A DNA stretch of 64,000 nucleotides from a bacterium. GTDB taxonomy: Bacteria > Patescibacteriota > Minisyncoccia > 1-14-0-10-42-19. Both the position numbers and the translations under genes were made by a program. This document shows positions 1 through 64,000 of this stretch, one piece after another; position 1 is the first letter of the stretch, and every line of letters begins with the position of its first letter. The notes below the pieces were generated by a model. It was not told the origin of the DNA. It saw nothing but the letters and a program-made list of their open reading frames with translations, and did no database searches. The stretch covers positions 17,681-81,680 of the forward strand of contig JAUYHD010000016.1 in the NCBI GenBank assembly GCA_030690215.1. The letters run 5' to 3'.

Positions 1-226
1 TTGCTTTTTTCCTGATTTCTTTTTCCTGATCTGTAATAGTATTTCTAAAAGAACAAATATACAAAGAATAATAATCAACGCAATAATACCCTTCCCTACC
101 GTCATCAAAAATTCTATCCTCGTTATCTCCTCTAACGGAGAATACTATGTGGTAGCTATTTTTGCAATTCCATCTTTTTTCGGAGAAAAAATATTTTCTC
201 AAAAACGAATTTGAACTTCCTAAGAA

Positions 227-309
227 TGTGCAAGACCGGGTCTTGCACAGAAGGAACATGCTCTGGGAATTAACATATTTTTAGATTGTGCTAGGCCGGG
301 TCTTACACA
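227..309. promoter_or_regulatory. Two palindromic operator-like sites, 57 bp apart. TGTGCAAGACC-g-GGTCTTGCACA at 227-249 is perfect with 11-bp arms; 287-309 is a degenerate copy.
   Basis: Perfect 23-bp inverted repeat read directly; second copy shares 8 of 11 positions per arm; lies in an intergenic region with terminator-like hairpins. Confidence 0.4.
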
Positions 310-402
310 TTTACCATTAAAAATAAAAACAGGCGTAGGTTGTACGCCTGTGTAAAACGATTCCGATTTCCGGAGCACAGATACGCTTCATTTAAAAAAA
401 AT

Positions 403-445
403 AACGCACGCGTACAATTCGTACGCGTGCATCTTTTTTTAGTGC
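403..445. terminator. Bidirectional rho-independent terminator hairpin (ACGCACGCGTAC...GTACGCGTGC) flanked by A-run and T-run
   Basis: GC-rich palindrome with poly-A upstream and poly-T downstream. Confidence 0.5.
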
Positions 446-711
446 GTTGCATTTACCTCAACCGGGGGAAGTAGCCATCTCGGGATAGACATACAATTCA
501 TCCCATCGGTAAGCGTTTCGTAAGGACCTCGCTTACCGTGTTTATCCATACGCCTACCCTTAAAGTGCTTCGGAAATCTTACCTCCAGACAGCTACCCCC
601 GTCGCTAGTCCTTCCCGTAAGCTCGCCGACCTGTAAATCGGGGTATTCTTCCTCTCCCCCATGCTTCTTGCATAAACTAGGAAGACATACTTGAACTTTC
701 TGTCTAGCCAT
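439..711 (-). other. GC-rich structured region with its own sigma70-like promoter (TTGACA-17-TACAAT at about 745-773, minus strand) and AGGAGG+ATG. Encodes an atypical 90-aa ORF or a structured ncRNA.
   Basis: GC content well above the flanks; internal hairpins such as CGGTAAGCG...CGCTTACCG; ORF product rich in Cys/Arg/Gly with no recognisable family. Confidence 0.3.
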
Positions 712-843
712 TATAAAACCTCCTTGTAGAAAGATTATTTTCTTAATATACTGTTTGCTATTGTACTCCTATTTATCAATTTTGTCAACCCACACATAAG
801 AGGCCCTATGTGCTGGGTCAATACATTTAAAAAAATCGATGAC

Positions 844-1362
844 CTAATCATCGATTTTTTTAATCCTTCGCACATGCCTCTCTTCTCCTTTGAATTCGGT
901 CTCAAGCCATAGTTTTACAACGCTTTTTGCTTCTTCATCGGAAAGAAACCGCGCGCCGAGAGACAATATATTTGCGTCATTGTGCTCGCGCGAAAGAACT
1001 ATAATTTCTTTATCACCTCCATAATATACCGCCGCACGAACACCTCGAATCCGATTTGCAACCATTGCCTCTCCTTGCCCGGAACCGCCCAAAACAACCC
1101 CTCGACTCTCGCCTGCGGTGCCGCCGCCAAGCGGCGAGCCTCGCCCGTTAGGCGGGAGCGCAGTCGAACCGCTCGGGGCAAGCCCCTCATCATCACGGGC
1201 TACTGCCTCGGCAACCAGGCGAATAAAATCAGGGTAATCATCCTGATCATTGAGCGAATGCGCGCCCATGTCTTCTACCTCATGCCCCTCGTCTGCAAGA
1301 TATCTTTTGAGCTTTTCTTTGAGCGCGAACCCCGCGTGATCTGTACCTAGATATACCTTCAT
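844..1362 (-). CDS. rpiB: Ribose-5-phosphate isomerase B, Glu-type active site (GGSGxGE), carrying a 27-aa in-frame low-complexity insertion
   Basis: MKVYLGTDHAGF...REHNDANILSLGARF...ETEFKGEERHVRRI matches RpiB end to end; insertion DEGLAPSGSTALPPNGRGSPLGGGTAG is encoded by GC-rich nt 1111-1191. Confidence 0.85.
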   Translation of the reverse strand: MKVYLGTDHAGFALKEKLKRYLADEGHEVEDMGAHSLNDQDDYPDFIRLVAEAVARDDEGLAPSGSTALPPNGRGSPLGGGTAGESRGVVLGGSGQGEAMVANRIRGVRAAVYYGGDKEIIVLSREHNDANILSLGARFLSDEEAKSVVKLWLETEFKGEERHVRRIKKIDD

Positions 1363-1595
1363 AATTTTTAATTTCTAATTTTTATTGAATGCTAAAATGT
1401 CTTAATTTCTAAACGATTTGAAAATTTAGTTATTAAAAAATTGATTATTCTTCAATTCTGCTCAGAATCTTAACATCTTGAGCCCATCGAAAGAAAAATT
1501 TGAAATTTAAAATTGTAAATTAATGTATACTGCATTTTGATTTTTGGATTTTGCATTAAAACATCTCTCTATATATACAGTACAGTAACCGTCAA

Positions 1596-2600
1596 TTAAA
1601 GAAGGGGTTTTAGGCTTTCAATATGCTTCATTAACATAGCGCAATACCCCCATTCGTTGTCATACCATGACAAAATTTTTACTAAATCGCCGTCAACCAC
1701 GCGGGTAAATGCCACATCTATGATAGACCCAAATGGCTCGCCTAAAATGTCGGAAGACACAAGCGGTTCCTCTGTTACCTTCATAATCCCTCCCCATTCG
1801 GGACTTTCTGCGGCTTTGCGCAATATAGTATTCACTTCTTCAACAGTAGTTGGGCGCCCTGCAACAAATGTAAAATCAATAACGGAACCCGAAATAACAG
1901 GAACACGCAAAGAAATGCCGTCAAATTTTCCTTTTATGCCGGGGATCGCTTTTTCAACCGCGTCTGCGGCTCCCGTATGCGAAGGAACAATATTTACGGC
2001 CGCAGCCCGCCCCCGGCGATAATCTTTCGCGACAGGAGAATCCACGAGCGACTGCGTCGCGGTATATCCATGAACCGTATTCAAAAGGGCTTTTTTTACC
2101 CCAAGTGCCTGCATCATAATACTCATAACAGGTGTTGTCGCGTTTGTTGTACATGATGCGTTTGACGAGATTTTCCCTTCCTGCAAAAACTGAATACCTA
2201 CATTTGGAGTTGCGGTTTTTGTTTCTCCGTCATCTTTCGCGGGTGCTGTGATTACAACGCGCTTCGCTCCGCCCTTCAGATGCGCTTCTGCCATCTGATA
2301 CGAAACAAAAATGCCGGTTGACTCAACGACAACATCAATCCCGAGCTCTTTCCAAGGAAGATGCGCGGGATCTCTTTCCTGAAAAAATTGAACGGGCTTT
2401 CCATCAATTAAAAATTCCCCATCCCTGCGAGACATTGTTTTCTCAAACCTCCCGTATACGGAATCGTATTTTAGTAAATATAAAAGATTGTCCGCATCTC
2501 CCAAGTCATTGATAGCGACGATATCAAAATCGTCATGCCCGAATGCCTGGCGAAAAAATACACGGCCAATGCGGCCAAATCCATTGATTGCAATTTTCAT
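1596..2600 (-). CDS. gap: Glyceraldehyde-3-phosphate dehydrogenase
   Basis: MKIAINGFGRIGR N-terminus, SCTTN catalytic motif, WYDNEWGY C-terminal motif. Confidence 0.95.
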   Translation of the reverse strand: MKIAINGFGRIGRVFFRQAFGHDDFDIVAINDLGDADNLLYLLKYDSVYGRFEKTMSRRDGEFLIDGKPVQFFQERDPAHLPWKELGIDVVVESTGIFVSYQMAEAHLKGGAKRVVITAPAKDDGETKTATPNVGIQFLQEGKISSNASCTTNATTPVMSIMMQALGVKKALLNTVHGYTATQSLVDSPVAKDYRRGRAAAVNIVPSHTGAADAVEKAIPGIKGKFDGISLRVPVISGSVIDFTFVAGRPTTVEEVNTILRKAAESPEWGGIMKVTEEPLVSSDILGEPFGSIIDVAFTRVVDGDLVKILSWYDNEWGYCAMLMKHIESLKPLL

Positions 2601-2685
2601 AAAAAATACTGATTAACGATAATTGTATAATTGACAGAACAAGTACATTATCTATGATAATACAAGATTAACAAAGGAGAAAAAA

Positions 2686-3318
2686 GTGCTGTACCGTACA
2701 CTATGCTTTTTTGCAATCATACTTGTTTGTATAGCAATTCTTTCGGAAACAAAAAGTCACGCGGTCTCTGCTATGCCCGGTGTGCCTGCCCCCGCCGAAA
2801 TACCGCCGAAACATGAATCAACCGAAAAAAAACCTCTTACATGCGATACCTACCATCAACGAGTGTGGAAGGATATCCAAGAAATCAATAAGAGCATGGA
2901 GGGGGGGTTTATTCATCGTACGGATCTATGGGTATTAGCGCTTTCGCTTCGTATTATCGCACACGCAGAAGGATACCATGATGCCTCGTGCAAACCATTC
3001 AACTATTTTCCTGCCAAAGCATGCGAATCAACCAAACACGCGTTTGCAAGCCATCTTCAAACATCAGAAGACAAATCAAAAAAAGAAGTCACCCGAACGG
3101 CATATTCTACGCGAGCGCGGGCAAACGCAGCAGCACTCGCCTGTTTTTGTCCCGGCACGCTTACCCCCATACAAAACACATGTGATGACTGGAAAGAAAA
3201 ATCAGGAATCATCCTTACGGATTCAGGATATACCGAAGATCGCAATACTATTCTGCTTTTTTCCACACAGACAACCACCTACGGCTTTTTATACAGAACA
3301 TTTTGCAAACCCCGTTAG
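2686..3318 (+). CDS. Secreted hypothetical protein (signal peptide, Cys-containing)
   Basis: GTG start preceded by AAAGGAGA; hydrophobic N-terminus; no recognisable domain. Confidence 0.45.
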   Translation: MLYRTLCFFAIILVCIAILSETKSHAVSAMPGVPAPAEIPPKHESTEKKPLTCDTYHQRVWKDIQEINKSMEGGFIHRTDLWVLALSLRIIAHAEGYHDASCKPFNYFPAKACESTKHAFASHLQTSEDKSKKEVTRTAYSTRARANAAALACFCPGTLTPIQNTCDDWKEKSGIILTDSGYTEDRNTILLFSTQTTTYGFLYRTFCKPR

Positions 3319-3720
3319 GCAAAATCGGACCGTCTTCCTTGCCGCGTCTACTAGCGAATTTCGACGATTTGAACAACGGACCATTGTTTCTTTAACCATA
3401 TATAGCATCCGTCAGACGTAGATGCGGCTTCCGATTTAGCCAAACGGGGCAAACCCCGTAGTGAAAAATAGCATGGTTGTTCTTACGCCTCATCGCTAAC
3501 AATACAATGAACCGCAAACTGTGGCGTTGGTGTAAAACAGAGAAACCCACACATCGAACAACAAAGGCGTTATGCTATTTTCTACTAACGGGGCAAACCC
3601 AGCTCCACTTTTGTGATAAGAACGCATAGATAAAGCGTGATTTTTCCATAGTATGAGTTTTTGGGAGCGCAGGCTCAATACAAAAGTGGGGCTGGGCAAA
3701 CCCCATTGGGCACTACTGTC
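3300..3720. repeat. Composite MITE-like repeat region (CCCCGTTAGGC / GCCAAACGGGG termini). Homologous in reverse orientation to 46200-46545 and related to 41270-41330.
   Basis: The reverse complement of 3305-3420 aligns with 46255-46370 (CGTCTGACGGAT...GCTAGTAGACGCG...GATTTTGCCTAACGGGG). Confidence 0.6.
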
Positions 3721-3783
3721 TTACGAGAAAAACAACAAAATACCCTCGCGTTTGACGCGACGGTATTTTTTATATACTCGCCA

Positions 3784-4719
3784 CTATTCATTCGGGTGGG
3801 CTTTTTCTTTTTGTAAAAGATATTGATAGGCGGAGAGCGCCGCTTTTACCGCATCTCCAGCGGAAATATTGTTCTGCTTATACATTTCGTCGGTCACGTC
3901 TCCAGCCGCCCAGATTCCCTCCTTTGAAGTAGCCGCGGTTCTGTGATCAATAATAATCTCTCCGTATTTATTTTTTTCAACCAAGGTTCCCAAAAATTCC
4001 GAATTAGGAACGGCGCCGATTTCAACAAAAACCCCGGTCACATCAAGCGTACGTTCTTCCCCGCTTACCCTATCCTTATATGTAAGCCCTTTTACAAATT
4101 TATCTCCTAATACCTTAACGGTTTGCGCATTCATAATCGCGCCTTTAAACTTTTCTGATTTTTGAATATGTTCAAATGTCACCGGATCTCCTTTAATTGA
4201 GTCGGAATATTCGAGCAAATAAATTTCGGATGCGTACGGAATTAGATCCTGTACTGCTTCAAGCCCCGCGTTTCCTCCGCCGACTACCGCAACCTTCTGT
4301 CCGGCAAAAATAGGCGCATCACACGTGGAACAAAACGCAACTCCCTTACCGTTAAATTCTTCTTCGCCGGGGATTCCCATTTTTCTCCTTCGCGATCCGC
4401 TTGCTAAAATCAGCGTCCTGGCATCATAGGTACCCGTGCCCGTCGTTACCCGAAAACCACCTTCTATTTCTTCGGCTTTTTCTACCCGCTCCGAGAGAAT
4501 CTCAATGCCTTCTTGGGCGCGCGCGTGTTCTTCTAATTTTTGAGCGAGCTCGGATCCGGGAATGCTCACCATCCCAATCCAGTTAAAAATCTCCGCGGAT
4601 ACGGACGACTGCCCGCCGAATGACTCCGCAATCATAAGCGTTTTTATTTTTTTGCGCGCGGCATATACAGCTGCCGCCACCCCTCCCGGTCCTCCGCCGA
4701 TAATAATTGTGTCGTACAT
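3784..4719 (-). CDS. trxB: Thioredoxin-disulfide reductase
   Basis: MYDTIIIGGGPGG FAD motif, CSTCDA redox-active site, GGGNAG NADPH motif. Confidence 0.9.
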   Translation of the reverse strand: MYDTIIIGGGPGGVAAAVYAARKKIKTLMIAESFGGQSSVSAEIFNWIGMVSIPGSELAQKLEEHARAQEGIEILSERVEKAEEIEGGFRVTTGTGTYDARTLILASGSRRRKMGIPGEEEFNGKGVAFCSTCDAPIFAGQKVAVVGGGNAGLEAVQDLIPYASEIYLLEYSDSIKGDPVTFEHIQKSEKFKGAIMNAQTVKVLGDKFVKGLTYKDRVSGEERTLDVTGVFVEIGAVPNSEFLGTLVEKNKYGEIIIDHRTAATSKEGIWAAGDVTDEMYKQNNISAGDAVKAALSAYQYLLQKEKAHPNE

Positions 4720-4835
4720 AATTTAGTTATGAGTTAAGAGTAATAAGTTAGGAATAATAAGTTATGAGTAATGAGTTATGAGTTAAGAATAATAAGTTAA
4801 GAGTGATGAGTGATGAGTTATTTCACAGGCAAGCA
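4707..4835. repeat. Simple-sequence repeat array of GTTATGAGTTA / AGTAATGAGT units
   Basis: Tandem near-identical 10-12 nt units read directly; the same unit recurs at 55355-55375, 59843-59870 (inside miaA) and 62888-62915. Confidence 0.7.
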
Positions 4836-5026
4836 TCAAATATCAAAATTCAAATAATTTTTGCCATTAGAATTTTGGGCTTGATTTGATATTTGAGTTT
4901 TGGAATTTGGATTTTGTAGTTTGGTATTTCGCTCTAACATTCTATACGTTATAATTTTTGAATACATGGCGGAAAGATACAAGTTTTATTATACATGCTA
5001 TATGTTGCACGCTTCAAGTTACGTGT

Positions 5027-5788
5027 TTAAAGAAAATCTAAAAGGCTTTTTTCATAATTCAACGGTTCAAGCAATCGGAATCCCCACGAAATCAGCAATG
5101 GAAATTTATCAAACAGTAAAAACACTCCTATGAGAATAAGAAACGCGCCCGCTATCCACGAAATGATACGGAGTGTTTTCTGGGATTTTTCTATCCATCG
5201 GAGTGCCCGGCTATATAAAAGAGATACCGCTAAAAACGGAATCGCGAGCCCAAAAGAAAAAATGAGAAGCAACAGCCCTCCTTCAAACGCTGTTGTTTTT
5301 GCGCCCGCAAGAATAAGGACCGACCCCAATACGGGCCCTACGCAGGGAGTCCACCCAAATGCGAATGTAGCTCCAACCAAAAGAGAACTTAATGGATTCC
5401 CCGGCCGAAACCACCTGCCAAGTCCAAATGAATGTGCGCCGGCAAGCGAGGATGTTTTGATTACGCCCAGCAAAAAAAGTCCGAAAAAAATAACAAGCGC
5501 GCCCCCAATACGCGCAAGCCAAATGCGTGAAGACCCAAGAATAGTAGACCCCAAAAAACCCGCAAGAACCCCGAACAGAATAAAAATAATACTGAAACCA
5601 GCAATATACGCAATCCCATTTATAAGTATTTTTTTACGCCGGGCAAAAGAAGATAACTGTTCTCTCCCCGAAGCAACCCCGCTTATAAAACCGAGGTATG
5701 CGGGAACCAACGGCAAGGTGCAAGGCGCAAGGAATGTCACAAGGCCCGCTATGAACGCGGGTAGAAGTAATACTTGAAATTCGGGCAT
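5027..5788 (-). CDS. ccdA: Cytochrome c-type biogenesis / thiol-disulfide transporter CcdA (DsbD family)
   Basis: LAPCTLPLVPAYLGF motif with paired Cys in TM1, about six TM helices, CVGP in a later helix. Confidence 0.8.
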   Translation of the reverse strand: MPEFQVLLLPAFIAGLVTFLAPCTLPLVPAYLGFISGVASGREQLSSFARRKKILINGIAYIAGFSIIFILFGVLAGFLGSTILGSSRIWLARIGGALVIFFGLFLLGVIKTSSLAGAHSFGLGRWFRPGNPLSSLLVGATFAFGWTPCVGPVLGSVLILAGAKTTAFEGGLLLLIFSFGLAIPFLAVSLLYSRALRWIEKSQKTLRIISWIAGAFLILIGVFLLFDKFPLLISWGFRLLEPLNYEKSLLDFL

Positions 5789-5967
5789 ACCCCGTTAGGC
5801 TAAATCGAAAAACGTCTTATTTGCAAAACCGCAGAAGATATTTCGATGTTCGCCCTTAATTGTACTTTTTAACACCACCATTTTGTGTTTCCCCATAAGA
5901 CGCAAAGGTTTTGGTTTCGATTTTGCCATACGGGGCATATATGTATAATATCACGCCTGTCGAGATA

Positions 5968-6222
5968 CTATTTTTCTTTTTTGATTTCTTCAATAGAACA
6001 ACCGATATGGGGTTCTTTTTTGGGATCGTTTCCGACCGCTTCTATATACATCGCGTCGGCTTCCAAAATACCTTCTGCTTCGCACTTAAATACGACTACC
6101 CCGCCCCGAGAGTTGTCGCGATATATAAATTTTTTTATACCACGTTCTTTGTTTGATGCAGGATTTTCTATAGACATAAAAAACGAATGGCTTGCCACGA
6201 GCGAGTGAACCGCTTGTGGCAA
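5968..6222 (-). CDS. Small hypothetical protein downstream of ccdA
   Basis: 84-aa ORF; weak thioredoxin-like context but no CxxC motif. Confidence 0.3.
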   Translation of the reverse strand: MPQAVHSLVASHSFFMSIENPASNKERGIKKFIYRDNSRGGVVVFKCEAEGILEADAMYIEAVGNDPKKEPHIGCSIEEIKKEK

Positions 6223-6284
6223 ACGAGCCGAGTGGACTTCGTATGCGTGAGTTGGAACCAGATTATTAACGATTTAAAAGTGTT

Positions 6285-6779
6285 TCAAGAAATTAGAAGT
6301 AGTATAAGCGAACCGAAAATTGCAAGATAAGACCTTGGCAGATAATATCCGTTAACTACCTTTAGCCATCGCTTGTGCCACCAAATACTTCCCTGTGGCC
6401 CCTTCAATAATTCGCTCAGTGCTGGAAAATTCCAGTTTAGCACGAACCAAGAAAAATCCTCAATTACTGTTATGGCGATGTAAATCGCCATAATGAGCAA
6501 AAAGTTGTGGAGCAGAAGGAAGTGTTCTGCTAAAAGTATCAATGGAAGCAAAAATAAATACATCAATACGGCGTAACCGAAAAAATAAGGCACCCCGAGA
6601 ACACGAGCCATTACTTTCGTTACAAAATTGTTTTCCCCGATTATCCTGCCATACCATTTATTTTTAGGCAGACCAGCGCCCCACCCCTTATCTTTTTCAA
6701 TTAAAATTTCCAAAATAGCTATTGGGATAGCAAAGACAAGTATATTGACTGCGAAAATGATAAATTTGGACTCTAACAT
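6285..6779 (-). CDS. Integral membrane protein, hypothetical
   Basis: Start placed at the internal MLESKFIIF methionine; the longer ORF-track N-terminus overlaps tRNA-derived GC-rich sequence. Confidence 0.45.
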   Translation of the reverse strand: MLESKFIIFAVNILVFAIPIAILEILIEKDKGWGAGLPKNKWYGRIIGENNFVTKVMARVLGVPYFFGYAVLMYLFLLPLILLAEHFLLLHNFLLIMAIYIAITVIEDFSWFVLNWNFPALSELLKGPQGSIWWHKRWLKVVNGYYLPRSYLAIFGSLILLLIS

Positions 6780-6833
6780 AGATATACGTAGACACAAGTG
6801 GATTGGGTAATGTGCCTGCCTAAAACAATGATG

Positions 6834-6920
6834 TGGACCCGCGGAGAATCGCCGCCCAGCATAGGGCGAGCCTCGCCCGCTCGCTACGCGAGCGAGGCGG
6901 GAACTCCGGCCTACCGGATG
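6834..6920 (-). pseudogene. Partial duplicate of the tRNA-Ala 3' half (T-arm plus acceptor 3' strand) interrupted in the T-loop by a 50-nt GC-rich palindromic insertion
   Basis: TGGACCCGCGGAGAATCG...AACTCCGGCCTACCGGATG repeats tRNA-Ala positions; insert GCCGCCCAGCATAGGGCGAGCCTCGCCCGCTCGCTACGCGAGCGAGGCGGG. Confidence 0.6.
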
Positions 6921-6935
6921 TCCCGACAGCAAAGG

Positions 6936-7006
6936 TGGACCCGCGGAGAATCGAACTCCGGCCTACCGGATGCAAACCGGTCGTTTTACCACTGAACTAC
7001 GGGCCC
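6936..7006 (-). tRNA. tRNA-Ala (anticodon TGC)
   Basis: Reverse complement GGGCCCGTAGTTCAGTGGTAAAACGACCGGTTTGCATCCGGTAGGCCGGAGTTCGATTCTCCGCGGGTCCA; G3:U70 Ala identity pair; cloverleaf folds; no encoded CCA. Confidence 0.9.
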
Positions 7007-7176
7007 CCAACTTCGCTCCGATATTCATCGGAGCTTCGATGGGCAAGCAAAATTTTTTACCTCTGCTTGTCCGTCCGAAGCCCTGAAGCATAGAGAGGCG
7101 AAGGCGGAAACTACGGACCTTTCGTTTAAACTCATTAGCAAAATATTATTCATTGTGCGTGTTTTCATATCTTCGG

Positions 7177-7225
7177 TCAACCCCGTTAGATGAGCAGAGT
7201 TTGGAACGCTCTACCTAATGGGGCA
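7177..7225. repeat. Palindromic REP-like element CCCCGTTAGATGAGC...GCTCTACCTAATGGGG
   Basis: One of at least six copies in the window (7177, 26752, 33549, 36513, 45838, 50455). Confidence 0.7.
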
Positions 7226-7249
7226 AAAATAAAATCCCGTAAACGGGAT

Positions 7250-7543
7250 TTATTCTATTATTTTCAATTTGAACCGCATGTCTATTTTGTTCATGAATTC
7301 GTCGAATGCTTTTGGTATCGATACATGAAAAGATTTGAATTTCTCATTGATGAGATCACGCGGTTTTCTTTTTTTAAAATACAAAAGAAGATTTGCCATT
7401 TCTTTTTCTTCTACAAAAACGTTTGCTTCGTTGTCTGGCCCGCGAATTGAACATTCATAAGAAATGCTTTCCGGTTTTCGTATGGAATCCTTTTGGATAT
7501 CTGTAAATACAAACTCGGGCATGTCAGATACTATCCTTCGCAA
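7250..7543 (-). CDS. Hypothetical protein
   Basis: 97-aa ORF with protein-like composition. Confidence 0.3.
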   Translation of the reverse strand: MRRIVSDMPEFVFTDIQKDSIRKPESISYECSIRGPDNEANVFVEEKEMANLLLYFKKRKPRDLINEKFKSFHVSIPKAFDEFMNKIDMRFKLKIIE

Positions 7544-7553
7544 CTATACGCCG

Positions 7554-7760
7554 TTACGCCAAGCGTTCCGCGCTGGAATTATTCCATTCTTCCTCGTCTT
7601 CGTCCTCGTCCCATTCTTCATCGTCTTCAAATTCTTCTTCGTCTTCATCCCACTCTTCTTCATCGTCGCCCGTTTCGTCTTCCTTGTCGTCGGGCGAGTT
7701 GGAATCCGGCCCTTCATCAAATGAGGGCCTACATACAATCAGATCAACAACTGATATCAT
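7554..7760 (-). CDS. Small highly acidic (Asp/Glu/Trp-rich) hypothetical protein
   Basis: 68-aa ORF; DEDEEEWDEDEEEFEDDEEW low-complexity tail. Confidence 0.25.
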   Translation of the reverse strand: MISVVDLIVCRPSFDEGPDSNSPDDKEDETGDDEEEWDEDEEEFEDDEEWDEDEDEEEWNNSSAERLA

Positions 7761-7841
7761 GTACTTTCTCCTTCCTGTACTGCTATTTTCGATAGTATAT
7801 CAAAGAATAATCAAAAAAGCAAGTCCGCCTAAAACAGCCTT

Positions 7842-8123
7842 CTATTTAAACGGAATAAAAATGATTCGTCCCATACCCACCAATACGCCATCCTCAAACA
7901 CTTCAATGTATGGCGTCGGTCCGCCTTCCTGCTCTTCGTGACAGAGATACAAGTGGCCCTCTTCCAGCTCTCCCCGCGAAATAGGGATATTGCTTATCCG
8001 CATTCCGGGAATTGTTTTTCCTTTCATGGCTTCCTCCAAATATATTTTTTGCGTCCATAACAAGGATAGCATTTTTCTCTGTAACAAAAAAGCGGAGCAC
8101 AAGCTACGCTTTCTGATTACCAA
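7842..8123 (-). CDS. Hypothetical small protein
   Basis: ORF only. Confidence 0.25.
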   Translation of the reverse strand: MVIRKRSLCSAFLLQRKMLSLLWTQKIYLEEAMKGKTIPGMRISNIPISRGELEEGHLYLCHEEQEGGPTPYIEVFEDGVLVGMGRIIFIPFK

Positions 8124-8204
8124 ATTATCAAAATAAAAATTTAATCTTCACTGCTCTCCAAAGGAACAGAAGTGCTATCCTCGGAAGCCCCAATAACCGC
8201 TGTG

Positions 8205-9521
8205 TCATTTTTTTATTTTAGGATTCCAAAAAATAAGGTTACCCAAATTCGGAATTTCTATGGATGTCGCGAGATCTAAGTCGCCGTCGCTGTCAAAATC
8301 GCGCAACGTAATATTGTCCCCCTTCGCGCCGATGGGATTAATCTGATGAAATTCCCATTCGCTCGTGTAAATATCCGGATCTTTCTGACTCAAATAATAT
8401 ATTCCTTTGCCCTTATCTTGCAGATCAACCGTTGTAACAACAATATCTATTCTGCCATCTTTATCTAAATCTACAGCATCAACATCTTTTGGATACCCTC
8501 CATATTTTCCCACTGGAATTTTAACTGCCTTCCAAGAATTGCCTTTGTTGTCCTGACGTAAGAGGATAATCGCTTCCGCAGGGCTCGTTGCCGCAACAAG
8601 AATATCCTGTTTGCCGTCCCGATTGACATCACGGAGACTTATCATGCGGACTTCTTTTCTGCGTAAAATATCGTGCCTCTGCCAATACCCCCTCTGTTTG
8701 CCCCCGACTCCTGGATTTTCAAACCACGATACGCCGGCATATGTATGACTTCCCCTATCAGATACAACAAAATCTATGTCGCCATCTCCGTCCATATCAC
8801 GACGATGAATGCCCATTTCCCAACGCATATTATTTTTATTAACCATGGGATAAAAAACCCACGCATTAACATTCAGGGGATTTTTTGGCGACTTAAACCA
8901 GCCAAAAATACCCTTGTCCCCCCCCGCGATAATATCGGGATGCCCGTCCTTATCAACATCAAACCATACCGTATCGTTCCACTCTTGCACCATATCCTTC
9001 GCAACCGACACAGAAATAGTATACGTTTTCCACAGAGATGGATTTAAATAATCTTCTTTCTTTTGTATAACATGCATCTTAATACCCCCTTTTCCTCCCG
9101 AAATAACTCCAAATGTCCCGTTTCCTAAAATCTGCGCGAGCAAAGCGAATTCCGCGCTTGAATTTTTCCCCACAGTAACGCATGACCAATTATCATACAC
9201 GCGTTTCCCTGGTGTAAGCATGCAAAGCCGTATCGTTCCCCCGCTATCTTGCCATGATGTTGCGGTGTACATCGTCCCATCTCCACCAACACGCAAACTT
9301 ATTCCGTCAGCGCCTTTTACCTTACTTGATGCGGAATCTTCAATATATGTATATGGCCACTGTTCACCTGGTTTAATCGCTTCTCCGGAACCGCCGGTAC
9401 CCGGCGAAGGGATGGGAATATTAAATCCGACACTATTTTGATCCCCCCAAAAAACCAAAAACAAAACGAATGCTATCGTAAAAAAAATACCCAACGAATG
9501 TTCATGTTTTATAAAATGCAT
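8205..9521 (-). CDS. Secreted FG-GAP / beta-propeller repeat protein (paralog 1)
   Basis: N-terminal TM/signal; repeated Dx(D/N)xDGxxD(I/L)(V/I) motifs (DVDKDGHPDII, DMDGDGDIDFVV, DVNRDGKQDILV, DLDKDGRIDIVV, DFDSDGDLDLA). Confidence 0.65.
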   Translation of the reverse strand: MHFIKHEHSLGIFFTIAFVLFLVFWGDQNSVGFNIPIPSPGTGGSGEAIKPGEQWPYTYIEDSASSKVKGADGISLRVGGDGTMYTATSWQDSGGTIRLCMLTPGKRVYDNWSCVTVGKNSSAEFALLAQILGNGTFGVISGGKGGIKMHVIQKKEDYLNPSLWKTYTISVSVAKDMVQEWNDTVWFDVDKDGHPDIIAGGDKGIFGWFKSPKNPLNVNAWVFYPMVNKNNMRWEMGIHRRDMDGDGDIDFVVSDRGSHTYAGVSWFENPGVGGKQRGYWQRHDILRRKEVRMISLRDVNRDGKQDILVAATSPAEAIILLRQDNKGNSWKAVKIPVGKYGGYPKDVDAVDLDKDGRIDIVVTTVDLQDKGKGIYYLSQKDPDIYTSEWEFHQINPIGAKGDNITLRDFDSDGDLDLATSIEIPNLGNLIFWNPKIKK

Positions 9522-9645
9522 ATAATTATATTAAAAAAATCCATATATTTATAGTACCATATAGTCTTCTAATTCTTATACACACAGAAATAGCAATAAA
9601 AAGAGCGGAACTTATAAAAAGCCCCGCTCTATTTTTTTTAATTGC

Positions 9646-11109
9646 CTAATCTTCCGGATTATCGCTTGAAAGAGCATCCGATATGTCGGTCTCTTCTTCT
9701 CCTTTCGGTTCCGCAACAAACCGGGCGTTAGGTATATTATTTTCTATGGTCGGATTCCAGTATATGATAACTCCCATGTTTGGTATCTCAACGGTGGTGA
9801 TGATATCCATATCTCCATCGCCATCAAGATCGCGCATAGTAATATTGTCGTACTTGGCTCCATTGGTATGAATGGAATGAAACTCCCATTCGCCGTGTAG
9901 ATCCGATTTCTGGGTCAGATAATAAATACCCTCGCCCTTATTCTGGAGATCTACCGTAGTAACAACGATATCCTTTCGGCCATCGTTATCCACATCGGCA
10001 AGTGCGGCATCTTTCGGAAAACCGCCGTACTGACCCACAGGAATCGTAACTATATCCCAATGAAGAGTTGGTTTGTTTATTCGTAAAGCAATAATAACTT
10101 CGGCGGGTTTTTTCCCGGCAATAACGATATCTTGCGTTCTGTCGCCGTTCGCGTCTCCGAAACCTATCATGCGAACTTCTTTGCGCCCTACGATGTAATG
10201 GCGTGGCCAGTATCCGGTATTATTTCCTGCTCCAAGATTTTCAAACCATACGACTCCGGCTTCTGCGTGCACTCCGCGATCAGGAACAATGATATCTATA
10301 TCACCATCCCAATCCATATCACGAGGATGAACGCCCATTTCCCATCCGGTTTCCTCTTTTGGAGAAATCATATGGAATACCCAGGCGTCACCGTCCAAAG
10401 GATCTCCGGTTGATTCAAACCAACCGAATATCCCTTTTCCGGGATCTCCGCTGTCCTTATCACCGCCCGCCACTATATCCCGGTCCCCGTCTCCATCAAG
10501 ATCGACAAATGCAGCGTCGTTCCATTCCTGTTTCATGCCGTCTGCGACCGAAGCGTATATGGTGTATGCTTCCCATCTATTTGGGTTAAGATAATCTTCC
10601 GTGCTCCATACGACATGAAAAATAATGCCGTCGCGCCCGGAGGAGATAACTCCGAAAATATCATCGCTTACGATTTTCGCAAGAAGTGCAAATTCAGCAT
10701 TCTTGTTTTGACCAACGGTAACGCATGGCCAAAAATCATACACGTATTCGCTCTGGCTCAAATCAAGCCTGCAAAAACGTATAACACCCCCGCTATCTTG
10801 CCATGAGGTCGCCGAATAATACGCGGCAACATTTCCCTCCTCGTCTTTCTCTTTTCGGAAACTTACGCCATCGGCGCCCTTCGCTTTGTCGGCCGAAGCA
10901 GAATCTTCTATGTAGGTGTATTGCCAAAATTCGGATTCGTCCGCTTTGCCATTGTTTCCTTTGTTTCCATTGTTCCCGGTGGCCTGTTCTATAAGCGCAT
11001 CAATGTTGCTATTAAAGCCCTGCGCCTTGTAGCTAAAAAATGACAATAGTACAAAAAGTACTATATAAACTAACAGCCAAAATACGCTTTGATTTGTTCT
11101 TGATCTCAT
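9646..11109 (-). CDS. Secreted FG-GAP / beta-propeller repeat protein (paralog 2)
   Basis: Same architecture and shared blocks (YTYIEDSAS, ATSWQDSGG(T/V)IR, GIFGWF, GVxWFEN) as 8205-9521. Confidence 0.65.
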   Translation of the reverse strand: MRSRTNQSVFWLLVYIVLFVLLSFFSYKAQGFNSNIDALIEQATGNNGNKGNNGKADESEFWQYTYIEDSASADKAKGADGVSFRKEKDEEGNVAAYYSATSWQDSGGVIRFCRLDLSQSEYVYDFWPCVTVGQNKNAEFALLAKIVSDDIFGVISSGRDGIIFHVVWSTEDYLNPNRWEAYTIYASVADGMKQEWNDAAFVDLDGDGDRDIVAGGDKDSGDPGKGIFGWFESTGDPLDGDAWVFHMISPKEETGWEMGVHPRDMDWDGDIDIIVPDRGVHAEAGVVWFENLGAGNNTGYWPRHYIVGRKEVRMIGFGDANGDRTQDIVIAGKKPAEVIIALRINKPTLHWDIVTIPVGQYGGFPKDAALADVDNDGRKDIVVTTVDLQNKGEGIYYLTQKSDLHGEWEFHSIHTNGAKYDNITMRDLDGDGDMDIITTVEIPNMGVIIYWNPTIENNIPNARFVAEPKGEEETDISDALSSDNPED

Positions 11110-11279
11110 GTAAACCCCCCGTTTTTGAATGTTTTTTTTAATGTAAACCTGGGCTCATTCTACTATAAAATTAATAAAATGTCAATACATACATTGACAA
11201 CTATAAATAAATATAGTATAGTTACTTAAATCAATTTAAACGTAGTACAATAAAAACATACCATTAAGGAGGTATCAGT

Positions 11280-11744
11280 ATGAACAAAGAATCGCCCGAT
11301 ATTAAAAACGATGCGGAAAAAATTCCAAACTATACAATGGAATTTTCTCAAACCAATTTTGAAACGGGCCCAAATGAATGTATCCTAAAAATCGTGATCA
11401 ACGAAAACGGGGAAGAAAAAACATTGGAAGCCCACTGGCCAAAGGAAGGAATCCAACTTTTTGATCCTCAAACAAAACGAGAATTGGAATTTGTATCACC
11501 CAAGACCATGAAAAAAATGTACGACCAGTTTATGTCGCTTAACCCTTCTTATCATGCTCTTATGGAGATGCGAGAAACTCGTTCCCTCCTAAAGTTTTTT
11601 TGGCTATCTCCGAAGAAACAAAAAGATCTTGTTGATCTTCTGAACATGGGGTCAACTAAGAAAGAAGCAGAACGCATCATGAAGATGCCCGAAGAAGAAC
11701 AAAAAAATATCTCTAAGGAGAACCCAGTGCATCGTCCAACATAA
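11280..11744 (+). CDS. Hypothetical protein
   Basis: AAGGAGG RBS 7 nt upstream of ATG; 154 aa; no recognised domain. Confidence 0.5.
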   Translation: MNKESPDIKNDAEKIPNYTMEFSQTNFETGPNECILKIVINENGEEKTLEAHWPKEGIQLFDPQTKRELEFVSPKTMKKMYDQFMSLNPSYHALMEMRETRSLLKFFWLSPKKQKDLVDLLNMGSTKKEAERIMKMPEEEQKNISKENPVHRPT

Positions 11745-11790
11745 AAGAGTTCCGAAAAAATCGGAACTCTTTTGCTTTTTACCTGAATTG

Positions 11791-12084
11791 TTAAAATTTT
11801 TTTATTTCTACGTGCCCGCACTTATAGCAATCCCCTCGCCATCGCCTAACGCCCCCAAGAACCAAAAATGGCGACCGTGTGTATTCTAACGTGCAGAGCA
11901 GACAATTCGGACATTGGTACGGCGTTCTCCAAATACCCAATTCTTTGCACACCCACCTATGCATGCGTAACGGCATAAAAAAAAGAAAGCCAATCAGTAT
12001 AAAAACGAGAAATAAAATTACAAAAAAAACAAACGCTACTACATTAAATCCCTCTTCGCCAAACCGCATTATTCTCTGATACAT
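11791..12084 (-). CDS. Small membrane-anchored zinc-ribbon protein, hypothetical
   Basis: Internal ATG preceded by AAAGGGGGGGAG; one TM helix; C-terminal CPNC...CYKCGH. Confidence 0.4.
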   Translation of the reverse strand: MYQRIMRFGEEGFNVVAFVFFVILFLVFILIGFLFFMPLRMHRWVCKELGIWRTPYQCPNCLLCTLEYTRSPFLVLGGVRRWRGDCYKCGHVEIKKF

Positions 12085-12147
12085 ACTCCCCCCCCCTTTA
12101 TTTAGTATTGTTTTTTTAAAATCCGATAATATGCTACCATAAAAAAT

Positions 12148-13095
12148 ATGATCGGTACATCCTTCGACAAAGCTCAGGACAGGCCCCACACGTCCCCAAA
12201 AGATGTTTTTCTCCATCTCTTAATGGTAGGGACGCTCTATGCGAGCGTCATCAGTTTTATTACGCTTCTCTTTCAATATATACAGTATTACTTTCCCGAT
12301 GTTCTTGATTATTCTGCCCCATCCCTTTCGTTTACAGCGCAAAGCTCAATGGCAACGCTTATTATTGTGTTCCCTGTTTTTTTGTTTCTTTCGCATCTCC
12401 TGCAAAAAGAATTCAAAGCGCATGAAGAAAAATCAAAATCGCGTCTCCGAAAATGGCTGCTTTCTTTCACGTTATTCGTTGCCGCGATTGTTATTATTGT
12501 TGACCTTGTAACCCTCATACAAAGTTTTCTTGGCGGAGAACTTACTGTCCGTTTTTTGCTAAAAAACGCAACTGTTCTTTTTGTCATAAGCGCTGTGTTC
12601 GGCTACTATCTCCACCAGCTCAAAAAAACAAAACCGGAAGCAACCCGCAACGAGCGGATATTTGTTTGGGCTGTATCATTCGTGGCCGTTCTTTCAATCG
12701 TGCTTGGTTTTATCCTTACCGGCTCACCCGCAACACAGCGCCTCATGCAATTTGACCAAGAACGCATCTGGAACCTCCAAACTATCCAGTCTCAACTTGT
12801 GTTTCATTTTCAGCAAAAAGGCGCTCTCCCCGAAACGCTTACGAACATATCGGATGACATTTCCGGATTTGCATTACCGCGCGATCCTGAAACCGGCAAG
12901 GAATATGAATACCAAAAAAGCGGCGAGTTTTCGTTCACGCTATGCGCCGACTTTAAAACAGAATATATAATCTCAGGAAAAATTCCTTCGCGCCCCATAC
13001 ACTCATTTGAAACGTGGGACCATGGAATCGGACACGCTTGTTTTGCCCGCACCATTGATCCGGATTTCTATCCTGTGCGAGAAAAAATATTGTAA
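12148..13095 (+). CDS. Membrane protein, hypothetical; the N-terminus contains repeat-derived sequence TSFDKAQDRP
   Basis: 4-5 TM helices then a soluble C-terminal domain; nt 12161-12183 CCTTCGACAAAGCTCAGGACAGG is identical to a 23-mer inside thrS. Confidence 0.5.
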   Translation: MIGTSFDKAQDRPHTSPKDVFLHLLMVGTLYASVISFITLLFQYIQYYFPDVLDYSAPSLSFTAQSSMATLIIVFPVFLFLSHLLQKEFKAHEEKSKSRLRKWLLSFTLFVAAIVIIVDLVTLIQSFLGGELTVRFLLKNATVLFVISAVFGYYLHQLKKTKPEATRNERIFVWAVSFVAVLSIVLGFILTGSPATQRLMQFDQERIWNLQTIQSQLVFHFQQKGALPETLTNISDDISGFALPRDPETGKEYEYQKSGEFSFTLCADFKTEYIISGKIPSRPIHSFETWDHGIGHACFARTIDPDFYPVREKIL

Positions 13096-13127
13096 AAAAG
13101 ATCTTTTACATCGGGGGAAAGATAGCC

Positions 13128-13592
13128 ATGGAAGAAAACCTCTATATTGTAAGCATCCTTGCAGTCCCCAGAAACAAAGATGACGAATCGCGAGATATCA
13201 CGATACACATTCTCTCATTCATCTCCTGCTCGGAAGAAGAAGCAGATACGATAGCGAATGAACACATTGGCGTTTCGTTTTCAGCCGTATCATGGAAAGT
13301 GGAGTATGACCTGCTAGAAATTTCTCTTGACGATATATTGGAAGATATCCAATCATATGAAGACTCCGTACAGGCGTTCGCGATAGGACTGGTGCTTTTA
13401 AATCCCGACGGAGCGGGAATGCGATACCACGTTTCTTCTCATCTTATATGCGCATATTCAAAAGAAAGCGCGGAAAAACTTGCGCTCGCCTACGCGCATG
13501 AACACTTCCCTTTCTTTAAAGACCACATCGCGAAAGTAGAAGAAATACCTCCGAATATTCGTTTTTGTACGACAACATCAAAAATTCATTAA
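13128..13592 (+). CDS. Hypothetical protein
   Basis: 154-aa ORF. Confidence 0.4.
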   Translation: MEENLYIVSILAVPRNKDDESRDITIHILSFISCSEEEADTIANEHIGVSFSAVSWKVEYDLLEISLDDILEDIQSYEDSVQAFAIGLVLLNPDGAGMRYHVSSHLICAYSKESAEKLALAYAHEHFPFFKDHIAKVEEIPPNIRFCTTTSKIH

Positions 13593-13625
13593 CCATCCCG
13601 CAGTACTGCACTGCGGGATGTTATA

Positions 13626-14753
13626 TTATTGGGAAAATATTCTGTCCATCTCTGATCGCACCTGCGTAGAAAATAAATCCCGTTTCGCAGAAATCTGCGC
13701 GCGGTATTTTTCTTGCAGGCGCTCTAATTCGTCTGCCACCGTAATGCCTTCTTCCCTATCAAGCATAAAACGACCGGTACGATTTGAAACTTCTTCGGCA
13801 AAAAGCGCGTATGTTTCATACTCGCGCAACAGAAGGATGAGAACGGTTTCTTTCGCGCCTGACGCCCGGTCAAACGCTGACACCCTGCTCTGCGCGCCTT
13901 CCTGTATAATCCTCACAACGAACTGGGGGTCAACGGGTATCATACCTCGCGACACGCTGATTTGCAGGTCAATAAAACCCGCCTTCAAAGCGCTTATTGT
14001 CTCCCCCGTCTCACCCGACGGATATTTTGGAGAACGTTCTATTTCATCAAATGATTCAAGAGTCCGCGTAATATCATTTGAAAGCAAAAAGAGAAATTCT
14101 GTTGAAGGCGCTTCTTCCCGAAGTACGGCGGAAGCAACCACATCAAATATATCTTTTATATGCGATGTAATAATGCTTGTCTCGTATTGCCGGCCGCGAT
14201 CTACTTCAATTTTTAATTTTGCAAGCCGTTCGCGAAGCGATAAAAATCCCAACTCGGATGCGTGAAGCGGACGATCGCCTGCAACCTCAAACAATAATCG
14301 CTTTTGAAGATTTCTGTCTTCTTCAAACGCGCTCTCAATGCCAACGCGCATCTGTTCGGACACTCCGTCAAGAATTTCTTCAAATACCGCAAAATGTTTC
14401 GCAAGCGATCGGAGCACCGTGCTTGCGAGCTCTGGATTATTACTGCGGTCAACCTGCTCTGCCGCTTTCTCCATGTGCGCTCCAAACCTCACTATCGTTT
14501 CATTTGTTTTGGGGTGTTTTTCATATGAAAGCACCACTGCTTCGCTCAAACGTTCTTCGGCAAGCATAATAAGCCGTTCTATTTTGCTTTCTCTCCCAAA
14601 TGTAAAAAGCGTTCCAATTGACTCAAAGGCGCGCTCAAATATATACAGCGGATTTTTTGCGGTCATCCCCGCCGGCGGCAAGAGCGCAAATTGCGCGTAC
14701 GCACTGCTTGCGATAAACAGAAACCCTATAAAAAAGAAATACGCATAACGCAT
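13626..14753 (-). CDS. Secreted hypothetical protein (signal peptide ...SSAYAQ)
   Basis: 375-aa ORF with cleavable signal-like N-terminus; helical composition. Confidence 0.5.
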   Translation of the reverse strand: MRYAYFFFIGFLFIASSAYAQFALLPPAGMTAKNPLYIFERAFESIGTLFTFGRESKIERLIMLAEERLSEAVVLSYEKHPKTNETIVRFGAHMEKAAEQVDRSNNPELASTVLRSLAKHFAVFEEILDGVSEQMRVGIESAFEEDRNLQKRLLFEVAGDRPLHASELGFLSLRERLAKLKIEVDRGRQYETSIITSHIKDIFDVVASAVLREEAPSTEFLFLLSNDITRTLESFDEIERSPKYPSGETGETISALKAGFIDLQISVSRGMIPVDPQFVVRIIQEGAQSRVSAFDRASGAKETVLILLLREYETYALFAEEVSNRTGRFMLDREEGITVADELERLQEKYRAQISAKRDLFSTQVRSEMDRIFSQ

Positions 14754-14866
14754 ACTTCTAGTATAGAAAAAAATAACCTTCCCGATAAGAGAAGGTTATG
14801 AAAAACAAAATGCTATTGCCACCTCGCAGCACGCTGCGGGGTATTGTATTTGTATTACCCGCACAC

Positions 14867-15319
14867 TCAAAAGACCACAATATCCTTATAGTATATGATG
14901 CGTATCCCTAAATGTTTCGCCTGCGCATGCTCCCATGACGCGCCGTTGGACGTTTCCCAATTCGGCAAAAAATAAAATGAATGAATAAGGCGCGATTCAA
15001 ACATGGGCAGGTACAGTTCTTTCAAAAGATGGCTATCCCCCTTGTACATGGGCCACGTTTTCATCTCAAATATTTTATTTTCAAATGGCAGCTGGCTGAA
15101 CACCGTAACCCCCTGATAGCGTAAAAACCGTATTGCTCTATGGAAGCGTTCAAGATTTTTTTCAACCGATCCCGTACCACCCGTTGATATCGGACCGCAC
15201 ACCATACCTACCGGCTGCACCATCCGTTTGAGCACTCGGATTGCGATATCGGCAAACTCTCCGAACGTAGTTGCTTTTTCTATTTCCAATATTTCATCCG
15301 CATAGCCATATCTATCCAT
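14867..15319 (-). CDS. Hypothetical protein (150 aa)
   Basis: Start chosen at MDRYGYA so it does not overlap serS; conserved-looking GMVCGPISTGG block. Confidence 0.4.
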   Translation of the reverse strand: MDRYGYADEILEIEKATTFGEFADIAIRVLKRMVQPVGMVCGPISTGGTGSVEKNLERFHRAIRFLRYQGVTVFSQLPFENKIFEMKTWPMYKGDSHLLKELYLPMFESRLIHSFYFLPNWETSNGASWEHAQAKHLGIRIIYYKDIVVF

Positions 15320-15371
15320 TGACGGCCTCCTCTGCGTAGAATCTTTGCCTTTGATAGTATATACTGAACCT

Positions 15372-16646
15372 ATGTTGGACATCAAATTCATACGAGAAAA
15401 CCCCGATTTGATTAAAGAAGCCGCGCGCAAAAAACGGGTAGATTTTAATGTCCTCAAACTCATTGACGTGGATAAAAAACGGCGGGAAGGGCTTGCCGAA
15501 ATTGAAAAACTCCGCGCGTTCCAAAACAAAGCATCAGATACTATCGCGACTATCAAAGACGAAACAAAGAAAAAAGCAGCCATTGAAGATTTGCGCGATA
15601 TAAAAGACAATCTTTCTAAAAAAGAATCCGAACTCAAAAAAATAGTGCCCGAATGGGAAAAACTCATGCATGATGTTCCGAACATCCCCGATCTCTCCGT
15701 ACCCGAAGGAACAACCGATGAAGAAAATACGGAAGTGCGCCAAAGTTCTAAGCCAAAACCATTCGGCTTCCCGGCGAAAGACCATGTTGAATTGCTGGAG
15801 TCCTTGGGTCTTGCCGACCTTGAGCGCGGGACGAAAGTTTCCGGATTTCGCGGATATTTTCTCAAACAAGAAGCGACCCTTCTCTCCATGGCGCTCTGGC
15901 AATTTACCATGGATACCGTAACAAAAAAGGGATATGAACCGGTTCTCGCTCCCGCGTTAGTGCGTGAAGAAAATCTTTTTGGAACGGGGCATTTTCCCCA
16001 AGCGCGCGAGGATGTATACAAGCTTGAACATGACGAATTATATCTTTCTGCAACTGCAGAAATCCCACTCATGGGATATTATCGCGATGAAATATTGGAA
16101 GAAGATATACTCCCTAAAAAATTTGTTGCGTTTTCTCCATGCTTCCGCAGAGAGGCGGGATCGCACGGCAAAGACACAAAAGGCATTTATCGCTTGCATG
16201 AATTTTTTAAAGTAGAACAATTGATTTTTGCGCCAAACGATCATGAGCTGTCTGTCCAACTGCATGAGGAATTAACCGCAAACTCGGAAAGCATTCTTCA
16301 GGCATTAGAATTGCCGTACCGGGTAGTGACGGTAGCCGCAGGACAGCTTGGGCGGGCACACGTAAAAACATACGATCTTGAGGTCTGGATTCCGTCAGAA
16401 AAACGTTATCGCGAATCCCATTCGTCTTCGTATTACCATGATTTTCAAACACGCCGGCTCAACATCCGCTACCGCGCCAAAGATGGCGAGATGCGTTTTT
16501 GCCATTCCCTTAACAACACGGCAATTGCAACCCCCCGCATTCTTATTTCTATCCTTGAAAATTATCAGCAAAAAGACGGGAGCGTGCGCATCCCGGCCGT
16601 ACTCCAAACATATCTCGGGAAAACAGCAATCAAACCAAAAAATTAA
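15372..16646 (+). CDS. serS: Seryl-tRNA synthetase
   Basis: MLDIKFIRENPD N-terminal coiled-coil arm; class II motifs (FRRE, GxGxGxxR-like) in the C-terminal half. Confidence 0.9.
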   Translation: MLDIKFIRENPDLIKEAARKKRVDFNVLKLIDVDKKRREGLAEIEKLRAFQNKASDTIATIKDETKKKAAIEDLRDIKDNLSKKESELKKIVPEWEKLMHDVPNIPDLSVPEGTTDEENTEVRQSSKPKPFGFPAKDHVELLESLGLADLERGTKVSGFRGYFLKQEATLLSMALWQFTMDTVTKKGYEPVLAPALVREENLFGTGHFPQAREDVYKLEHDELYLSATAEIPLMGYYRDEILEEDILPKKFVAFSPCFRREAGSHGKDTKGIYRLHEFFKVEQLIFAPNDHELSVQLHEELTANSESILQALELPYRVVTVAAGQLGRAHVKTYDLEVWIPSEKRYRESHSSSYYHDFQTRRLNIRYRAKDGEMRFCHSLNNTAIATPRILISILENYQQKDGSVRIPAVLQTYLGKTAIKPKN

Positions 16647-16730
16647 ATTTTTAATTTATAATTTCTAATTAATTTTTAATGATTCAATTTTGAAAACAGT
16701 TTAAAAATTTAAAATTGAAAATTAAAAATT

Positions 16731-17540
16731 ATGACTAAAGACCCCCTTCGCCGATCGCGGCGCTTTAAACGAAACAGACTTTTTAAGCGTTTTGCCCTGT
16801 TTGGAGGAGGGATTTTGGTTTGCTCAGCACTCGGCGTAGGATTTTTTTATATTCCCTATTTTTCCATTACCGCGGTCTCCCTTGAAGATCTCCGAACCCT
16901 TCCGGAAAAAGATATTACCGTGGAAATAAGCGCTCATCTGGATAGAAAAACGTGGGGGTTGCTTCCTCAAAATAATTTTTTTGTTTTTCTTTTTACCGCA
17001 TCCCGTCTGGAACAAACACTCAAACAAAAATTCCCTAAAATAAAATCAATAACAATCAAAAAACGCCCCCCCCATGCCATTGCCGTGCTGTTTGAGGAAC
17101 GGAAAATTTGGGCAACAATCTGCAAAGACGCATCTTGCTTTTACGCTGATGAGGAGGGTTTTCTTTTTGGAAAGTCATCGCGTATTTCAGGGTCGCTCTT
17201 TTTTAGCATTGAAGACAGGCGGAACGTCACCCATGCGATAGGAACGACCATCGCGAGCCCCGAAGAATTTAAAAATATAAAAACGCTCCTCCAGCGAATA
17301 GAAACCGTTACCGGCGCTTCTTTTTCAGCCCTCATGCTTTCTGGGTCAGAAGACCTTATCTCAAAATATGAAATAAAAACAAAAGATGGATGGCGCATTA
17401 TTCTTGATTCAAAAACAAACGGCGAGCTTGCCGCCGCAAACTTCATTTCCGCATTTGAGGGCATTCTCCAAAAAAATATGGAAGGTATTGATTATATTGA
17501 TGTGCGTCTAGAAAATAAAATTTTCTATAAATATAAATAA
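16731..17540 (+). CDS. FtsQ/DivIB-like cell division protein (basic N-terminus, one TM, POTRA-like)
   Basis: RRSRRFKRNR then a TM helix then a periplasmic domain; call based on topology only. Confidence 0.35.
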   Translation: MTKDPLRRSRRFKRNRLFKRFALFGGGILVCSALGVGFFYIPYFSITAVSLEDLRTLPEKDITVEISAHLDRKTWGLLPQNNFFVFLFTASRLEQTLKQKFPKIKSITIKKRPPHAIAVLFEERKIWATICKDASCFYADEEGFLFGKSSRISGSLFFSIEDRRNVTHAIGTTIASPEEFKNIKTLLQRIETVTGASFSALMLSGSEDLISKYEIKTKDGWRIILDSKTNGELAAANFISAFEGILQKNMEGIDYIDVRLENKIFYKYK

Positions 17541-17848
17541 ACGAAGCCTCCATACCTGTGAAACCCCTTAAGCGTACGCTTAAGGTTTTTCAAAAGTTTT
17601 TCGTTTGGAATATAAACACTTTAATACTTTAAAGTATTAAAGTGATGCTCCATAGGCTTATTCGGCCTTCATAGCCGAATCTGCTTTGGTCTTCTACCCT
17701 CCGTATCCTCAGCGACCGAGTACGAAGTAGACGGGCAGTAGTCTTCTGCGAAAGTGTAGGTGCCATGGAATCTTGACAACGTGTACAATTCCACATACCC
17801 TTTGTGTAGTAAATACATCCTGAAAGGAGATTCGGAATGGAATTTGGA

Positions 17849-18520
17849 ATGGAACGGACATTGGTTTTGATAAAGCCTGACGCGCTTGAAAAGAATTGCG
17901 CGGATGAAATTCTTAACCGCTTTTTAACAAACACATTTGAAATCGCTGCAGTCAAAAAAATTACGGCTACTCCGCTATTGATTGATCGGCATTATCAGAA
18001 AAAGTTCTTAGAAGCCCCCGATGTACGCAATGATGTTGTTGCGTACATAACGTCGGGCCCGATTGTTGCGCTTATTCTTAAACGCCCTGACGCGATTGCC
18101 GGCGCGCGGCTCATCATCGGCCCCCTTCATAAAGCGCCCAAGGGAACAATTCGGGGAGATTTTCCGACAGATGTATTGCGTAATTTGGCGCATGGATCAG
18201 ATTCTCCGGAAGCCGCAGAACACGAAATAGCAGTTTGGTTTGGCGATACTGAAAAGCAAGAAAAATTTTCACAATTGAACCCCGCCGAACGACTATTTAT
18301 CTTAACGGAGATATTCCAAAAAGAAGGCCTTTGTGAAAGCGCGGTTACCGTAGCGGCTCATTGCCTGCGAGAGCTCAAAGAAGTTAATTCATACGAAGAG
18401 ACTGCATCCGGACATGTAGTCAAATACACCGGGCATATCATATGCCTCCCCGACTTCCTGCATAGTGAGACCGCACAGAAACGCTTTGCTGAAATGGGAA
18501 TCCAATCCCCGATACATTAA
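17849..18520 (+). CDS. ndk: Nucleoside diphosphate kinase with a roughly 85-aa C-terminal extension
   Basis: ERTLVLIKPDA, GDFxxDxxRNxxHGSDSPEAAxxEIAxWF motifs. Confidence 0.85.
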   Translation: MERTLVLIKPDALEKNCADEILNRFLTNTFEIAAVKKITATPLLIDRHYQKKFLEAPDVRNDVVAYITSGPIVALILKRPDAIAGARLIIGPLHKAPKGTIRGDFPTDVLRNLAHGSDSPEAAEHEIAVWFGDTEKQEKFSQLNPAERLFILTEIFQKEGLCESAVTVAAHCLRELKEVNSYEETASGHVVKYTGHIICLPDFLHSETAQKRFAEMGIQSPIH

Positions 18521-18529
18521 AAAGGGGGC

Positions 18530-19252
18530 GTGCCGATCATGAAATTTTCTGAACTGTATGAACATTTTTTTGGATTGTACGGAGAACGCAATAGGTACTT
18601 TATGCCCGACTTGGGTGATCGAATAGACTTTCTAGCAATCGCCATTGGTGACCTGCAAGATGCGATTCGCAAAAACGCGCATACGGATTTAATCGGACTG
18701 GCGCTTGCGCGGGTTGTATCAAGAATTTTTTGCATAGCTGAGTATTTTAATTTTTACACAATTCATAGGCTTAATTTTGCAAACGCTCTTGCAAGCAAAT
18801 ATCCGCACGTATGCGCGTATTGCAAAACCAAGCCATGCAATTGCCCGGGTGGAGTGCGGCCGGCATATGACCTCAACCTAAGTCATGGCAACCAAGATGA
18901 GTGGGCATTGCGCGATTGGTGCAATCATTTAAACGAATTGTACGGTGCAAACAACAAACAAAAAGGGATTGAAAACCTCATAAACCGGCTTTCAAAAGAA
19001 GTGCTTGAGATGGTCATTCTTCGGTTCAATATGGAACGCAGAAAGATTGACCGGATCGAAATGATTAAAGAAGTCGGACTAGAGCTTGCAGATGCGCTGG
19101 CATGGACGATCGCTGTAGCTAATTATTTGGAAATAAACCTAGAACATTGTGTGCTGTCCCGCTACGGCTCCGGTTGCTGGAATTGCAAAGCAAAACCTTG
19201 TGTCTGCGATGATTTTGTAATCCGCCAAATTGATTGGGTGCAGTTTAAATAA
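18530..19252 (+). CDS. Tandem MazG-like NTP pyrophosphohydrolase domains, each ending in a CxxCKxKPCxC motif
   Basis: EVGLELADALAWTIAVANYL resembles the MazG EExGD helix; CAYCKTKPCNCPG and CWNCKAKPCVCDD follow the first and second halves. Confidence 0.4.
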   Translation: MPIMKFSELYEHFFGLYGERNRYFMPDLGDRIDFLAIAIGDLQDAIRKNAHTDLIGLALARVVSRIFCIAEYFNFYTIHRLNFANALASKYPHVCAYCKTKPCNCPGGVRPAYDLNLSHGNQDEWALRDWCNHLNELYGANNKQKGIENLINRLSKEVLEMVILRFNMERRKIDRIEMIKEVGLELADALAWTIAVANYLEINLEHCVLSRYGSGCWNCKAKPCVCDDFVIRQIDWVQFK

Positions 19253-19368
19253 TAGAAAAGACCTAAAACACGCTTGTGCGTTTTAGGTCTTTATTTTTTT
19301 AGAAACCTGGGACTTCACAAAATTGTTTATATACGGTATAAAAATTACATACGCATTAAAGAATTTGC

Positions 19369-19388
19369 GAGTGTAGTTCAGTGGTACC
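19369..19388 (+). pseudogene. tRNA 5' fragment (acceptor strand plus D-arm, GCGAGTGTAGTTCAGTGGTA) immediately upstream of tRNA-Ile
   Basis: D-arm identical to the downstream tRNA-Ile; no matching 3' half found. Confidence 0.4.
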
Positions 19389-19403
19389 CCGCACTAAAAA
19401 TTT

Positions 19404-19475
19404 GGGCACATAGTTCAGTGGTAGAACGCTGTCCTGATAAGACAGAGGTGCTAGGTTCGATTCCTAGTGTGCCCA
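19404..19475 (+). tRNA. tRNA-Ile (anticodon GAT)
   Basis: GGGCACATAGTTCAGTGGTAGAACGCTGTCCTGATAAGACAGAGGTGCTAGGTTCGATTCCTAGTGTGCCCA; cloverleaf folds; no encoded CCA. Confidence 0.9.
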
Positions 19476-19489
19476 TAAATTTTCCCAAA

Positions 19490-19640
19490 TTTTAGTACGG
19501 GGCAGGAAACGCTGCCCGCCCCGCATCAAGCTTTGTTTTGATGCGGGGTCCTGATAAGACAGAGGCCGAAGGTTCGCCCGATTATCCAATCGGGCGACCG
19601 GTCGAATGACCGGTCGATTCCTTCCGCGCTAAAAAGGAGG
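19490..19640 (+). pseudogene. Structured remnant carrying an exact 18-nt copy of the tRNA-Ile anticodon arm (GTCCTGATAAGACAGAGG) and a T-arm-like GGTTCG; degenerate tRNA-Ile duplicate
   Basis: Hairpins CCCCGCATCAA...TTGATGCGGGG and GCCCGATTATCCAATCGGGC; internal duplication GACCGGTCGA x2. Confidence 0.4.
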
Positions 19641-19700
19641 AGCCAAAGAGTTTTGGACCAGTAATTCTTTACCTGATAATGCGCTCTAAGTGGGGTCTGC

Positions 19701-20351
19701 TTGAATAATTTTTTACACCTCCGTGAGAAGTATTTTAGGAAAAGAAAATTTTTTAATCATATGAACCTAGAGAGACAAAATTTTAATACAGAACCTCTTT
19801 CACAAGAACAAGGAGAGCAAATTAAATCGGAACAAAAAATTGCGTGGGAGAAAAAACGCAAAGAAGTAGATACCATTACTGACCGTCTCGGTCTTGGTAT
19901 TGATGAAAAAATTAAGGAGTCGGTTACAGCTTTTCAAGTTCACGAATTTACTACCAGCCAATCTTGCGAAGGTCATACTGGGGAGGAAGAAAAACATGGA
20001 GCTTCTTTTCCTTGGGTAGAAGTTTATGCTCCTGGACCGAAAGGGTGGATAGACGCAAAGGGTGAAAAGAAAAAAGAATTGGATCGTGAATGGACAATTA
20101 AAAATTTGGAACAGCAACAAAAGATGATGGGCTATTTCACGGAATTTTACCAAGACAGGGAAACGCCATTTGATGCAAGATTGGCGTTTGACCGCATTGG
20201 GGCCTTCGGTGGCTTCCGAGTCCAAAGTTTTGGAGCAGAAATAATGAGACTGTTGTCGCCCAAAGAACAAATCAAAAAACTTGAGCTTTATAGAAAAGAG
20301 ATGGACGATTTTACTGAATTTTTGAAAAGTAAGCATTTCGCAAAAGAATAA
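19701..20351 (+). CDS. Hypothetical protein
   Basis: 216-aa ORF; charged, no motif recognised. Confidence 0.4.
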   Translation: MNNFLHLREKYFRKRKFFNHMNLERQNFNTEPLSQEQGEQIKSEQKIAWEKKRKEVDTITDRLGLGIDEKIKESVTAFQVHEFTTSQSCEGHTGEEEKHGASFPWVEVYAPGPKGWIDAKGEKKKELDREWTIKNLEQQQKMMGYFTEFYQDRETPFDARLAFDRIGAFGGFRVQSFGAEIMRLLSPKEQIKKLELYRKEMDDFTEFLKSKHFAKE

Positions 20352-20386
20352 TTTAATCCCCTCCTTCTAGAAAGAGGGGATTTTAT

Positions 20387-21337
20387 TCAATCATTCATTA
20401 GTTCGCCAAGCCGCGGAAGATGCTTTTGAAACGCATCAAAGAGCTTTTTTGAATCCTTATCATAATGTATCCACGCTTCGTACATCCGCGGAAAATGACG
20501 GGTGTAGGTAATATCAAGCGCCAGCCCCGCATTGTTTAATACAGCAGGACACGCATTAAATGTTTTAGGCTGAGGAGTGATAGTACCGCACTCTCTTTGT
20601 AATTCGTTGAATAATTCTCTTTTTCTGTTCAGCGTATCGGCTTCCGATATTTGGAATCTATAGAAATCCGCATATAACGATTTCAGCTGTACGTAATATT
20701 TGTTTACGATAACTGCTTTTTGCATGAAAAACGCAGGCTCTAAAAAAAGATTTTTATATATCTCCGAATCTTCTCCATATTTCTCTCGTGCAAAATCAAT
20801 TGCCCCGGCAAGTCCCATCATGGTTGCCGCGGCTTCGTCTATATCCGAAGAAAGCTGGACTTCAGGAGAGACCTCTTCATGGTAATCCTCGTGAACTATG
20901 ACTGTTATAAAACGTTCGAGAGAAGCATCCGTAAGAAAACGTGTGGTGGAGGCGTTATTCCGCCCTATTCCCTCTACCTTGGAAACAAAAACATCTTTCC
21001 CTAGCGGATTGATATTACATCCCCCCTTTTTTCCTTGGGTTACACTCATACCAAAATACGTATACGGCAAAAAGAATCGTCCCGTAGAATAACAAATATA
21101 ATATGCGTCCTGCAAGAAGCTCTCCGGATGAAAGTTTTCATCTTTCCGATACCCCATGCGCTTTTCAAACTTTTTGATCTCCGCTATTACATCCTTGCGC
21201 GGAAAATCTTCTACTCCACGCGCCTTATGAACTCTGCAAGAACCGAATAAAGTATACGCAAGAATGCCAAAAAATAAAGCAATTATAATTATCCTACGCG
21301 CTATCGTTCTCAATGTATGCTCCTTTTTGCCACCCAT
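20387..21337 (-). CDS. Membrane-anchored putative zinc metallopeptidase (HEDYH, HExxH-type)
   Basis: N-terminal TM; IVHEDYHE motif. Confidence 0.45.
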   Translation of the reverse strand: MGGKKEHTLRTIARRIIIIALFFGILAYTLFGSCRVHKARGVEDFPRKDVIAEIKKFEKRMGYRKDENFHPESFLQDAYYICYSTGRFFLPYTYFGMSVTQGKKGGCNINPLGKDVFVSKVEGIGRNNASTTRFLTDASLERFITVIVHEDYHEEVSPEVQLSSDIDEAAATMMGLAGAIDFAREKYGEDSEIYKNLFLEPAFFMQKAVIVNKYYVQLKSLYADFYRFQISEADTLNRKRELFNELQRECGTITPQPKTFNACPAVLNNAGLALDITYTRHFPRMYEAWIHYDKDSKKLFDAFQKHLPRLGELMND

Positions 21338-21508
21338 GTCTCACATTTTTGAATGTGCTTTTCTTTAGAATACACCACACACACGCTAGCCACAAAACCC
21401 CACGCGCTTGACTCAAAAGACATATTTTGCTATAATGGCGGTCAATAGTAGTAGAGTCGAACTACTGCAATGAATGAAAATTCCAAATTAGAGTTAACTT
21501 AGGCACAT

Positions 21509-21841
21509 ATGGCTACTAAGAACTTAGACCAGGAGTTCCTTGAGTTTGTCGTAAAATCGCTCGTTGACAACCCGTCAGACGTAAAAGTTGAGCGGAAAGT
21601 TGACGAAATGGGAGTACTTTTGACTCTCAACATCCATGCCGAAGATATGGGTAAAATCCTTGGGCGCCAAGGAAACACGGCAAAGTCAATCCGGACACTC
21701 TTGCGAATCGTTGGCTTGAAAAACAATGCCCGCGTAAATCTCAAGATTGCGGAACCGGAAGGCGGAAAAGGACCCCGCGGAGGCCGAGATGAAAATCGAG
21801 GCGCATCTATGGACCAAGTCATGGACGATTTAAAGCTCTAA
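21509..21841 (+). CDS. KH-domain RNA-binding protein (YlqC/UPF0109-like) with a basic C-terminal tail
   Basis: EFVVKSLVDNPSDVKVE...EDMGKILGRQGNTAKSIRTLL matches the KH_4 family. Confidence 0.75.
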   Translation: MATKNLDQEFLEFVVKSLVDNPSDVKVERKVDEMGVLLTLNIHAEDMGKILGRQGNTAKSIRTLLRIVGLKNNARVNLKIAEPEGGKGPRGGRDENRGASMDQVMDDLKL

Positions 21842-22055
21842 CCTTGTCCGATACTTTCAAAAGAAAGTATGTAGGAACGACCTATTACTTTTCTAAAGTA
21901 ATACAACGCAAAAATCCCGAACGCGCGCGACGCGACGGGATTTTTGTTTATAAATACAATATATGAAACACTCGGTGTTTAATAAAATTCCACGTCCGCA
22001 CTTTTTATAAAAATAAAAAAGCGCTATATCTTTGCCGATACAACGCTTTCAAAAT

Positions 22056-22448
22056 TTATTTATTAAAATCAGACACTGAAACAAAATCAATATCTTCTTG
22101 TCCTAATTCATGTACCCGAATTTCTGCGATATCCTCGGCTTCTGAATCTATCTTATACTCGGCTACTTTTTCTGAATCTATCATATATCCGGCTACTTTC
22201 TGATCTTCACCGGGCCACAACAATGGCTCATAGACATAAGAATACTTCTTCAAAATATGTCTTCTTAAAACCTGGCTAGCAGTAACCTCGCTACTGTCCT
22301 CTTTAAGAATGACTAAGCTGTGACGAATTTCTTCATCTTCTTCAAGAAATTCTATTATTAAAAATATCCTCATTTTAATTCCTCCTTTCAAACAACTTGA
22401 ATTTTCCCAAAAGATAGCGTACGTTTTTCCCCCTGTTTTAATTTCCAA
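22056..22448 (-). CDS. Hypothetical protein
   Basis: 130-aa ORF. Confidence 0.35.
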   Translation of the reverse strand: MEIKTGGKTYAIFWENSSCLKGGIKMRIFLIIEFLEEDEEIRHSLVILKEDSSEVTASQVLRRHILKKYSYVYEPLLWPGEDQKVAGYMIDSEKVAEYKIDSEAEDIAEIRVHELGQEDIDFVSVSDFNK

Positions 22449-22646
22449 AAATTTCTTTCACTTCATCAACAACTTCGGAAGGGTTTTCACCGCCCTCTAT
22501 TCTGCGCAAAACATCCTCATAAATATTAATCCTTTTTTCAAGGTCCTTCGTGGTTGGGGGTCCCCAAATCACCGGATCACACGATATGTGCAACATATAT
22601 TGCCTCCATCTTGAAGTTTTTCTTAAACTAGCATATATTTCATACT

Positions 22647-23405
22647 ATGTCAATAAGATTCGACATCATCACAATATTTCCCGGATTATTCGCCCCGTAC
22701 TTAAACGAGTCCATATTAAAACGCGCCCAAAAGAACAAATTAATAGATATTCGCGTCCACAATCTACGTGATTTTACGAAAGCAAAACACAAAAAAGTGG
22801 ACGATAAAGCATACGGCGGAGGACCCGGCATGGTGCTCCAGGCAGAACCAATCATAAAAGCAATACGCTCAATCTTAAATTCCAAATTCCAAAATCCAAA
22901 ATCCAAACAAATTCCAAAACTAAAAATTAAAAAAACGAAAATAATTTTGTTCACTCCTGCCGGGAAACAATTTGATGCTAAAATAGCGCAAAATTTTGCA
23001 TCACGCTATGATCATATCATTATGATCGCCGGCCGTTACGAAGGTGTTGACCATAGAATTTATAAAGTGCTTAAAAATATGCTTATTACTCATAACTCAT
23101 CACTTACAACTCTTTCCATAGGACCGTATGTCCTCACAGGAGGCGAACTCCCCGCCCTCATTATGATTGATGCCATAAGCCGTCATATTCCCGGCGTACT
23201 CGGTAAAAACGAATCGCTCGAAGAAAAACGCGGGGGCGCAGGCATTCCCGCGTATACTCGGCCGGAAAAAATCACTTGGAACAAGAAAACATATGCTGTC
23301 CCAAAAATACTCCTTTCGGGCAATCATAAAAAAATTGCCGCTTGGCTTGCCGCCAAGCGAGCCTCGCCAAAAATGCCAAGGAATATGAGAAGAAAAGGAG
23401 CGTAA
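22647..23405 (+). CDS. trmD: tRNA (guanine37-N1)-methyltransferase with an in-frame AT-rich simple-repeat insertion (nt about 22876-22920)
   Basis: MSIRFDIITIFP...YGGGPGMVL; insert encodes NSKFQNPKSKQIPKLKIKK from AAATTCCAAATTCCAAAATCCAAAATCCAAA. Confidence 0.9.
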   Translation: MSIRFDIITIFPGLFAPYLNESILKRAQKNKLIDIRVHNLRDFTKAKHKKVDDKAYGGGPGMVLQAEPIIKAIRSILNSKFQNPKSKQIPKLKIKKTKIILFTPAGKQFDAKIAQNFASRYDHIIMIAGRYEGVDHRIYKVLKNMLITHNSSLTTLSIGPYVLTGGELPALIMIDAISRHIPGVLGKNESLEEKRGGAGIPAYTRPEKITWNKKTYAVPKILLSGNHKKIAAWLAAKRASPKMPRNMRRKGA

Positions 23406-23432
23406 ACAAAAATAAAATGAGGTGGTATACTG

Positions 23433-24356
23433 TTGTATATGCTCTGGATACCCATTACGGTGAGTGCGTATTTTTTTCTGGCACTTGTCGCGCTCGTGGA
23501 TAAAAAGCTTCTTACCCATCGTGTGCCGGAACCAATCGCATATGCTTTTTACGTAGGACTTTTAAATATAGTAACTTTTGTCCTTATCCCATTCGGGTTT
23601 AACATGCTGGCTGCCCCGCTTGCCCTCTTTGCATTAAGCGCGGGTATAGCTTTTGTTGTCGGTATTTATTTTTTATATTCCACATTGCGCCGATCCGAAG
23701 CATCGCGCGCAATCCCCCTTATTGGCGCTACGACCCCGCTCTTTATCATTTTTTTTACAACCGTCATTTCGAAAACCCCGATTACAACGCATGAACTTTT
23801 TGCTATCGGGTTTTTTATTTTGGGAGGACTGCTTCTTTCTTCCCGACAATCAGACGGAGATCCGCTATTCCGCATAAACGGCAATACCATAAATGTAAAA
23901 ATTGTAGTCCCCGGCATTCTTGCCGCGTTTTTTTTCGCGTGCTCTTTTTTTCTCACCGAAGAGGTATTCAACCAAACCGAGTTTATCCCGGGGTTTATAT
24001 GGATGCGAGCAGGTAACGTGCTCGCCGCGCTCTTTATTTTACTTTTGCCGACCGCCCGAAAGATAATTTTCCAAACATCAAAACATCTTGCCCCATCTTC
24101 TAAAAAAATATTTCTCGCAAATCAATTTATGGGGGGCAGTGGTAATCTTCTTTTAAATATCGCAATTTTTCTTGGTCCTGTAACTGTTATTAATGCCATG
24201 CAGGGAGTCCAATATTTTTTCATATTTCTTTTGGCGCTCTTTTTTACGGCATTTTATCCGCGCGTTATTCGCGAATCGTTTACTCCGCGTGTTCTTTTTA
24301 GCAAACTCGCTGGTATCTTCCTCATTATTGCCGGATTTGCGGTTCTTTTTCTATAA
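23433..24356 (+). CDS. Polytopic membrane protein (about 10 TM; EamA/DMT-like, uncertain)
   Basis: Hydrophobicity pattern only. Confidence 0.4.
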   Translation: MYMLWIPITVSAYFFLALVALVDKKLLTHRVPEPIAYAFYVGLLNIVTFVLIPFGFNMLAAPLALFALSAGIAFVVGIYFLYSTLRRSEASRAIPLIGATTPLFIIFFTTVISKTPITTHELFAIGFFILGGLLLSSRQSDGDPLFRINGNTINVKIVVPGILAAFFFACSFFLTEEVFNQTEFIPGFIWMRAGNVLAALFILLLPTARKIIFQTSKHLAPSSKKIFLANQFMGGSGNLLLNIAIFLGPVTVINAMQGVQYFFIFLLALFFTAFYPRVIRESFTPRVLFSKLAGIFLIIAGFAVLFL

Positions 24357-24358
24357 CC

Positions 24359-25378
24359 ATGGCAGTCATTAAAAAACATCCGATTCTTGCCGGCATAGGA
24401 ATAGGAGCGCTTCTCCTAGTAACTATCTTTCTGGTACTTATCTCGCTTACCCCCGCAAAAACCCCAAAAACATACGGTGTCACCTTCTCCCCCTTTTACG
24501 CGGAACGTTTCAATGTTCATTGGAAAGATGCGTATATTGCAATTCTTGACGATCTTGGCGTAAAGCACATTCGCCTTTCTGCGTATTGGAACGAGGTAGA
24601 AAAAACAGAACGTGTTTTTAATTTTTCCGATCTTGACTGGCAAATTCAAGAGGCGGAAAAACGGAATGTGGATATTGTGCTCGCCATCGGCAAAAAACTC
24701 CCTCGCTGGCCGGAGTGCCACATCCCCGAGTGGATAGAGGGCCTTACGCCCGAAGAACAACATGAAAAACTGCTTCGTTATATTTCAGAAACCATTCTTC
24801 GCTATAGGGACTCTCCGGCAATCACTCTATGGCAAATTGAAAATGAACCATTACTGCCATTCGGCGAATGTGTCCATATTTCTGAACAAGAGCTGGAAAA
24901 TGAACTGGCATTCGTGCGCGCGCTTGATTCGCGCCCCATACTTATCACCGCGTCAGGAGAACTCTCATTCTGGACAAAGGAAATAAAATACGCCGATGTA
25001 TTCGGCTCTACTCTCTATCGCATTGTATGGAACGATTCTCTCAAAAGACATATCACCTACCCCCTCCCCTCGTCCTTTTATCGCGCAAAACAAACTATCG
25101 CGCGCCTATTTGGAGGCAATAAACCGATGCTCGTTATAGAACTTCAGGGAGAATCTTGGAACAAAAAAATGACATACGAACTCCCCATAGAAGAACAGTA
25201 TATATCCATGAATCCCGAACGATTCCAGGGTGTTCTTTCGTATGCCTCGCGCACCGGCTTTGACACATTTTATCTATGGGGTGTTGAGTGGTGGTATTGG
25301 TTAAAAGTTACGCAAGATAAACCCGAAATGTGGGATATAGCGAAAGAAGCGATATATAATGCGAATATAGAAAAATAA
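24359..25378 (+). CDS. Membrane-anchored GH-A clan glycoside hydrolase (GH5-like, IENEP acid/base motif)
   Basis: N-terminal TM; WQIENEP; TIM-barrel-like length. Confidence 0.5.
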   Translation: MAVIKKHPILAGIGIGALLLVTIFLVLISLTPAKTPKTYGVTFSPFYAERFNVHWKDAYIAILDDLGVKHIRLSAYWNEVEKTERVFNFSDLDWQIQEAEKRNVDIVLAIGKKLPRWPECHIPEWIEGLTPEEQHEKLLRYISETILRYRDSPAITLWQIENEPLLPFGECVHISEQELENELAFVRALDSRPILITASGELSFWTKEIKYADVFGSTLYRIVWNDSLKRHITYPLPSSFYRAKQTIARLFGGNKPMLVIELQGESWNKKMTYELPIEEQYISMNPERFQGVLSYASRTGFDTFYLWGVEWWYWLKVTQDKPEMWDIAKEAIYNANIEK

Positions 25379-25393
25379 TATGGCCATAACGCA

Positions 25394-25490
25394 AAGCGTA
25401 AAACGAAAAGTTCAAAACTAATGTGAAATAATTTCAACAAAGTTGAAATTATTATTCCTAAGTTTTACGTTTTTATTTTTGAGCTTTTAG
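25394..25490. repeat. 95-bp AT-rich hairpin element (GTAAAACGAAAAGTTCAAAAC...GTTTTACGTTTTTATTTTTGAGC); near-identical copy inside 16S rRNA V1 at 34063-34170
   Basis: About 95% identity over about 95 nt read directly. Confidence 0.8.
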
Positions 25491-25537
25491 CTATACTGTG
25501 TGTTATTCACTTACTTAATAATTAAGTTTAACATTTT

Positions 25538-26740
25538 ATGAAATACGCTTTCCCTGATGGTTTTCTATGGGGTGCTTCTACCTCCTCTCATCAAGTAGAA
25601 GGCGGGAACACAAACCAATGGTCTGAATGGGAGAAAAAAAATGCAACGCGGCTCGCATCTGAAGCAACCAAAAAACATGGCACATTACCATCGTGGAACG
25701 ATATCCGAAAAGAAGCCAAAAATCCGCAAAATTATATTTCAGGAATTGCCTGCGACCACTATAACCGTTTTGAAGAAGATTTTGATATCGCAAAATCTCT
25801 AGGACATACGGCGCATCGCCTTTCTATAGAATGGTCGCGCGTTGAACCTCGCGAGGGATTTTTTGACGAAAAAGAAATCGCCCACTATCAACGCGTGATA
25901 CAAGCGCTTCGCGCGCGGAACATTGAGCCGTTTGTCACTCTTTGGCACTGGACGCTTCCATTCTGGGTTTCAAAACAGGGCAGTTGGGAAAACAAAAAAA
26001 CAATTTCGGATTTTGTCCGATACGCAAAAAAACTTGCGGAATCGCTACCGGAGGTACGGTTCTGGGTGACGCTCAACGAACCGCTCATTTATACCGGCAT
26101 GTCGTACATGGTTGGGACGTGGCCTCCACAAAAAAAATCGGTTATCGCTTACATTCGGGTAATACATAACCTCATAACGGCGCATAAGGACGCCTACCGT
26201 GTCATGCGCACCTCCGATAACCATATTGGCATCGCAAAACACAATATTGCATTTACCGGAATCGGTGCGATGTCTGCGCGCTGGTGGTTTAACCGATATT
26301 TTTTGGAAAAAATTAAAAATCATCAAGATTTTATCGGGTTAAATTATTACCAGCACAAAAACATGTTGTTTGGGAAAAATAATAAAAAAAACCCCACCGA
26401 TGTCGGCTGGGAAATATACCCCGAAGGAATATATCGAGTTCTTAAAGAACTCGCGCCCTACAAAAAACCAGTCTATATTACTGAAAACGGAATCGCAGAC
26501 GCGCACGATACAAAAAGGACGCAATTCATAAAAGACCATCTTATATGGATACACAAAGCAATCGCAGAGGGAGTTGGTGTGCGGGGGTATCTGTATTGGT
26601 CGCTCTTGGACAATTTTGAATGGAGTGATGGATTCTGGCCGCGATTCGGACTCGTAGAAGTTGACCGCCAAACCCTTGAACGGCGCATCCGTCCAAGCGC
26701 TCATGAGTACGCAAAAATTATAAAAAATAATGGTTTTTAA
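25538..26740 (+). CDS. Glycoside hydrolase family 1 beta-glucosidase
   Basis: FLWGASTSSHQVEGG N-terminus, TLNEP acid/base, ITENG nucleophile. Confidence 0.85.
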   Translation: MKYAFPDGFLWGASTSSHQVEGGNTNQWSEWEKKNATRLASEATKKHGTLPSWNDIRKEAKNPQNYISGIACDHYNRFEEDFDIAKSLGHTAHRLSIEWSRVEPREGFFDEKEIAHYQRVIQALRARNIEPFVTLWHWTLPFWVSKQGSWENKKTISDFVRYAKKLAESLPEVRFWVTLNEPLIYTGMSYMVGTWPPQKKSVIAYIRVIHNLITAHKDAYRVMRTSDNHIGIAKHNIAFTGIGAMSARWWFNRYFLEKIKNHQDFIGLNYYQHKNMLFGKNNKKNPTDVGWEIYPEGIYRVLKELAPYKKPVYITENGIADAHDTKRTQFIKDHLIWIHKAIAEGVGVRGYLYWSLLDNFEWSDGFWPRFGLVEVDRQTLERRIRPSAHEYAKIIKNNGF

Positions 26741-26744
26741 ATTT

Positions 26745-26960
26745 AGAGCATTGCCCCCGTTAGATAGGGCGTTGCGAAGCCCGCTCATCTAACGGGGTTG
26801 ACCCCGTAGAGCAATATCGTATGATGCATTCTTATACGTCATTTTATCAAACAACATTTATGAAAAAGCAAGAAAACAAACTAATGCATGTGTCGCTGGC
26901 GGCGAACGCATGACGTATTATGCGATATTGTCTAACGGGGCTGGGTTGACATAAATAAAA
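26745..26960. repeat. Composite palindromic repeat (CCCCGTTAGAT...CTAACGGGG plus GACCCCGTAGAGCAATATCG...), homologous to 46360-46545
   Basis: Shared blocks CCCCGTAGAGCAATATCG(T/C)ATGAT and TTATGCGAT...CTAACGGGG. Confidence 0.6.
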
Positions 26961-27012
26961 AAATAGTGTAGCATAACCCCAGTTTTTAAAAAGTGAAAGG
27001 GGGAATAGTACG

Positions 27013-27558
27013 TTGAAAAAAATACTACCCGGGATTATTTTACTTGTACTTTTTTTAGGATGTAGCGGAGCGGGAAATAATTTTCCCATACATGACAACT
27101 CGCACATAACAGACTATGGAATTGAATTTTTCCATAATGAATTCTACACAACCGACGAATTAAACGAGGCAGCACATACAGTGGACGTATATTTTGAAAT
27201 GGCTCAAGAGTGCGCAAAATCTATATATCCTGATATGACCGACGCGATTTACAGCTTGCCCGCTGAAGATATGCAAATTGTTGTACAGTTTCCTGACAAA
27301 TATAATCCGCAAACGGGACAAGAGGCTTTTTCATGTAAGTTTTCTAAAAAAGGATGCGCGGGAATATACTATATAGGCGGCACAATTGATATAACCCCGT
27401 CCCTTGACGCGCTCGGCCATGAAATGTCCCATTGGATAAATTTTATGCTCTTCGGAGAAACGAGTGACGATAACCCAAGTGACTTATCACAGGTATGCAA
27501 ATTTTCTTCAATCTGCCATCTCTATTCGCAAAACCGAAACCTCATAGCATGCCGATGA
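27013..27558 (+). CDS. Lipoprotein, putative zinc metalloprotease (HEMSH)
   Basis: Lipobox LFLGCSG; LGHEMSHW HExxH motif. Confidence 0.45.
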   Translation: MKKILPGIILLVLFLGCSGAGNNFPIHDNSHITDYGIEFFHNEFYTTDELNEAAHTVDVYFEMAQECAKSIYPDMTDAIYSLPAEDMQIVVQFPDKYNPQTGQEAFSCKFSKKGCAGIYYIGGTIDITPSLDALGHEMSHWINFMLFGETSDDNPSDLSQVCKFSSICHLYSQNRNLIACR

Positions 27559-27852
27559 TCTAAAATAAACACTCTATTTTTTGGGAAATAGGGTGTTTTT
27601 AATTACCCAGAAGTTATCAACAGTTAGTAAGTGCTGGGGGGGGGTAAAACATTATACTTATATAAAGGTCATTTTTCGTAATTGTATCTTCGTTCGCATA
27701 TTTTTATACTTTCGTAGCCTCGTTTCTATTTTCATAATTTTATTATCATTAACTGTCAAAACCATTTAATTTGGTAAAATCGTATATTTTTTAAAACAAA
27801 TACTGTGTATTGTTTTTTATAATTTTTATTTCAGTAATCTACTAATAATTGC

Positions 27853-30800
27853 ATGAAAAAAAATCTGTTCGGGGTTCTGACACTTGGAATCCTGGTTATT
27901 GTATCAAGTTTCGTTTCTACATCCGATGTTGCCGTAGCAGCACCTGTCCCTGGCAGCATAACCGTGTTTGCTTCTGATACTGGTGTTAACGACGCAACCG
28001 TGGGTACGCGAATTTGGGGCAATCCTCAAAATGTTTCAAGCAGTGATGACGTGTCCGCCCAGGCAAACTTCATAGAGGACCAGGATTTGATTACGCGGTA
28101 TCTCCGCGTTGCTCCTCAATCACTATCTGCAATCCCCGCAGGAAGCACTATTACCGGCATACAAGTTAGCGTTGAAAAGAAAAGGGGGGCAGCGGTTACT
28201 GTTAGGGATTATTCTATACGCCTTTATAAATCGGCGGGTTTTATAGGAAACAACAAAGCCGATACTGGCACTAACTGGCCCGCGTCAGACCAAACCTTCA
28301 CGTATGGGGGGTCGGGAGACTTATGGGGCGCCACATGGACAAGAGACGAAGTAGTAAATAATTTGCAGGTTGGGATTTCCGCCCAAAATACTTTTAACGG
28401 AGGGGCAGGGGCCGTCATTGATTCTATTCAATTCACTATTTGGTATGAATACACTCCGCCCGCCCCAACCGTAATTGAAGCAGACAACACCGTGTTTGCT
28501 GCAACTACCGGCGTCAACGACACAACCGTGGGTACAAAAATTTGGGGTACTACCAATAATATCGCGGCAAGCGATGATGCGTACTCACAAGTAAACCTTT
28601 TGACAGGCGGAGATATATCAAGGTATCTCCGTGTTGCTCCGCAGTCACTTTCTTCAATTCCTGAAGGGAGCACAATTAAAGGCATACAAGTCAGCATTGA
28701 GAAAAGTAGAGGTACGCAATTTGTTAAAGATTATTCTATACGCCTCTACAAATCCGGAACGGGCTACATAGGCAGCGACAAAGCTAACACAAGCGTTAAC
28801 TGGCCTGCTTTAGATGAAATAGTTACCCATGGAGGTAATGGTGATTTGTGGGGGACCACATGGACCAGAGATGAAGTGGTTAATAATTTGGAAGTGGGAA
28901 TTTCCGCCCAAAACCAAACTACCACTTCAGCAGGAGCAAAGATCGATTCCATACAGTTTACTATTTGGTATGAATACACTCCGCCCGCCCCAACCGTTGA
29001 CCTAAAAGCAAACAGCGCCAACGGACCAATATCAATTGACTACAACACAGGTGCAACACTTTCGTGGGCTTCGACAAACGCAACATCGTGTGCCGCATCA
29101 AACGCATGGTCCGGAACAAAAGGCACATCAGGGTCAGAATCAACCGGAAATCTTACAGCATCAAAAACATACACGATAACGTGTACAGGGACAGGGGGAA
29201 GCGCAAATGATAGCGTTACAATAAATGTCCTCGCACCACCGCCCCCACCTCCTCCGCCACCGCCTCCTCCGCCTCCTCCGGCAACAACTGTATGCCAAGG
29301 CTCTGTAACTCTCTATCAACACATCAACTATATCGGTTATTCAGCGGGTTTTGATGTTGGCACCTACACCCTTGCACAACTTCAAGCATGCGGAGTTATT
29401 AACAACGACATATCTTCAATGAAGGTACCGAATGGCTACCAGGCAACGTTATATGATGGAGACAACTATTCAGGAATAAGTCTTACGCGAACTACTGACG
29501 ACAGCACATTGGTAGATGACGGGTTTAATGATTTAACTACATCGCTACGCGTAACAACCATTTCAACAACACCCACTCCTCCACCTCCGCCACCTCCATC
29601 GCCGGAACCTTCTCCAACTCCCCCACCGCCACCTCCTCCAACAAGCAACCTTGCTTTCCAAATTAATGACAAAATCCAAGTAACATCAGGACCTCTCAAT
29701 GTAAGAAGTTGCGCAAGCTTATCTTGCAACTCTCTTGGTATACAACCAACAGGTTCTTTGGGGTCAATTATCGGAGGCCCAACATTTGCAGATGGATTTT
29801 TCTGGTGGAATATCAATTACGATAACGCTCCGGATGGTTGGTCGGTTGAAAATTTCTTAACTCTCGTAACCTCAACTCCTCTACCACCTCCTCCACCGCC
29901 ACCGCCTCCAGCACCAGAACCTTCTCCAGCTCCACCGCCGCCACCTCCTCCAACAAGCAACCTTGCTTTCCAAATTAATGACCGTATTCAAGTAAACACA
30001 GGGAGCTCGGAATTTAATCTTAATGTCCGATCAACAGCAAATGGCACGATCGTTGGACAGCAATCAAACGGTGCGTTGGGAACTATTATCGGTGGGCCTC
30101 AAAGTGCTGGCAGCCACACATGGTGGAATGTTAATTTTGATGTAGCGCCTGATGGATGGGTTGCTGGAGATTTTCTTGTCACCAGTTCATCTCCTTCTCC
30201 AACACCTCCACCTCCGCCACCTCCTCCAGCACCGGAACCTTCTCCAACTCCCCCACCGCCACCTCCTCCAACAACAACCCTACTTTCTATTCCCGGAACC
30301 ATACAAGCAGAAAGCTATAAAGTAGGGGGCGAGGGTATTGGGTATCATGACACTACCCCAACAAACGATGGGGGCGCCGGGACTCGCAATGATGGAGTGG
30401 ATATAAAAGATGTCCCGGGTGAAGGTTTGACTATCGGATTTACAAATATCGGCGAATGGCTTGCATACGATGTAAGTGTCTCCCAAGGAGGGACATACTC
30501 TATTGATCTCCGCATCGCAAACGGAGAAACAACAAATCGTTCTCTCCACCTGGAAATAGACGGAACAAATAAAACCGGTTCGGTTACCGTGCCATCTACC
30601 GGATCATGGAACACACAAACAACTATTACAGTGCCCAATGTTTCCCTTACCCAAGGAACTCATGTATTGCGCGTTGTGTTTGACAATACCCCGCTTGATC
30701 TCAATTGGATGTTGTTTAATTTTGTTTCTTCCGGAAGTCCGTCTGCGCCTTCTGTGTCCACAAAATTCCAGATAAACGACCGCGTGCAAACAACAGACAA

Positions 30801-32835
30801 TCTTAATGTCCGCTCAATACCTTCAACTGTAACTGGGGTGGTGCTCGGCACGCACCAAACGGGATCACTCGGGACAATTATTGGCGGACCCGTTTTTGCA
30901 AACAATATTTGGTGGTGGCAAGTAAATTACGATAACAATCCTGACGGCTGGTCTGCTGAAAACTTTTTAACAAAATCAACAACGTCAGCACCACCGCCGC
31001 CGCCTCCTCCGACAACCATAGACATCAAAGCAAATAGCTCCGATGGACCAATATCCATTGCGTATAATTCAAGCGCAACACTTAGTTGGACTTCCTCAAA
31101 CACAACATCTTGCACCGCATCAAACGCATGGTCCGGAACAAAAAGCACATCGGGATCAGAATCAACCGGAAATCTTACGGAATCAAAAACATACACAATG
31201 ACCTGCACAGGAACTGGAGGAAGCGCAAATGACAGTGTCACGGTTAATGTAAATCCTCTGTCGACTCCTCCGCCTCCTCCCCCACCACCTCCATCTTCTA
31301 GCAATGAAGCACTCATATATGTAGATAATCAAAATTCCTCTGCTTCAGATTCTAACCCAGGAACAGTAACAAGCCCGCTAAGAACTATCGGCAAAGCCGC
31401 TCAACTAGCAAACTCAAAAAATAAGAGCGGAATTCCGGTACGAATTATTGTAAAAGCAGGCACATATCGAGAGTCGGTTGCATTCAATGATGAAACCGGC
31501 ATCACAACATCACCTATTACTATTGAGGGATCCCCCATCGGACAAGCAATTATTTCAGGATCAGATGTATGGACAGGATGGACTTCTACATCAGGTCTCT
31601 GGGTTCATGACTGGCCTTATGACTGGGGCGCGGTTTCCTGGCTTGGCGTACCCTCCGGAGAACTCGCAAGACGCCGCGAAATGGTATTCGTAAACGGTGA
31701 ACACTACATGCAAGCTCTTTCAACGGGAGAACTGACGGACAAAACCTTTTATGTAGATGAGGTCAACAATAAAATCTATGTAAAATCTTCCACCAATCTG
31801 AACACCTCAAAAGTAGAAGTCGGCACCCGGAAAGGAATATTCTATGCAAAGAATAGGCAAAACTTTACAATACGGGGCATGATATTCCAACACGATACCA
31901 CTGCCGGTGATTTATCTGGTGTTAATTTCGTCCTCATGAAAAACCTTGTCATAGAAGACAGTAAATTTTTGTGGAATAACTGGGGTGGGATGCAAATTAC
32001 AAGAGGTGAGGGAATTACCGTACGCAGACTCGTTGGTAATTATAATGGCGGGAAAGGAACAGAAATGGTGTTTAGCAAAAATGCCTTATGGGAAGATATA
32101 GAAAGTTCATATAACAACTGGCGCGGAGATTCGGGAGGGTTCAACCAATGGAGTGTCGCAGGTTCAAAGCACTTAAGGAACCGAGATGTTACATATCGTA
32201 ATTTTGTCGTCGCCAACAACAAAGCGAGAGGATTTTGGCTCGATTATGATAACTCTGGCATTGTTTTTGACGGTCTTATTTCTATTAATAATTATGAGAG
32301 CGGTATCTCTCTTGAAGCCAACCAGGGTCCGATACTTGTAAAAAATAGCGCAATCTGTGGGAACGGCGACTATGACGGAGTAAGAACCTCAACTTCATGG
32401 GGCGGACTTATTTCTGCAAACTCCATGAACATTACTATCCAGGATAGTGTTTTCTATCGGAACGTTGTTACTAATATTCGGACTCACGGAGCAAACATCC
32501 GACCGATCAACGATTTCGTAACAGGAGGGGTGCATGACGGAATATCGAAAAATTGGACATGGACGGGCATCGTTGATGTGGGCCAAGGCACAAATGAGTT
32601 GCTTGTGTATAGAGTAGATGACGCTACTGAATTTTTGGATACCCTTACGGTAAACAACAATATTTATTGGAACCCTACTGACCCAAATACATTCAATGCT
32701 AATGGGAGAACAGATTTTGCCGGATGGAAAACTAAAACCGGTCAAGAGCAAAACTCGGTATTTGCCGATCCAAATACTCTTTCTTTGACCAGCCAACAAA
32801 GAGCACTGCTAGACAGATGCATTGCTAGCTACTAA
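27853..32835 (+). CDS. Giant secreted multidomain surface protein (1660 aa). Signal peptide; 2x about 175-aa repeat; 2x Ig-like; poly-Pro linkers; beta/gamma-crystallin; 3x SH3b-like; CBM6-like; C-terminal right-handed beta-helix.
   Basis: Duplicated NxNGPISIxYNxxATLSWxSxNxTSCxASNAWSGTK Ig-like units (29000-29235, 31017-31255); Greek-key CQGSVTLYQHINYIGY...; CBM6-like LSIPGTIQAESYKVGGEGIGYHD...GEWLAYDV...LNWMLF; beta-helix NFTIRGMIFQHD... Confidence 0.7.
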   Translation: MKKNLFGVLTLGILVIVSSFVSTSDVAVAAPVPGSITVFASDTGVNDATVGTRIWGNPQNVSSSDDVSAQANFIEDQDLITRYLRVAPQSLSAIPAGSTITGIQVSVEKKRGAAVTVRDYSIRLYKSAGFIGNNKADTGTNWPASDQTFTYGGSGDLWGATWTRDEVVNNLQVGISAQNTFNGGAGAVIDSIQFTIWYEYTPPAPTVIEADNTVFAATTGVNDTTVGTKIWGTTNNIAASDDAYSQVNLLTGGDISRYLRVAPQSLSSIPEGSTIKGIQVSIEKSRGTQFVKDYSIRLYKSGTGYIGSDKANTSVNWPALDEIVTHGGNGDLWGTTWTRDEVVNNLEVGISAQNQTTTSAGAKIDSIQFTIWYEYTPPAPTVDLKANSANGPISIDYNTGATLSWASTNATSCAASNAWSGTKGTSGSESTGNLTASKTYTITCTGTGGSANDSVTINVLAPPPPPPPPPPPPPPPATTVCQGSVTLYQHINYIGYSAGFDVGTYTLAQLQACGVINNDISSMKVPNGYQATLYDGDNYSGISLTRTTDDSTLVDDGFNDLTTSLRVTTISTTPTPPPPPPPSPEPSPTPPPPPPPTSNLAFQINDKIQVTSGPLNVRSCASLSCNSLGIQPTGSLGSIIGGPTFADGFFWWNINYDNAPDGWSVENFLTLVTSTPLPPPPPPPPPAPEPSPAPPPPPPPTSNLAFQINDRIQVNTGSSEFNLNVRSTANGTIVGQQSNGALGTIIGGPQSAGSHTWWNVNFDVAPDGWVAGDFLVTSSSPSPTPPPPPPPPAPEPSPTPPPPPPPTTTLLSIPGTIQAESYKVGGEGIGYHDTTPTNDGGAGTRNDGVDIKDVPGEGLTIGFTNIGEWLAYDVSVSQGGTYSIDLRIANGETTNRSLHLEIDGTNKTGSVTVPSTGSWNTQTTITVPNVSLTQGTHVLRVVFDNTPLDLNWMLFNFVSSGSPSAPSVSTKFQINDRVQTTDNLNVRSIPSTVTGVVLGTHQTGSLGTIIGGPVFANNIWWWQVNYDNNPDGWSAENFLTKSTTSAPPPPPPPTTIDIKANSSDGPISIAYNSSATLSWTSSNTTSCTASNAWSGTKSTSGSESTGNLTESKTYTMTCTGTGGSANDSVTVNVNPLSTPPPPPPPPPSSSNEALIYVDNQNSSASDSNPGTVTSPLRTIGKAAQLANSKNKSGIPVRIIVKAGTYRESVAFNDETGITTSPITIEGSPIGQAIISGSDVWTGWTSTSGLWVHDWPYDWGAVSWLGVPSGELARRREMVFVNGEHYMQALSTGELTDKTFYVDEVNNKIYVKSSTNLNTSKVEVGTRKGIFYAKNRQNFTIRGMIFQHDTTAGDLSGVNFVLMKNLVIEDSKFLWNNWGGMQITRGEGITVRRLVGNYNGGKGTEMVFSKNALWEDIESSYNNWRGDSGGFNQWSVAGSKHLRNRDVTYRNFVVANNKARGFWLDYDNSGIVFDGLISINNYESGISLEANQGPILVKNSAICGNGDYDGVRTSTSWGGLISANSMNITIQDSVFYRNVVTNIRTHGANIRPINDFVTGGVHDGISKNWTWTGIVDVGQGTNELLVYRVDDATEFLDTLTVNNNIYWNPTDPNTFNANGRTDFAGWKTKTGQEQNSVFADPNTLSLTSQQRALLDRCIASY

Positions 32836-32881
32836 TCTTTATTCTCCGCAACGATCTCTGGGTTGTCAGAGTGATTAGGAA

Positions 32882-32925
32882 AAATACCCTGCATTTTATG
32901 CGGGGTATTTTTTGATTCCTCCGTA
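32882..32925 (+). terminator. Rho-independent terminator after the giant gene (ATACCCTGCATTTTATGCGGGGTATTTTTTG)
   Basis: GC stem followed by T-run. Confidence 0.6.
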
Positions 32926-32960
32926 GACAAATACTCGGCAGAACTATATAATAAAATTGT

Positions 32961-33071
32961 ATGAAAAAAGTCATAACAGGAAAGCCCGAGGATGACACGA
33001 AACCTCACAGATTGCCTCCAGTCCCATTTGCGCCAGTCAATTGGAACCCGCCCATCAAACCGGAATTCTAA
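32961..33071 (+). CDS. Small ORF A (36 aa): MKKVITGKPEDDTKPHRLPPVPFAPVNWNPPIKPEF
   Basis: One of three tandem related Pro/Gly/Trp-rich small ORFs; below the ORF-track cutoff; translated by hand. Confidence 0.35.
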   Translation: MKKVITGKPEDDTKPHRLPPVPFAPVNWNPPIKPEF

Positions 33072-33246
33072 TTTTATCGCAACATTCGGAAGTCCGACTT
33101 CCGAATTTGGACTAATGCGCAAAACCCGACCTAGCACATTTTTATTAACACGAGCGGTGTTTCGGTGTAGACACATATCTTTTAAAAAGCTATAATGAGG
33201 GTGTAATAAAAGTCGATTATTTAAATATTTAATTATTGAAAAATAT

Positions 33247-33336
33247 ATGAAAGCAAAAACTGGAAACGACCCATTTTGGCCTGGTGGTCATGGAGGACAC
33301 AAATTACCCCCAGTTGGGTGGGGTCCATTAATGTAA
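33247..33336 (+). CDS. Small ORF B (29 aa): MKAKTGNDPFWPGGHGGHKLPPVGWGPLM
   Basis: Shares LPPV and W/G/P composition with ORFs A and C. Confidence 0.35.
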   Translation: MKAKTGNDPFWPGGHGGHKLPPVGWGPLM

Positions 33337-33361
33337 GAATTAACTTTTATTTATATTTATT

Positions 33362-33541
33362 ATGAAACCTGAATTTGATATTATCTTGTTTGGACATCCA
33401 AAAAGAGACCCGGTGGATTATTTTGGCCTTGGCCGTACTGGCGGTGGAGGTCCGTCAGGACCTTGGCAGCAAGCGCCAGGCCCAGGACCCTTAGGTCCAT
33501 TGAATGGCCCGGTAGTCCCTGGGATAAAACCGGAGGATTAA
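33362..33541 (+). CDS. Small ORF C (59 aa): MKPEFDIILFGHPKRDPVDYFGLGRTGGGGPSGPWQQAPGPGPLGPLNGPVVPGIKPED
   Basis: Begins MKPEF and ends IKPED, mirroring ORF A's C-terminal IKPEF; partially collagen-like G-P-X triplets. Confidence 0.4.
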   Translation: MKPEFDIILFGHPKRDPVDYFGLGRTGGGGPSGPWQQAPGPGPLGPLNGPVVPGIKPED

Positions 33542-33548
33542 TCACCTC

Positions 33549-33598
33549 TTGACCCCGTTAGATGAGCGAGCTTTGAGAAGCTCTATCTAATGGGGCTT
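33549..33598. repeat. Palindromic REP-like element followed by a promoter-like TTGACC-17-TATACT
   Basis: CCCCGTTAGATGAGCGAGCTTTGAGAAGCTCTATCTAATGGGG then GCTTGACCTCAATAATAAAAGGATTATACT. Confidence 0.6.
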
Positions 33599-33960
33599 GA
33601 CCTCAATAATAAAAGGATTATACTGATACTTGGTATGAAAGACCCAATAATTGTTTAGCTTAATACGTTTTGTTTTTAACAAGTAAACCCACTGCTGTCT
33701 TTGGAGACAGTTTTTGTTTTCCAAAATAGCAGCGGGAGTACTTGGACCAGCAATTTTACAAAAGAGATTAATAAAGTAAGAATCTTTTAAAAACAAAAGA
33801 AAAAGAAATATGCGTTTTCTTTTGTTCCGTTCACATATTTCGCTTGCGCTGCGCGCAATCGCGAAATAAAGTGCCCCGTCGAATGACGGGGCGCGAGAGT
33901 GCGAGAAACTTTGAACGTCCGGTCATCCGACCGGACTCAAAAAGACTCGCTCACTCTCGT

Positions 33961-36192
33961 CTTTTTGAGAGTTTGATCCTAGCTCAGGATGAACGCTGGC
34001 GGCGTGGATAAGGCATGCAAGTCGTACGGTCGTGCCTCTCTATCGCTCAGCACTCCCTAAGCTCAAAGTGTAAAACGAAAAGTTCAAAACTAATGTGAAA
34101 TAATTTCAACAAAGTTGAAATTATTATTCCTCAGTTTTACGTTTTTATTTTTGAGTTTTTAGTTTGAGTGCCGAACGGCAGTGAGGCACGACAGTGGCAG
34201 ACGGGGTAGTAACACGTAGGTACATACCACTGAGACAAGAATAACCCAGAGAAATCTGGGATAATACTTGATAGTCTAGTGATCGATTTTCCCTCACAAG
34301 ATGTTTTAATTTTTAATTCTCAATTATCAATTTTCAATAAAAATTTGGAAATTGAAACTTTCTCGCCTCGCCGTAGCTTTAGCGAAGCGGAAACATTGTC
34401 CGCCAGAGGCGGATCCTCCTCCGGAGGAAAAATTCAAAACAGTCCTTGCGGGTAAAAATCGGTTACTAGTAAAGGTTCGTAAGAACCGCTCGGTGAATGG
34501 CCTGCGGGCTATCAGCTTGTTGGTGAGGTAACGGCTCACCAAGGCTATGACGGCTAGGGGGTGTGAGAGCATGGCCCCCACCAATGGAACTGAGACACGG
34601 TCCATACATCTACGGATGGCTGCAGTCGAGAATATTGGGCAATGGGCGAAAGCCTGACCCAGCGACGCCGCGTGCAGGATGAAGGCCTTCGGGCTGTAAA
34701 CTGCTTTTATGGGGGAGGAATCCCCTCCTTGAGGTTGAGTGTGGTACAATCACGCTATGTATTATGTATATATCCTGAAATTAAATAATGAAAAATTATA
34801 CATCGGATACACTGTGGATTTAAAAAGGCGTATTGTTGAACACGAAACAGGAATGAGTATGCATACTAAAAAATTTTTACCTTGCATGCTTGTTTATTAT
34901 GAAGCATACAAATCACGAAAAGATGCGATGAAGCGTGAGAAAAATCTAAAAAAATTCAAAAGTTCATACAGACAATTAAAAATACGTATTGCTTCAAGTA
35001 TATTCGACACCAAGGAGGGGATGACGTTACCCCATGAATAAGGGCTTGCTAACCTCGTGCCAGCAGCCGCGGTAATACGAGGGGCCCAAGCGTTATCCGG
35101 AATCACTGGGCGTAAAGGGTTCGTAGGGGGTTGTATTAGTCCTATGTTAAAGCCTTCGGCTTAACCGAAGAAATGCATAGGAAACGGTATAACTGGAGGG
35201 TGTGAGAGGCTGATGGAACTCACGGTGTAGGGGTGAAATCCGTTGATATCGTGGGGAACACCAAATGCGAAGGCAATCAGCTGGCGCATTCCTGACCCTG
35301 AAGAACGAAAGCGTGGGGATCGAAAAGGATTAGATACCCTTGTAGTCCACGCCCTAAACGTTGATGACTAGCTATTGGAAGTATCGACCCTTCCAGTGGC
35401 GTAGCTAACGCGTTAAGTCATCCGCCTGGGAATTACGATCGCAAGATTAAAACTCAAAGGAATAGACGGGGACTCGCACAAGCGGTGGAGCATGTGGTTC
35501 AATTCGATGATAAGCGAAAAACCTTACCAGGGCTAGAAATTCTAGTGAAGTCGACCCGAAAGGGACGATGTCTCACAAGGACACTAGGACAGGTGCTGCA
35601 TGGTTGTCGTCAGTTCGTGGTTTGAACTGTTCCCTTAAGTGGGTCAACGAACGCAACCCCCGTTGCCTGTTATACATGTCAGGCAAGACTGCCCCTCACT
35701 TTGCGCACAAGCGCAAAGTGAGTTTACTAGTTACGCCTTGCTCTAGTTTGCTAGTTTAAATTTTACAACTAGAAAACTAAAGTGAGCAGAGCGAACGTAA
35801 CTAGAAAACTCACTTTGTTCGTTTGCGAACAAAGTGAGGGGAGGAAGGTGGGGATGACGCCAAATCAGCATGGCCCTCGACGTCCTGGGCTACACACATG
35901 CTACAATGGCACGTACAAAGGGCCGCAAAAGAGCAATCTGGAGCAAATCCCATCAAAACGTGCCCTAGTTCGGATTGAGGTCTGCAACTTGACCTCATGA
36001 AGCTGGAATCGCTAGTAATCGCAGATCAGCACGCTGCGGTGAATACGTTCTCGAGTCTTGTACTCACCGCCCGTCAAGTCAGGGAAGTCGGGAGTACCCG
36101 AAGTGCCAGGTATCTGGCCCGAAGGTAAGCTCGATAACAAGGACTAAGTCGTAACAAGGCACGGCTAGCGGAAGCTGGTCGTGGATCATTAT
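33961..36192 (+). rRNA. 16S rRNA gene, about 2.23 kb, with four insertions. (a) 34063-34170 hairpin element; (b) about 34275-34480 V2 expansion; (c) about 34720-35020 GIY-YIG ORF; (d) about 35694-35848 palindromic insertion. The 3' end is ...GGATCATTATCT and lacks CCUCC.
   Basis: Conserved blocks AGAGTTTGATCCTAGCTCAG, GTGCCAGCAGCCGCGGTAATAC, GGATTAGATACCCTTGTAGTCC, GCATGTGGTTCAATTCGATG, TACACACCGCCCGTCA, AAGTCGTAACAAGG read in order. Confidence 0.9.
34757..35041 (+). CDS. GIY-YIG nuclease-family ORF embedded in the 16S rRNA V3 insertion (possible intron-encoded homing endonuclease)
   Basis: MYYVYILKLNNEKLYIGYTVDLKRRIVEHETG is a canonical GIY-YIG motif; the ORF 3' end runs into the conserved TGACGTTACC rRNA sequence. 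Confidence 0.7.
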   Translation: MYYVYILKLNNEKLYIGYTVDLKRRIVEHETGMSMHTKKFLPCMLVYYEAYKSRKDAMKREKNLKKFKSSYRQLKIRIASSIFDTKEGMTLPHE

Positions 36193-36338
36193 CTAAACTA
36201 TTTCCGATATTCATTTGATTTTTATCAAAAGAAGAAGCGGAACAGTTAGGCGATACTCCCACTGGGAGTAATAGGTGTTAGTCGCGGAGCCTTTAAATCG
36301 CGACTTGAACGGAGCAAAAGAAAACGCACATACACAAA

Positions 36339-36376
36339 GACCCCGAATCGCGTTTGACGCGACGGGGTTTTTGTTT
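36339..36376 (+). terminator. Rho-independent terminator downstream of 16S (GACCCCGAATCGCGTTTGACGCGACGGGGTTTTTG)
   Basis: The same CGCGTTTGACGCGACGG hairpin recurs at 3742-3770 and 21905-21945. Confidence 0.55.
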
Positions 36377-36378
36377 GC

Positions 36379-36507
36379 TTGACAAATAAAATAATCTTTG
36401 CTATCATGCGAGCACCTCACGTTTGAGGCCTATTTGATCGGATGACCTGTAGACCCAGGTCACACGGGGCGAGTTGCTGTAAAAAGCAAGCGCCCCTATT
36501 TTTTTTA
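36379..36507 (+). ncRNA. Candidate about 90-nt small RNA: sigma70-like promoter (TTGACA 36379-36384, 17-bp spacer, TATCAT 36402-36407) then internal hairpin then GGGGCGAGTTGCTGTAAAAAGCAAGCGCCCC + T8 terminator
   Basis: Promoter and terminator read directly; no family assignment possible. Confidence 0.3.
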
Positions 36508-36512
36508 CTTTT

Positions 36513-36590
36513 CATTGACCCAGTTAGATGAGCAAGCTTTGCGAAGCTCTATCTAACGGGGTTGACAATACTCCCCCATTCTGTAGAATA
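36513..36590 (+). promoter_or_regulatory. REP-like palindrome whose 3' arm supplies a -35 (CTAACGGGGTTGACA) for a TTGACA-17-TAGAAT promoter; about 200-nt structured leader upstream of the MoxR-vWA gene
   Basis: Sequence read directly; leader contains hairpin TGCCTTTTTCTATGCATAAAAGGCA. Confidence 0.45.
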
Positions 36591-36798
36591 AACTCCGAAC
36601 TGAATAATTCCCTATCAGAAAGGAAAGGGCAAGTTAGGTTACCAACCTGACCCATTCTATCCCTAGGTAGACCGGAAAAGAGCAGCGTTCTTTTCCCTAC
36701 TTTGAGGACAAAGAATATGTCAGAACCTACCTTGCCTTTTTCTATGCATAAAAGGCAAAGAACATTAAAAATAAAAATAGAACCACACGGAGGATATC

Positions 36799-39363
36799 AT
36801 GGAAGTAACCGCAATAGGAAAGTTTCTCTATGAAGCTCTTGATAAATTTATTGAAGGGCAGGAAGGATTAAAAAAATTCCTCCCCATAAGCTTCCTCGCA
36901 AAAGAAAGCATGCTTATTATCGGTCCCACGGGAACCGCTAAAACCCTCTCGAGCGAATTGATAGCTCACGCAACAGACTTACACCTTCATCATGTACAGG
37001 GCACAAATGAGATGACCATAAATCAGATCATTGGGCCTGCGGTACTCATCCGTGAAAAAACCGATCTCGGCCACGGAAAGGAAGAAGAAAAAATATTTGA
37101 GGGATTTGAGCCAGGCTGTTTTCTTCGGTGTGATACCGGATTTTTTGACGAAATCACGCGAGCGCCTGACGAGATAATGAATGTTCTTCTCCCTATCCTG
37201 AATGAAGGAAGATATGAATATTTCAATCCATCAACCAAAAAGGAAGAATGGACACATTCTTCTATGCGCCAGCTTATTGCCGCGGCAAACCCGAAAAGCA
37301 GGTCTTCAAAACTCTTGGAAGAACAGGTTGTAGACCGGTTCTCCTTGGGAGTTATCTGCAGAAACCTCATATTCAAAAAGAGGTTTAAAAATTTGCGTGA
37401 AGCAATGAGACGGTCGCGTACATGGCCCGAAAATCTTCTTGAAGCCCCGATAAGCAAGGAAATGAAAGGAAGGGTAAGCAAAAGCGATCTGGACAAAGCG
37501 TATGAATGCGTCGGCGGGAGCGATCCTCGGATAAAAATACCTCTTATCGTAACATGGGCTCTTGTGTCTCTCCTCGATATCATCATAGAGACGCGTAATC
37601 TCCAGGAAGACGACGCGGTGTTCACCGACCGAGCCGCTATCGCAAAACTTCATAAGCTTTTGCGGGCGCACGCGCTTTTTGAAGGACGCCTGAAAGTTTC
37701 ATGGGATGACTTCCGCGTATTTTATGGCTACATCACTCACCGAGTGGAAAAAATCCACAGGAAACCGATAAATCATCTGGTTGAGCTGTTTATAGACACG
37801 CTGAAACATCATGTCTATACAAAAGAAATAGCGCAAACTCTTGATGAGCTGGACAAATTAAAAGAAACTATTGACCACAGCTTAGCTGAAGAGAAACAGC
37901 GGGAAGAAAATCTAACGCACGCTCAAGCGCTTGAAACAAAAGCGGAGGCATTTTTCGAAGAGATAAAATCTTTTTTTATAACGGCAAAGGACGCGCTCGC
38001 ACAGATCAACACCTATGAAGAATTGCGCGACGCAACATCCGAAAAGCCCTTTGAAGGAAGTTTTAAGGATGTCCCTTCGCCTGATAAAAAAGAGAGCGCT
38101 CCCCCCGCAGACCAACTCAAAAATCAGGAGCCAAAGAAAGAAGACCAAAACCCTGCGCCGAAAGACAAAGAACCGCAGGGGCACCGAGAACAGGGAGCAA
38201 AAGACAAAAAAATGACGTTTAATGATTTTTTTCTTGATCAGCAAGAACCAACCATTGAGCTCTCCACCTCTCAAACGCATGAAGCGGGCCCTGAAACCGA
38301 TATAGATCTGCGCGGTATAAAAAACTTTGAGACTGCCGAAAGTGTGAATATCTTCCTTGTAGAGATAGGACGCCTTAAAGAAAGTTTTCGGGTGCAGAGA
38401 AAGAAAGAGCACCCTCGCCGGGGCGAAATATCCCACAGAAAACCAATAAAAAATCTTGAGGATATAAAAAAAGCGGAACCTTCGCGGATTCCCGAATATA
38501 TTGATTCGGGCGCGCCAAAACCACTGATAAAAATACGAACGGTCCCCGACATATGCCTATTTACCGCGCGGGATGTTTCGTATTCTATGGCAGGTGAAGT
38601 GGCGGGCAAAGGAACGCTTGCGACAAAAGGGAATCTGGCACGCTGGGCATCCCAGATTGATATTGCAATCTGCCATGAAGGACAGCAAAGAGATTTCTCC
38701 TATGCTCATATGGACTTCAGCGAGCGGCAGTATTTCTCAACAGAACAGAGGATTGCTCTTGCCGAACAGATGAGACTCATCTCCCCTGATATTTCAAAAA
38801 TAGAAAAGCTCATACACTCTACCGATTGCAAAGGAGCTACCGACATTGAATTCATGATAGAGACGGCACTATCCCATATTGAGGAACGCACCAAACGGTA
38901 TGGAGAAATGCTTACCTTTCTTGTCCCTATAACTGACGGGATAGAAACTATCCGCCACGGAAAACTTGATGCACTGCTTGCGGCATGCGTCAAAAAATCT
39001 ATCGTTATTACGCCGGTATTCATTTTTGACCCATTGGGTATAAAGGGTCAGGAATATATCGTCTATAAAAACGGACGGATGACAGATCTGAAAGCTCCGA
39101 GCACCATCAGCCATATGGCTGAGGAAACGGAAGGTATGATCTTTTGGGGAATACAGGACAGCGAGCACGACAGAGTCGCATTCGCGACAAAGGATACTGC
39201 GCTTAGAATAATACGGGCGCTCGCGCATACCAGCAAGATAGAAGCTCCCCGATTTTCCTCCACGGGAAAGAACTATCGGTCTTTCGGAAACAATATGAGT
39301 ACTGACGGAGAAAAACAAAAAACTCCGTTCAATACTGAAAATCTTTATAAGACAGGTACATAA
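36799..39363 (+). CDS. Fused MoxR-like AAA+ ATPase (N-terminus) and von Willebrand factor A domain with MIDAS (C-terminus), 854 aa
   Basis: Walker A GPTGTAKT; Walker B and sensor FFDEITRAPDEIMNVLLPILNEGRY; C-terminal ARDVSYSMAG (DxSxS MIDAS) and ITDGIE; long charged linker. Confidence 0.65.
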   Translation: MEVTAIGKFLYEALDKFIEGQEGLKKFLPISFLAKESMLIIGPTGTAKTLSSELIAHATDLHLHHVQGTNEMTINQIIGPAVLIREKTDLGHGKEEEKIFEGFEPGCFLRCDTGFFDEITRAPDEIMNVLLPILNEGRYEYFNPSTKKEEWTHSSMRQLIAAANPKSRSSKLLEEQVVDRFSLGVICRNLIFKKRFKNLREAMRRSRTWPENLLEAPISKEMKGRVSKSDLDKAYECVGGSDPRIKIPLIVTWALVSLLDIIIETRNLQEDDAVFTDRAAIAKLHKLLRAHALFEGRLKVSWDDFRVFYGYITHRVEKIHRKPINHLVELFIDTLKHHVYTKEIAQTLDELDKLKETIDHSLAEEKQREENLTHAQALETKAEAFFEEIKSFFITAKDALAQINTYEELRDATSEKPFEGSFKDVPSPDKKESAPPADQLKNQEPKKEDQNPAPKDKEPQGHREQGAKDKKMTFNDFFLDQQEPTIELSTSQTHEAGPETDIDLRGIKNFETAESVNIFLVEIGRLKESFRVQRKKEHPRRGEISHRKPIKNLEDIKKAEPSRIPEYIDSGAPKPLIKIRTVPDICLFTARDVSYSMAGEVAGKGTLATKGNLARWASQIDIAICHEGQQRDFSYAHMDFSERQYFSTEQRIALAEQMRLISPDISKIEKLIHSTDCKGATDIEFMIETALSHIEERTKRYGEMLTFLVPITDGIETIRHGKLDALLAACVKKSIVITPVFIFDPLGIKGQEYIVYKNGRMTDLKAPSTISHMAEETEGMIFWGIQDSEHDRVAFATKDTALRIIRALAHTSKIEAPRFSSTGKNYRSFGNNMSTDGEKQKTPFNTENLYKTGT

Positions 39364-39438
39364 AATCAATAAGCCCAGACATCTTGTCTGGGCTCTTTTC
39401 TTGCCTTTTTTTGTATTTTTGGTATCATAGTACCTATC

Positions 39439-39831
39439 ATGTTAATGATCAGACTACAGCGAGTAGGACGTAAAAATGACCCAAGTTTTCGGGTTGTTAT
39501 TACCGAAAAGGCAAATGCGGCAAAATCAGGCGCCTTTCTTGAAATTGTCGGGTCATATGATGCCCGCAAAGACCGTGTCCAACTCAAACAAGATCGCATC
39601 CAGCATTGGCTTTCGCATGGGGCAAAAACATCAGCCACGGTCCACAATATGCTGGTAAATGCAAAAATAATCAACGCGCCAAAAGTAAACGCATTACCCT
39701 CAAAAAAAATCAAACCGGAAGAAGCAAAAACAGAAGCCCCGGCACCAGCACAAAAAGCTGAAGAAATGGCGCCAACAGCAACAGCCGAAGCACCCGCGGA
39801 AGCAAAAGCGGAGGAGGATCCAACAGCATAA
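39439..39831 (+). CDS. rpsP: 30S ribosomal protein S16 with an Ala/Lys/Glu-rich C-terminal extension
   Basis: MLMIRLQRVGRKNDPSFRVVITE... Confidence 0.9.
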   Translation: MLMIRLQRVGRKNDPSFRVVITEKANAAKSGAFLEIVGSYDARKDRVQLKQDRIQHWLSHGAKTSATVHNMLVNAKIINAPKVNALPSKKIKPEEAKTEAPAPAQKAEEMAPTATAEAPAEAKAEEDPTA

Positions 39832-39900
39832 TATATATCTTATAAAAAAATCGCCACACTCTTTGGGAGTGTGGCGATTGGTTTTAGTCGTTTTGCCCTA

Positions 39901-40245
39901 TTATTTTTGTTCAATCCGTGTCCCGTTTTTATCATAATGCTGGATAAAAACATCTTCACTTATAAGATAATACATAATTGCCTCTTGTTTATAATGCTGT
40001 GCTGTAATATCTGCGATCATTTCAATTTGCGAACATGTGCACATAATACGCACCGGAATCATTTCTTCGGTAAACAGCTTGTTATCAGGACTCACCCACT
40101 GCCCTTTCGCGGTCCGGAATATTGTCAAACCAGAGGATATGCCTCGTACCATCTCATCCCATTTATTATGGTACGAAATCTCAATCTTGCTTCCATCCGA
40201 AAAAATTTTGGGTACAAGAATCTCCCACAGTGCGATCTTTTCCAT
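39901..40245 (-). CDS. Hypothetical protein
   Basis: 114-aa ORF. Confidence 0.35.
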   Translation of the reverse strand: MEKIALWEILVPKIFSDGSKIEISYHNKWDEMVRGISSGLTIFRTAKGQWVSPDNKLFTEEMIPVRIMCTCSQIEMIADITAQHYKQEAIMYYLISEDVFIQHYDKNGTRIEQK

Positions 40246-40252
40246 TTTTTAT

Positions 40253-40747
40253 CTACGCCTTTAATCCATCCAAAGGAAGAATAACGGGATCGGGATTCCC
40301 GCATAAAAAAATCTTTCCGTCCTGCCTTTCTCGGACCTGAAGCATATTGAGATAATTCATAATCCCCTGGATAAAAGTCTCCAAAATTATTTCCTTTGTT
40401 TTGGTGAGCTCTTTTTTCTTGGCAAAATCTTCAAAATCATCCATTAAATCAGATACAAGTACGGAAAGGAATGCCTGAATTTGATTTGAATTTTGTTCAT
40501 AGCGGAAAACACTATTAAAAACCTCAAGCGTCCTTGAAAGGACGTCTCGAATACTGACACTTTTTTCGGGGATATTACAAATTTTTGCGATTATAGTACG
40601 AAGATCGCTAACCGTATCTTCCCTTTTATAATGTCCCTTCGCATAGAGTATAAAGTGCCTTATAAATTCATCTTTAAATTCTACCGTTTCCTCAATTGCC
40701 GGACTAATAAGCTCCATTGTACTTCCTCCTTTTTTATCAAAAATCAA
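40253..40747 (-). CDS. Hypothetical protein
   Basis: 164-aa ORF; helical composition. Confidence 0.35.
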   Translation of the reverse strand: MIFDKKGGSTMELISPAIEETVEFKDEFIRHFILYAKGHYKREDTVSDLRTIIAKICNIPEKSVSIRDVLSRTLEVFNSVFRYEQNSNQIQAFLSVLVSDLMDDFEDFAKKKELTKTKEIILETFIQGIMNYLNMLQVRERQDGKIFLCGNPDPVILPLDGLKA

Positions 40748-40845
40748 TTTTGCAAATTATACTTTAAAAAAATATGAATGTCAATAGATTGCAAAAAGCA
40801 GAAAAATAAAAAGAAGGAGGGTGATTTCCTTCTTTGGGCCAAACT

Positions 40846-41223
40846 TTATAGAGTATGTATGAATTGATTCGCTAAATTTTTAAAAAAACTTTCGTATTTA
40901 GGCAAAACTCCTCTTTCGGTAAGTTCTTTTGAAATCGAGGCTGGAATCTGTTTATGTACTAAGTACATATCGCCCCAACTTTCAAAAAATTGTCCCATTT
41001 CAAAAAAAGTTAAAGAATCCCGAATAGCTTCGCTATAAAAATCCCCGTTTGATCTCTTTTTAATCCCGTAGCGAATGCGATCGTCAGTCATGGCAAAAAA
41101 ATTATATAAAGCCTGTTCGTCAAAACTATAACCGCCCAAATTCATCAGAAGTCCCATCAAAATTTCTGAAATAGATAATTCTTCAACTAAAATTTTTTGC
41201 ATACATCTATCTCCCTCTGACAA
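40846..41223 (-). CDS. Hypothetical protein
   Basis: 125-aa ORF. Confidence 0.35.
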   Translation of the reverse strand: MSEGDRCMQKILVEELSISEILMGLLMNLGGYSFDEQALYNFFAMTDDRIRYGIKKRSNGDFYSEAIRDSLTFFEMGQFFESWGDMYLVHKQIPASISKELTERGVLPKYESFFKNLANQFIHTL

Positions 41224-41589
41224 AGTCCTATTCTAAAAAATCAAAACTTATAATATAAAAATAAATCCCTCGTGTCAACCCAGCCCCACTTTCACATAAA
41301 AAGGTGGGGCTGGGCCAACCCCATACTTGCAAAAATCTTAGCTTTCTGCTAAAGTTTCGAATAGTGAGTACAAATCGCTCCATAAGCTGAGAGGGCGAAA
41401 ATGAGTCATCTTGATCCCCCATTCCTAATCGCTTGCGCGAGGGAATGGGGTGTTTTTTTTGTTTACGAAAAATAAAAAATGGGCCACCCGAAGGCGACCC
41501 TGTACTTGTTGTTTAAAACGGCTCTTGTACCCTAGCCGAGTTTGTAATATGGGCCTATTATAGTGCTCTCGCCTACTGCTGTAAAGAGC

Positions 41590-41690
41590 AAACACAGATT
41601 AAAACTAATTACAGCTTTTTGCTTTACGTTGTAGTTTTGCGCTTTGAACTTTGCGTTTTTAGCCTTACTTGTCTTTATATTATTTAAAAT
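41590..41690. repeat. Intergenic repeat (GCTTTACGTTGTAGTTTTGCGCTTTGAACTTTGCGTTTT) present in inverted orientation at 44795-44890
   Basis: Reverse complement aligns with CTCAAAACGCAAAGTTTAAAGCGTAAAACTACAACGTAAAGC at 44800-44842. Confidence 0.6.
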
Positions 41691-41705
41691 TTGTATATTC
41701 GTTCC

Positions 41706-43955
41706 TTACTTGCTGTATTGAACTGCTTCCTCAAGCTTCAACGACAATATTTTTGAGACACCTTCGCTCCCCATCGTGACACCATACAAAATACCCGCGT
41801 GTCTCATGGATTCGCGATTGTGAGTGATGATAACCAATTGGGTCCCCTTAGAAAGAAGCCCAAGCATCTGCCCATATTTCCGGGAATTGTTTTCGTCCAA
41901 TGCCGCATCCATTTCATCCAACACCAAAAATGGAGGCGGGTTAACACTTGAAAGAGCAAACAAAAGCGCGATAGACGTAAGAGCGCGCTCTCCGCCCGAA
42001 AGCATATCAAGCCCGCGTATGCGTTTTTTAGGCAAATTCACATATACATCAAGACCTGTCATATAATGCGCATGCCTACCCGATGCCCCGTCTTCTTCGA
42101 GCATATCTTCCCCGACAGAAACATCCTGTTCGGCGCCTTCCCCAGAGTCAATTAACTCCGTCGGAACTTTAATTTTTAAAAGTTTCAGTTCTGCTTTTCC
42201 TCCCCCAAAAATAGTTTCAAAATGCTTTTGGAATTCGTGATTTATCTTAGAAATGCCTTTTTCAAATTCGCTTTCTAATTTCCCGGAAAGCTCTTCAGAC
42301 AAATGCTTCAGACCAGAAGATGCTTTCTTTAAATCGCCGAGTTCCTTTTCAAAAAAAGCGTCGCGCTCCCCCACCTCATCAAGTTCCTTTAATATCGTCT
42401 CGTCCACCCCGCCCGCGTCTTCCAGCTTAAACTTGAGCCGAGCAATATCCCGCAATATTTTTTCGCGGTCTTGTCCCCGCAACTGTTCGCTCGCGGGAGT
42501 AAGCGAATCAACAGAAATATAATGAGATGCTTCCTGTTTTTCTCTGACATATTCTTCACGGCGCAAGCGTAAACGCTCTTCTTCAATGGATACGCTGCGG
42601 AGAGCATCTTTCATCCGGTTCCCTTGCCCGTCAAGCTCGTAGAGCGCGCGTTCAAGTTCCCGTAATTTTTTTTCATAGCCATGCAGACTGCCTCCCATTT
42701 CTTTTTCTTGCCGTACAAGCGCTCCTTCCTTTTTTTCTATCTCCTGTATTCCGTCTTCAACATGCTTTTTCTCCTGCAGTAGTTTCTGCGTATCCATTCC
42801 GGTTTTTTTTGGTCTTTCTTTTGCATCCGACGAATCAACGCGCGAAAAAAATGACGTAATACGCTCAAGCGCTTCGTGAATAAATGACTGTATCTGGTCT
42901 ATCGCGTCCTCTTCTATCGCGGATGCAAGAATCCCTTCCACCTCGGCAAACAATTCCTCTACATCCTCGCGAGGCACCACCTCATCCATTGACACCCCCT
43001 GTGTTGGGGATTTTGCGGCTTCTATCATTCCTTCAAGCCGCCCCAGATCGTGCGACAAGCGAGATTTTTTATCCCGCAATTCAACAAGTTCGCGGGTAAT
43101 GTTCTGAAACGCGCTCTCATCTGATGCGCTGGCGCTCTTTCGTTCCTTGGCTATAGCGCTTTCAATATCTTTTCTCTTTTTTTCTATCTGCCCCAGCTCT
43201 TTTTGGGGCTCTCCTTTTTTGTCGGCAATATCTTTCTCTAACGCGGCAAGAGATGCTTCTTCCCGCATCAAATAATCCTTATATGCCGCTTCAAGCTCTG
43301 ATCTAAGCTCTTCCGTTTTTTGGAACTTCACCGCTTGTGTCTTCAAGAACTTCAAATGCGGCTGGATTTCTTTGCGCAACGCCTCAACTTGCTTCATATT
43401 TTCAGCGGTGCGTTCAAGCTTCCTATCCGCCTCCGCACGCTTAATTTGGTATATCTTGAGGCCTAACGCGTCTTCAACCATCTCTTTGCGCTCTTTGGAA
43501 GACGCGTACAAAATTCTGTCCGCCTCTCCCTGCCCGATAATATGGTGTTGCGAAGATCCAAGGCCAACATGCGCTAAAAGCTCCATAATATCTTTGAGAC
43601 GCACAATAGAACCGTTAATCATATATTCGTTTACGCCGTCGCGATACACATTGCGCGAAAGTATCACTTCATTAAATTCAACAGGAAATTGGTTTTTTGT
43701 ATTATCAAATACCAGTGTTGCTGACGCCTTGGACATGCGCGGTATTGAATGCGAACCGCTAAATATCAAATCCTCTCCCTTCTTTCCGCGAAGGGACTTC
43801 ATTGATTGCTCGCCAAGCACCCACCTAATTGCTTCGGCGCAATTACTTTTCCCCGAACCATTCGGGCCTACGATTGCGGTAACGGGTGACGGCAATTCAA
43901 ATACCGTGTTCTTCGCGAATGATTTAAAACCGTTTAGTTCTAATCTCTTTAAATA
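41706..43955 (-). CDS. smc: SMC-family chromosome segregation ATPase, unusually short (about 750 aa, no recognisable hinge)
   Basis: N-terminal LKRLELNGFKSF...IVGPNGSGKSN; C-terminal LSGGERALTSIALLFAL...LVLDEMDAALD signature and D-loop. Confidence 0.75.
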   Translation of the reverse strand, partial: YLKRLELNGFKSFAKNTVFELPSPVTAIVGPNGSGKSNCAEAIRWVLGEQSMKSLRGKKGEDLIFSGSHSIPRMSKASATLVFDNTKNQFPVEFNEVILSRNVYRDGVNEYMINGSIVRLKDIMELLAHVGLGSSQHHIIGQGEADRILYASSKERKEMVEDALGLKIYQIKRAEADRKLERTAENMKQVEALRKEIQPHLKFLKTQAVKFQKTEELRSELEAAYKDYLMREEASLAALEKDIADKKGEPQKELGQIEKKRKDIESAIAKERKSASASDESAFQNITRELVELRDKKSRLSHDLGRLEGMIEAAKSPTQGVSMDEVVPREDVEELFAEVEGILASAIEEDAIDQIQSFIHEALERITSFFSRVDSSDAKERPKKTGMDTQKLLQEKKHVEDGIQEIEKKEGALVRQEKEMGGSLHGYEKKLRELERALYELDGQGNRMKDALRSVSIEEERLRLRREEYVREKQEASHYISVDSLTPASEQLRGQDREKILRDIARLKFKLEDAGGVDETILKELDEVGERDAFFEKELGDLKKASSGLKHLSEELSGKLESEFEKGISKINHEFQKHFETIFGGGKAELKLLKIKVPTELIDSGEGAEQDVSVGEDMLEEDGASGRHAHYMTGLDVYVNLPKKRIRGLDMLSGGERALTSIALLFALSSVNPPPFLVLDEMDAALDENNSRKYGQMLGLLSKGTQLVIITHNRESMRHAGILYGVTMGSEGVSKILSLKLEEAVQYSK

Positions 43956-43959
43956 CATA

Positions 43960-44095
43960 ACATTAAAAACCAAATTCCAAATAACAAATATCAAACAATA
44001 TCCAATTTTCAATAGGCAAGCCCCAAACCGTGTTTTAAATTTGTAATTTTGAATTTGTTTGAGATTTGGATTTTGGTATTTGTCATTTTATCAAA
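43960..44095. repeat. AT-rich simple-sequence region of CAAAT/ATTCCAAA-type units (family shared with 4845-4930, the trmD insert, the 16S V2 insert and 62200-62260)
   Basis: Read directly. Confidence 0.55.
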
Positions 44096-44783
44096 TCCAC
44101 CCTTTTACCTCCAGCGCTTTCCGTGCCGCCTCTTCCTGCGCTATCTGCTTTGACGGGCCTTCGCCCTCCGCGACTTTCTCCTCATCCAAAAAAATACCGA
44201 TAACAAAATGCTTATCGTGGTCAGGCCCCCACTCTTTGATAACGCTGTATGTCGGCGTAACACCGTGTCTATCCTGCGCTTCTTCCTGAAACATGCTCTT
44301 TGGGTCTTTGTATAATTTTTTCTCAATAATTTCGTCTAACTGCGGCATGAGTACGCGCTCCAAAAAATCCTTTACTTCACCATATCCCCGGTCCAGATAC
44401 AAAGCGCCCGAAAGCGCCTCAAACGTATTTGCAAGAATATATTGGCGCGCGCGTCCCATATCCTTTGACTCTCCGCGTGAAAGGAGAAGGTGGTCGCCTA
44501 CATGCAGAATGCCTGCGACTTCCGCGAGCATCTTGGTATTCACAAGAGCAGCCCGAAAGCTCGTGAGTTCCCCTTCGGGCTTTTCAGGAAAACGCAAAAA
44601 CAAAGCTTCGGTAATAACAAGCTCAATGACCGCATCGCCCAAAAATTCAAGGCGTTCATTATGCGGGTATTTCCAATCGGTGTTCTCGTTTAAATACGAA
44701 CGATGCGTAAGGGCTTCATATAACAGACTCTTGTTTATAAAGCTGACGCCGAGACTCTGCTCAAGACCGGATAAATCTTTCAT
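44091..44783 (-). CDS. rnc: Ribonuclease III
   Basis: ERLEFLGDAV signature; C-terminal dsRBD. Confidence 0.9.
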   Translation of the reverse strand: MKDLSGLEQSLGVSFINKSLLYEALTHRSYLNENTDWKYPHNERLEFLGDAVIELVITEALFLRFPEKPEGELTSFRAALVNTKMLAEVAGILHVGDHLLLSRGESKDMGRARQYILANTFEALSGALYLDRGYGEVKDFLERVLMPQLDEIIEKKLYKDPKSMFQEEAQDRHGVTPTYSVIKEWGPDHDKHFVIGIFLDEEKVAEGEGPSKQIAQEEAARKALEVKGWI

Positions 44784-44897
44784 CGTTGAAACTCAAAACG
44801 CAAAGTTTAAAGCGTAAAACTACAACGTAAAGCTAAAAGGTTTTTTGTTTTAAGCTGTAGTTTTGACTTTTGAGCTCTAAACTTTGAGCTTTTTAAA

Positions 44898-45794
44898 TTA
44901 CTTTAATAATATCTTTAATGCTTTTTCTAATAATGGCTTAATATCAGGGTAGGTTTTTACGCCAACAACCTCATCCTGCCCGAACCAGCGCACATCATCA
45001 AGCCCCCCCGATTCTTTAAGGTGCAATTCTTTCTCTTTCGTCTCTATCAAAAAATATGTCACCCGCTTTCTGATTTTTCCTTTTTCGGGGTCGGAGGCGA
45101 CATATTCGTTCGTGCCCATCTCTTCTCCCATGCGCACATCCGCAATACCAAGCTCCTCCCGAATTTTACGCGCCGTTCCTTTTTCCACATCAACCTTGCC
45201 CGTGCCCAACTTTCCCTTGGAAAGCGTCCAGTACCCGAACACGTCATGCACAAGGGCAAACAAAAGCACATCACCCTCTCTGCGGTACACCACGCCCCCG
45301 CCAAGATGCTCTACCGGAAGTTTTGACATATCTCCCTCAAACAGCTTTTTACCGGTGTCATCTTTGCCCGGCTCGCCTATCTCTTTATATACAGTCCCCA
45401 AAACGCCATTTACAAAACGGCCGGACGATTCTCCGCCAAAGTTCTTTGCAAGCTCAATTGCTTCGTTAATCGCGACTTTCGGAGGCACCTCGTCGCGCTT
45501 GCCGAACAAAAGCTCCCATAAACCAAGGCGCAATACGTTGCGGTCCACTCGCGCGACCTGTTCAATGGGCCACTCGGGTGCCGCCTTTTCAATAATAGAA
45601 TCTATTTTTTTTCTTTTCTTGAGAACACCGTACACAAGCACCTCTGCAAAATCATCGTCATCTTCAACACCGGGCGCGAATTCCCTTGTATTACGCAGAA
45701 GCATTTCTTTTATCTGGGCGTCGTCATACCCAGTAAAATCCCATTCAAAAAGGGTTTGCATCGCGATTGATCGTGAAAGATGTCGGTTGGCCAT
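44898..45794 (-). CDS. NusB-like antitermination domain fused to a C-terminal NUDIX hydrolase domain
   Basis: N-terminus MANRHLSRSIAMQTLFEWDF...NFGGESSGRFVNGVLG (NusB); C-terminus GGGVVYRR...GKLGTGKVDVEKGTARKIREELGI (Nudix box-like). Confidence 0.65.
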   Translation of the reverse strand: MANRHLSRSIAMQTLFEWDFTGYDDAQIKEMLLRNTREFAPGVEDDDDFAEVLVYGVLKKRKKIDSIIEKAAPEWPIEQVARVDRNVLRLGLWELLFGKRDEVPPKVAINEAIELAKNFGGESSGRFVNGVLGTVYKEIGEPGKDDTGKKLFEGDMSKLPVEHLGGGVVYRREGDVLLFALVHDVFGYWTLSKGKLGTGKVDVEKGTARKIREELGIADVRMGEEMGTNEYVASDPEKGKIRKRVTYFLIETKEKELHLKESGGLDDVRWFGQDEVVGVKTYPDIKPLLEKALKILLK

Positions 45795-45912
45795 AGTTGA
45801 TTTTGTTAAATGAACGAAGAGAGTTTTTCAAAATCCTTACCCCGTTAGATGAAAATTGTTGCAATAATTTTCTATCTAATGGGGTTCCCAAAAAATATAG
45901 TTGCTTCGCTCC

Positions 45913-46194
45913 TTATTTTTTGGAAAGCTCCGCCGCCTCCATCGGCTTATCTCCTGCTTCCTGCTCTTCTTGAGCCCGTAATTCCTTCTCTTTGTGTTTT
46001 TTCTCTTTTTTATTGAGTTTCGCGAGCACGTCTATTACTTCGCGCTTGTTGTATGTTCCGCAGTTTTCGCAAATCCGATGCGGAAGTTTTGCCTGATTGC
46101 ATTTTGCGCACACCGAAAGCGCCCCCGGCTTTAGCGCATGATGCGACCGGCGGTTATTTGTGTGTGACTTGGTGTGCCTCATTCGTACTACCAT
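45913..46194 (-). CDS. rpmF: 50S ribosomal protein L32 with a charged C-terminal extension
   Basis: [21 protein letters not shown]...C..C...H..C..CG. Confidence 0.8.
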
Positions 46195-46199
46195 ATTGT

Positions 46200-46545
46200 T
46201 CTATAGTAACGAAAAAGGGGCGGTATGTAAAGCCCCGTTTGGCTAAATCGAAAGCCGCGTCTACGTCTGACGGATACTATACCCGATTAAAGAAACAGCA
46301 GTCCATTGTCTGGGCTATCGAGGTTCGCTAGTAGACGCGACAAGGAAGACGATTCGATTTTGCCTAACGGGGTAAAGCCCCGTAGAGCAATATCGCATGA
46401 TATGTCATGCGTTCGCCTTTGGGGAGAAAAGACCACCGCGCTCGCTTATTTTTCTTGCATTAGGCATTTCCGCACAATGACCCATAAGAATGCATTATGC
46501 GATTTTGCCTAACGGGGTAAAGCCCCGTTTGGCTAAATCGTCATG
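46200..46545. repeat. Composite MITE-like repeat cluster (two nested element families) homologous to 3300-3720 and 26745-26960
   Basis: See 3300-3720 and 26745-26960. Confidence 0.6.
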
Positions 46546-46583
46546 CCAAAGGCAGATCTGCCTCCGGCAGAGAAGCAAAGCAT

Positions 46584-47930
46584 CTACAATGTACACTTCG
46601 GCATCTTCCATTCTTTGACCATGGCATCAACCGCCGCTTGCCCCATCGCTGTTTTTACCCCTTTTTCAAAATTGCACAATGCTATGCGGGGCCCCTTCAC
46701 AAGCCCGGGAATACTTAATGCCGAAAAGAGATTTTTCATTTTAGCTGTCCCGTATTTATTGTGGAGCCCATCAAGCACCACCGCCATAATGTCCCATGGG
46801 ATTATTTCCGTATCATTCCTTTTCACCGTCTTGCCCGCATTCGTATCAATATACACATCAAGCAATGTCAAAGAGAAATCGCTCTTGAACGCCGCGACCT
46901 CTTTTGAAAATCCGGGAAAGTTATTATTAGTCGCGAATACATTAACGCCTACCGCGCGCCCGCACCGAAGAGCCGTATAATGAGGAGTAAACGCTCCCGG
47001 ATAAAGCACGTCCATATGATCATAAAATGGGAATTTCGTTCCTCTGCCCATCTCGTAATACGCTATCCAATGATCCCCCGGATTTGTAATATCAAATTGA
47101 TTCCATACGCTCTGGAGAATCTCTGCTTTCATACCCGCACCGCACCCTGCACCGCACGTGGTCGGCGCAACCCCAACTATCGCCGTCTTTACCCCGCGAT
47201 GATCGTCAAAATAAGGGCCCGCAACCGAACCATAGAGCGTGGTATATGTTTGCCTACATACCGCATACCACTTCATAAACCTAGTAACATCTCCCAGTGA
47301 ATATTTGCTTGTGGGTGGCGCGTAGAATGAGACAAGCGGCAACGAATAACCATGTCGGGTAAATGTCCCTTTGTGCCCATCATATGTGACTATTCCATGG
47401 TCTTTAGCAAGCCCCGCTGTCGTATTTGAAGGTGGAGGCGGGGTCACGGTAGAAGAAAACGATTCTACTTTCATAGAAGACATCTTGTCGTTCCATCCAT
47501 CGTCTACCAATGTTGAATCACCTACGGTCCGCTTGATTGAAGCTCCGCCAAAATTATCAAGATTATACAAAATAACACGATACCCCGACGGAACCCGAAA
47601 GGAAGAAATTGTATTATTTGAAATCCCACACGCTTTGAGTTTTGCGAGCGTGTATTCTCCTGGGCCGAATCCTGCCGAAGCCCCCTTAAAATTGATATCT
47701 ACATACACTCGTACTGGGCCGTTACATACCTTCAATGAGGGTTGCTCTATAGCTGACGGGAATGAAAATCTAAGGAACCAAGGTACGGCCGAGTAATTAA
47801 ATGGACCATTAAAATTCATCTGAATAAAAATGCTGATCCCTATCAAGACAGAAAATGCAAAAAAAACAAGCGTGTGTTTCCCCGTATTTTTAATATTTTT
47901 ATCCAAAAATTTTTTTAGCGCCTTGAACAT
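46584..47930 (-). CDS. Secreted/membrane-anchored protein with a beta/gamma-crystallin domain paralogous to that of the giant protein, plus a 290-aa C-terminal domain of unknown function
   Basis: VCNGPVRVYVDINFKGASAGFGPGEYTLAKLKACGISNNTISSFRVPSGYRVILYNLDNFGGASIKRTVGDSTLVDDGWND against giant-protein ...DDSTLVDDGFND. Confidence 0.55.
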   Translation of the reverse strand: MFKALKKFLDKNIKNTGKHTLVFFAFSVLIGISIFIQMNFNGPFNYSAVPWFLRFSFPSAIEQPSLKVCNGPVRVYVDINFKGASAGFGPGEYTLAKLKACGISNNTISSFRVPSGYRVILYNLDNFGGASIKRTVGDSTLVDDGWNDKMSSMKVESFSSTVTPPPPSNTTAGLAKDHGIVTYDGHKGTFTRHGYSLPLVSFYAPPTSKYSLGDVTRFMKWYAVCRQTYTTLYGSVAGPYFDDHRGVKTAIVGVAPTTCGAGCGAGMKAEILQSVWNQFDITNPGDHWIAYYEMGRGTKFPFYDHMDVLYPGAFTPHYTALRCGRAVGVNVFATNNNFPGFSKEVAAFKSDFSLTLLDVYIDTNAGKTVKRNDTEIIPWDIMAVVLDGLHNKYGTAKMKNLFSALSIPGLVKGPRIALCNFEKGVKTAMGQAAVDAMVKEWKMPKCTL

Positions 47931-47951
47931 GTCCCTTTTACTAAGTATATC

Positions 47952-48575
47952 CTATATAAACTTACCGCAAAATGAGCGCCTATGGATGTCGCATAATCCG
48001 TACTTTCTTAGGGCTTTTTCATGTGCTCGTGTGCCGTACCCTTTATGAATATCAAAACCGTATTTGGGGTAAACTTTTGCAAGACGCACCATTCTCCTAT
48101 CGCGCGTTACTTTTGCCATGATTGAAGCGGCGGCAATAATAGGCATCCGCCTATCTCCTCCTATAATAGTCTGCTGATTTTTGTATTCTTGAGGCGCTCG
48201 TAACCCTCCGTCTAATAAAATACGGGAATTATGAATCAAGAATCTAGAATCAAGAAGCGCTATTTTTCTTAACGAACGACGAATCGCAAGATGAGTTGCT
48301 CTCGCAATGCCAATCTTATCAATCACCGAATGGCTTACCGAAGAAGTAGCATAAAACAATCTATTCTCACGCGAATGCCTGCGCAAAACCTTAAACCATT
48401 CTTCCCGCTTCTTAACCGAAAGCGCCTTGGAATCTTTAATTCCCCTAAACAGTTTCGAATTTCGTGCTTCATATTTCGAATTTACCATTGTCGCTACTGC
48501 GCAAATGGTTATCGGTCCCGCGAGCGGTCCTCTCCCCACTTCGTCTATACCGAGAATAAATCTATGCTTTGCCAT
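47952..48575 (-). CDS. rnhB: Ribonuclease HII
   Basis: ILGIDEVGRGPLAGP motif; start set at MAKHRF. Confidence 0.85.
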   Translation of the reverse strand: MAKHRFILGIDEVGRGPLAGPITICAVATMVNSKYEARNSKLFRGIKDSKALSVKKREEWFKVLRRHSRENRLFYATSSVSHSVIDKIGIARATHLAIRRSLRKIALLDSRFLIHNSRILLDGGLRAPQEYKNQQTIIGGDRRMPIIAAASIMAKVTRDRRMVRLAKVYPKYGFDIHKGYGTRAHEKALRKYGLCDIHRRSFCGKFI

Positions 48576-48638
48576 TGTTTTTATTATACCACCCATGCTA
48601 TTCTCAAGAATGAAATTGAAAATACAGAAGGAGGAAAA

Positions 48639-49019
48639 GTGCAGAAATTTTCGAAAGAATCCATTGAAAAAATGGTGAAGACAAAATCCCAAGAGATACA
48701 AAAGAAATGGGAACAGCCGGCAAAACCCCCAAAGCTATGGGGAACCATAATGCTTCAGATGTTCCATAGAGCGCATATCATTGTTAATAATCTTGGCCTT
48801 TGTAAAAATCCGGTTTCTCTCACGGCGAATGTCGCACTAATTATTACCGACCTGCACATGGAATTTTCGGGGAAGGTCCCGTCAGACGAAGATGAATTTA
48901 AAAAGGCTATCAAAAAAACCACAAGAAAATGGGCAAAACAGGGCAGTAAAAAGAGATTCTGCCATGGAACTACTACTGGCCTTGTCTGTTATTGTGACGA
49001 AAAGGAGACGAATAGATGA
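48639..49019 (+). CDS. Small Cys/His-motif protein, paralog 1 (126 aa; C-terminal KKRFCHGTTTGLVCYCDE)
   Basis: GTG start with AGGAGG 5 nt upstream; shares the MxKF N-terminus and C-H-x7-C-x-C-D-E tail with 49016-49396 and 50037-50414. Confidence 0.5.
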   Translation: MQKFSKESIEKMVKTKSQEIQKKWEQPAKPPKLWGTIMLQMFHRAHIIVNNLGLCKNPVSLTANVALIITDLHMEFSGKVPSDEDEFKKAIKKTTRKWAKQGSKKRFCHGTTTGLVCYCDEKETNR

Positions 49020-49396
49020 AAAAATTTACAACCTCATGGCTTAATCAGGAAGCAAAAAAGCTCCCTCAAGAAACGCAAGATGGGTGGAAAGCAGAATGGC
49101 CGCCCGAATCATTTGATGCACTGTTAGAAGAAACAAAGAAACGGATAGAGATTGTTGCTGATCTTACAGGGTGCGCTTCCCGGGACATAATGATACAAGA
49201 AGCAACAGAGGTAATAGAAACGCTACGACAGCAATACAACGATCAAATACCCGTAGACGGCATCGAAACATTTGATGTTGTGGCAAGCGGGATATCCCGA
49301 AAAATCGCCAAGGAATACGAAGACAAAAAGCTCTGCCATGGCGCCCCCGAATATATGCTGTGTTTCTGTGACGAAAAACAAGGAGACGCAATTTGA
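49016..49396 (+). CDS. Small Cys/His-motif protein, paralog 2 (126 aa; KKLCHGAPEYMLCFCDE)
   Basis: ATGA overlap with the upstream gene; clear homology to paralog 3 (KLPQ, WPPESFD(A/T)LL, RIVA.L.GC, AKEYxxK(K/R)LCH...CFCDE). Confidence 0.55.
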   Translation: MKKFTTSWLNQEAKKLPQETQDGWKAEWPPESFDALLEETKKRIEIVADLTGCASRDIMIQEATEVIETLRQQYNDQIPVDGIETFDVVASGISRKIAKEYEDKKLCHGAPEYMLCFCDEKQGDAI

Positions 49397-50025
49397 AAAT
49401 TAAATTATCGCCCGAAGAAGAAACAACGCTCAAGACGTATGCAAAAATGGCAAAAAACAGAAATAAGCAAATCGGCGGTCAGCCATTTGACCCCGATTTT
49501 TGGGCCGACCAATTTGAAGAATTCAAACGGCTTTTACCCGCAGGAAATATTCTTGAAATCGGTTGTGGAAACGGCAGGGATGCGCGATTTTTCTGCAAAG
49601 ACACCGAATATAATTATTTTGGGATTGATGCCTGCCAGGGACTGCTTGATGAAGCAAAAATATGGGCGCCAAACGCAAACACGCATCAAATGAACCTCTA
49701 TTCGCTTTTCTTTCCGGATCATTCCTTTGACGGCTTTTGGGCGGCATCGGTATATGTCCACATCCCCCGAACGACTATCATGCGGGCGCTTGCTGAATTA
49801 AAACGCGTAATAAAGCCCGAAGGCATAGGATTTGTCGTTATGCGCGAAGGCAAAGGAGAAACAACGCCCCAAGACAAAAAAACGGGACTTAAGCGTTTTT
49901 ACGCCCTTTATCCGGACGATGAATTCAGCGATATTCTTTTATGGTCCGGATTTGAAATAATATCAAAATCAAAAGACACAAGAAACAAGCCCGAACTTAT
50001 ATATTTTGTGCGGACATGGATGTGA
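49393..50025 (+). CDS. Class I SAM-dependent methyltransferase
   Basis: Motif I ILEIGCGNGRDARFF; post-I acidic residue; overlaps the stop of paralog 2 (TTGA) and the start region of paralog 3. Confidence 0.65.
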   Translation: MKIKLSPEEETTLKTYAKMAKNRNKQIGGQPFDPDFWADQFEEFKRLLPAGNILEIGCGNGRDARFFCKDTEYNYFGIDACQGLLDEAKIWAPNANTHQMNLYSLFFPDHSFDGFWAASVYVHIPRTTIMRALAELKRVIKPEGIGFVVMREGKGETTPQDKKTGLKRFYALYPDDEFSDILLWSGFEIISKSKDTRNKPELIYFVRTWM

Positions 50026-50036
50026 GGGAAAAACAG

Positions 50037-50414
50037 ATGAAAGAATACACAAACGGGTGGTTTGACCAGCAGGTAGAAAAACTTCCCCAGCATATACAAG
50101 ACATCTGGAACAAATGGACCTGGCCACCCGAATCGTTTGATACGCTTTTGAAAGACGCCCAGGAACGCGCACGCATTGTCGCCTACCTTGTAGGATGCAA
50201 CAGCCTAGACACATTACTACAAAACATGCTGGACATAACCGAAAGTCTGCGGAATCTATACAAAAACAAGATACCGCAAACGACTGAGGAGTTGCTCGTA
50301 TTCCGACAAATGATAATGGACGTAGTGGACATGTTCGCAAAAGAGTACCAAGAAAAACGCCTATGCCACGACGGATTCGGATATGCGGTGTGTTTCTGCG
50401 ACGAAATACAATAA
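50037..50414 (+). CDS. Small Cys/His-motif protein, paralog 3 (125 aa; KRLCHDGFGYAVCFCDE)
   Basis: Start at MKEYTNGW, which aligns with paralog 2's MKKFTTSW; GAGGG SD upstream. Confidence 0.55.
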   Translation: MKEYTNGWFDQQVEKLPQHIQDIWNKWTWPPESFDTLLKDAQERARIVAYLVGCNSLDTLLQNMLDITESLRNLYKNKIPQTTEELLVFRQMIMDVVDMFAKEYQEKRLCHDGFGYAVCFCDEIQ

Positions 50415-50587
50415 CCAAAAGAGCCCCACGGGCTCTTTTTTGTGCCTGCTTGCAGGACACACCCCATTAGATAGAGCCCAAAAAAATCGCTCATCTAACG
50501 GGGTGAGGGTACTCATTCCGCCATTATTTTCCGCATACTAAAAGTGCCCCAGATTATCAAAAAATGATACAATAAAAAAATATCATC

Positions 50588-51556
50588 ATGTCTATGGAAC
50601 AGAACAAAGAAAAAGAGGAATTTTCTCCTCCGCGCTCTGCTGAACTTCTGCAGAGATTTGAAGAAAAAGAAGCTCCCCCCATCGGGGAGAAGTTGCGGTT
50701 TTCAGGCGTCGGCGAAAAAGATGTATATAATATCTCGCCACCTTTCCGGATTGGGAACGCAACCGTTATCGCCGGGCGCGTTGAGGCACGAAAGGCATGG
50801 GCGGATTCCCAGGTTCTCTTTTTTGAAGAAAAGAAAGACGTATGGGTTCCGGCCAACGGCGCGCCAACCTTACAATTGGAAGACGGTTTCGCAACACGCT
50901 TCAAAGACGAAACGATTATCGGCGGTGTTGAGGTGTACCCCCATCCCTTTGTGTCCGGTGGCGTTGGCTACCGAACAGTTTTTTATCGCGGACACGATTT
51001 TTCATCACTTAAAAAATTCGCTGCCGGTCCGGACATGATGAAAGATATCCGGCTTACCCCTCTTGCAAACGAGCAAATAGGCGTCTTCACGCGCCCTCAA
51101 GGCGGGAGTAATGGGAAAGGCACGATAGGATATACGGAGCTACAGCACCTGGAGGATCTAAACGCAGAGAATATCCTTAATGCGAAAATAATTGAGAATC
51201 AATTCGCTCCTGAAGAATGGGGCGGCGCAAATGAATTGCATCCGTTACAAAATGGCAAAATCGGCGTCATTGGACACATTGCCTATCAAGAAGCAGAAAA
51301 CAATAAGCATTACTACGCAATGTCATTCGTGTATGACCCTCATACGCATCACGCTTCCCCAATTGAGATTATCGCAACGAGAAAAAACTTCCCCGCAGGT
51401 GACGCAAAAAAATCAGAGCTTGAAGATGTTATTTTCCCCGGCGGTTTGATCCGCCACGGCGACGGTACTGCAACACTCTATGCGGGTTTGAGTGATGCAG
51501 AAACCGGAAAACTCACCCTGCCAGATCCCTTTGCCGCAGAAGAAAAACATAGTTAA
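50588..51556 (+). CDS. Conserved hypothetical protein (possibly beta-propeller glycosidase/phosphorylase-like; uncertain)
   Basis: 322-aa ORF; Gly/aromatic-rich repeats. Confidence 0.35.
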   Translation: MSMEQNKEKEEFSPPRSAELLQRFEEKEAPPIGEKLRFSGVGEKDVYNISPPFRIGNATVIAGRVEARKAWADSQVLFFEEKKDVWVPANGAPTLQLEDGFATRFKDETIIGGVEVYPHPFVSGGVGYRTVFYRGHDFSSLKKFAAGPDMMKDIRLTPLANEQIGVFTRPQGGSNGKGTIGYTELQHLEDLNAENILNAKIIENQFAPEEWGGANELHPLQNGKIGVIGHIAYQEAENNKHYYAMSFVYDPHTHHASPIEIIATRKNFPAGDAKKSELEDVIFPGGLIRHGDGTATLYAGLSDAETGKLTLPDPFAAEEKHS

Positions 51557-51605
51557 CCCCATTGAATTACTAAAATAGAAAAAATGATATGATGGAAGTC
51601 ATTAA

Positions 51606-52145
51606 ATGAAAAATCTTTTAAAAAAATACGAAGCTGGAAAAACCAACAAACAAATTTTGGCGAACAGAGCAATTGCGCGTGCCGAATCTTGCCTTAATTT
51701 TTTAGACGAATGTCTCCAGCTGGTTCATAGGGGCAGCGGAACCGACCCTGCCTATTCTCGATCAATATATATTTTATTTTCTTATAGTTTTGAGCTAATC
51801 TTAAAATCCCGCTTATTACTAGCAAGCAAACAGGTGGAAAGAGACGATTTAATAAAAGAAATTAAATCTCACGACCTTGAAAAATTATCAAAAAAACTTT
51901 CAAAAACTGAATTAAATAACATTAGTATAAAAAATATCAAAAAACAAAAAACTTTAAATTTTGAAGAATATAAAATAGAAATGACCGGAGGGGGCGATTT
52001 TATTATCCAAGATCTAACTGATGTTCGGTATGATTTTGCAAAAGATAACCTCCGTAATAATAATCTGGATGAGTGGAACCAATTGCAAGAAATGAAAGAG
52101 GTTATGTTTTACATGATAAAATTCATTAGAGAAATGATAAAATAA
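51606..52145 (+). CDS. Hypothetical protein, markedly AT-rich gene abutting dnaE
   Basis: 179-aa ORF; Lys/Asn/Ile-rich; GC clearly below neighbours. Confidence 0.35.
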   Translation: MKNLLKKYEAGKTNKQILANRAIARAESCLNFLDECLQLVHRGSGTDPAYSRSIYILFSYSFELILKSRLLLASKQVERDDLIKEIKSHDLEKLSKKLSKTELNNISIKNIKKQKTLNFEEYKIEMTGGGDFIIQDLTDVRYDFAKDNLRNNNLDEWNQLQEMKEVMFYMIKFIREMIK

Positions 52146-52149
52146 CTCC

Positions 52150-55100
52150 ATGTCCTTCGTCCACCTCCATGTTCATAGCCACTATAGTTTGCTGGACGGA
52201 CTCGCAAAAATTGACGAGCTTGTTCGCGAGGCAAAAGAACTTGGCATGCCCGCAATCGCCCTTACCGATCACGGCAATATGTACGGCGCGATAGAATTCT
52301 ATAAAAAAGCAAAAAAGGCAGGCATCAAACCCATCATCGGCATAGAGGCATACATCGCAGCGCGAAACGCTTCCGACAGAGTGCACGGGGTGGACGACAA
52401 GCGCTATCACCTCATTTTGCTCGCCAAGAACAACACGGGCTACGAAAATCTGCTCAAGCTTGTAACACTCTCAAATCTTGAAGGGTTTTACTACAAACCC
52501 CGCATTGATAAAGAAATGCTCCGCAAACACTCCGAAGGATTGATCGCCCTTTCTGCCTGTTTGACTGGTGAAATATCCCGCGCGCTCCTTGCAAAAAATT
52601 GGGACAATGCAAAAGCGTTGGCACTCGAGTACCAGGATATTTTCGGCAAAGACAATTTTTATATTGAACTTTCGCACCATCCGAATATTCCAAACCATGT
52701 TGAAGTCCAAGAGGGATTAAAAAAACTCGCGCGAGAATTAAAAATTCCCATGGTCGCAACGCAAGATGTCCATTACTTAAAAAAAGAAGACCAGCAAGCC
52801 CAAGACATTTTGGTCGCGGTACAGACAAACACAAAAGTGGATGACGAAGACCGCATGACAATGAAAGCGGATGATTTTTCGCTTACTTCGCCCGACGAAA
52901 TGAAAGAAGCGTTCAACGATGTTCCCGAAGCAATAGCAAACACGCTCAAAATTGCAAACCAAATTGATCTGCAAATCCATTTGGGCGAAATTAAACTCCC
53001 CCACTTTGAAGTCCCCTCGGGTCACACACCCGATACATATCTAAAAGAACTCGCCGAAGCGGGCCTCATGCGCCGTTTTAACAACAAACCGTCGCGTGAA
53101 GCGCGCGACCGCCTCGCCTACGAACTTGATGTTATAGAAAAAACAAAATTTTCGTCATACTTTTTGATTGTGCAGGACTTTGTAAACTGGGCAAAAAACA
53201 ACGGCATTGTCGTGGGGCCGGGTAGAGGTTCGGCTGCGGGCTCGCTTATCGCATACTCCCTCAACATCACAAACGTTGACCCGCTCCAATACGGATTGCT
53301 CTTTGAGCGGTTTATGAACCCCGAGCGTATCAGCCCTCCCGATATTGATATAGACTTTGCCGACACCAGGCGCGACGAAGTTATTGAATACGCGCGCAAA
53401 AAATACGGAGACGACCATGTAGCCCAAATCATCACGTTCGGAACGATGGCGGCGCGCGCTGCAATCCGCGATACAGGCCGCGCGTTGGGAATGGAATATG
53501 GTTTTTGCGACAAGGTTGCAAAAATGATTCCGTTTAGCGTAGGAATGACGCTCGCAAAAGCCCTCAAAGCAAATCCCGAATTCGCCGAAGAATACAGAGA
53601 CAACGAACAGGCGCGCCGACTCGTTGATTCCGCGCGAAAACTTGAGGGAGTCGTACGCCATGCTTCCGTACACGCCTGCGGAGTGGTGATCACCAAAGAC
53701 CCTCTCACCGATACCGTACCGCTTCAATACGCGGTATCACGCGACGCGTCAGGCGAAAAACAAATAATCGTAACACAATACTCAATGAATGTGATTGAAG
53801 ATTTAGGACTTTTAAAAATGGACTTTTTGGGACTCAAAAACTTAAGCATTATTGAAGAAGCAATTAATCTGGTGGAAACTCGCACGGGAAAACGCATTGA
53901 TATTGATGCCATCCCGATCGACGACGCAAAAGTATACAAAGGACTCGCTGACGGAAACACCGTAGGCGTATTCCAGCTTGAATCGGGCGGAATGACGCGC
54001 TACTTAAAAGATTTAAAACCAACAACCATTGAAGACATTATCGCAATGGTCGCATTATACCGCCCGGGCCCCATGGAACTTATCCCGTCATTCATCAAGC
54101 GAAAACAAGGCGAGGAAAAAATAACCTACCTCCATCCAAAGCTCGCGCCTATTTTAGAAAACACATATGGCATCGGCGTTTATCAAGAACAAATGATGCG
54201 TATTGCCCGCGACCTTGCGGGATACACCCTGCCCGAAGCAGATACGTTGAGAAAAGCAATCGGAAAGAAAATAAAATCTCTTTTGGACGAACAGCAAGAA
54301 AAATTAATAGACGGAATGATAAAAAATAAAATTGATAAGCATACGGCAAATCAAATCTGGGAACTTTTTCCGCCATTTGCGCGTTACGGATTTAACCGGT
54401 GCCATGCCGCCCCCTACGCCATTATCGCCTACCAGACAGCCTGGCTCAAAACACACTATCCGCTGGAATTTATGACGGCATTTATGAACGCGGACGAAAA
54501 AGATGTAGACCGCATCGCCTATCTCGTAAAAGAATGCCAAAACCTCGGCATTAAAGTCCTCCCGCCTGATCTTAACCGAAGCAACGCGGGATTTACTCCA
54601 CAGCGCGAAAAAGACGAACTCGCTATCCGGTTTGGCCTGCGCACTATTAAAAATGTTGGCTCAAATGTCGTGGACATGATTATGCAGGAACGCGACCGAA
54701 ATGGGCCCTACCAGACGCTTGCAGGGCTTTTGGAGCGCATCCCAACAAAAGACATCAACAAAAAATCAATGGAATCGCTCGTAAAATCGGGCGCTATGGA
54801 TTCGCTCGGTGAACGAAACCAGATGCTAGAGAATATGGATACCATTCTTGCTTTCCACAAAGAATCAAGCAAAGGCAAACAAACGGGACAAAATTCTCTT
54901 TTCGGAATGCAGGGCGGGCCGTCATACACTCCGACACTTCAATTAAAAGAAGTAAAAGCCGCGGCTTCCGAAGACCGCCTCAAATGGGAAAAGGAATTAC
55001 TGGGATTATATATTTCGGGGCACCCGCTTGATAAGTTCCGCGGGCTTTTAGAAACAAAAAAAATAAACACCGAATTCGCGAAAGCGCTCAAAGAAGAGAC

Positions 55101-55365
55101 GCCTATCATTATTGGGGGCATTATTGAAAGCGTTAAAAAGATAACAACAAAAAAGGGGGAACCAATGGTATTTTTATCGCTTCTTGACCTTGCGGGCTCA
55201 ATTGAAGTTGTTGTATTCCCGCGCGTTCTAAAATCATGCGGGCAGTTTATAGAAGCGGACAAGGGAATCGCGCTCAAAGGCAAGATATCGCACCGAAACG
55301 GCAATGTGAGCATTATTGCCGACGGAATCAAATCTATTGAACCACCAGAAACGAGTAATGAGTAA
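52150..55365 (+). CDS. dnaE: DNA polymerase III alpha subunit
   Basis: PHP N-terminus FVHLHVHSHYSLLDG, polymerase core, OB-fold C-terminus; 1071 aa. Confidence 0.95.
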   Translation: MSFVHLHVHSHYSLLDGLAKIDELVREAKELGMPAIALTDHGNMYGAIEFYKKAKKAGIKPIIGIEAYIAARNASDRVHGVDDKRYHLILLAKNNTGYENLLKLVTLSNLEGFYYKPRIDKEMLRKHSEGLIALSACLTGEISRALLAKNWDNAKALALEYQDIFGKDNFYIELSHHPNIPNHVEVQEGLKKLARELKIPMVATQDVHYLKKEDQQAQDILVAVQTNTKVDDEDRMTMKADDFSLTSPDEMKEAFNDVPEAIANTLKIANQIDLQIHLGEIKLPHFEVPSGHTPDTYLKELAEAGLMRRFNNKPSREARDRLAYELDVIEKTKFSSYFLIVQDFVNWAKNNGIVVGPGRGSAAGSLIAYSLNITNVDPLQYGLLFERFMNPERISPPDIDIDFADTRRDEVIEYARKKYGDDHVAQIITFGTMAARAAIRDTGRALGMEYGFCDKVAKMIPFSVGMTLAKALKANPEFAEEYRDNEQARRLVDSARKLEGVVRHASVHACGVVITKDPLTDTVPLQYAVSRDASGEKQIIVTQYSMNVIEDLGLLKMDFLGLKNLSIIEEAINLVETRTGKRIDIDAIPIDDAKVYKGLADGNTVGVFQLESGGMTRYLKDLKPTTIEDIIAMVALYRPGPMELIPSFIKRKQGEEKITYLHPKLAPILENTYGIGVYQEQMMRIARDLAGYTLPEADTLRKAIGKKIKSLLDEQQEKLIDGMIKNKIDKHTANQIWELFPPFARYGFNRCHAAPYAIIAYQTAWLKTHYPLEFMTAFMNADEKDVDRIAYLVKECQNLGIKVLPPDLNRSNAGFTPQREKDELAIRFGLRTIKNVGSNVVDMIMQERDRNGPYQTLAGLLERIPTKDINKKSMESLVKSGAMDSLGERNQMLENMDTILAFHKESSKGKQTGQNSLFGMQGGPSYTPTLQLKEVKAAASEDRLKWEKELLGLYISGHPLDKFRGLLETKKINTEFAKALKEETPIIIGGIIESVKKITTKKGEPMVFLSLLDLAGSIEVVVFPRVLKSCGQFIEADKGIALKGKISHRNGNVSIIADGIKSIEPPETSNE

Positions 55366-55653
55366 TAAGTTATGTCCCGCTATTTACTTTAAATATTTTT
55401 AAATTATTGTATAGCGGGATCCCGCCATTCTATACGTTATAATCTTTGAATAAATGGCGGGAAGTTATGGGTTATTTAAAAATATAAAAAACCGAGCGCA
55501 GTGCTCGGTTTTTTTGTTTAAAAAGAACCATTAGCATAAAAGTATACGACTGCCCCGATAGCAGCGATCAGAACTATAGAAACAAAAAAAACGATAAGCG
55601 CTACTCTTGTCTGCCTATTAAGTTCCGAGTCTTCGTCTTCATCGCCCCACATT

Positions 55654-55872
55654 TTATTTCTCCTTTTTAGAATATCTTTTGATTATTTTCCGCATCTTTC
55701 CCATCCCCTCGTCCCACCTGTGAAAATCTAGATCGTCCAAAAGTTTTTGGATTAATTCAAACTCTTCTACCGTAAAATTCGAAATGGACATCGCACATAC
55801 CGTTTTTCTCATTCTGCGAGACTCCTTTTCCCCAACATAATCCCGACCCCTTGAACCATCATTGCAACCCAT
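55654..55872 (-). CDS. Small hypothetical protein
   Basis: 72-aa ORF in an AT-rich intergenic cassette. Confidence 0.25.
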   Translation of the reverse strand: MGCNDGSRGRDYVGEKESRRMRKTVCAMSISNFTVEEFELIQKLLDDLDFHRWDEGMGKMRKIIKRYSKKEK

Positions 55873-55887
55873 AGTATTGCCCCCCCC

Positions 55888-56268
55888 CTAGAGCTCAATT
55901 TTCTTGATATTTTCAAAAAACGAACCATTTGCTATTTCTTTCCAACGATTCCTTACATCTGAATGAACATGGCCAGAAGAATGACTCTCTAATGACAGGT
56001 GCGCTAATTCTTGTAACCAATCTCGATTCTTAATTATAAAATCTATGAACTGCCCATCATACTGAGGAAATAAAAAATCGCCGCAATCAAAAATAAGGAT
56101 TGGCGATCCCTCCTCCTGTAAGAAATAATCTACACGAGCACAATCATTATTGTTAAGAATTCCTTTTATGCTCTCCTTGCGTTTTTCTAAACTTTCCTGA
56201 AGCTTAATTATCTCTTCCAGCCTTCTTCCTAACTCCTTGCGTTCTTCTTTTGTGAATCTTGTTCTCAA
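55888..56268 (-). CDS. Hypothetical protein
   Basis: 126-aa ORF. Confidence 0.3.
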   Translation of the reverse strand: MRTRFTKEERKELGRRLEEIIKLQESLEKRKESIKGILNNNDCARVDYFLQEEGSPILIFDCGDFLFPQYDGQFIDFIIKNRDWLQELAHLSLESHSSGHVHSDVRNRWKEIANGSFFENIKKIEL

Positions 56269-56328
56269 GATAAACCTCCTTTATTACATTATTTTTAACG
56301 TACTTATTCGATTTCTAAAAAAATTATT

Positions 56329-56761
56329 TTAATATAATACAAGAAGGCTATTTTTAATATCATATTGATTTAGGCTTTTGAAAGAAAAATAATCATACCC
56401 CTGAGCCGAAACTATGTCCATCTTCCATCCAGCCTTGCGAAATTCTTCCATTACAAATTCTTTGATCTTTTTTATCTTGAAATAACGAATTATTTTTGGG
56501 TGAATTTTTCCCAAAGGAAACATGCAAGAAAGCGATCTCGGCCCCGACTCATGCGGGCCCCTTTTTTCTATGCCCAAAAGCTAATCTTCGAATACAAGAC
56601 TCTTTGGGCCGCCCAAATAATCAGCAAAATAGGAAATAATAGCTTTTGCTTTCAACAAGCTCTTGTTATCCAGTTTCTTGCTTGTTGGTAATGCGCCCAA
56701 AGACAGCTTCTTATTCCTGCTTAAAAGCTCTTCCGGAGTAATGATTTGATATACACACATG
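56329..56761 (-). pseudogene. Possible frameshifted gene: 59-aa ORF (56582-56761, MCVYQIITPEELL...) followed 4 nt later by an 82-aa ORF (56329-56577) in another frame
   Basis: Two adjacent same-strand ORFs separated by a stop and a frame change; no family recognised. Confidence 0.2.
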
Positions 56762-56809
56762 ACTTGCCTCCTTTATTAAATTTCATTCCGCTGATACTAT
56801 AGTATTTAT

Positions 56810-58624
56810 ATGCCAAAAAATCAAGCAGACATTGACCATATCCGCCATTCCCTTTCGCACCTATTGGCGATGGCGGTACTCAAAAAATTCCCTAAGGCAA
56901 AACTCGGTATCGGCCCCACAATAGAACATGGGTTTTATTATGATTTCTTGTTTCAGAATCATGAATCTGCCCTTCGACAAAGCTCAGGACAGGGAATCAA
57001 GAATCAAGACCTCAAAGACATAGAAAAGGAAATGAAAGAACTCATAAAAAGAAACCTCTTATTTTCAGGAAAAAAGATAACAGCAAAAGACGCTGAAAGT
57101 ATCTTTAAAAACCAGCCATTTAAAAAAGAATTGGCAAAGGATTTTAAAAAAGAAAAGAGGACGCTTACCGCATACGCAACATGCCCCCCTAATTCTAAAT
57201 TCATAATTCATAATTCCACAAATCAACAAAATGACTGTTTTGTTGATTTGTGCAAGGGCGGACATGTTACAAACACCAACGAAATAAATCCCGATGGATT
57301 TACGCTCACCAAAATTGCTGGTGCCTATTGGAAGGGAGACGAAAAAAAACCCCAGCTTACGCGCATCTATGGTGTCGCGTTCGCATCCAAAAAAGAATTG
57401 GATGATTATCTTGCGATGCAAGCGGAAGCGGAACGCCACGACCATAAAAAACTTGGACCCGAACTTGATTTGTTTACATTCTCCGAGCTTGTAGGGCCCG
57501 GATTGCCTCTCTGGACTCCAAAGGGAACGCTCCTGCGAAACATTCTTGATGATTTTGTATGGGAACTCCGCAAAAAAGCGGGATACGCTCAAGTAGACAT
57601 CCCCCATATCACCAAAAAAGCGCTGTACGAAAAAAGCGGTCACTGGGAAAAATTCCAAAACGAACTATTTAAAATAGAAACCCGCGAAGGGCATATTTTT
57701 GCGATGAAACCGATGAACTGCCCGCACCACACCCAGATTTACGCGCGAAAGCTTTGGAGCTGGCGCGAACTCCCCCAACGATACGCATCCACCACAAAAG
57801 TCTACCGCGACGAGCAATCGGGCGAACTTGCGGGGCTCTCCCGCGTACGCGCGATTACACAGGACGATGCGCATGTTTTTTGCCGCGCAGATCAGGCAAT
57901 TGGAGAAATGGAAAAAATTTGGGATATCATAACCGAATTTTATAAAAAATGCGGATTTTCCGATTTCACCATACGGCTTTCAACACATGATCCCAAACAC
58001 CCAAAAAACTATCTCGGCAAGCCTAACGTATGGAAAAAGACCGAAGCGCAATTAAAAGAGCTTATTGCAAAAAAACACGGCAAAGATTTTGTCTCTCTCC
58101 CCGAAGCCGCTTTTTACGGCCCTAAAATAGATTTTATGTTCCGCGACTCGCTCGGACGGCGTTGGCAATTAGCAACAATACAGCTTGATATGAATCTGCC
58201 CGAACGCTTTGATTTGTATTGCATTGACGAAGCAGGCAAAAAAGAACGGATTGTAATGATTCATGCCGCCATCATGGGTTCTATTGAGCGCTTCCTTGCG
58301 ATTTTAATTGAGCATACCGCAGGCGTATTTCCTTTTTGGCTCGCGCCAACGCAAATCCAAATCCTCACCGTCAACGACAAAGTATCGGCATACGCGGAGT
58401 CTGTTAAAAAAGAATTGGAAGCTCGTAATATCCGCGTAACGCTTGACGACAGAAACGAATCCATCGGGAAAAAAATCCGCGAAGCGGAAATGCAAAAAAT
58501 TCCTTATAGTTTTATCCTCGGCGAAAAAGAAAAAGACGCCGGCACCATCTCGGTTCGTGCACACGGCAAAAAAGATATGGGCGTAATGACTCTCCCGGCG
58601 TTTCTCAAACAGGCAGAAAAATAA
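56810..58624 (+). CDS. thrS: Threonyl-tRNA synthetase (lacks the N-terminal TGS domain) with a short in-frame repeat-derived insertion (NHESALRQSSGQG)
   Basis: HSLSHLLAMAV...GPTIEHGFYYDF; class II catalytic core; anticodon-binding C-terminus; nt 56971-56993 identical to 12161-12183. Confidence 0.9.
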   Translation: MPKNQADIDHIRHSLSHLLAMAVLKKFPKAKLGIGPTIEHGFYYDFLFQNHESALRQSSGQGIKNQDLKDIEKEMKELIKRNLLFSGKKITAKDAESIFKNQPFKKELAKDFKKEKRTLTAYATCPPNSKFIIHNSTNQQNDCFVDLCKGGHVTNTNEINPDGFTLTKIAGAYWKGDEKKPQLTRIYGVAFASKKELDDYLAMQAEAERHDHKKLGPELDLFTFSELVGPGLPLWTPKGTLLRNILDDFVWELRKKAGYAQVDIPHITKKALYEKSGHWEKFQNELFKIETREGHIFAMKPMNCPHHTQIYARKLWSWRELPQRYASTTKVYRDEQSGELAGLSRVRAITQDDAHVFCRADQAIGEMEKIWDIITEFYKKCGFSDFTIRLSTHDPKHPKNYLGKPNVWKKTEAQLKELIAKKHGKDFVSLPEAAFYGPKIDFMFRDSLGRRWQLATIQLDMNLPERFDLYCIDEAGKKERIVMIHAAIMGSIERFLAILIEHTAGVFPFWLAPTQIQILTVNDKVSAYAESVKKELEARNIRVTLDDRNESIGKKIREAEMQKIPYSFILGEKEKDAGTISVRAHGKKDMGVMTLPAFLKQAEK

Positions 58625-58682
58625 AAAAACCGACATAGAAGCCTGTGCCGGTTTAAGAAACTACTCTGGATTACTCAAAACT

Positions 58683-58910
58683 TTATACGTATCCTTGTTC
58701 CCCTTTTTTATAAATGAATGCTGCCCAATAAACGAGATACGATCCTACAAAAAAACCAAGACTAATGAACGACCAAATAACTCCTCCTGGCAACCTCCCT
58801 AAATAAAAGCTGCCCATTCCTATCAAACCGAAAAAAATAGTAAGAGCAAGAAACGTGCTCATGACAAGCACCGCATAAACACGTTCCCCCAAATCATCTT
58901 TTAATAGCAT
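58683..58910 (-). CDS. Small membrane protein (2 TM)
   Basis: 75-aa ORF, hydrophobic. Confidence 0.3.
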   Translation of the reverse strand: MLLKDDLGERVYAVLVMSTFLALTIFFGLIGMGSFYLGRLPGGVIWSFISLGFFVGSYLVYWAAFIYKKGEQGYV

Positions 58911-58931
58911 TTCTGATCCTCCTCCATTTTC

Positions 58932-59249
58932 TTAAACAAATGCAAATTGAGCTGCGTGCATGCCGTTTTCTTCGGTTATAATTCGTATTTCATGCACCTC
59001 ATGACTTGGTATAATGCGCATTTCGCCTTTTCTTTGAACAAAAAGGTTCCAGCGAGGGTAATGCGTTGCTAAATTGTACCTAAAATCTGCTATGTGCTGC
59101 ACTATGTCTTCTATCGTTTTTACACCAATCCATGAAGAAAATTCAAAATAAGAAACTTCAGAAAGGTCAATAGAGTCATTATTCGATAAACATATGAGAA
59201 CGCGCACTTTTTGTGCATGCTCTTGGTTGTTTCTACCCGATATGTCCAT
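58932..59249 (-). CDS. Hypothetical protein
   Basis: 105-aa ORF. Confidence 0.3.
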   Translation of the reverse strand: MDISGRNNQEHAQKVRVLICLSNNDSIDLSEVSYFEFSSWIGVKTIEDIVQHIADFRYNLATHYPRWNLFVQRKGEMRIIPSHEVHEIRIITEENGMHAAQFAFV

Positions 59250-59305
59250 ATCAACAATCCCCCTGACATGTTTTTAATTATCTTCCGAAAGAGTATCATA
59301 CATTC

Positions 59306-60238
59306 ATGAACAAGTCAAGAAACCAAAAACTTATTGTCCTCCTCGGCCCCACCTCATCCGGTAAATCCGCGTTGGGGATAAAACTTGCGCGCAGATTCAA
59401 CGGCGAGATTGTTTCGGCCGATTCGCGTCAGGTCTACAAAGGGTTGAATATATCTTCGGGTAAAATCACAAAAAAAGAAATGGGGGGTATTTCGCATTAC
59501 TGCCTTGACCTCGTCTCCCCAAAAACACACTACACGGTAATCCAATTTAAAAAAGAAGCGGAGAAAACCATTAAAAAAATAGAAAAAAGAGGTAAGATTC
59601 CTTTTGTTGTGGGGGGTAGCGCGTTTTATATCAAAGCGCTCGCCGATAATCCTGCCGTTCCCGAAGTGCCGGCAAACTGGAAATTGCGCCGAACGCTTGA
59701 AAAAAAATCAGCAGACGTGCTTTTTGCCATGCTCAAAAAATTGGACCCCCGCCGTGCGCGTACTATTGAAGCAAAAAATAAACGCCGTCTCATCCGCGCA
59801 ATAGAAATTGTGAAGACTACGGGCAAGCCCGTGCCTCCAAAAGTTATGAGTTATGAGTTAAGAGTTAAAAACAATGACTTGTTATTTCTTGGGATAAAGA
59901 TAGACGACAAAATACTTAAGAAAAAAATAGAGAAACGGCTGGATGAGCGCCTGCGCAAAGGAATGATACAAGAAATCAAAAAACTCCACGCTAGTCCGCC
60001 GGCTGGCGGAGGCGTGAGCTGGAAACGGCTTGATGAATTAGGGCTTGAACCTCGCTGGATAAGCAAATTTTTACAGAAAGAAATCACAAAAAAAGAAATG
60101 CGCGATAAACTCCTCCGCGATATATTCCGCTTTGTAAAACACCAGTACACCTGGTGGAAAAAAGAAAAGCGCATCCACTGGATACGCTCGCAAAGAGAGG
60201 CCGAGAAGCTGATACAAAAATTTCTAATTATCCGATGA
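59306..60238 (+). CDS. miaA: tRNA dimethylallyltransferase with an in-frame GTTATGAGTTA repeat insertion (VMSYELRV, nt 59843-59870)
   Basis: LIVLLGPTSSGKSALGIKLA P-loop; SADSRQVYKGLNI. Confidence 0.85.
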   Translation: MNKSRNQKLIVLLGPTSSGKSALGIKLARRFNGEIVSADSRQVYKGLNISSGKITKKEMGGISHYCLDLVSPKTHYTVIQFKKEAEKTIKKIEKRGKIPFVVGGSAFYIKALADNPAVPEVPANWKLRRTLEKKSADVLFAMLKKLDPRRARTIEAKNKRRLIRAIEIVKTTGKPVPPKVMSYELRVKNNDLLFLGIKIDDKILKKKIEKRLDERLRKGMIQEIKKLHASPPAGGGVSWKRLDELGLEPRWISKFLQKEITKKEMRDKLLRDIFRFVKHQYTWWKKEKRIHWIRSQREAEKLIQKFLIIR

Positions 60239-60430
60239 AAACGGATCAGACCCTTGGCGTTCGTGCGCTTTTTTAAGGGCTTCATCTAGCTTTTGGGGCG
60301 TCAATTCCCGTCCAAGCTCCTCTTCCAGCGCTTTTTTCATTTCATCTTGTTTATCAAGTTCTTTTTCTATTGCCCGCTCATCGGGTGTAGAAGCGTCTTT
60401 TTTCTGGGGAACGGGTTGTCCTTGATCCAT
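60224..60430 (-). CDS. Small charged coiled-coil protein
   Basis: 68-aa ORF. Confidence 0.3.
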   Translation of the reverse strand: MDQGQPVPQKKDASTPDERAIEKELDKQDEMKKALEEELGRELTPQKLDEALKKAHERQGSDPFSSDN

Positions 60431-60463
60431 GATAAAAAATAAATTTAATAGTAATGCCGACCC

Positions 60464-60670
60464 CTATTCCCCGTACGGGGGGCGAGTGTCTTTGGCTTTT
60501 CTTGCGACCTCTTTTGCAAGTTCTGCTTCGTCTTCCGTGAGCTCCCCGATCACTTTCTGAAGTTCTGCGTCTGCTTCTTCGGTCTTTTGCATTTTTTTCT
60601 CAAACGCTTTGCGTTTTTCTTTTTTGACCCCTTCTATGCGCTTTTCAAACGGATCTGATATTCGTTCCAT
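60464..60670 (-). CDS. Small charged coiled-coil protein
   Basis: 68-aa ORF; same size and composition as its neighbour. Confidence 0.3.
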   Translation of the reverse strand: MERISDPFEKRIEGVKKEKRKAFEKKMQKTEEADAELQKVIGELTEDEAELAKEVARKAKDTRPPYGE

Positions 60671-60694
60671 ATGTATTTTTATACTTAATGGTAA

Positions 60695-62179
60695 TTATGA
60701 TAACATCTTTTTCAATAATTCCTGAAGCATCGCGGGGTTGGCTGATCCTTTTGTCGCCCTCATCGTCTGCCCCACCAAAAACTTAAACGCATTTTCTTTG
60801 CCTTTTTTAATATCGGCGACAGCGTCGGGGTTTTCTTCAATAATTTTCTTAATTATTTTTTCTAGCTCGCCCGTGTCGCTCACCTGGCGCAATCCTTTTT
60901 CATCAACAATTTGCGATGGATCACCTCCTTTTTCAACCATCTCTAACAACACGTCTTTTGCAACACGGGAAGATACTTCGTTCGCGTGTATCATCTTTAT
61001 TAGTTCTGCAAAATTTTCGGGGGTTACCAAAAGCTCTCCCCACGGGATTTCTTTTTCTTTTACAATCCCCCGCAGGTCAGAGGTTAAATAATTCAGCGCG
61101 GTTTTCTTTATTTTTTCCTTATTTCCGCCCGTCACCCATTCAGATAATTCAGAAAGGCCTGCCTCTAAAAACGCGAGGAACGCCGTATCGTCAAGCGCCA
61201 TGATAAGCGCGTCATCCGAAAGCCCGTATTCGGCAGTAAGGCGCGCGCGCCTCTGGTATGGAAGCTCCGGCAATTCCGCTTTGAGTATTTCTATATCAAA
61301 TTCTTTGTGCGGATACACGGGAGGCAGGTCGGGTTCGGGAAAATACCGATAATCATGCGCTTCTTCTTTTGAGCGCTGGGAAAATGTTTTTTGTTTTTCT
61401 TCATCCCATCCGCGCGTCTCTTGTGTTACTTTTTCTCCTTTCTCCAACAATTCCCCTTGGCGCTTAATTTCGTAGGTGATTGCGCGTTCCACCGCACGAA
61501 ATGAATTTAAATTTTTTACCTCCACCTTCGTTCCAAGTTTTATTTTTGAAGTTTGATCATTAGCATTTGTTTGAAAATTGTCTGCCGGAAGCAGACTGAT
61601 ATTCGCTTCAATCCGGAGTTGCCCTTTTTCCATATCGGCATCAGACGCACCCAAATACCGCAACAACCGTTGGAACTCTTCGGAAAATTCGCGGACTTCA
61701 GAAGCGCTCGTAAAGTCGGGCTCCGTTACCATTTCCATCAACGGAACGCCTGCGCGATTAAAATCAACGAGAGTCGCCTGTTTTTCGTGCACAAGTTTGC
61801 CCGCGTCTTCTTCCAGGTGCACTCGCGTAATGCGGATTTCTTTTTGGACTTTCGAAAGATAAAGTTTGCCGTGCTCTACGAACGGATGCTTATACTGCGA
61901 AATTTGGTATCCTTTCGGCAAATCGGGATAAAAATAATTTTTACGATCAAACTGGGAATATTCGGATATCGTGCCATCAAGCGCAAGACCGATTCGCAAC
62001 ACATGGCGGATTGCTTCTTTATTTGCGACAGGCAATATACCCGGATGACCCATACACACAGGACAGACATTGATATTAGGATGCGCCTCATTCGGATCAT
62101 TTAAAGAATCGCAAAACATCTTTGTTTTGGTCTTGAGTTCCGCATGTATTTCTAGTCCAATTGTGGGTTGATATCCCAT
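60695..62179 (-). CDS. gatB: Asp-tRNA(Asn)/Glu-tRNA(Gln) amidotransferase subunit B
   Basis: MGYQPTIGLEIHAEL...CPVCMGHPG zinc site; C-terminal YqeY-like domain. Confidence 0.9.
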   Translation of the reverse strand: MGYQPTIGLEIHAELKTKTKMFCDSLNDPNEAHPNINVCPVCMGHPGILPVANKEAIRHVLRIGLALDGTISEYSQFDRKNYFYPDLPKGYQISQYKHPFVEHGKLYLSKVQKEIRITRVHLEEDAGKLVHEKQATLVDFNRAGVPLMEMVTEPDFTSASEVREFSEEFQRLLRYLGASDADMEKGQLRIEANISLLPADNFQTNANDQTSKIKLGTKVEVKNLNSFRAVERAITYEIKRQGELLEKGEKVTQETRGWDEEKQKTFSQRSKEEAHDYRYFPEPDLPPVYPHKEFDIEILKAELPELPYQRRARLTAEYGLSDDALIMALDDTAFLAFLEAGLSELSEWVTGGNKEKIKKTALNYLTSDLRGIVKEKEIPWGELLVTPENFAELIKMIHANEVSSRVAKDVLLEMVEKGGDPSQIVDEKGLRQVSDTGELEKIIKKIIEENPDAVADIKKGKENAFKFLVGQTMRATKGSANPAMLQELLKKMLS

Positions 62180-62323
62180 ATAATCTTTAGTATACTAGGA
62201 AAATATTCAATTATCAATTTACAATTTTCAATCAATTTTCGATGTTTAAAAATTAAAAATTGTCCCTCGATTCTGCTCTGGACCCTGAGCTTATCGAAGG
62301 GGAAATTAAAAATTCTTAATTTT

Positions 62324-62893
62324 ATGTTAAGCTACACCGACCTCACCAAAGGAACCGTTTTTGTAATGAACGGCGAACCATACGAAATCCTTGAAACAAA
62401 TTTTGTTCGCATGCAGCAACGAAAGCCGGTTGTTCAGGGAAAAATAAAAAATCTTCTCACGGGGAAGGTTGTTTCGCGCACATTCCACCAAAGCGAAACA
62501 TTTGAAGAAGCCGAGATAGAAAAAAAGGAAGCGGTCTTTGTCTACGAGCATCGGGGAAAGTTTATATTCACCGAACCGGATAGTCCGAGCGCGCGATTTG
62601 AATTAGACGAAGGTGCCATCGGAGAGCAAAAAAAGTTTCTAAAACCGAACCTCATCGTTACCCGCTATATTTTTAACGATACAGTCATCAATATCGCGCT
62701 CCCAATCAAAATAGACTATCTCGTAAAAGAAGCCCCGCCGAATGTTAAAGGAGATACCGCAACAGGCGGAAATAAAATCGTAACGCTCGAAAATGGACTT
62801 GAAATGGCGGTTCCTATGTTTATCAACCAGGGGGATGTGATACGAGTGAATACTGTAACAGGAGAATACACCGAACGCGTGGAAAAAAAATAA
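62324..62893 (+). CDS. efp: Elongation factor P
   Basis: MLSYTDLTKGTVFVMNGEPYEILE...NLLTGKV; three OB/KOW-like domains. Confidence 0.85.
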   Translation: MLSYTDLTKGTVFVMNGEPYEILETNFVRMQQRKPVVQGKIKNLLTGKVVSRTFHQSETFEEAEIEKKEAVFVYEHRGKFIFTEPDSPSARFELDEGAIGEQKKFLKPNLIVTRYIFNDTVINIALPIKIDYLVKEAPPNVKGDTATGGNKIVTLENGLEMAVPMFINQGDVIRVNTVTGEYTERVEKK

Positions 62894-63063
62894 TGAGTTG
62901 TGGGTTATGGGTTATCGGCCCACAAACAAAAAACAAAAACTCTCGGCGCACTGCCCGGGGGTTTTTTATTTCCAAAAACACCCCATAATTCTCTCTTTGT
63001 CTACATATCATGTGGGTTTTTCGCGTGATATAATAAAAAAAGTTCATTTACAAGGAGACAGAC

Positions 63064-63576
63064 ATGCAAGAAAGAGCCCTCTTTTTACGCTGGCTTCTAT
63101 TTGCGACTCTGCTTTGTTTAGGGGCGATCATCGCTACCAAAAAAGGCTTACTCGCTTTTATCGCGTCGGCAGACCCCACAAAAATAAGCTTTGGTATATT
63201 TCTTATTTTTACGTGCGCTATTCTCTTTTGCGGCCTCCTAGCATGGCGCATGAAAAATGATAAAGAGCGCTACATTAAAAACGATGCCAAGCACGAAGCA
63301 GAAGAGACTGAATTAAAAATAGACGACATGTGGTTCGTCGCTGACATTTGTGAATACCTCGGACTTGGAGGAACTATCCTTGGATTTATACTTTTGTTTG
63401 TCGGGGTAGATCTCCAAAACATAAGCGTCGACAAGCTCAAACCGTTGTTTAGCGCTTTTTGGAGGGGCGCCGGGACCGCGTTCCTCACAACCATTGTCGG
63501 CATCTTCTGCATGCTATTAATCAAAATAAAAGCACGGGGTCTCGAAAAAGCCCTGATACGGAAACGACGCCAATGA
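63064..63576 (+). CDS. MotA/TolQ/ExbB-family proton-channel-like membrane protein (short, 170 aa)
   Basis: 3 TM helices; LGLGGTILGF resembles the TolQ/ExbB GLxGT motif. Confidence 0.4.
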   Translation: MQERALFLRWLLFATLLCLGAIIATKKGLLAFIASADPTKISFGIFLIFTCAILFCGLLAWRMKNDKERYIKNDAKHEAEETELKIDDMWFVADICEYLGLGGTILGFILLFVGVDLQNISVDKLKPLFSAFWRGAGTAFLTTIVGIFCMLLIKIKARGLEKALIRKRRQ

Positions 63577-64000
63577 AAAAACGGGCATATTTTACCCGAA
63601 CGGCATTCTTTGACGTTTTCCTGAATATGCTCCTTATATTTATTTTTCTTTTCCTCCTGGCAATACTCCAGGTAAACCCGGAGAAAAAGAAAGACGAGGG
63701 CATCAAGCTCAACGAAAAATTTTTTATTGTCATGACCTGGAATAATGACCTGCATGACGACATAGATCTCTATGTAAAAGACCCCGAAGACCACCTTGTT
63801 TATTTTAACCGACGCGAAGATGGCCTCATGCATTTGGATCGGGATGATCTTGGGCAGTTGAATGATACTGTAATCACAAAAGACGGAAGGAAAATAGTTG
63901 TAGAAAAAAATGAAGAAAAAGTCGCGCTTCGCGACACCATCCCGGGAGAATATATTGTCAATGTTCATCTGTTCCGCAAAACAAGCAACGAATCGGTTGC
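63573..64000 (+). CDS. ExbD/TolR-like protein (partial, runs off the window)
   Basis: ATGA overlap with the upstream gene; N-terminal cytoplasmic stretch then single TM FFDVFLNMLLIFIFLFLL, as in ExbD/TolR. Confidence 0.4.
   Translation, partial: MKKRAYFTRTAFFDVFLNMLLIFIFLFLLAILQVNPEKKKDEGIKLNEKFFIVMTWNNDLHDDIDLYVKDPEDHLVYFNRREDGLMHLDRDDLGQLNDTVITKDGRKIVVEKNEEKVALRDTIPGEYIVNVHLFRKTSNESV

Follow-up and report, generated by a model that had tools for sequence, protein, structure and literature searches.

The DNA analysed in the present study, hereafter the window, is a stretch of 64,000 nucleotides from a bacterium of the Patescibacteriota (contig JAUYHD010000016.1). The features described herein are an rpiB gene with an in-frame insertion, an intact tRNA-Ala gene with a non-functional partial duplicate beside it, and a trmD gene with a short GC-rich block near its 3' end (Table 1). 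The Pfam assignment of RpiB was made on P0001, a protein identical to that of the window.

Table 1. Features of the window discussed in the text
Feature	Positions	Strand	Basis and remarks
rpiB, host gene (RpiB/LacA/LacB family, GGSGQGE type)	844-1362	minus	ORF call; 172 aa; Pfam PF02502; PDB RpiB matches
In-frame insertion in rpiB, 75 nt = 25 codons, GLAPSGSTALPPNGRGSPLGGGTAG	1111-1185	minus	missing from aligned orthologs and from L011/L012
Element core in rpiB, short form, TCCCGCCT-AAC-GGGCGAGGCTCGCC-GCTT-GGCGGCG	1122-1157	minus	covariance model (36.4 bits) and scan pattern
Intact tRNA-Ala(TGC)	6934-7006	minus	ARAGORN; Rfam tRNA model, 65.6 bits; 14 nt upstream of the duplicate
Duplicated 3'-terminal 38 nt of tRNA-Ala, non-functional, element inside	6833-6920 (6902-6920 + 6833-6851)	minus	sequence match
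Element copy, long form, 50 nt, CCCGCCT-[CGCTCGC GTA GCGAGCG]-GGCGAGGCTCGCC-CTATGCTG-GGCGG	6852-6901	minus	sequence; covariance model, 22.1 bits
trmD	22647-23405	plus	hosts the third copy near its 3' end
Degenerate third copy at the 3' end of trmD	23348-23382	minus	covariance model, 13.9 bits; core match with 1-3 mismatches

First, an additional GC-rich block is read in frame within rpiB. Approximately 115 of the 120 best RpiB orthologs are 143-152 aa long, compared with 172 aa for the protein of the window; the closest of these are 80-86% identical outside the insert, and exactly the 25 residues GLAPSGSTALPPNGRGSPLGGGTAG are missing from those orthologs that were aligned. In the DNA of a syntenic relative (L011/L012), the site is empty, with GATCCCGAG joined directly to CGCAGTCGAGGG, and the 8-mer CCCGAGCG in the insert is identical to this empty-site junction. 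Placement ambiguity leaves the boundaries of the insert uncertain by 2 nt. The rpiB region is 100% identical over 3007 nt in an independent Logan assembly (L001). Thus, the claim of the first-pass annotation that rpiB carries an extra in-frame block held against the orthologs, the syntenic relative, and the independent assembly, and the possibility that the insert is ancestral in RpiB, which would have refuted that reading, fails with the aligned orthologs and the syntenic relative. The extent first given, 27 residues at 1111-1191, was slightly too long. The placement immediately before the GGSGxGE loop was corrected as well: the insert is found in the loop connecting helix 46-61 to strand 86-92 and ends 8 residues before GGSGQGE, where the solved RpiB structure 3he8 has 4 residues and the protein of the window has 30. 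Structure modelling, which had been proposed as a check, was carried out with AlphaFold, which predicts a disordered loop, with pLDDT <50 at residues 60-83 and the rest of the fold confident. We infer that the rpiB copy is likely a lineage-specific insertion, and, in the absence of protein data, that the block is probably translated as a disordered Gly/Pro/Ser/Arg-rich peptide; the insertion might survive because a multiple of three bases was added in a surface loop. An example of a tryptic peptide spanning the insert is GSPLGGGTAGESR. The insert comprises the element core together with extra GC-rich, hairpin-forming sequence (28 nt upstream and 11 nt downstream), and since the insertion measures 75 nt and the core 36 nt, the mobile unit is not simply the core.

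Second, a related block splits the T-loop of the tRNA-Ala duplicate exactly between GTT and CGA; this claim of the first-pass annotation also held, including the length of exactly 50 nt. Each 19-nt half of the duplicate matches the intact tRNA at 19/19 positions. The intact gene is the only one recognised by ARAGORN and by the Rfam tRNA model; ARAGORN called no tRNA on 6833-6920. The block has a fold z-score of -3.2, and its first hairpin and conserved core are near-identical to those of a copy from Giovannonibacteria (L005). In a relative (L133), the T-loop of the tRNA 3' end is uninterrupted, and the 126-nt spacer contains neither the duplicate nor the element. We infer that this copy survives because a dead duplicate of a tRNA 3' end was hit, not a working gene. 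In archaeal-type tRNA introns, a complete tRNA is interrupted at a bulge-helix-bulge junction. An intron of this type in the T-loop was considered and rejected, as the interrupted copy comprises only the last 38 nt and the 5' half of the tRNA is missing. For the tRNA locus only, an alternative is that an integrase-borne element duplicated the tRNA 3' end and left an attachment site, to which the block would belong. In favour, the exact 38-nt duplicate of the tRNA 3' end directly follows the intact gene, as is classically seen after integration into a tRNA gene; in L008, a tRNA-Leu is followed by tRNA-like debris and the same element; and in L007, the 3' end of trxB is encoded twice around the element with synonymous differences only. 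However, the gap between tRNA and duplicate is just 14 nt, the block lies inside the duplicate and not between the repeats, the same block is found in mid-gene without duplication, and the ORFs inspected around the tRNA locus include no integrase. We therefore regard this explanation as very unlikely.

Third, these two blocks and the trmD 3'-end block belong to a single dispersed repeat family, with three copies in the window. The rpiB and tRNA-remnant blocks are the two most GC-rich 40-mers of the window, which has a GC content of 43%, and have an exact 15-mer in common. A 15-mer pattern, with up to 3 mismatches, gave 6 matches compared with 0.83 expected from shuffles, and the local alignment score of the two blocks (35) was equalled by only 1 of 2000 composition-matched shuffles. 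A covariance model from copies in other organisms ranked the rpiB site first in the window (E = 2e-6), followed by the tRNA-remnant site and then trmD. This model was built from five equal-length copies, because MAFFT placed gaps at the ends, not in the loops, when copies of mixed lengths were aligned. All three copies have the layout C-CCGCC-T-[hairpin]-GGCG-AGGCT-CGCC-[hairpin]-GGCGG-C. In other words, the element is a GC-rich sequence of 32-57 nt in which the linker AGGCT connects two neighbouring hairpins with CGCC/GGCG at the base of each, and its conserved centre GGGCGAGGCTCGCC is almost palindromic. The ends are C-CCGCC in 39/49 copies and GGCGG-C in 47/49. The sequence of the distal stems varies freely while pairing is kept: 15 and 9 distinct stems were observed for the two hairpins, and the variable regions are self-complementary (shuffle p <= 0.05) in 9/27 and 11/18 cases, compared with 2/26 and 2/24 in chance-like, high-GC matches. 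The copies outside the window were all found with patterns that fix the core, and core conservation was therefore not independently measured. It might be suspected that the resemblance arose by chance, from GC-rich low complexity within a loop expanded in one lineage, or through faulty assembly: the two blocks have a very high GC content, and motifs of G and C alone turn up repeatedly by chance where genomes are GC-rich. This possibility is all but excluded by both shuffle tests, by the identical independent assembly, by dozens of unrelated low-GC contigs from different studies in which the architecture recurs with compensated stems, and by trmD copies that were foretold from C-terminal peptides before they were confirmed in DNA.

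The trmD copy is read as ..KKIAAW-LAAKRASPKMP-RNMRRKGA followed by the stop codon; the C-terminus is KKIxxWRxKHxK in nearly all of 120 TrmD orthologs. Clear copies fill the same position in L074, L137, and L138, and the position is filled in few lineages among the 120 orthologs. A shared position in four distant trmD genes requires either very old inheritance with unusual conservation or a strong site preference. Two compensatory base-pair changes distinguish the orthologous copies of L137 and L138, and such changes in place suggest that some copies are functional, not merely selfish. Gene conversion from other copies could also give rise to this apparent compensation.

Pattern scans revealed the element in Saccharibacteria, Curtissbacteria, Giovannonibacteria, other Patescibacteria, and Omnitrophota. 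Among GTDB species genomes, six of the nine pattern matches belonged to Patescibacteria or Omnitrophota, and approximately 50 distinct copies were observed in metagenomes, on contigs of low to moderate GC from different studies; about half of the metagenome pattern matches were chance-type, GC-only motifs of high-GC genomes. Thus, the objection that only two copies exist fails, with a third copy in the window and some 50 elsewhere. The first-pass annotation had placed the element in a CPR setting, but its presence in Omnitrophota extends the family beyond CPR. Copy density is roughly one per 20-35 kb; where enough sequence was available, several copies per genome were found, including extra copies at the same loci. 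A pattern scan of viral contigs gave no copy. Copies are found in spacers, within tRNA remnants or next to them, and in many cases within conserved genes; approximately 20 copies (approximately 40%) are contained in long ORFs. Nine host genes identified by motif are conserved genes, e.g. those for GAPDH, TrmD, TsaD, UvrA, YchF, and NusA; in GAPDH, the site is filled in L055 and empty in the genome of the window. The intragenic copies occur in both orientations and in six different reading frames, all of which are usable because the conserved core is free of stop codons in all six. A functional peptide motif (GRGSP/GRASP) was ruled out, since all six frames are used. A length signal modulo 3 was also considered: by hand count, length plus one was divisible by three in 11/21 ORF copies compared with 9/28 others, which is too weak. 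A CRISPR-like array, considered for the T-E-T arrangement in L044 and L093, was rejected, as Tandem Repeats Finder found no regular array.

Searches against Rfam 15 gave no meaningful match for both window copies at E <= 10 (only tRNAs), and only tRNAs were found for L005 at E <= 0.1 and for 20 further element-bearing loci at the gathering score. Literature searches on the core sequence and on palindromic in-frame elements in CPR returned nothing relevant. These double hairpins are thus likely a previously unreported family, separate from the Rickettsia palindromic elements (RPEs) despite RPE-like behaviour. RPE-1 to RPE-8 are palindromic, hairpin-forming sequences found in frame in conserved genes and in non-coding DNA of small, reduced genomes, where they are tolerated as surface peptides; Ogata et al. 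2000/2002 are reportedly the source on them, and RPEs are mentioned in PMC3733652. The likeness drawn in the first-pass annotation held as a description, a hairpin-forming palindromic repeat that is read through in frame within conserved genes being found in rpiB and in approximately 20 further copies. Membership in the RPE family itself is not supported: RPEs are approximately 100-150 nt long, are not known outside Rickettsia and relatives, and are taken to be unrelated in sequence, although no comparison with the RPE consensus was made, whereas the present element is 32-57 nt long, consists of two short hairpins with a conserved junction, and occurs in at least two phyla.

The flanks of the copies were also informative. 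GTTC is located directly upstream in 7/49 copies compared with a background of 1.5% (p ~9e-6), and TTC in 12/49; many copies have other flanks. Three independent insertions, in the window, L008, and L043, hit the same T-loop position. Flank repeats exceeded the 99th percentile of the null in only 4/49 copies (10, 15, 19, and 32 nt), and flank duplications, where present, range from 9 to 32 nt (15 nt in L123, 32 nt in L007, 28 nt in L044, and approximately 10 nt in L031). A target duplication of fixed length was rejected, as most copies have no duplication and the lengths vary; with such long and variable duplications, neither a fixed-stagger transposase nor clean peel-and-paste insertion fits. 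The ends of the element often abut CCGCC- or CCCGC-like target sequence, which indicates microhomology. No transposase was found among twenty ORFs around four copy pairs, which are mostly housekeeping genes and do not cover whole genomes. A composite transposon bounded by pairs 3.7-4.4 kb apart was ruled out, the genes between them encoding ribosomal proteins, RpoA, GyrA, glycosyltransferases, and similar products. No parent IS was seen around the copies, and the complementary ends CCGCC and GGCGG belong to two separate hairpins.

Herein, we propose that the family is a non-autonomous selfish insertion element. The element would move as single-stranded hairpin DNA, and an enzyme supplied in trans would recognise the structure together with the conserved sequence of the hairpin bases and linker, acting, by analogy, like the HUH Y1 enzymes of IS200/IS605 and RAYT. 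A short TTC/GTTC-like sequence would be targeted, with insertion on its 3' side and mostly no duplication of the target, and some copies may since have come under selection to keep their hairpins. We consider this explanation as a whole, family and mobile hairpin together, more likely than not; the lack of a partner gene around nearby copies, the long and variable flank duplications, the microhomology at element ends, the excess of the rpiB insertion over its core, the common position in trmD, and the compensatory changes in place speak against it. Confidence in transposition as hairpin DNA, in particular, is low; this mechanism is only possible, and how the element moves is not established.

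Template switching remains another possible explanation. A stalled or broken strand might anneal through GC-rich microhomology to an existing copy, copy a variable length of donor flank, and return, without any transposase, leaving ragged insertion boundaries and occasional target duplications. Consistent with this model, flank duplications are variable in length and restricted to a minority of copies, the rpiB insert exceeds the core by 39 nt, partial and multimeric arrays were observed in L064, L041, and L046, and no partner enzyme was found in the ORFs around nearby copies. Junction microhomology was likewise observed, with CCCGAGCG in rpiB, TGGCG at the trmD site, and CCCGC at tRNA 5' ends (L060 and L067). 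However, template switching alone does not explain the constancy of hairpin bases and linker across phyla, the freely varying distal stems, a pattern resembling recognition by a protein, or the bias towards GTTC and the T-loop, and horizontal spread between phyla would still need explaining.

A motif useful to the host, in the manner of REP sequences, appears unlikely. The hairpin might end or stabilise transcripts, or the palindrome might be a protein-binding site, the intragenic copies being by-products. Several observations support this view, including the compensatory changes in trmD, the almost perfect palindrome of the central 15 nt, the presence of several copies just after genes or between genes of the L130 ribosomal protein operon, and a stop codon within the element in trmD (L137 and L138) and trxB (L007). 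Nevertheless, approximately 40% of copies lie in mid-ORF, in both orientations and all frames, where a terminator would be harmful; the rpiB copy is missing in close relatives; no T run follows the hairpins of the window copies; no Rfam family matches; and the compensation in trmD could be a product of gene conversion.

Returning to the favoured reading of a selfish mobile hairpin, the element shares traits with several known systems. REP sequences are short dispersed stem-loops that often follow genes and now and then lie within them, repair genes being a notable case, and REP/REPIN palindromes bear a GTAG or CGTC tetranucleotide tag at one end (PMC3733652). Like REP/REPIN sequences associated with RAYT, the present copies are short, GC-rich, dispersed, multi-copy stem-loops with a variable distal stem and a conserved base. 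However, they lack the GTAG or CGTC tag, their hairpins are joined by a fixed linker instead of forming inverted REP pairs, their copy density is much lower and their intragenic fraction (approximately 40% in long ORFs) much higher, and no RAYT was seen among the twenty ORFs around four copy pairs. The GC clusters of yeast mitochondria and other fungal double-hairpin elements are GC-rich sequences of 30-50 nt in AT-richer genomes, with stems more conserved than loops, with merged, shuffled, and tandem forms, with some copies in or beside tRNA and coding genes, and with an unresolved mechanism (PMC4478555), all points of likeness; they are nevertheless organellar and unrelated in sequence, and the 2-nt AG target duplication of GC42 is not seen in the present element. 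Elements of the IS200/IS605 type have hairpins at both ends, lack the usual terminal inverted repeats, usually cause no target duplication, and prefer a short sequence immediately 5'. The present element resembles them in its hairpins at both ends, the usual absence of target duplication, and perhaps a short sequence preference immediately 5', given the many copies with other flanks, but differs in that its hairpins lie at the very ends, only 5 nt apart, that no tnpA was found in the ORFs examined, and that occasional long flank duplications are not expected of such elements. Bacterial MITEs (Correia, ERIC, and RUP) are non-autonomous, dispersed, and readable in frame, and are reviewed in PMC3184786. 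The present element shares these three traits, whereas MITEs have terminal inverted repeats, a target duplication of fixed length, and a recognisable parent IS, and the duplications observed herein are mostly absent or variable and no parent is known.

The genomes of CPR and Omnitrophota are small and streamlined, and are not known to be rich in mobile DNA. The presence of a repeat family inside core enzymes (RpiB, GAPDH, TrmD, TsaD, UvrA, YchF, and NusA) would mean that streamlined genomes still take up selfish DNA and that their host proteins tolerate it. The same 27-base pattern in Patescibacteria and Omnitrophota suggests horizontal spread or a shared host factor. A bolder reading, which we consider unlikely, is that an active mobile hairpin element crosses phyla and is common to Patescibacteria and Omnitrophota in groundwater communities, that single-stranded DNA is inserted at GTTC/T-loop-like sites by an enzyme not linked to any repeat family, and that the hairpins are kept by selection after insertion. 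If so, the element would steadily supply the core proteins of minimal genomes with new surface loops, and DNA exchange between these genomes could be traced by it. Annotators should be aware that the family can add loops to proteins, give them new C-termini, displace gene ends, and leave tRNA-like fragments broken. With the covariance model and the pattern, copies can be counted across whole genomes, and such a census could identify the mobilising enzyme. Besides Rickettsia, these bacteria offer a second and much broader system in which palindromic DNA becomes protein sequence.

The GC-rich blocks in rpiB and in the tRNA-Ala partial duplicate are related copies of one element. This relatedness had been claimed in the first-pass annotation, and it held. 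The two blocks named there are the two GC-richest 40-mers of a window with 43% GC, and on the minus strand both read CCCGCCT-(variable)-CGGGCGAGGCTCGCC-(variable)-GGCGG. For the 15-mer common to them, with up to three mismatches allowed, the window contained six matches where 0.83 were expected, and 1 of 2000 composition-matched shuffles reached the score obtained by aligning the two inserts locally. Additional 15-mer matches were observed in the final codons of trmD. The same annotation had stated that the existence of only these two copies would refute it; that case failed, as a third copy lies in trmD and about 50 distinct copies were observed elsewhere. A covariance model built from five short copies of other organisms, searched against the window with filters off, recovered the copies in rpiB (36.4 bits), the tRNA remnant (22.1 bits) and trmD (13.9 bits). 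A weak further match (12.9 bits, E = 0.4; CCCGCCTTGAGGGCG) resembles a lone first hairpin, and might be either chance or a half-element.

The layout of the element is C-CCGCC-T-(distal part 1)-GGCG-AGGCT-CGCC-(distal part 2)-GGCGG-C, in other words two hairpins with CGCC/GGCG bases and a 5-nt linker. Loops alone are found in the short forms (32-36 nt). In the long forms, distal stems of 4-9 bp are present, whose sequence differs wholly among copies while complementarity is kept (e.g. CGCTCGC/GCGAGCG, CGTCAAATC/GATTTGACG, ATCAC/GTGAT, CCGAT/ATCGG and AAAC/GTTT), with 15 distinct stems for the first hairpin and 9 for the second. Among low- to moderate-GC copies, variable regions 1 and 2 beat their own shuffles (p <= 0.05) in 9 of 27 and 11 of 18 cases, and in a high-GC, chance-like set in 2 of 26 and 2 of 24. 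The base preceding CCGCC is C in 39/49 copies and that following GGCGG is C in 47/49. Because copies outside the window came from patterns fixing the core, neither core conservation nor family diversity is measured by them. No Rfam family matches the element. Its conserved parts are stop-free in all six frames, with core peptides GRGSP, GEARP or ARLA in one orientation and GRASP, GEPRP or ASLA in the other.

In rpiB, the called ORF encodes 172 residues, and a length of 143-152 is shown by about 115 of the top 120 database homologs. An alignment of 17 sequences showed that exactly 25 residues (GLAPSGSTALPPNGRGSPLGGGTAG; 75 nt) are missing from the closest orthologs, which are 80-86% identical outside the insert. 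A Logan contig of a relative with the same gene order (trxB, a 210-aa gene, GAPDH and rpiB) carries the empty site, at the junction of GATCCCGAG and CGCAGTCGAGGG. Across 3007 nt, insert included, the window is reproduced with 100% identity in an independent assembly (L001). Residues 56-85 stand where solved RpiB structures have 4 residues. In the structure predicted by AlphaFold from the ortholog alignment, residues 60-83, between helix 46-61 and strand 86-92, have pLDDT <50 and no secondary structure, and the remainder is confident. That the insert is translated is an inference from this model and from the open reading frame. The insertion exceeds the element core and holds two further small hairpins, including a T-arm-like one (GGTTCGACT). 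Upstream of the core, the T-arm-like hairpin reads GAGCG GTTCGACTG CGCTC, and an 8-mer in this part, CCCGAGCG, is the empty-site junction sequence of the relative. Two RpiB orthologs also carry extra residues unrelated to the element, P0025 with about 19 in the same loop and about 11 elsewhere, and P0045 with 25 after the YYG motif; RpiB seems to take up insertions repeatedly. A 22-nt palindrome occurs twice (GTGCAAGACCGGGTCTTGCACA and GTGCTAGGCCGGGTCTTACACA) just past the 90-aa ORF that follows rpiB.

In trmD, nearly all of 120 orthologous proteins end in SGNHKKIxxWRxKHxK, and the window protein has about 11 additional residues, LAAKRASPKMP. The C-terminus of four orthologs is RRASP or QRASL, followed by the stop; these odd ends were predicted to be element copies, and this was confirmed in the DNA of two of them (L137 and L138), where the element follows AAAAAGATA / AAAAAAATA, at the same position as in the window and in another trmD locus, L074. 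In L137 the element provides the stop codon, leaving the native EEWRKK tail untranslated just downstream. TrmD of L074 and of the window match at 112 of 266 aligned columns (~42%), and sharing of the site therefore reflects either inheritance from long ago or a strong preference for this site. Two compensatory pairs distinguish the copy in L137 from that in L138 (CGAAC/GTTCG versus CGAAT/ATTCG, and CGCC/GGCG versus CGCT/AGCG), and therefore the hairpins are maintained after insertion by selection or by conversion from other copies.

At the tRNA locus, the last 38 nt of the intact tRNA-Ala(TGC) gene are repeated exactly (19 + 19 nt) 14 bases downstream of it, and a 50-nt block splits the duplicate between GTT and CGA of the T-loop. 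A relative whose adjoining membrane protein is 77% identical has an intact T-loop at the tRNA 3' end, and its 126-nt spacer contains neither duplicate nor block. In the simplest account, the tRNA 3' end would have been duplicated, as integrases do, and the element would then have inserted into the T-loop of the dead duplicate, the only place in which such an insertion does no harm. Copies also lie in T-loop-like sequence in L043 and in L008/L027; in the latter, this sequence belongs to a decayed tRNA-Leu 3' part located downstream of the intact tRNA gene. A further tRNA-like 3' fragment (GGATTCGACTCCCACCTTGCCCA) lies between the L008 tRNA-Leu and the element-bearing remnant, and debris seems to accumulate downstream of this tRNA. 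A second hairpin repeat of about 45-49 nt (CCCCGTTAGAT...ATCTAACGGGG), unrelated to the element, is present four times, with both orientations represented, and one copy is located about 170 nt upstream of tRNA-Ala.

Long ORFs contain about 20 of 50 distinct copies of the element. The host proteins, named from conserved sequence motifs and not by family search, are UvrA at two different sites (L002, L032), a lipid A acyltransferase-like protein (L010), TsaD (L123), GAPDH (L055), TrmD (L074), YchF (L024), NusA (L022), a cysteine desulfurase-like protein (L061), PolX (L072), the CCA-adding enzyme (L106) and a UvrD-like helicase (L084). The L055 GAPDH is 60% identical to that of the window and has a 17-residue element-bearing insert that the latter lacks. 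Other copies lie between ribosomal protein genes (L130) or adjoin a tRNA 5' end (L060, L067). The tsaD-like ORF of L123, a contig of 37% GC, has other GC-rich in-frame stretches (ARRAGGTGGRAPDARADERSETSTGGKDNPGQDPRS and SPSLTRPERSRRVTNHH), which could be different insertion elements.

When one genome of each GTDB species was searched with the pattern CCCGCCTN{0,20}CGGGCGAGGCTCGCCN{2,12}GGCGG, 9 loci were returned, of which 6 are in moderate-GC organisms (39-54% GC), i.e. a Patescibacteria MAG, Saccharibacteria, Giovannonibacteria, Curtissbacteria and two Omnitrophota; the remaining 3 are chance-like, in genomes of 67-73% GC. With a slightly looser pattern, metagenome contigs gave at least 120 loci, including about 50 distinct copies in flanks of 35-56% GC, and IMG/VR viral contigs gave no copy. 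Host taxonomy was available only for the GTDB and NCBI loci. The covariance model found about 10 further copies, missed by the exact pattern, in 352 kb of element-bearing loci, and L137 holds three copies in 20.7 kb. By extrapolation, no whole genome having been read, these numbers suggest that the element occurs about once in 20-35 kb, which makes tens of copies in a genome of ~1 Mb. No relevant paper was found in the open-access literature searched by core sequence and topic, which is weak evidence of novelty.

Other repeats were also observed in the window. One containing GCCTAACGGGGTAAAGCCCCGT is present near 46.3 kb in three copies spaced 145 nt apart, and at 3.3 kb as inverted copies of 78 and 56 nt, 86-91% complementary. 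An AT-rich 99-nt repeat (97% identity) has an internal palindrome. A long, internally repeated gene region (units of ~312-525 nt) has GC-rich runs of 9-nt periodicity (CCACCGCCTCC...) that would read Gly-rich on the opposite strand; this third GC-rich island of the window is not related to the element. An AT-rich tandem array of 7- and 14-nt periodicity (AGTTATGAGTTAAGAGTAATAAGTT...) lies upstream of a trxB-like gene.

Positions of the features discussed (window coordinates unless a locus is named)
Feature	Position	Strand
22-nt palindromes	228-249; 289-310	
rpiB	844-1362	minus
GC-rich block in rpiB	1094-1191	
rpiB insert	1111-1185	
Part of rpiB insert upstream of core, with T-arm-like hairpin and 8-mer	1150-1185	minus
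GCCTAACGGGGTAAAGCCCCGT repeat	3304-3471; 46227-46540	
AT-rich tandem array	4711-4821	
Related copies of the array	55347; 59842	
GC-rich block at tRNA locus	6833-6927	
50-nt block in tRNA-Ala duplicate	6852-6901	
tRNA-Ala(TGC)	7006-6934	minus
Second hairpin repeat	7175-7223; 26755-26803; 33549-33595; 36515-36561	
15-mer matches, trmD	23354-23370	
AT-rich 99-nt repeat	25392-25490; 34064-34162	
Internally repeated gene region	~27900-31300	
Weak covariance-model match	51080-51107	minus
tRNA-like 3' fragment (L008)	3445-3527	minus
Element in tsaD-like ORF (L123)	8909-8940	

Several clues to the mechanism have been obtained. TTC precedes the CCGCC box in 12/49 copies, and GTTC in 7/49 versus a background of 1.5% (p ~9e-6); this excess, together with three T-loop insertions at the same position, shows that GTTC-like sites are preferred. 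Duplications of the flanks are exceptional (4/49 copies above the 99th percentile of a shuffled-partner null) and, where found, span 9-32 nt: 10 nt in L031, 28 nt in L044, 15 nt within tsaD in L123, which with the 33-nt element makes 48 nt and keeps the frame, and 32 nt in L007, where two stretches that differ only synonymously both encode the trxB C-terminus ALEAERYLSE. Microhomology to the element ends is common at junctions, and in L130 a unit of ~100 nt, with AGGTTC on either side, is common to two copies. The genes between nearby copies are housekeeping genes, with no transposase among them. Microhomology-mediated template switching is a serious rival, and accounts better for ragged boundaries and variable duplications. 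Herein, we prefer the inference, with no enzyme identified, that an enzyme supplied in trans would insert the element as single-stranded DNA guided by its hairpins. This hairpin-guided insertion fits because the hairpin bases and linker are conserved and the distal stems are free, and because duplication is usually absent and the target preference is short and 5'.

Comparable behavior is known from other repeat families. Rickettsia palindromic elements are likewise inserted in frame and read through, but the present element fails their size and host; intragenic REPs show comparable read-through (PMC3733652), but the element is without the REP GTAG/CGTC tag; and MITEs have a fixed target duplication, which it lacks. 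Mitochondrial GC clusters and double-hairpin elements behave in the same way as the element (PMC4478555). Since the defining features of Rickettsia palindromic elements, REPs and MITEs are unmet, the element is filed as a separate new family: a dispersed, structure-constrained insertion element that has spread horizontally or anciently and is often read in frame.

Follow-up and report, generated by a model that had tools for sequence, protein, structure and literature searches.

Period-7 repeat arrays in conserved genes, intergenic DNA and 16S rRNA of a Patescibacteria genome and recurrent use of the same protein loops

Heptanucleotide repeats are known from several groups of bacteria. Two reports (PMC4679880; PMC4692102, citing Mrazek 2007) describe an excess of heptanucleotide long simple-sequence repeats (SSRs) in other bacteria and advance polymerase slippage as an explanation. 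As summarised there, the STRR/heptanucleotide long SSRs of cyanobacteria are 7-nt units joined head to tail, belonging to few families per genome and forming short, imperfect, dispersed arrays with no known function, some of them inverted pairs able to form stem-loops; the arrays studied here resemble them in these respects. STRR arrays are also mostly non-coding. The present arrays differ from STRRs in that the host belongs to the Patescibacteria, their units are rich in A/T, ORFs, among them essential housekeeping genes, contain about half of them, and the same protein loops are recurrent phylum-wide hotspots with unit turnover. The TAACTGA repeats of marine Beggiatoaceae, Cyanobacteria and Bacteroidetes (PMC4679880) are likewise heptamer direct repeats located just upstream of start codons and distributed across phyla, with one orientation barred from ORFs by stops and the other translatable as a 7-residue repeat. 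They consist, however, of a single dominant unit across taxa, whereas many genome-specific units were found here and TAACTGA arrays were not seen. Borg tandem repeats (PMC9879509) are comparable as in-ORF nucleotide repeats giving low-complexity, disordered protein segments, but their units are divisible by 3, perfect and recent, while those described here are of 7 nt and mostly decayed. Since the unit length divisible by 3 that defines the Borg-like repeats was not found, this assignment was discarded; with 7-nt units, only net lengths divisible by 3 survive in ORFs. Phase-variable contingency loci also carry, in an in-frame gene, SSRs whose unit is not a multiple of 3. Phase variation was rejected as well, since degenerate arrays in essential genes, each of them in frame, do not fit it, no frameshifted alleles being found; an on/off switch in these essential genes would be lethal. 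The heptanucleotide excess itself is thus already known in other bacteria, and the repeated use of the same essential-protein loops is undescribed. A literature search returned nothing on heptamers in Patescibacteria.

The window analysed here is a 64-kb stretch of DNA (64,000 nucleotides) from a Patescibacteria (Parcubacteria) MAG. Patescibacteria have tiny genomes and are known for odd insertions in their rRNAs and proteins. Gene identities in the window were confirmed by Pfam, and the window was compared with 1.19 Mb of sequence from 80 relatives (contigs numbered with the prefix L) collected around trmD. Self-similar segments of period 7 numbered 9 under a strict cut and 16 under a loose one, against none in 20 dinucleotide shuffles, and periods 5, 6 and 8 were near zero, giving no signal comparable to period 7. 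The relatives contained 92 period-7 arrays, other periods giving 1–16 each, and no period-7 array was detected in control sequences of 50 kb each from Escherichia coli and Variovorax. The period-7 excess extends across the sampled Patescibacteria. Few unit families account for the arrays of the window (AAATTCC, AGTTATG, GAATCAA and CAATTTT), and they occur in trmD, miaA, thrS, rnhB and gatB, at the stop codons of dnaE and efp, in hairpins of 5'UTRs and intergenic regions, and in the V2 insertion of the 16S gene. Pattern searches of the window gave 15 AGTTATG dimers with up to 2 mismatches (0.5 expected), 11 AAATTCC dimers (2.8 expected) and 6 GAATCAA dimers (1.2 expected). An earlier sequence-only reading of this DNA had pointed to short repeats in trmD and miaA, in intergenic DNA, in the 16S gene and at the dnaE stop; all of these proved to be period-7 arrays at the positions it gave, and reuse of the motifs in coding DNA, intergenic DNA and rRNA goes far beyond what composition predicts. 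Units were shared within a genome or at the same locus more often than between them (59 of 222 same-locus pairs against 35 ± 7 in permutations, p about 0.002). On mechanical ORF calls, 50 of 104 arrays (48%) lay wholly inside long ORFs, which make up 84.5% of the sequence, so that non-ORF sequence is enriched in arrays. Among 31 pairs of neighbouring arrays, 8 had inverted units.

The array in trmD occupies positions 22877–22937 on the plus strand and consists of AAATTCC x2 and AAAATCC x2 followed by a decayed tail; TRF delimited it to 22877–22918, with period 7, 6.4 copies and 81% matches. Its sequence and the peptide it encodes, NSKFQNPKSKQIPK, are as the sequence-only reading had described them. 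The array codes for approximately 15 extra residues, and alignment to the TrmD structure in the PDB likewise gave a 15-residue insert in the window protein, in the loop between helix 66–78 and strand 97–108. In an AF2 model of the window TrmD, residues 81–94 are coil with pLDDT below 50, and the array is predicted on this basis to be a disordered extension of a surface loop in an essential tRNA methyltransferase. The array can be aligned base for base with orthologous arrays of relatives L214 and L215, whose TrmD proteins are 61–68% identical. This result contradicted the view that the insertions are lineage-specific, and arrays in the TrmD and ThrRS loops of many Parcubacteria spoke against it too. 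An origin of the trmD array by inverted duplication, as in thrS (see below), was considered and dropped, as the inverted partner was not found.

A strong period-7 signal in this TrmD loop was present at 17 of 66 loci, with more than 10 different units, a count that is no unbiased genome census since the relatives were collected around trmD. Nearest neighbours (66–83% flank identity) mostly had another unit or no array. Perfect 4-copy arrays are present in four relatives (L006, L027, L032 and L067), and L214 and L215, a between-species comparison, differ by 15 nt within the orthologous array; judging from these sequences, both observations suggest recent slippage. The arrays of the window are degenerate, as the 81% matches in trmD illustrate, and hence old rather than active. 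Strain-level length polymorphism was absent among the available near-identical contigs (L085/L086, L087/L088, and the window versus L001/L083), all of which were 100% identical. A second insert in trmD, ITHNSS, missed in the sequence-only reading, belongs to the AGTTATG family in reverse (23084–23104, minus strand; the insert relative to L002 is 23088–23099), and since an array stands at this offset in L009, L016 and L017 as well, the site is a second TrmD hotspot.

Taken together, we consider that the trmD stretch is probably a degenerate, STRR-like heptanucleotide microsatellite, produced by slippage and strand-switch inverted duplication, filtered by selection and part of a load borne across the Patescibacteria. 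Units of 7 nt, a length toward which many bacteria are reported to be biased, would be duplicated head to tail by replication slippage, and arrays with adjoining sequence would at times be copied in inverted orientation by strand switching, giving hairpins between genes, at 16S helix tips and inside thrS. Slippage alone leaves the presence of one family at many loci unexplained; recombination, gene conversion or some carrier might bring a family to them. In genes, the survivors would be copies in tolerant loops, in frame and free of stop-creating units, and would later decay by point mutation or be replaced; they presumably have no function. Survival in tolerant loops only would explain why the same few loops of TrmD, ThrRS, MiaA, GatB and RNase HII are hit repeatedly. 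The period of 7 could instead be a by-product of protein selection for flexible loops rich in Lys, Asn and Ser, serving for instance tRNA binding, where the genome is AT-rich; almost every TrmD orthologue, with or without an array, has a Lys-rich loop, and the affected proteins all bind nucleic acids. We regard this explanation as very improbable: codon selection yields period 3, not 7; untranslated DNA and rRNA contain these units too; perfect nucleotide repeats extend over synonymous sites; and array frames and orientations differ between genes.

In miaA, an AGTTATG array on the plus strand (59839–59870; TRF 59842–59867, 3.7 copies) lies in a variable linker. The claim that this was an insertion giving VMSYELRV held for the repeat, 3.7 units of AGTTATG, and for the peptide; the array replaces the variable linker and adds almost no length. 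It is identical at 25 of 26 nt to the array of relative L084, the gene as a whole being about 73% identical (binomial p about 0.003). In rnhB, an array on the minus strand (48226–48258; GAATCAA family when read on the plus strand), found by pattern search and comparison with relatives, overwrites the loop LLDSRFLIHNS with its length unchanged, and comparison with relatives revealed a further insert, MVNSKY, at 48471–48488. The gatB insert QTNANDQTSKIKL (61535–61573, minus strand), seen in the comparison with relatives, is a period-7 array that has decayed; the site is occupied by another insert in relative L087 and lacks one in L085. Neither the rnhB nor the gatB cases figured in the sequence-only reading. 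At the 3' end of dnaE, pattern search and relatives delimited an AGTAATG array across the stop codon (55347–55374, plus strand), by which the C-terminus gains ETSN; the heptamer array previously noticed at this stop is indeed present (55353–55374). In comparison with syntenic relatives, all window-specific inserts of at least 3 residues in well-conserved genes fell into one of the motif classes described in this work.

The 7-nt units are read in various frames and orientations in various genes. Frames were kept in every case, as the sequence-only reading had observed; the selection against frameshifting that it deduced from this is survivorship and is trivial as evidence. More informative are the units themselves: pure AGTTATG/CATAACT repeats produce a stop every 21 nt, and the coding copies are mutated, to TTAAGAG in miaA and to TCATCAC in trmD. 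The informative sign of selection is this alteration of stop-creating units in coding copies, not the keeping of frame.

thrS contains two inserts of different nature. The first (56971–56993, plus strand; ALRQSSGQG) is the 23-mer CCTTCGACAAAGCTCAGGACAGG, absent in L085 and followed directly by GAATCAA x2 at 56994–57009. An identical copy, established by Pfam and exact match, forms codons 5–12 of a DUF5671 membrane-protein gene (12161–12183, plus strand); these are exactly the 2 copies in the window, and 100 shuffles gave none. The claim of identity between thrS and the membrane-protein gene was therefore borne out, but the thrS 23-mer is no simple-sequence repeat: it is a copy of a 22–24-nt motif. 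The second insert, PNSKFIIHNSTNQQNDC, with AATTCNA x4 (57188–57238, plus strand), came from an inverted repeat search and had been missed before. Its array sits within a stretch that repeats, in inverted orientation, the conserved CFVDLCKGGH codons further downstream, with a 16-bp stem and a fold z-score of -4.5, and over 57214–57255 17 of 18 nt match the reverse complement. The thrS gene of relative L212 has the same inverted architecture with a perfect CTACAAA x4, and many ThrRS orthologues hold inserts of NYKLQTTN and NSKF types at the same two sites.

The sharing of sequence between distant loci could also mean that the arrays are cargo of small, non-autonomous MITE- or REP-like elements landing in genes, intergenic DNA and rRNA, slippage being minor. 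An intergenic site and the 16S V1 insertion have in common a 99-nt hairpin, at 97% identity; the exact 23-mer stands at two unrelated sites and its motif on more than 120 contigs; the miaA array and the intergenic array at 4771–4788 have the same order of unit variants, with 18-nt identity; unit families are shared within genomes; and the window also has another family, some 150 nt long, that does show terminal inverted repeats, target-site duplication and defined ends. Against this, the trmD, miaA and rnhB arrays proved to be flanked neither by terminal inverted repeats nor by target duplications, no transposase or RAYT was seen within the 64 kb, close relatives differ in unit at one orthologous site, perfect arrays with lineage-specific units are easier made in place, and the left arm of the second thrS insert is copied from thrS itself. 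We therefore hold this explanation to be unlikely. The sequence-only reading had inferred a genome-wide mechanism that spreads short motifs; reuse, within-genome unit sharing and the copied 23-mer and 99-nt hairpin sustain that idea, while the 23-mer belongs to a different, phylum-crossing phenomenon. That assembly or binning of a MAG produced these features has next to no probability: the source is a MAG and Logan contig L001 breaks exactly within the 99-nt repeat, yet Logan assemblies made independently agree at 100% identity across trmD, thrS and miaA, every affected gene is in frame, and orthologous arrays come from unrelated samples and assemblers.

Outside coding sequence, the arrays are of the same families as those in genes, and those anticipated between genes were found at 4725–4821, 43965–44081 and 62202–62261. 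An AGTTATG-family array of about 14 units (4711–4822, plus strand; TRF 4725–4821, 13.9 copies) lies directly upstream of a trxB-like gene and is followed by CAAAT and GGAATTT arrays in opposite orientations (4835–4929), with a weak predicted hairpin (fold z-score -0.86). An inverted pair of AATTTTT arrays, counted among the pairs with inverted units, forms a predicted intergenic hairpin at 16643–16732 (z-score -2.6). An AAATTCC-family hairpin on the minus strand (43958–44092; array 43965–44081; z-score -2.3) lies between the rnc stop and the true smc start at 43958; the region is 5'UTR and not coding. Between gatB and efp, TRF delimited CAATTTT and AATTTTT arrays (62202–62261, plus strand). 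The repeat units reported in the 16S V2 insertion were confirmed: this 173-nt insertion holds, on the Rfam alignment, a CAATTTT-family heptamer array (34304–34338, plus strand) that has TCAATTATCAATTT in common with 62207–62227. Insertions of 142, 173 and 288 nt occupy the apical loops of the V1, V2 and V3 helices in this alignment and form long predicted hairpins (z-scores -3.4 to -3.7). They resemble the RNase III-excised intervening sequences of rRNA and the CPR rRNA insertions in being extended stem-loops at helix tips, here known from sequence and folding, and differ from intervening sequences in that they are built from heptamer and hairpin modules also found between genes. A parallel to the 16S case is the RNase P RNA gene of heterocystous cyanobacteria, which contains STRRs. 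Rfam gave no family match for arrays, hairpins or the 22-mer, only sub-threshold chance hits.

These positions raise the possibility that the arrays are selected nucleic-acid elements, such as RNase III or autoregulation hairpins, elements bound by cold-shock or S1-type proteins, with each heptamer as one site, or 5'UTR translational regulators. Several array hairpins fold well beyond shuffles (z-scores -2.3 to -4.5), the starts of trxB, smc, efp and rnc have arrays immediately in front of them, and a syntenic rpsK-rnc hairpin in L214 and L215 has kept arm complementarity despite different units. For TAACTGA heptamer repeats, CspB binding and a translational role have been proposed (PMC4679880). 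The miaA and trmD arrays are better conserved than the genes that contain them, which hints at constraint or homogenisation and is not predicted by slippage and decay. Nevertheless, unit sequences are unconserved between genomes, arrays occur on either strand and in any context, and inverted copying gives complementarity without selection. A conserved RNase III autoregulatory hairpin upstream of rnc was rejected as a general rule: the upstream region was more stable than all 12 controls at only 2 of 32 loci. Long hairpins are frequent everywhere in these genomes. A selected role of the arrays is, on this balance, quite improbable. A shared core, AGGCAAGC, linking array hairpins was also rejected, having that context at only two window sites and being ordinary coding sequence elsewhere.

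The analysis points to 7-nt microsatellites and short hairpin modules as a concrete source of many Patescibacteria insertions; wherever a conserved protein among the compared genes had a recent insert, it derived from these repeat classes. The preference of bacteria for 7-nt repeats now includes a further major lineage. In gene calling, arrays lengthen spurious ORFs and displace predicted starts, as seen at smc and efp, with consequences for marker-gene and 16S alignments and phylogenies. The arrays bear on mutational bias, rather than adaptation, as creator of disordered protein segments, and the TrmD and ThrRS loops are natural hotspots for testing the mechanism.

The comparison also brought to light the 22–24-nt motif, exactly conserved across phyla. 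The 22-mer is exact in more than 120 metagenome contigs of 36–72% GC and in one Variovorax isolate, with copies that stand alone, form 24-nt tandem arrays, or lie within genes or hairpin loops; no description of it, as peptide or DNA words, was found in the literature. The motif and the 99-nt hairpin resemble REP, BIME and MITE sequences: they are short and dispersed, tend to form hairpins and are frequently found where genes converge, the Variovorax locus being an example. REPs, however, are species-specific, whereas the 22-mer is identical across this GC range and is also found in frame inside genes. A physical link to the arrays was weak and was rejected (4 of 29 copies within 60 nt of an array, against 5.6% of random positions), and co-occurrence of 22-mer and heptamer arrays is claimed at the contig level only. 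Heptamer arrays, GC-rich mini-hairpins and the cross-phylum unit (Y-CCTTCGACAAGCTCAGGACAGG-CT) may conceivably be parts of one undescribed repeat-generating system, a speculative reading that we rate as distinctly doubtful. It may consist of hairpin-primed or strand-switch copying, or of a host-independent mini-element, widespread in uncultivated bacteria. If so, one system would be continually writing modules into essential-protein loops, rRNA helix tips and intergenic hairpins and would be a major unrecognised source of protein-length and rRNA-length evolution, and an exact 22-mer across phyla would speak for conserved machinery or for an agent that moves horizontally.

Two smaller features were recorded. 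A further miaA insert, CCGCCGGCTGGCGGA, missed in the sequence-only reading, encodes PPAGG from a GC-rich mini-hairpin motif (59996–60010, plus strand) and is absent in three relatives (L084, L085 and L087), and a degenerate 22-mer hairpin copy at 62265–62300 adjoins the gatB-efp arrays.

The stretch at 22877-22918 reads AAATTCC AAATTCC AAAATCC AAAATCC AAACAAATTCC... and was scored by TRF as a tandem repeat of period 7 (6.4 copies, 81% matches). The open reading frame around it codes for TrmD (252 aa; Pfam tRNA_m1G_MT, E = 9e-41), in which the array yields the peptide ...NSKFQNPKSKQIPKLK... and, in an alignment with solved TrmD structures, coincides exactly with a 15-residue insert. In an AlphaFold2 model, residues 81-94 form a coil with pLDDT <50, flanked by helix 66-78 and strand 97-108. 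The features described in trmD, miaA and thrS by the sequence-only reading, and its arrays elsewhere, were all found by TRF, direct reading and an exact 23-mer match; those other arrays occupy 4725-4821, 43965-44081 and 62202-62261, part of the V2 insertion of 16S and the region over the stop codon of dnaE. Such motifs exceed chance: period-7 self-similar segments numbered 9 (strict cut) or 16 (loose cut) in the window and 0 in 20 dinucleotide shuffles, and periods 5, 6 and 8 gave 0-3 segments. Pattern searches permitting at most two mismatches found 15 AGTTATG dimers (0.5 expected), 11 AAATTCC dimers (2.8 expected) and 6 GAATCAA dimers (1.2 expected). The closest proteins belong to Patescibacteria/Parcubacteria MAGs, Niyogibacteria being nearest (about 70-76%), and independent Logan assemblies (SRR13727534) were 100% identical over trmD, thrS and miaA, which argues against an assembly artefact. 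The mechanical ORFs of smc (43958-44012) and efp (62168-62330) start too far upstream, being lengthened by heptamer arrays with open frames; smc truly begins with MYLKRLELNGFKSF at 43958.

The inserts had been thought specific to this lineage, a claim that the trmD array contradicts. It is missing from the syntenic relative L002 (TrmD 71% aa identity). The arrays of two other loci, L214 and L215 (61-68% aa identity), can be aligned with it at the DNA level, sub-variant AAACAAATYCCAAA included, and thus it is inherited or shared rather than private; inside the array, L214 and L215 are 15 nt apart. Similar peptides occupy the same loop in many Parcubacteria (e.g. NSKFKILNSKQIPNSKFKK). Of 66 loci, 17 show a strong period-7 signal in the TrmD loop between GGGPGM and GKxF; over 10 distinct units are represented, and the arrays of L006, L027, L032 and L067 are perfect four-copy ones. 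Since the closest neighbours (66-83% flank identity) usually carry a different unit or no array, the TrmD loop is a recurrent hotspot with fast turnover. Certain arrays are long-lived despite the turnover, such as the AAATTCY array common to the window, L214 and L215. The AAATTCC unit, open in all six frames, is the one spreading in TrmD loops. A pattern search also revealed a second trmD insert, ITHNSS (23084-23104; AGTTATG family in reverse orientation), overlooked at first reading. In a Sungbacteria-like genome (L013, 10291-10503), the two TrmD hotspot loops, about 180 nt apart within the gene, hold arrays that complement each other (CCAATTT and AAATTGG).

Over trmD, miaA and thrS together, the outcome on lineage specificity was mixed. 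The miaA array (AGTTATG x3.7) lies in a linker that varies across all the orthologues, and the protein is hardly any longer for it, so that it is no net insert; in L084, the closest relative, 25 of its 26 bases are retained in a gene only ~73% identical. Both thrS inserts, including one at 57188-57238 that had escaped notice, are missing in the Niyogibacteria relative, and both ThrRS sites are filled by other inserts in many orthologues (e.g. CPTSTNYKLQTTNC, GKLSPNSKFLIPNSNL). The insert at 57188-57238 is a reverse complement of the conserved codons that follow it (CFVDLCKGGH), with a heptamer array breaking it up; the inverted repeat has a 16-bp perfect stem, 17/18 nt matching and a fold z of -4.5. 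The same architecture occurs in thrS of L212, with a perfect CTACAAA x4 array whose unit resembles an inverted copy of the local TTTGCAA. Such an arrangement would be the expected product of strand-switch (quasi-palindrome) replication errors, and the paired Cys residues in insert-bearing ThrRS would be due to this inverted duplication. Inserts of at least 3 residues specific to the window relative to syntenic relatives were listed without bias for all well-conserved genes; they comprised the dnaE C-terminus, thrS (two), miaA (two), gatB, trmD (two), rnhB and a KH protein; every one was either a heptamer-type AT-rich array or a GC-rich hairpin/22-mer motif. RpiB has a GC-rich insert of ~27 residues (LAPSGSTALPPNGRGSPLGGGTAGES; 1107-1188, minus strand), containing TTCGACTGCGCTC and small GC hairpins, akin in style to the 22-mer family.

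Scanning GTDB genomes with the window TrmD provided 80 loci, mostly from Patescibacteria, which together with L002 amounted to 1.19 Mb. Tandem arrays of period 7 numbered 92 in this set, against 5, 2, 14, 13, 15, 1, 3 and 16 for periods 4, 5, 6, 8, 9, 10, 11 and 12 nt, respectively; none of period 7 was found in 50-kb controls of E. coli and of Variovorax. Units varied between genomes (AAAAGTT, AAATTCT, AAACTCC, ACTACAA, GCGACAA and others) and were shared within a locus in 59 of 222 pairs (35 +/- 7 expected; reached in 2 of 1000 permutations). Arrays were enriched outside ORFs, yet about half lay wholly within long ORFs.

The 23-mer, with exact copies at 12161-12183 and 56971-56993 and a degenerate motif copy at 62265-62300, had been taken as the same phenomenon as the heptamer arrays, and this part of the proposal failed. 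Scanning metagenome contigs for the exact pattern CCTTCGACAA[N0-1]GCTCAGGACAGG located it, among the matches listed, in more than 120 contigs (L089-L208) with GC from 0.36 to 0.72 and flanks without shared similarity. Among these matches, position -1 was always a pyrimidine and +1/+2 mostly CT, indicating a unit of ~24 nt, (Y)CCTTCGACAAGCTCAGGACAGG(CT), at times in 24-nt tandem arrays; flank stems of at least 7 nt accompanied 18% of copies versus 4% of controls. The motif also occurs in other Patescibacteria loci, for instance inside trmD of L022, and in a cultured Variovorax paradoxus isolate (L209, 1501-1524), where it sits in a REP-like palindrome flanked by convergent genes. Neither Rfam nor the literature searched yielded a match for it. 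Heptamer arrays were plentiful in contigs that carry the motif, but their close physical linkage to it is weak. Contigs chosen only for the 22-mer (L092, L104, L115, L158, L163, L169 and L206; diverse metagenome, 44-65% GC) held 51 period-7 arrays in 690 kb, one of 233 nt, which indicates that the heptamer excess reaches well beyond Patescibacteria among uncultivated bacteria. The original observation is confirmed and extends further than was first seen.

In the 16S gene (2236 nt), the helix tips of V1, V2 and V3 are extended by 142, 173 and 288 inserted nt, respectively. Several intergenic and rRNA arrays form inverted pairs that fold well (z -2.3 to -4.5), and a 99-nt hairpin element downstream of a glycosyl-hydrolase gene (25392-25490, intergenic) recurs, 97% identical, in the V1 (helix 6) insertion (34064-34162). 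Among long SSRs, those with heptanucleotide units are the most frequent in many bacteria; known families (STRR, GGGAATC, TAACTGA) are mostly intergenic and of unknown function, and polymerase slippage has been put forward to explain them (PMC4679880, PMC4692102). The best-supported account is that the arrays are STRR-like heptanucleotide microsatellites, which arise through slippage and strand switching, spread in families and persist only where protein loops and helix tips can accommodate them; their generating mechanism and any function are inferred. Strand switching would duplicate arrays and adjacent sequence in inverted form, and selection would remove coding copies with stop-creating units. 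Whatever the frame, pure AGTTATG or its complement runs into a stop once per 21 nt, and coding copies contain the stop-removing variants TTAAGAG (miaA) and TCATCAC (trmD). The initial proposal is partly right: short motifs are reused across the genome under a selective filter, but the lineage specificity does not stand. Three aspects of the account are new: that the host belongs to this phylum, that essential proteins contain recurrent hotspots, and that rRNA is built with the same modules.

Other elements were observed. AGTAATG/AGTTATG-type arrays, with stops in all frames, lie exactly on or just past the stop codons of dnaE (55347-55374) and efp (62894-62918), the latter syntenic in L087 (position 5707). 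Hairpins made of heptamer arrays are syntenic between rpsK and rnc in L214 (5944-6016) and L215 (5894-5977), where the units differ (ATGAACT vs ATGAGTT) and the arms are still complementary. A Logan contig (L001) terminates within the 99-nt hairpin element. A MITE-like family of ~150 nt with inverted ends CCCCGTTWGGCWAAATCG / CGATTTWGCCWAACGGGG and no Rfam match at gathering score is present at 3304-3449, 5787-5938, 46227-46375 and 46372-46540, the first copy being the reverse complement of the third. The 16S gene is unlinked to a 23S gene, and tRNA-Ile and tRNA-Ala are >14 kb away. A 1660-aa ORF (27853-32835) contains large repeats within itself as well as runs of the CCTCCGCC type; L002, though otherwise syntenic, lacks it and passes directly from the position matching 27556 to the one matching 33439. 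Finally, a 47-nt box (TTGACCCCGTTAGATGAGC...CTCTATCTAATGGGG; 7177-7223, 33549-33595 and 36515-36561) found on both sides of the 16S gene and beside tRNA-Ala may be an rRNA/tRNA processing or promoter element.

Follow-up and report, generated by a model that had tools for sequence, protein, structure and literature searches.

Insertions in the ribosomal RNA genes of CPR bacteria are frequent, a survey of 380 CPR 16S and 348 23S genes having found insertions of at least 100 bp in 48% and 82% of them, respectively (PMC11270868). Those encoding GIY-YIG proteins were never intron-like in that work (Tsurumaki et al., 2024, J Bacteriol; PMC11270868). Short (<200 bp) non-intron insertions without an ORF, located mostly at the tops or bases of stem-loops, are common and uncharacterised, and some of them have been suggested to be intervening sequences of the RNase III type (PMC11270868). 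According to the same source, in which the earlier study is cited, short CPR rRNA insertions were first noted by Brown et al. in 2015. Inserts of this kind make 16S assemblies and amplicons longer and less stable, and de Bruijn assemblies break at exactly the points where a repeat is common to rRNA and spacers.

Helix inserts and palindromic repeats are also described in other bacteria. Intervening sequences occur in the 16S rRNA of Helicobacter and Campylobacter, and V1 inserts in Clostridium paradoxum; the Rickettsia palindromic elements (RPEs) are palindromic repeats of about 100-150 nt for which no transposase is known. In 23S rRNA, intervening sequences excised by RNase III occupy helices 25/45 in Salmonella, Leptospira and Coxiella (PMC4990558). 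Of the 526 RPEs in the R. bellii genome, 53 lie within protein genes, and the tmRNA gene contains one (PMC1458961). Other small repeats include MITEs and the REP/REPIN/BIME elements, e.g. Correia, ERIC, RUP, and REP with its RAYT transposases (PMC3116915, PMC3184786).

The sequence considered here is a 64-kb stretch of DNA (64,000 nucleotides, referred to below as the window) from a tiny, CPR/Parcubacteria-like genome. That a near-identical element is present both in an intergenic spacer and in the V1 region of the 16S rRNA gene, as the original prediction held, is borne out. A repeat search of the window aligns positions 25392-25490 (copy A) with 34064-34162 (copy B) over 99 nt, 96/99 of which are identical (97%), the two being in direct orientation and 8672 bp apart. 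The three mismatches are at 25397/34069 (c/t), 25460/34132 (a/c) and 25484/34156 (c/t); in the fold of copy B the differences affect one internal loop, another internal loop and one marginal G-U pair. A gapped alignment lengthens the match to 25384-25490 versus 34055-34162, with 94% identity over 108 columns. Beyond the block the flanks do not align and are unrelated, which rules out a segmental duplication; in this respect, too, the expectation that the copies did not arise by duplication together with their flanks was correct, related copies being found elsewhere in the window and on metagenome contigs. Two near-identical copies, A and B, are present in the window, and three sub-patterns of 23-29 nt, searched there with up to 3 mismatches, match the A and B sites alone (shuffles predict 0.00-0.01 matches). 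An exact scan with the apex motif, GAAATAATTTCAACNNNGTTGAAATTATT, gave no match in GTDB genomes, JGI metagenomes or IMG/VR, implying that the source genome and its close relatives are absent from the GTDB, JGI metagenome and IMG/VR collections scanned.

As a whole hairpin repeat, copy A spans 25381..25493 on the + strand (nhmmer E 6.9e-31), including the strict identity block of 25392-25490, and its fold has an MFE of -26 kcal/mol (z -3.7). It is located in a 159-nt spacer, starting 3 nt past the stop codon of a GH-A-type glycoside hydrolase gene (24359..25378, + strand) and stopping 45 nt short of the start of a GH1 glycoside hydrolase gene (25538..26740, + strand; E 1.1e-89). The spacer had been placed between GH5-like and GH1 genes; its location stands, with the upstream gene now best typed as GH-A (Pfam Glyco_hydro_42, E 1.3e-6), the GH5 'Cellulase' model remaining below threshold. 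Copy A is found, identical, in two independent Logan assemblies. Rfam searches of copy A at a permissive E-value returned only sub-threshold miRNA-precursor look-alikes, i.e. generic hairpins, and a phage BLAST with it one chance 50-nt match; both leads were rejected.

The 16S rRNA gene (33961..36196, + strand; Rfam SSU_rRNA_bacteria, 1340.9 bits, model positions 1-1533) is 2236 nt long and has four lineage-specific insertions, in helix 6, V2, h17 and h40. In the Rfam alignment copy B (hairpin repeat 34053..34166, + strand, with its strict identity block at 34064-34162; nhmmer E 1.5e-31) lies within an insertion of 142 nt that sits in the apical loop of helix 6 (V1), the first hairpin of the model. 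The region 34020-34205 forms a single long hairpin of about 60 pairs (MFE -66.3 kcal/mol, z -6.8). Within it, the whole helix 6 extension (34028..34195, + strand; ~170 nt, folding as one long hairpin) consists of a GC-rich outer stem (GGUCGUGCCUC / GAGGCACGAC and further segments) with copy B at its tip, copy B accounting for the distal two-thirds of the hairpin, i.e. the distal 99-108 nt of ~170 nt. A clean insertion into an otherwise conserved V1, as had been envisaged, is not what is found; instead the whole of helix 6, 16 nt in the nearest syntenic relative, is replaced by a hairpin of ~170 nt.

An Rfam scan of the whole window at gathering thresholds returned the SSU rRNA and two tRNAs only, with no match to intron, riboswitch or sRNA models. 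The group I / group II intron reading was dropped because no intron covariance model reaches its gathering score in the window, and the riboswitch and sRNA readings because no Rfam model matches. There is no ORF of at least 80 aa on the helix 6 insert. The 16S gene is bracketed by a 26-bp pre-16S processing stem (33808-33833 / 36306-36331). In a self-comparison of the window the other 16S insertions have no convincing twin; the V2 insertion has only a low-complexity 55-nt stretch, 76% identical, in common with the spacer at 16678-16731. Separately, a GIY-YIG-encoding insertion, which is not intron-like, coexists with the helix 6 insert in the 16S gene, and a look-up of the GIY-YIG ORF with two alternative starts found no record.

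Comparison with the nearest syntenic relative helps to define what is particular to this lineage. A MoxR-type ATPase encoded beside the 16S gene has one close homologue among 5.8 billion proteins (77% aa identity), from a Ca. Niyogibacteria MAG from Crystal Geyser, the contig of which is syntenic with window positions 21408-52514; the relative is distant, at the level of a different genus. Its 16S gene, at the same syntenic position, is 1558 nt long and has a helix 6 of 16 nt (GTGGGT-ttag-ACCCAC; GTGGGTttagACCCAC). None of the V1, V2 and h17 insertions is present in it, and its h40 insertion is shorter, with no twin found within the relative's own loci. Given this normal 16S with its 16-nt helix 6, the helix 6 extension is a lineage-specific gain; in the lineage under study helix 6 has gone from 16 nt to about 170 nt. 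The GH-A-type gene (24359-25378) is the final gene of the syntenic block. The GH1 gene is missing from the relative, in which the GH-A-type orthologue is followed by a 149-aa gene on the opposite strand, and a search for orthologous loci via GH1 gave a best match of 59% identity without synteny, of no use for an empty-site test.

The sites of copies A and B, and of a partial copy D, are unoccupied in the Niyogibacteria relative, which at 77% aa identity is too distant for these to be regarded as clean pre-insertion alleles. A further copy, C, is present there in a shorter form, as a hairpin in the nusB-to-rnc spacer with related arm sequence (ACGCTTTGAATTTTGCGTTTTG). The related hairpin in the orthologous spacer indicates that at least some members of the family are old and site-stable, rather than recently mobile.

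The A/B element is a member of a dispersed repeat family and not a two-copy oddity, four members (A, B, C and D) being present in the window. Copy C (44788..44895, - strand; MFE -31.8, z -4.8) is diverged, being ~64% identical to B, but the Smith-Waterman score of B with C (32) exceeds that of 60 shuffles (19.4 +/- 1.8, maximum 25). It takes up the 114-nt spacer from nusB to rnc, leaving 4 nt before the start codon of the RNase III gene (rnc; 44091..44783, - strand), which was identified by the Pfam Ribonuclease_3 and dsrm domains of an identical Logan gene (L069 7931-8623). Copy D (41584..41665, + strand; nhmmer E 4.6e-8), downstream of an SMC gene, is a partial member that was outside the family HMM, the latter having been built from A, B and C; at 41615-41662 (48 nt) its complementarity to one arm of C reaches 92%.

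Outside the window, a 22-nt degenerate pattern for the 3' arm, which matched true members only in 1.25 Mb of CPR DNA, identified at least 120 loci on JGI/ENA metagenome contigs. Filtering of the listed loci with the HMM gave at least ~32 hairpins in ~25 loci, and among the matches listed there are additional hairpins that lack the seed pattern (four on contig L113, two on L176 and two on L186). The HMM had no match in 1.11 Mb of other Patescibacteria DNA, nor in five viral contigs that have a pattern match; from these two controls it follows that the family is lineage-restricted and that a pattern match alone does not yield an HMM match. L113 is a Parcubacteria contig, the UvrD of which is 73% identical to a Ca. 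Lloydbacteria protein. The orthologous spacers in that 73%-related Lloydbacteria lineage are without this family, and have hairpins made of other words (CCCCAATGA / TTGGGG). Likeness within a genome exceeds that between genomes, with 97% identity for A/B and 92% over 48 nt for C/D; the two L186 copies are, by eye, ~88% alike, and two of the L113 copies (L113a/b) have a stretch of >30 nt in common. The family thus shows both turnover and long persistence at one site.

The family hairpins are 100-130 nt long, with an A-rich 5' arm (52% A) and a T-rich 3' arm (54% T) composed of ~7-nt words, CTCAAAR / YTTTGAG. All of the aligned copies (16/16) fold as one long hairpin, 13/16 with z <= -2.6. The 7-nt periodicity of the arms is clear from their self-match, with values of 0.57 (lag 7) and 0.55 (lag 14) against ~0.2 for lags 3-4 and 10-11, and is also evident in A and B. 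The ends common to the copies are AAGCTCAAAG ... AGTTTTACG(Y)TTT..TTTG(M)G(Y)TTT(K)AG. RNAalifold applied to 3 and to 16 family copies gave no usable covariation signal, the periodic arms slipping out of register in a sequence alignment. Because the arms are of low complexity and periodic, the similarity at the family level could be partly convergent; convergence cannot explain the A/B pair, in which the non-periodic apex is identical as well.

This architecture bears on how the element had been described. Of the proposed perfect stem-loop, the 12-bp apical stem (AAUAAUUUCAAC/GUUGAAAUUAUU) is indeed perfect, but the whole is an imperfect, bulged hairpin, of a type that an ungapped inverted-repeat scan overlooks. 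Likewise, of the proposed inverted termini (CTCAAAG...TTTGAG), the left terminus reads CTCAAAG in B but CGCAAAG in A, and the termini are not a separate feature, being merely the outer portion of one long hairpin with ~7-nt periodic arms.

With respect to genomic context, 20/23 of the classifiable copies among the matches listed are between co-directional genes, usually a few nucleotides from the stop and start codons. In a survey of the spacers, those of A and C alone pair a strong fold with A-richness in the first half and T-richness in the second, so the family is not simply a property of every spacer; the GC content of these two spacers is 25-31%. Wedged as it is between stop and start codons, the hairpin family may be part of how operons in these genomes are generally built.

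A recent copying event has linked a spacer hairpin with the tip of 16S helix 6, and the sequence at that tip is of a kind normally found in intercistronic spacers. The best explanation, and probably the correct one, is that there is a family of spacer hairpins, within which recent copying at the DNA level tied together the GH-A/GH1 spacer and the helix 6 tip. As to the mechanism and direction of the copying, and the fate of the RNA, we infer that a DNA-level event may have placed the sequence of one subfamily both in the GH-A/GH1 spacer and at the helix 6 tip. The route could have been a transposition-like insertion or, alternatively, gene conversion over a short tract, with two family hairpins 8.7 kb apart as partners. 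The rRNA copy may persist because a self-complementary insert at a helix tip would merely extend the helix coaxially, helix 6 being variable and tolerant of changes in length. In the transcript the extension might be retained as an expansion segment, or be cut out by RNase III in the manner of a classical intervening sequence. Long double-stranded hairpins, the helix 6 extension among them, would be processed by RNase III; its gene, together with the 26-bp processing stem around the 16S, makes excision of an intervening sequence plausible, with retention equally possible.

A related proposal is gene conversion without any transposition, in which both loci already had older, diverged hairpins that were homogenised by an ectopic recombination tract of ~99 nt. 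The block of 97% identity is sharp, and the left ends outside it differ to near family-level divergence (CCATAACG versus CCCTAAGCT) while still being alignable; in B, moreover, family-type words (TTTGAG / GCACTC) extend past the identity block. The loci lie near each other in the same orientation, and the apparently genome-specific nature of the families, with other word types in the orthologous spacers of a related lineage, suggests concerted evolution. This proposal is nonetheless unlikely. The possible older homology outside the block amounts to ~8 nt on one side, with nothing convincing on the other, and the spacer is at a rearrangement junction (GH1 is present here, but not in the relative), where an old resident hairpin is not expected.

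The element had also been likened to a miniature inverted-repeat transposable element. In its classical form this would be a shortened insertion sequence without a transposase of its own, moved in trans by one from elsewhere in the genome into the helix 6 loop and the spacer. The length of ~100-130 nt would be suitable, both sites are empty in the relative, and copies with related termini (AAGCTCAAAG ... TTTGAGYTTTKAG) occur at four places in the window, with many more on other metagenome contigs (2-4 members per contig; one contig typed as Parcubacteria). However, no consistent target-site duplication was found at A, B or 12 other copies (14 in total), the flanks of A and B having only TA in common, which is trivial and uninformative in AT-rich DNA. 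No transposase, including of the HUH/Y1 type, was found among ten ORFs tested, mostly from non-syntenic parts of the window and including a methyltransferase, a DUF1861 protein and a GIY-YIG nuclease. The ends of the hairpin are complementary (CTAAGCTCAAA / TTTGAGTTTTTAG), yet pairing runs along the whole length and the termini are not distinct from the periodic arms; in addition, copy C has been kept in place in a relative with 77% aa identity. A classical MITE is thus distinctly unlikely.

Of the mobile-element reading, what survives is a dispersed family with both sites unoccupied in the relative, whereas the features that define a MITE, i.e. a target-site duplication (14 copies), a partner transposase (ten ORFs) and sharp ends, were not found. 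The term 'MITE-like' can be used only loosely, for a small, dispersed repeat that forms a hairpin; a better description is 'dispersed palindromic repeat copied into an rRNA helix tip'. A REP / BIME reading was rejected, the elements being ~110 nt long and AT-rich, with no RAYT-type transposase among the ten ORFs tested.

The direction of copying could also have been the reverse, with the helix 6 extension as the original and its distal part copied to the spacer, via an excised intervening-sequence fragment or by DNA-level template switching. Consistent with an rRNA origin, B seems to be the longer, more complete element, its left end (AAGCTCAAAG, in common with C) is nearer to the family consensus than that of A (AACGCAAAG), and A is at a recently rearranged junction. 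The position of A at this junction and the left end of B can also be read as pointing to a third, unseen master copy, and such a source is quite possible. An rRNA origin of the spacer copy is, by contrast, very unlikely. None of ~30 other members examined was seen in an rRNA gene, such a gene being absent from all 20 (of ~25) hit-bearing loci that were scanned with Rfam among the matches listed; on this basis B is the sole family member seen in an rRNA gene, and the classifiable members listed are mostly between genes. The 16S of the relative has no such extension, and there is no reverse transcriptase among the ten ORFs tested.

The hairpins could, alternatively, be functional RNA modules maintained by selection, recognised by the same factor (RNase III or a ribosomal/assembly protein), with the spacer copy mimicking the rRNA helix. 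Copy C is directly before the RNase III gene, and a related hairpin is kept there in the relative. The RNase III gene of E. coli has an autoregulatory leader hairpin, which the placement of C resembles, and the hairpins nearly fill their intercistronic spacers. Against this, recent copying accounts better than selection for the 97% identity of A and B, which takes in residues of the loop and bulges; why a glycoside hydrolase pair should be coupled to the ribosome is not obvious; and the family copies give no usable covariation signal. That the hairpins are such modules, kept alike by selection, is thus highly improbable.

There is also the question of whether copy B is real in the assembly, since MAG 16S genes are frequently misassembled. 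No independent contig spanning the 16S V1 region was found, the Logan contigs from the same organism stopping at 33989 and restarting at 36161, both within universally conserved 16S sequence. Logan graphs use k = 31, with each 31-mer present once per accession (PMC12424806). Logan contig L002 (SRR13727534) starts at window position 25430, its first 31-mer (25430-25460) being the earliest with the A-specific base at 25460, which is C in B; a break at a base that differs between A and B is expected if that independent sample also has a second copy, which lends copy B indirect support. In Logan contig L001 (SRR26726065) copy A is crossed with no interruption, although a second copy ought to have caused one, and the reason would be either low coverage or the lack of B in that sample. 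That the 16S V1 copy is a chimeric join made by a metagenome assembler is extremely improbable, because A and B differ at 3 positions, L002 starts exactly where a second copy with the other base would break the graph, and the unique sequences flanking B are mutually complementary, continuing the helix for ~35 nt per side as far as the conserved helix 6 base, an arrangement that no random chimera would give.

Copying within a family of spacer hairpins suggests one way in which short CPR rRNA insertions could arise. A more general proposal, tentative and somewhat doubtful at present, is that the short ORF-less CPR rRNA insertions come from genome-specific, heptad-periodic spacer hairpins that are copied or converted into helix tips and, as long double-stranded RNase III substrates, can be removed from the RNA and are for that reason nearly neutral, the A/B pair having been caught early. 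The A/B insertion may still be polymorphic between samples, as the unbroken passage of L001 through copy A would allow. In either case, a helix 6 insert with a spacer twin provides a concrete, testable source for the unexplained short rRNA inserts of CPR bacteria. In the literature searched, no description of such hairpins in Patescibacteria turned up, which is absence of evidence only.

In terms of known systems, the helix 6 insert belongs to the class of Tsurumaki et al.: relative to E. coli it adds >100 nt (the class being defined by >=100 nt), it caps a stem-loop where conservation is poor, and it has neither an ORF nor a match to an intron model. No source of sequence has been proposed for that class, whereas the helix 6 insert has a 97% identical spacer twin and a definable repeat family. 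It is likewise similar to the intervening sequences excised by RNase III, being an extra hairpin at a helix tip, absent from the relative and phylogenetically sporadic, with a long double-stranded stem and with RNase III encoded in the genome. Unlike the usual intervening sequences, however, it is in 16S rather than 23S rRNA, and its sequence is common to non-rRNA loci of the same genome.

For the entry of a palindromic repeat into a structural RNA gene, the nearest functional parallel is offered by the RPEs. As with the RPEs, palindromic repeats are scattered through a reduced genome, with one in a structural RNA gene, but the likeness is one of function; the hairpins described here are from another phylum, have ~7-nt periodic arms and are found mostly in intercistronic spacers rather than in coding sequence. 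In being small, non-coding, hairpin-forming, intergenic and organised in genome-specific sequence families, they resemble the MITE and REP elements, from which they differ in that no consistent target-site duplication (14 copies) and no transposase or RAYT (ten ORFs) was found. REPs are, furthermore, GC-rich imperfect palindromes of 20-40 nt that have a conserved 5' tetranucleotide, whereas these hairpins are ~110 nt long and AT-rich, with periodic arms. What is new here, by comparison with these systems, is an rRNA insert that has an intergenic twin and belongs to a definable family of unusual, periodic architecture.

The left junction of the variable GH1 segment falls at the exact position of copy A, the AT-rich hairpin repeat in the spacer before the GH1 gene. 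From here the segment (25379-27852), in which GH1 is accompanied by a repeat cluster and a lipoprotein-like ORF of 181 aa, stands in place of a 149-aa membrane-protein gene in the syntenic Ca. Niyogibacteria relative (L071 4399-5130); even the best GH1 homologues among GTDB genomes reach just 59% identity. An independently assembled Logan contig (L001, from SRR26726065, equivalent to window 24674-26747 and built with k = 31) passes unbroken through copy A, where a graph break would be expected because the second copy, in the 16S gene, has 62 exact bases in common with it. Either coverage was too low, or the 16S copy is absent from the SRR26726065 population; the latter, if true, would raise the possibility of an insertion polymorphism.

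Repeats of other kinds occupy further spacers. The second family is a 47-nt hairpin (TTGACCCCGTTAGATGAGC...CTATCTAACGGGG), with copies beside tRNA-Ala (7177-7223), directly after GH1 (26755-26803) and on either side of the 16S gene (33549-33595 and 36515-36561); the copy upstream of 16S is followed by a sigma-70-like promoter, TTGACC-16 nt-TATACT. The third family (..GCCTAACGGGGTAAAGCCCCGT..) is found in several spacers (3309-3471, 5788-5821, 26794-26942 and 46232-46540) as blocks of 40-80 nt with 86-91% identity, and Logan contigs break within its copies (L069 ends at 46370, L196 breaks at 3334 and L002 at 26817). Different word-periodic AT-rich sequences, with words such as AGTTATGAGTTAAGAG..., and AAATTCCAAAATCCAAA / TTTGGATTTTGG, and with partial complementarity between loci, are present in other spacers (4711-4929, 22875-22934, 43951-44088, 55347-55394 and 59842-59889); this genome thus has several 'word' families of spacer repeats. 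Long internal repeats also occur within a 1660-aa ORF (27853-32835), some as 238-nt units that are 82% identical, others as numerous 28-nt repeats rich in CCGCC, the latter of which may encode Gly-rich tracts; its counterpart in the relative is 1297 aa long, with CARDB, Laminin_G_3 and beta-helix domains.

In a Lloydbacteria-like contig (L203 11016-11170 and 11624-11800), hairpins lie in the same spacers of a conjugation/pilus-type cluster (PrgI, TraC-like) as in a Parcubacteria metagenome contig carrying the copy A hairpin family (L113 643-8078), but their words differ from those of L113, being CCCCAATGA / TTGGGG and GATTTAAGATTTATGA. Different words in the same spacers imply that spacer hairpins undergo replacement or concerted evolution.

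The 16S gene (33961-36196) is solitary, with no 23S or 5S gene after it, and the tRNA-Ala (6934-7006) and tRNA-Ile (19403-19476) genes, on mutually opposite strands, are 27 kb and 14 kb away, respectively; the rRNA genes of this genome are therefore unlinked. Its 3' end reads GGATCATTATCTAA, as in the relative (36180-36200 and L071 9270-9284), and the canonical CCUCC anti-Shine-Dalgarno is absent at this end in both. The gene carries two further insertions besides those in helix 6 and helix 17. That in V2 (34287-34459, 173 nt) and the spacer at 16678-16731 have in common a low-complexity, AT-rich stretch of 55 nt at 76% identity, and that in helix 40 (35690-35845) is a hairpin of ~150 nt, the same site in the relative holding a shorter, unrelated insert.

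A 288-nt insertion in helix 17 of the 16S gene (34729-35041), absent from the 16S of the relative, encodes on the + strand (34757-35041) a small GIY-YIG nuclease (MYYVYILKLNNEKLYIGYT...; Pfam PF01541, E 9.7e-14), and fits the class of non-intron rRNA insertions with GIY-YIG in the CPR. The nusB-to-rnc spacer (44784-44897) is filled by a long hairpin ending 4 nt upstream of the RNase III start codon; the relative retains a hairpin in this spacer too (L071 16868-16937), shorter but with arms of related sequence. The E. coli rnc leader is an RNase III autoregulatory site and, by analogy, the nusB-to-rnc hairpin could be a candidate for such a site.

Follow-up and report, generated by a model that had tools for sequence, protein, structure and literature searches.

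The closest described relative of the C-terminal module of the protein analysed here is XylC, the GH120 beta-xylosidase of Thermoanaerobacterium saccharolyticum (PDB 3VST; PMC3507262), which is a cytoplasmic, tetrameric exo-enzyme. In XylC, Asp382 is the proposed nucleophile and Glu405 the proposed acid/base, while Lys358 is hydrogen-bonded to Asp382 (PMC3507262). A second point of comparison is GH141, represented by the alpha-L-fucosidase BT_1002 (PDB 5MQP), Xyn141E and endo-fucanases (PMC12786026), with an Asp/Asp pair (D523/D564) set 41 residues apart. Further comparators are exported beta-helix proteins encoded beside exopolysaccharide (EPS) biosynthesis genes, such as the polysaccharide lyase RbmB of Vibrio cholerae (PDB 9OZD) and Pantoea WceF (6TGF), whose fold is trimeric and resembles a tailspike. 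Enzymes of this EPS-locus type, RbmB among them, trim the matrix polysaccharide of their own cell or break it down (PMC11637428). Finally, Paenibacillus ChiW (PMC5132251) and clostridial multi-CBM enzymes possess a signal peptide and a catalytic domain together with several linkers and modules for binding, an arrangement that tethers the glycan-cleaving domain to its substrate.

We propose that a 1660-aa protein encoded in the window (the whole 64-kb stretch of DNA analysed) is an exported, multivalent glycan-binding protein and a GH120-like retaining enzyme acting on extracellular polysaccharide, a reading that we put at a probability of roughly one half. The protein shares with ChiW-type CAZymes the tethering of a putative glycan-cleaving domain, yet it has neither an SLH domain nor an LPXTG motif, two of its module types have no Pfam family, and its catalytic-type domain lies outside the named GH families. 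The modular secreted CAZyme plan is already known; here it most likely combines an enzyme family and a family of binding-type domains that both lack a name.

The open reading frame (27853-32835, forward strand) begins with ATG and encodes 1660 aa, exactly the position and length given in an earlier note on this DNA; alternative start codons are limited to GTG at codons 38 and 50. The single hydrophobic segment spans aa 3-32 (Kyte-Doolittle >1.6), and the protein is likely exported by means of this Sec-type N-terminus, from which a signal peptide may be cleaved. Motif and hydropathy scans found no LPXTG-like motif and no C-terminal hydrophobic anchor, and Pfam and NCBIfam scans found no recognised anchoring domain. 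The remainder consists of two N-terminal repeats, two Cys-pair units, one crystallin module, three SH3-like units, one CBM6 module and a C-terminal beta-helix module of 512 aa. The poly-proline linkers described in the earlier note are six in number, with P runs of 7-15 (aa 461-479, 571-598, 678-702, 777-809, 1042-1055 and 1137-1150). The features of the protein, and those discussed elsewhere in the window, are as follows.

27853..27939, forward: signal peptide or N-terminal anchor, aa 1-29 (MKKNLFGVLTLGILVIVSSFVSTSDVAVA), the sole hydrophobic segment
27940..28455, forward: N1, first copy of an unnamed jelly-roll (CBM/MAM-like) domain of ~165 aa, with the motif YGGSGDLWG
28456..28974, forward: N2, second jelly-roll copy, 65.5% identical to N1 (N-domain family profile iE=4e-49)
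28975..29238, forward: Ig1, Cys-pair module of ~85 aa (C413, C444), aa 375-462, 81% identical to Ig2
29284..29568, forward: beta/gamma-crystallin module, aa 478-572, comprising two Greek keys, each with a Ca-site signature (Pfam Crystall, 28.4 bits)
29641..29889, forward: SH3-like unit a, aa 597-679, sharing 55-58% identity with units b and c (SH3_3, 13 bits)
29953..30186, forward: SH3-like unit b, aa 701-778, recognised by identity to its sister units and by profile score
30274..30732, forward: CBM6 carbohydrate-binding module, aa 808-960 (Pfam CBM_6, 69.3 bits)
30733..30981, forward: SH3-like unit c, aa 961-1043, recognised by identity to its sister units (SH3_3 sub-threshold)
31012..31269, forward: Ig2, Cys-pair module (C1087, C1118), aa 1054-1139, 81% identical to Ig1
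31297..32832, forward: catalytic-type module at the C-terminus, aa 1149-1660, a right-handed beta-helix interrupted by a beta-sandwich and distantly similar to GH120
32167..32169, forward: K1439, aligned with XylC Lys358, which positions the nucleophile (conserved in 121/121)
32242..32244, forward: D1464 in GFWLDYDN, aligned with XylC Asp382, the proposed nucleophile (121/121)
32314..32316, forward: E1488 in ISLEANQGP, aligned with XylC Glu405, the proposed acid/base (120/121)
20387-21337, reverse: HExxH open reading frame (HEDYH; Aminopep, 27.7 bits)
27013-27558: HExxH open reading frame (HEMSH) with a lipoprotein-like signal and no Pfam match
47460..47741, reverse: paralogous beta/gamma-crystallin module in a second exported protein, aa ~64-157 (Crystall, 33.6 bits)

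Whole-protein Pfam and NCBIfam scans under-report these domains (CBM_35_2 alone passed), and the modules were hence scanned singly. Exact look-up of the 1660-aa protein in a collection of 15 billion proteins returned no record, while neighbouring proteins from the same MAG are on record there; a genome scan found no full-length relative among GTDB species representatives. Repeat misassembly was considered and judged unlikely. The internal module copies are 65-85% identical in DNA, which points to old, diverged duplications and makes an artefact of identical repeats improbable. Promoter and terminator scans around the open reading frame gave signals at or below chance.

The C-terminal 512 aa constitute one conserved unit, with 635 relatives among the 8000 candidates scored, the best of them 51% identical over 99% coverage. 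Most are single-domain proteins of ~510-600 aa, labelled only 'right-handed parallel beta-helix repeat-containing protein'. No named NCBIfam family claims these relatives, and WcaM and the other named NCBIfam families were set aside, with all matches far under cutoff. The C-terminal beta-helix expected from the earlier note was recovered both by HMM (Beta_helix, PF13229, 27.7 bits against a cutoff of 25.9 for the isolated domain) and in an AlphaFold (AF2) model of stacked short strands (pLDDT 95.4, pTM 0.93). Foldseek searches with this model placed 3vst first (E=1.5e-16, TM 0.66) and BT_1002 second, and the top matches were all beta-helix proteins. Further, the module has a beta-helix core with a beta-sandwich inserted after the first ~75 residues, as in GH120.

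At the sequence level, homology to GH120 emerges only from the family as a whole. A phmmer search of the PDB with the single C-terminal sequence found nothing significant, and 3VST was not reported at E<=1. A 60-sequence family profile, by comparison, matched 3VST at E=3.1e-24, and the match is collinear in three stretches corresponding to the N-terminal cap, the post-sandwich segment and the catalytic coils. The profile match to GH141 reached only E=6e-4 and was confined to the N-terminal cap.

When catalytic residues were sought in the predicted helix, as the earlier note had suggested, three candidates appeared. By alignment, K1439, D1464 and E1488 seem to match Lys358, Asp382 and Glu405 of XylC, and they are conserved almost without exception across 121 family members that are only 35-50% identical. 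Their spacing of 25 and 24 residues is close to the 24 and 23 of XylC, as would be expected of positions on successive helix rungs. The Asp/Glu pair, 24 residues apart, fits GH120 and differs from the more widely spaced Asp/Asp pair of GH141. The substrate-binding side is less well preserved. Of the GH120 -1 subsite set (Trp113, Gln289, Glu353, His360, Trp383 and Arg450), the three residues placed in the alignment are not conserved in the family, with Ser/Ala at Glu353, Leu at His360 and Tyr/Thr/Phe at Trp383, which makes xylosidase specificity unlikely. Given these differences, an identity to XylC of 14-18% and the lack of any pairwise sequence match, the module does not belong to GH120 by sequence and is most likely a distant GH120 relative with the same mode of action.

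Alternatively, the C-terminal beta-helix might be a polysaccharide lyase or C5-epimerase of the AlgG/AlgE or RbmB kind, targeted by the other modules in the same way. We consider this unlikely. There is indeed a match to AlgE4 (E=1.3e-6), but it starts at residue 155, after YGFDPH, and includes generic coils only; AlgE4 Asp178 aligns to a non-acidic column of the C-terminal family. The epimerase motif YG(F/I)DPH(D/E) is itself absent, and the preceding stretch of the query reads WNNWGGMQ, without DPH. The XylC match extends over 433 residues, those to lyases and epimerases over just ~290 residues of generic helix. A hydrolase, moreover, leads the profile matches by 16 orders of magnitude, and its catalytic pair is conserved. 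Neither RbmB nor WceF is specifically related in sequence to the C-terminal module.

Genomic context bears on the substrate of a GH120-like enzyme. Among the stand-alone members of the C-terminal family that start with Met, 43 of 52 have a signal-like N-terminus. Six stand-alone homologue contexts were sampled, and three of these lie within Wzx/Wzy exopolysaccharide clusters. In the first (L010), Wza, Wzc, a priming transferase, a deacetylase and Wzy precede the helix protein, which is followed by GT4 and WecG. In the second (L011), MBOAT, flippase, sulfotransferase, GT2 and GT4 genes lead up to the helix protein, after which come GT2 and three GT4 genes. In the third (L012), Wzz, a flippase-Wzy-GT2 fusion, GT4, an epimerase, WecG and an acetyltransferase are followed by the helix protein and GT2. 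Two other homologues (L013, L014) sit beside nucleotide-sugar methyltransferase, epimerase or NTP-transferase genes, and one (L009) has no glycan context. Since the stand-alone relatives are exported and are often found within exopolysaccharide clusters, the likely substrate class is polysaccharide of bacterial origin, either extracellular or capsular. In their genomic setting the stand-alone homologues resemble RbmB and WceF, as exported beta-helix proteins encoded beside exopolysaccharide biosynthesis genes, and differ from the cytoplasmic XylC.

The same contexts, together with the conserved triplet, bear on a further alternative, in which the beta-helix would be a non-catalytic, rigid binding or scaffold domain (PfbA or pertactin-type) and the protein an adhesin attaching the cell to a partner or surface. 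We consider such a role very unlikely. Without catalysis it would be difficult to account for a near-absolute Asp/Glu/Lys triplet on a known catalytic centre when members of the family share only 35-50% identity. Nor do the stand-alone members look like adhesins, being exported proteins of one domain encoded in EPS clusters.

Unlike RbmB and WceF, the 1660-aa protein is encoded outside any EPS locus and carries extensive binding modules. No EPS cluster was found in the 64-kb window. Upstream of the gene are TrmD, an EamA transporter, a weakly matched TIM-barrel GH, GH1 and a small lipoprotein-like open reading frame with HExxH; downstream is a 16S rRNA gene. This 16S gene is 2,236 nt long, with an insertion of ~700 nt that encodes a GIY-YIG protein, and tRNA-Ile and tRNA-Ala are unlinked to it. 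These features fit a Patescibacteria/CPR genome, as does the distribution of the SH3-like unit described below, and such an origin is probable. The earlier note had placed the protein among GH5-like and GH1 hydrolases and two secreted HExxH peptidases. The GH1 neighbour is secure (301 bits), whereas the supposed GH5-like enzyme at 24359-25378 has only a weak TIM-barrel GH match; both HExxH open reading frames exist, and a Pfam match (Aminopep) was obtained for 20387-21337 only. With relatives in EPS clusters and no such cluster in the window, the C-terminal module appears to have been drafted into another kind of architecture, one that is heavily 'armed', where it is fused, unlike XylC, to nine other modules.

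The most readily identified of these modules is CBM6, a label from the earlier note that holds up well above threshold (CBM_6, PF03422, 69.3 bits against a cutoff of 28.9, aligned from position 7 to 123 of a 125-position profile). A further match to CBM_35_2, at 59.1 bits, places the module in the CBM6/35 clan with CBM6 as the best fit. PDB searches matched CBM6 chains at E=2e-16 and 8zvk at E=2e-33. The module is a member of the CBM6 family, and glycan binding is predicted on that basis.

Microbial beta/gamma-crystallins of the Protein S, M-crystallin and clostrillin type have two Greek keys, with the signatures [YF]xxxx[YF]xG and, for Ca binding, [ND][ND]xx[ST]S. The module at aa 478-572 conforms to this type, being one two-Greek-key domain inside a secreted multidomain protein, predicted to bind Ca. 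Its Greek-key signatures ([YFW]xxxx[YF]xG) are YQHINYIG and YDGDNYSG, and its Ca-site signatures are NNDISS (aa 517) and NDLTTS (aa 559). The HMM assignment made in the earlier note stands for the isolated module (Crystall, PF00030, 28.4 bits against a cutoff of 25), with 18.2 bits in the whole-protein scan. Also borne out is the recurrence of this module in a second protein at 46584-47930 on the reverse strand (MDP2676394.1, 'MAG: hypothetical protein'), where the Ca-site signatures are NNTISS and NDKMSS. An alignment of the two modules spans 93 aa at 55% identity (E=2e-38). The shared motif DSTLVDDG(W/F)ND, present as DSTLVDDGFND at aa 550 of the 1660-aa protein and DSTLVDDGWND at aa 138 of the second, merely leads into the second Ca-site motif. 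In contrast to the microbial crystallins named above, it is a lineage-specific extension of that signature, common to the two proteins here. The C-terminal 276 aa of the second protein had no PDB or Pfam match.

Two further unit types are clearly repeated, and their names are less secure. The earlier note had described two Ig-like units about 85% identical; the duplication is confirmed at 81% identity, while the Ig-like label finds no support. When scanned alone, the Cys-pair units had no Pfam match at E<=10, and profile searches of the PDB gave marginal matches only, to antibody B-strand segments (E=0.03-0.1). Similarly, the three units called SH3b-like are true repeats (51-58% pairwise identity) for which the HMM assignment fails, SH3_3 (PF08239) staying below its gathering cutoff of 27 bits both in the whole-protein scan (21.4 bits) and for single units (13-15 bits). 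An 8-sequence profile of these units gave, as its top three PDB matches, the SH3b domains 2kyb, 2kq8 and 2kt8, which come from cell-wall hydrolases; the matches are weak (E=0.02-0.1). In a GTDB genome scan, relatives of the unit came mostly from Campbellbacteria, Parcubacteria and Patescibacteria MAGs, and also from one Chloroflexi MAG. The unit recurs in giant secreted Patescibacteria proteins. That recurrence and the origin of the best SH3b matches would suit a peptidoglycan- or cell-wall-directed enzyme, used for remodelling or for breaching a host wall with the SH3-like units as wall binders, but this is highly improbable, as the SH3b matches are not significant, Pfam and NCBIfam scans detected no known peptidoglycan hydrolase fold or family, and the context of the C-terminal family is EPS and not murein.

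The N-terminal repeats, which the earlier note had put at roughly 175 aa each, are 172-aa repeats (N1, aa 30-201; N2, aa 202-374) that share 65.5% identity over 174 aa (E=9e-77). Scanned alone, they had no Pfam HMM match, and a single-sequence search of the PDB returned nothing significant. A word-indexed search found one relative, from which the repeat might have been taken for an orphan. That interpretation was overturned by an exhaustive profile search, which matched 12,095 cluster representatives (clustered at 50% identity) at E<=1e-3, including 7,243 at E<=1e-10. The homologues occur mostly as tandem pairs or arrays within large proteins, in company with extracellular domains such as InlB B-repeat, Big_3, PKD, TSP3 and PG_binding, and also as stand-alone proteins of ~185 aa. 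In every source consulted they had no name beyond 'hypothetical protein', and neither the N-domain nor six of its homologues had a match in PHROGs. The domain extends to viruses: a crAss-like phage contig of ~101 kb carries two stand-alone copies in its tail module, two Caudoviricetes from aquifers have it in genes whose annotation is 'tail tubular protein A', and it is present in Methanobacterium virus PhiF1. It is plausible that the domain binds cell-surface ligands. With ~12,000 representatives, no Pfam or PHROG model and a presence in phage tail modules, it marks a sizeable gap in domain annotation and provides a candidate receptor-binding module.

Returning to the GH120-like reading of the whole protein, a mechanism can be sketched. 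The Sec-type N-terminus would take the protein out of the cell, and the nine non-catalytic modules, with their proline-rich spacers, would provide multivalent binding and reach. The working end would be the C-terminal 512 residues, the beta-helix with its inserted beta-sandwich. By analogy with XylC, a glycosidic bond would be cut there by retaining double displacement, with D1464 as nucleophile, E1488 as acid/base and K1439 holding the nucleophile, on three successive helix rungs. The substrate class would be bacterial extracellular or capsular polysaccharide, and in a small, probably episymbiotic bacterium the enzyme may act on the glycans that coat a host or make up the surrounding biofilm.

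We also advance, more tentatively and with the odds against it as a whole, a broader proposal. The C-terminal relatives might constitute an unrecognised GH family, sister to GH120 and acting on exopolysaccharides; the module in the 1660-aa protein might be armed against the glycan coat of a host; and the N-terminal repeat might represent a new carbohydrate-binding (receptor-binding) family shared with crAss-like and other phage tail genes.

If the C-terminal family is indeed a hydrolase, it would amount to a new CAZy-type family with a catalytic hypothesis in D1464 and E1488, whose natural substrate would be the EPS of the encoding clusters. Such an activity would be useful for the enzymology of biofilm matrices. 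Current ideas are not overturned by these findings, which extend the logic of modular CAZymes to uncharacterised families. For the organism itself, the 1660-aa protein is a testable candidate for how an ultra-small CPR/Patescibacteria cell may engage or digest the surface glycans of its partner.

The exact 1660-aa product of the large exported modular protein's ORF (27853-32835, +) was not found in a 15-billion-protein collection or in the gene-position index; its neighbours, the GH1 protein and the second crystallin protein MDP2676394.1, are present in these resources. The absence of the 1660-aa product may reflect the calling of another start, a pseudogene call, or fragmentation in short-read assemblies. 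No convincing terminator was found after this ORF. Between its end and the 16S rRNA gene lie two near-consensus predicted sigma-70-like promoters, which are plausibly rRNA promoters.

Features around the 16S rRNA gene
32924-32952, +, sigma-70-like promoter (TAGACA-17-TATAAT, 11/12)
33168-33196, +, sigma-70-like promoter (TAGACA-17-TATAAT, 11/12)
33961-36196, +, 16S rRNA gene
34739-35041, +, GIY-YIG protein ORF in the 16S insertion (100 aa; Pfam 51.9 bits)
36799-39363, +, MoxR-type AAA+ protein (854 aa; N-terminal AAA_5, bpMoxR; long C-terminal extension)
19403-19476, tRNA-Ile
6934-7006, -, tRNA-Ala

At 2,236 nt against a 1,533-position model, the 16S gene must contain an insertion of ~700 nt. 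The tRNA-Ile and tRNA-Ala genes are both far from it, and the rRNA operon is therefore unlinked. Such insertions and unlinked rRNA operons are typical of CPR/Patescibacteria. The MoxR-type gene stands immediately downstream of the 16S gene.

Elsewhere in the window, the two HExxH ORFs described in the earlier note as secreted peptidases do exist, one of them (HEMSH) finding no Pfam match.

Other genes in the window
27013-27558, +, HExxH ORF (HEMSH) with a lipoprotein-like signal, LFLGC
20387-21337, -, HExxH ORF (HEDYH), Pfam Aminopep (PF10023), 27.7 bits
44898-45794, -, 298-aa ORF, N-terminal NusB (122.8 bits) and C-terminal NUDIX hydrolase (45.4 bits)

The union of NusB and NUDIX hydrolase domains in a single ORF is an unusual fusion. 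The second crystallin protein (46584-47930, -) appears to carry an N-terminal signal-anchor, with a hydrophobic segment at aa 17-41, and its ~280-aa C-terminal part (aa ~170-448) has no Pfam or PDB match.

Relatives of the unnamed N-terminal jelly-roll domain of the 1660-aa protein occur in viruses. Two stand-alone copies are encoded on a crAss-like phage contig (L008; Logan DRR438477, 101.5 kb), both in the tail module, adjoining genes with Phage_phiTE_241_C, CrAss_Ring_1/2 and crAss_MUZ domains.

Stand-alone jelly-roll copies on L008
8001-8555, first copy
9542-10108, second copy

Methanobacterium virus PhiF1 has the domain as well, as do GenBank phages MW202473 and MW202478, where the genes that encode it are annotated as 'tail tubular protein A'.

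The SH3-like unit, present in three copies in the 1660-aa protein, recurs in other Patescibacteria.

SH3-like unit in a Candidatus Campbellbacteria MAG (L004, MFAE01000006.1)
9023-13180, 1385-aa secreted protein

In this protein, SH3-like units alternate with Cys-rich repeats (C..SWSC..WSAWS.C...Q.QTR.C) similar to thrombospondin type-1 repeats, and in a further locus (L006) the unit is found together with PKD-like units and with DxNGDG repeats of dockerin-like type. Among the giant proteins of Patescibacteria, the SH3-like unit is a mobile module.
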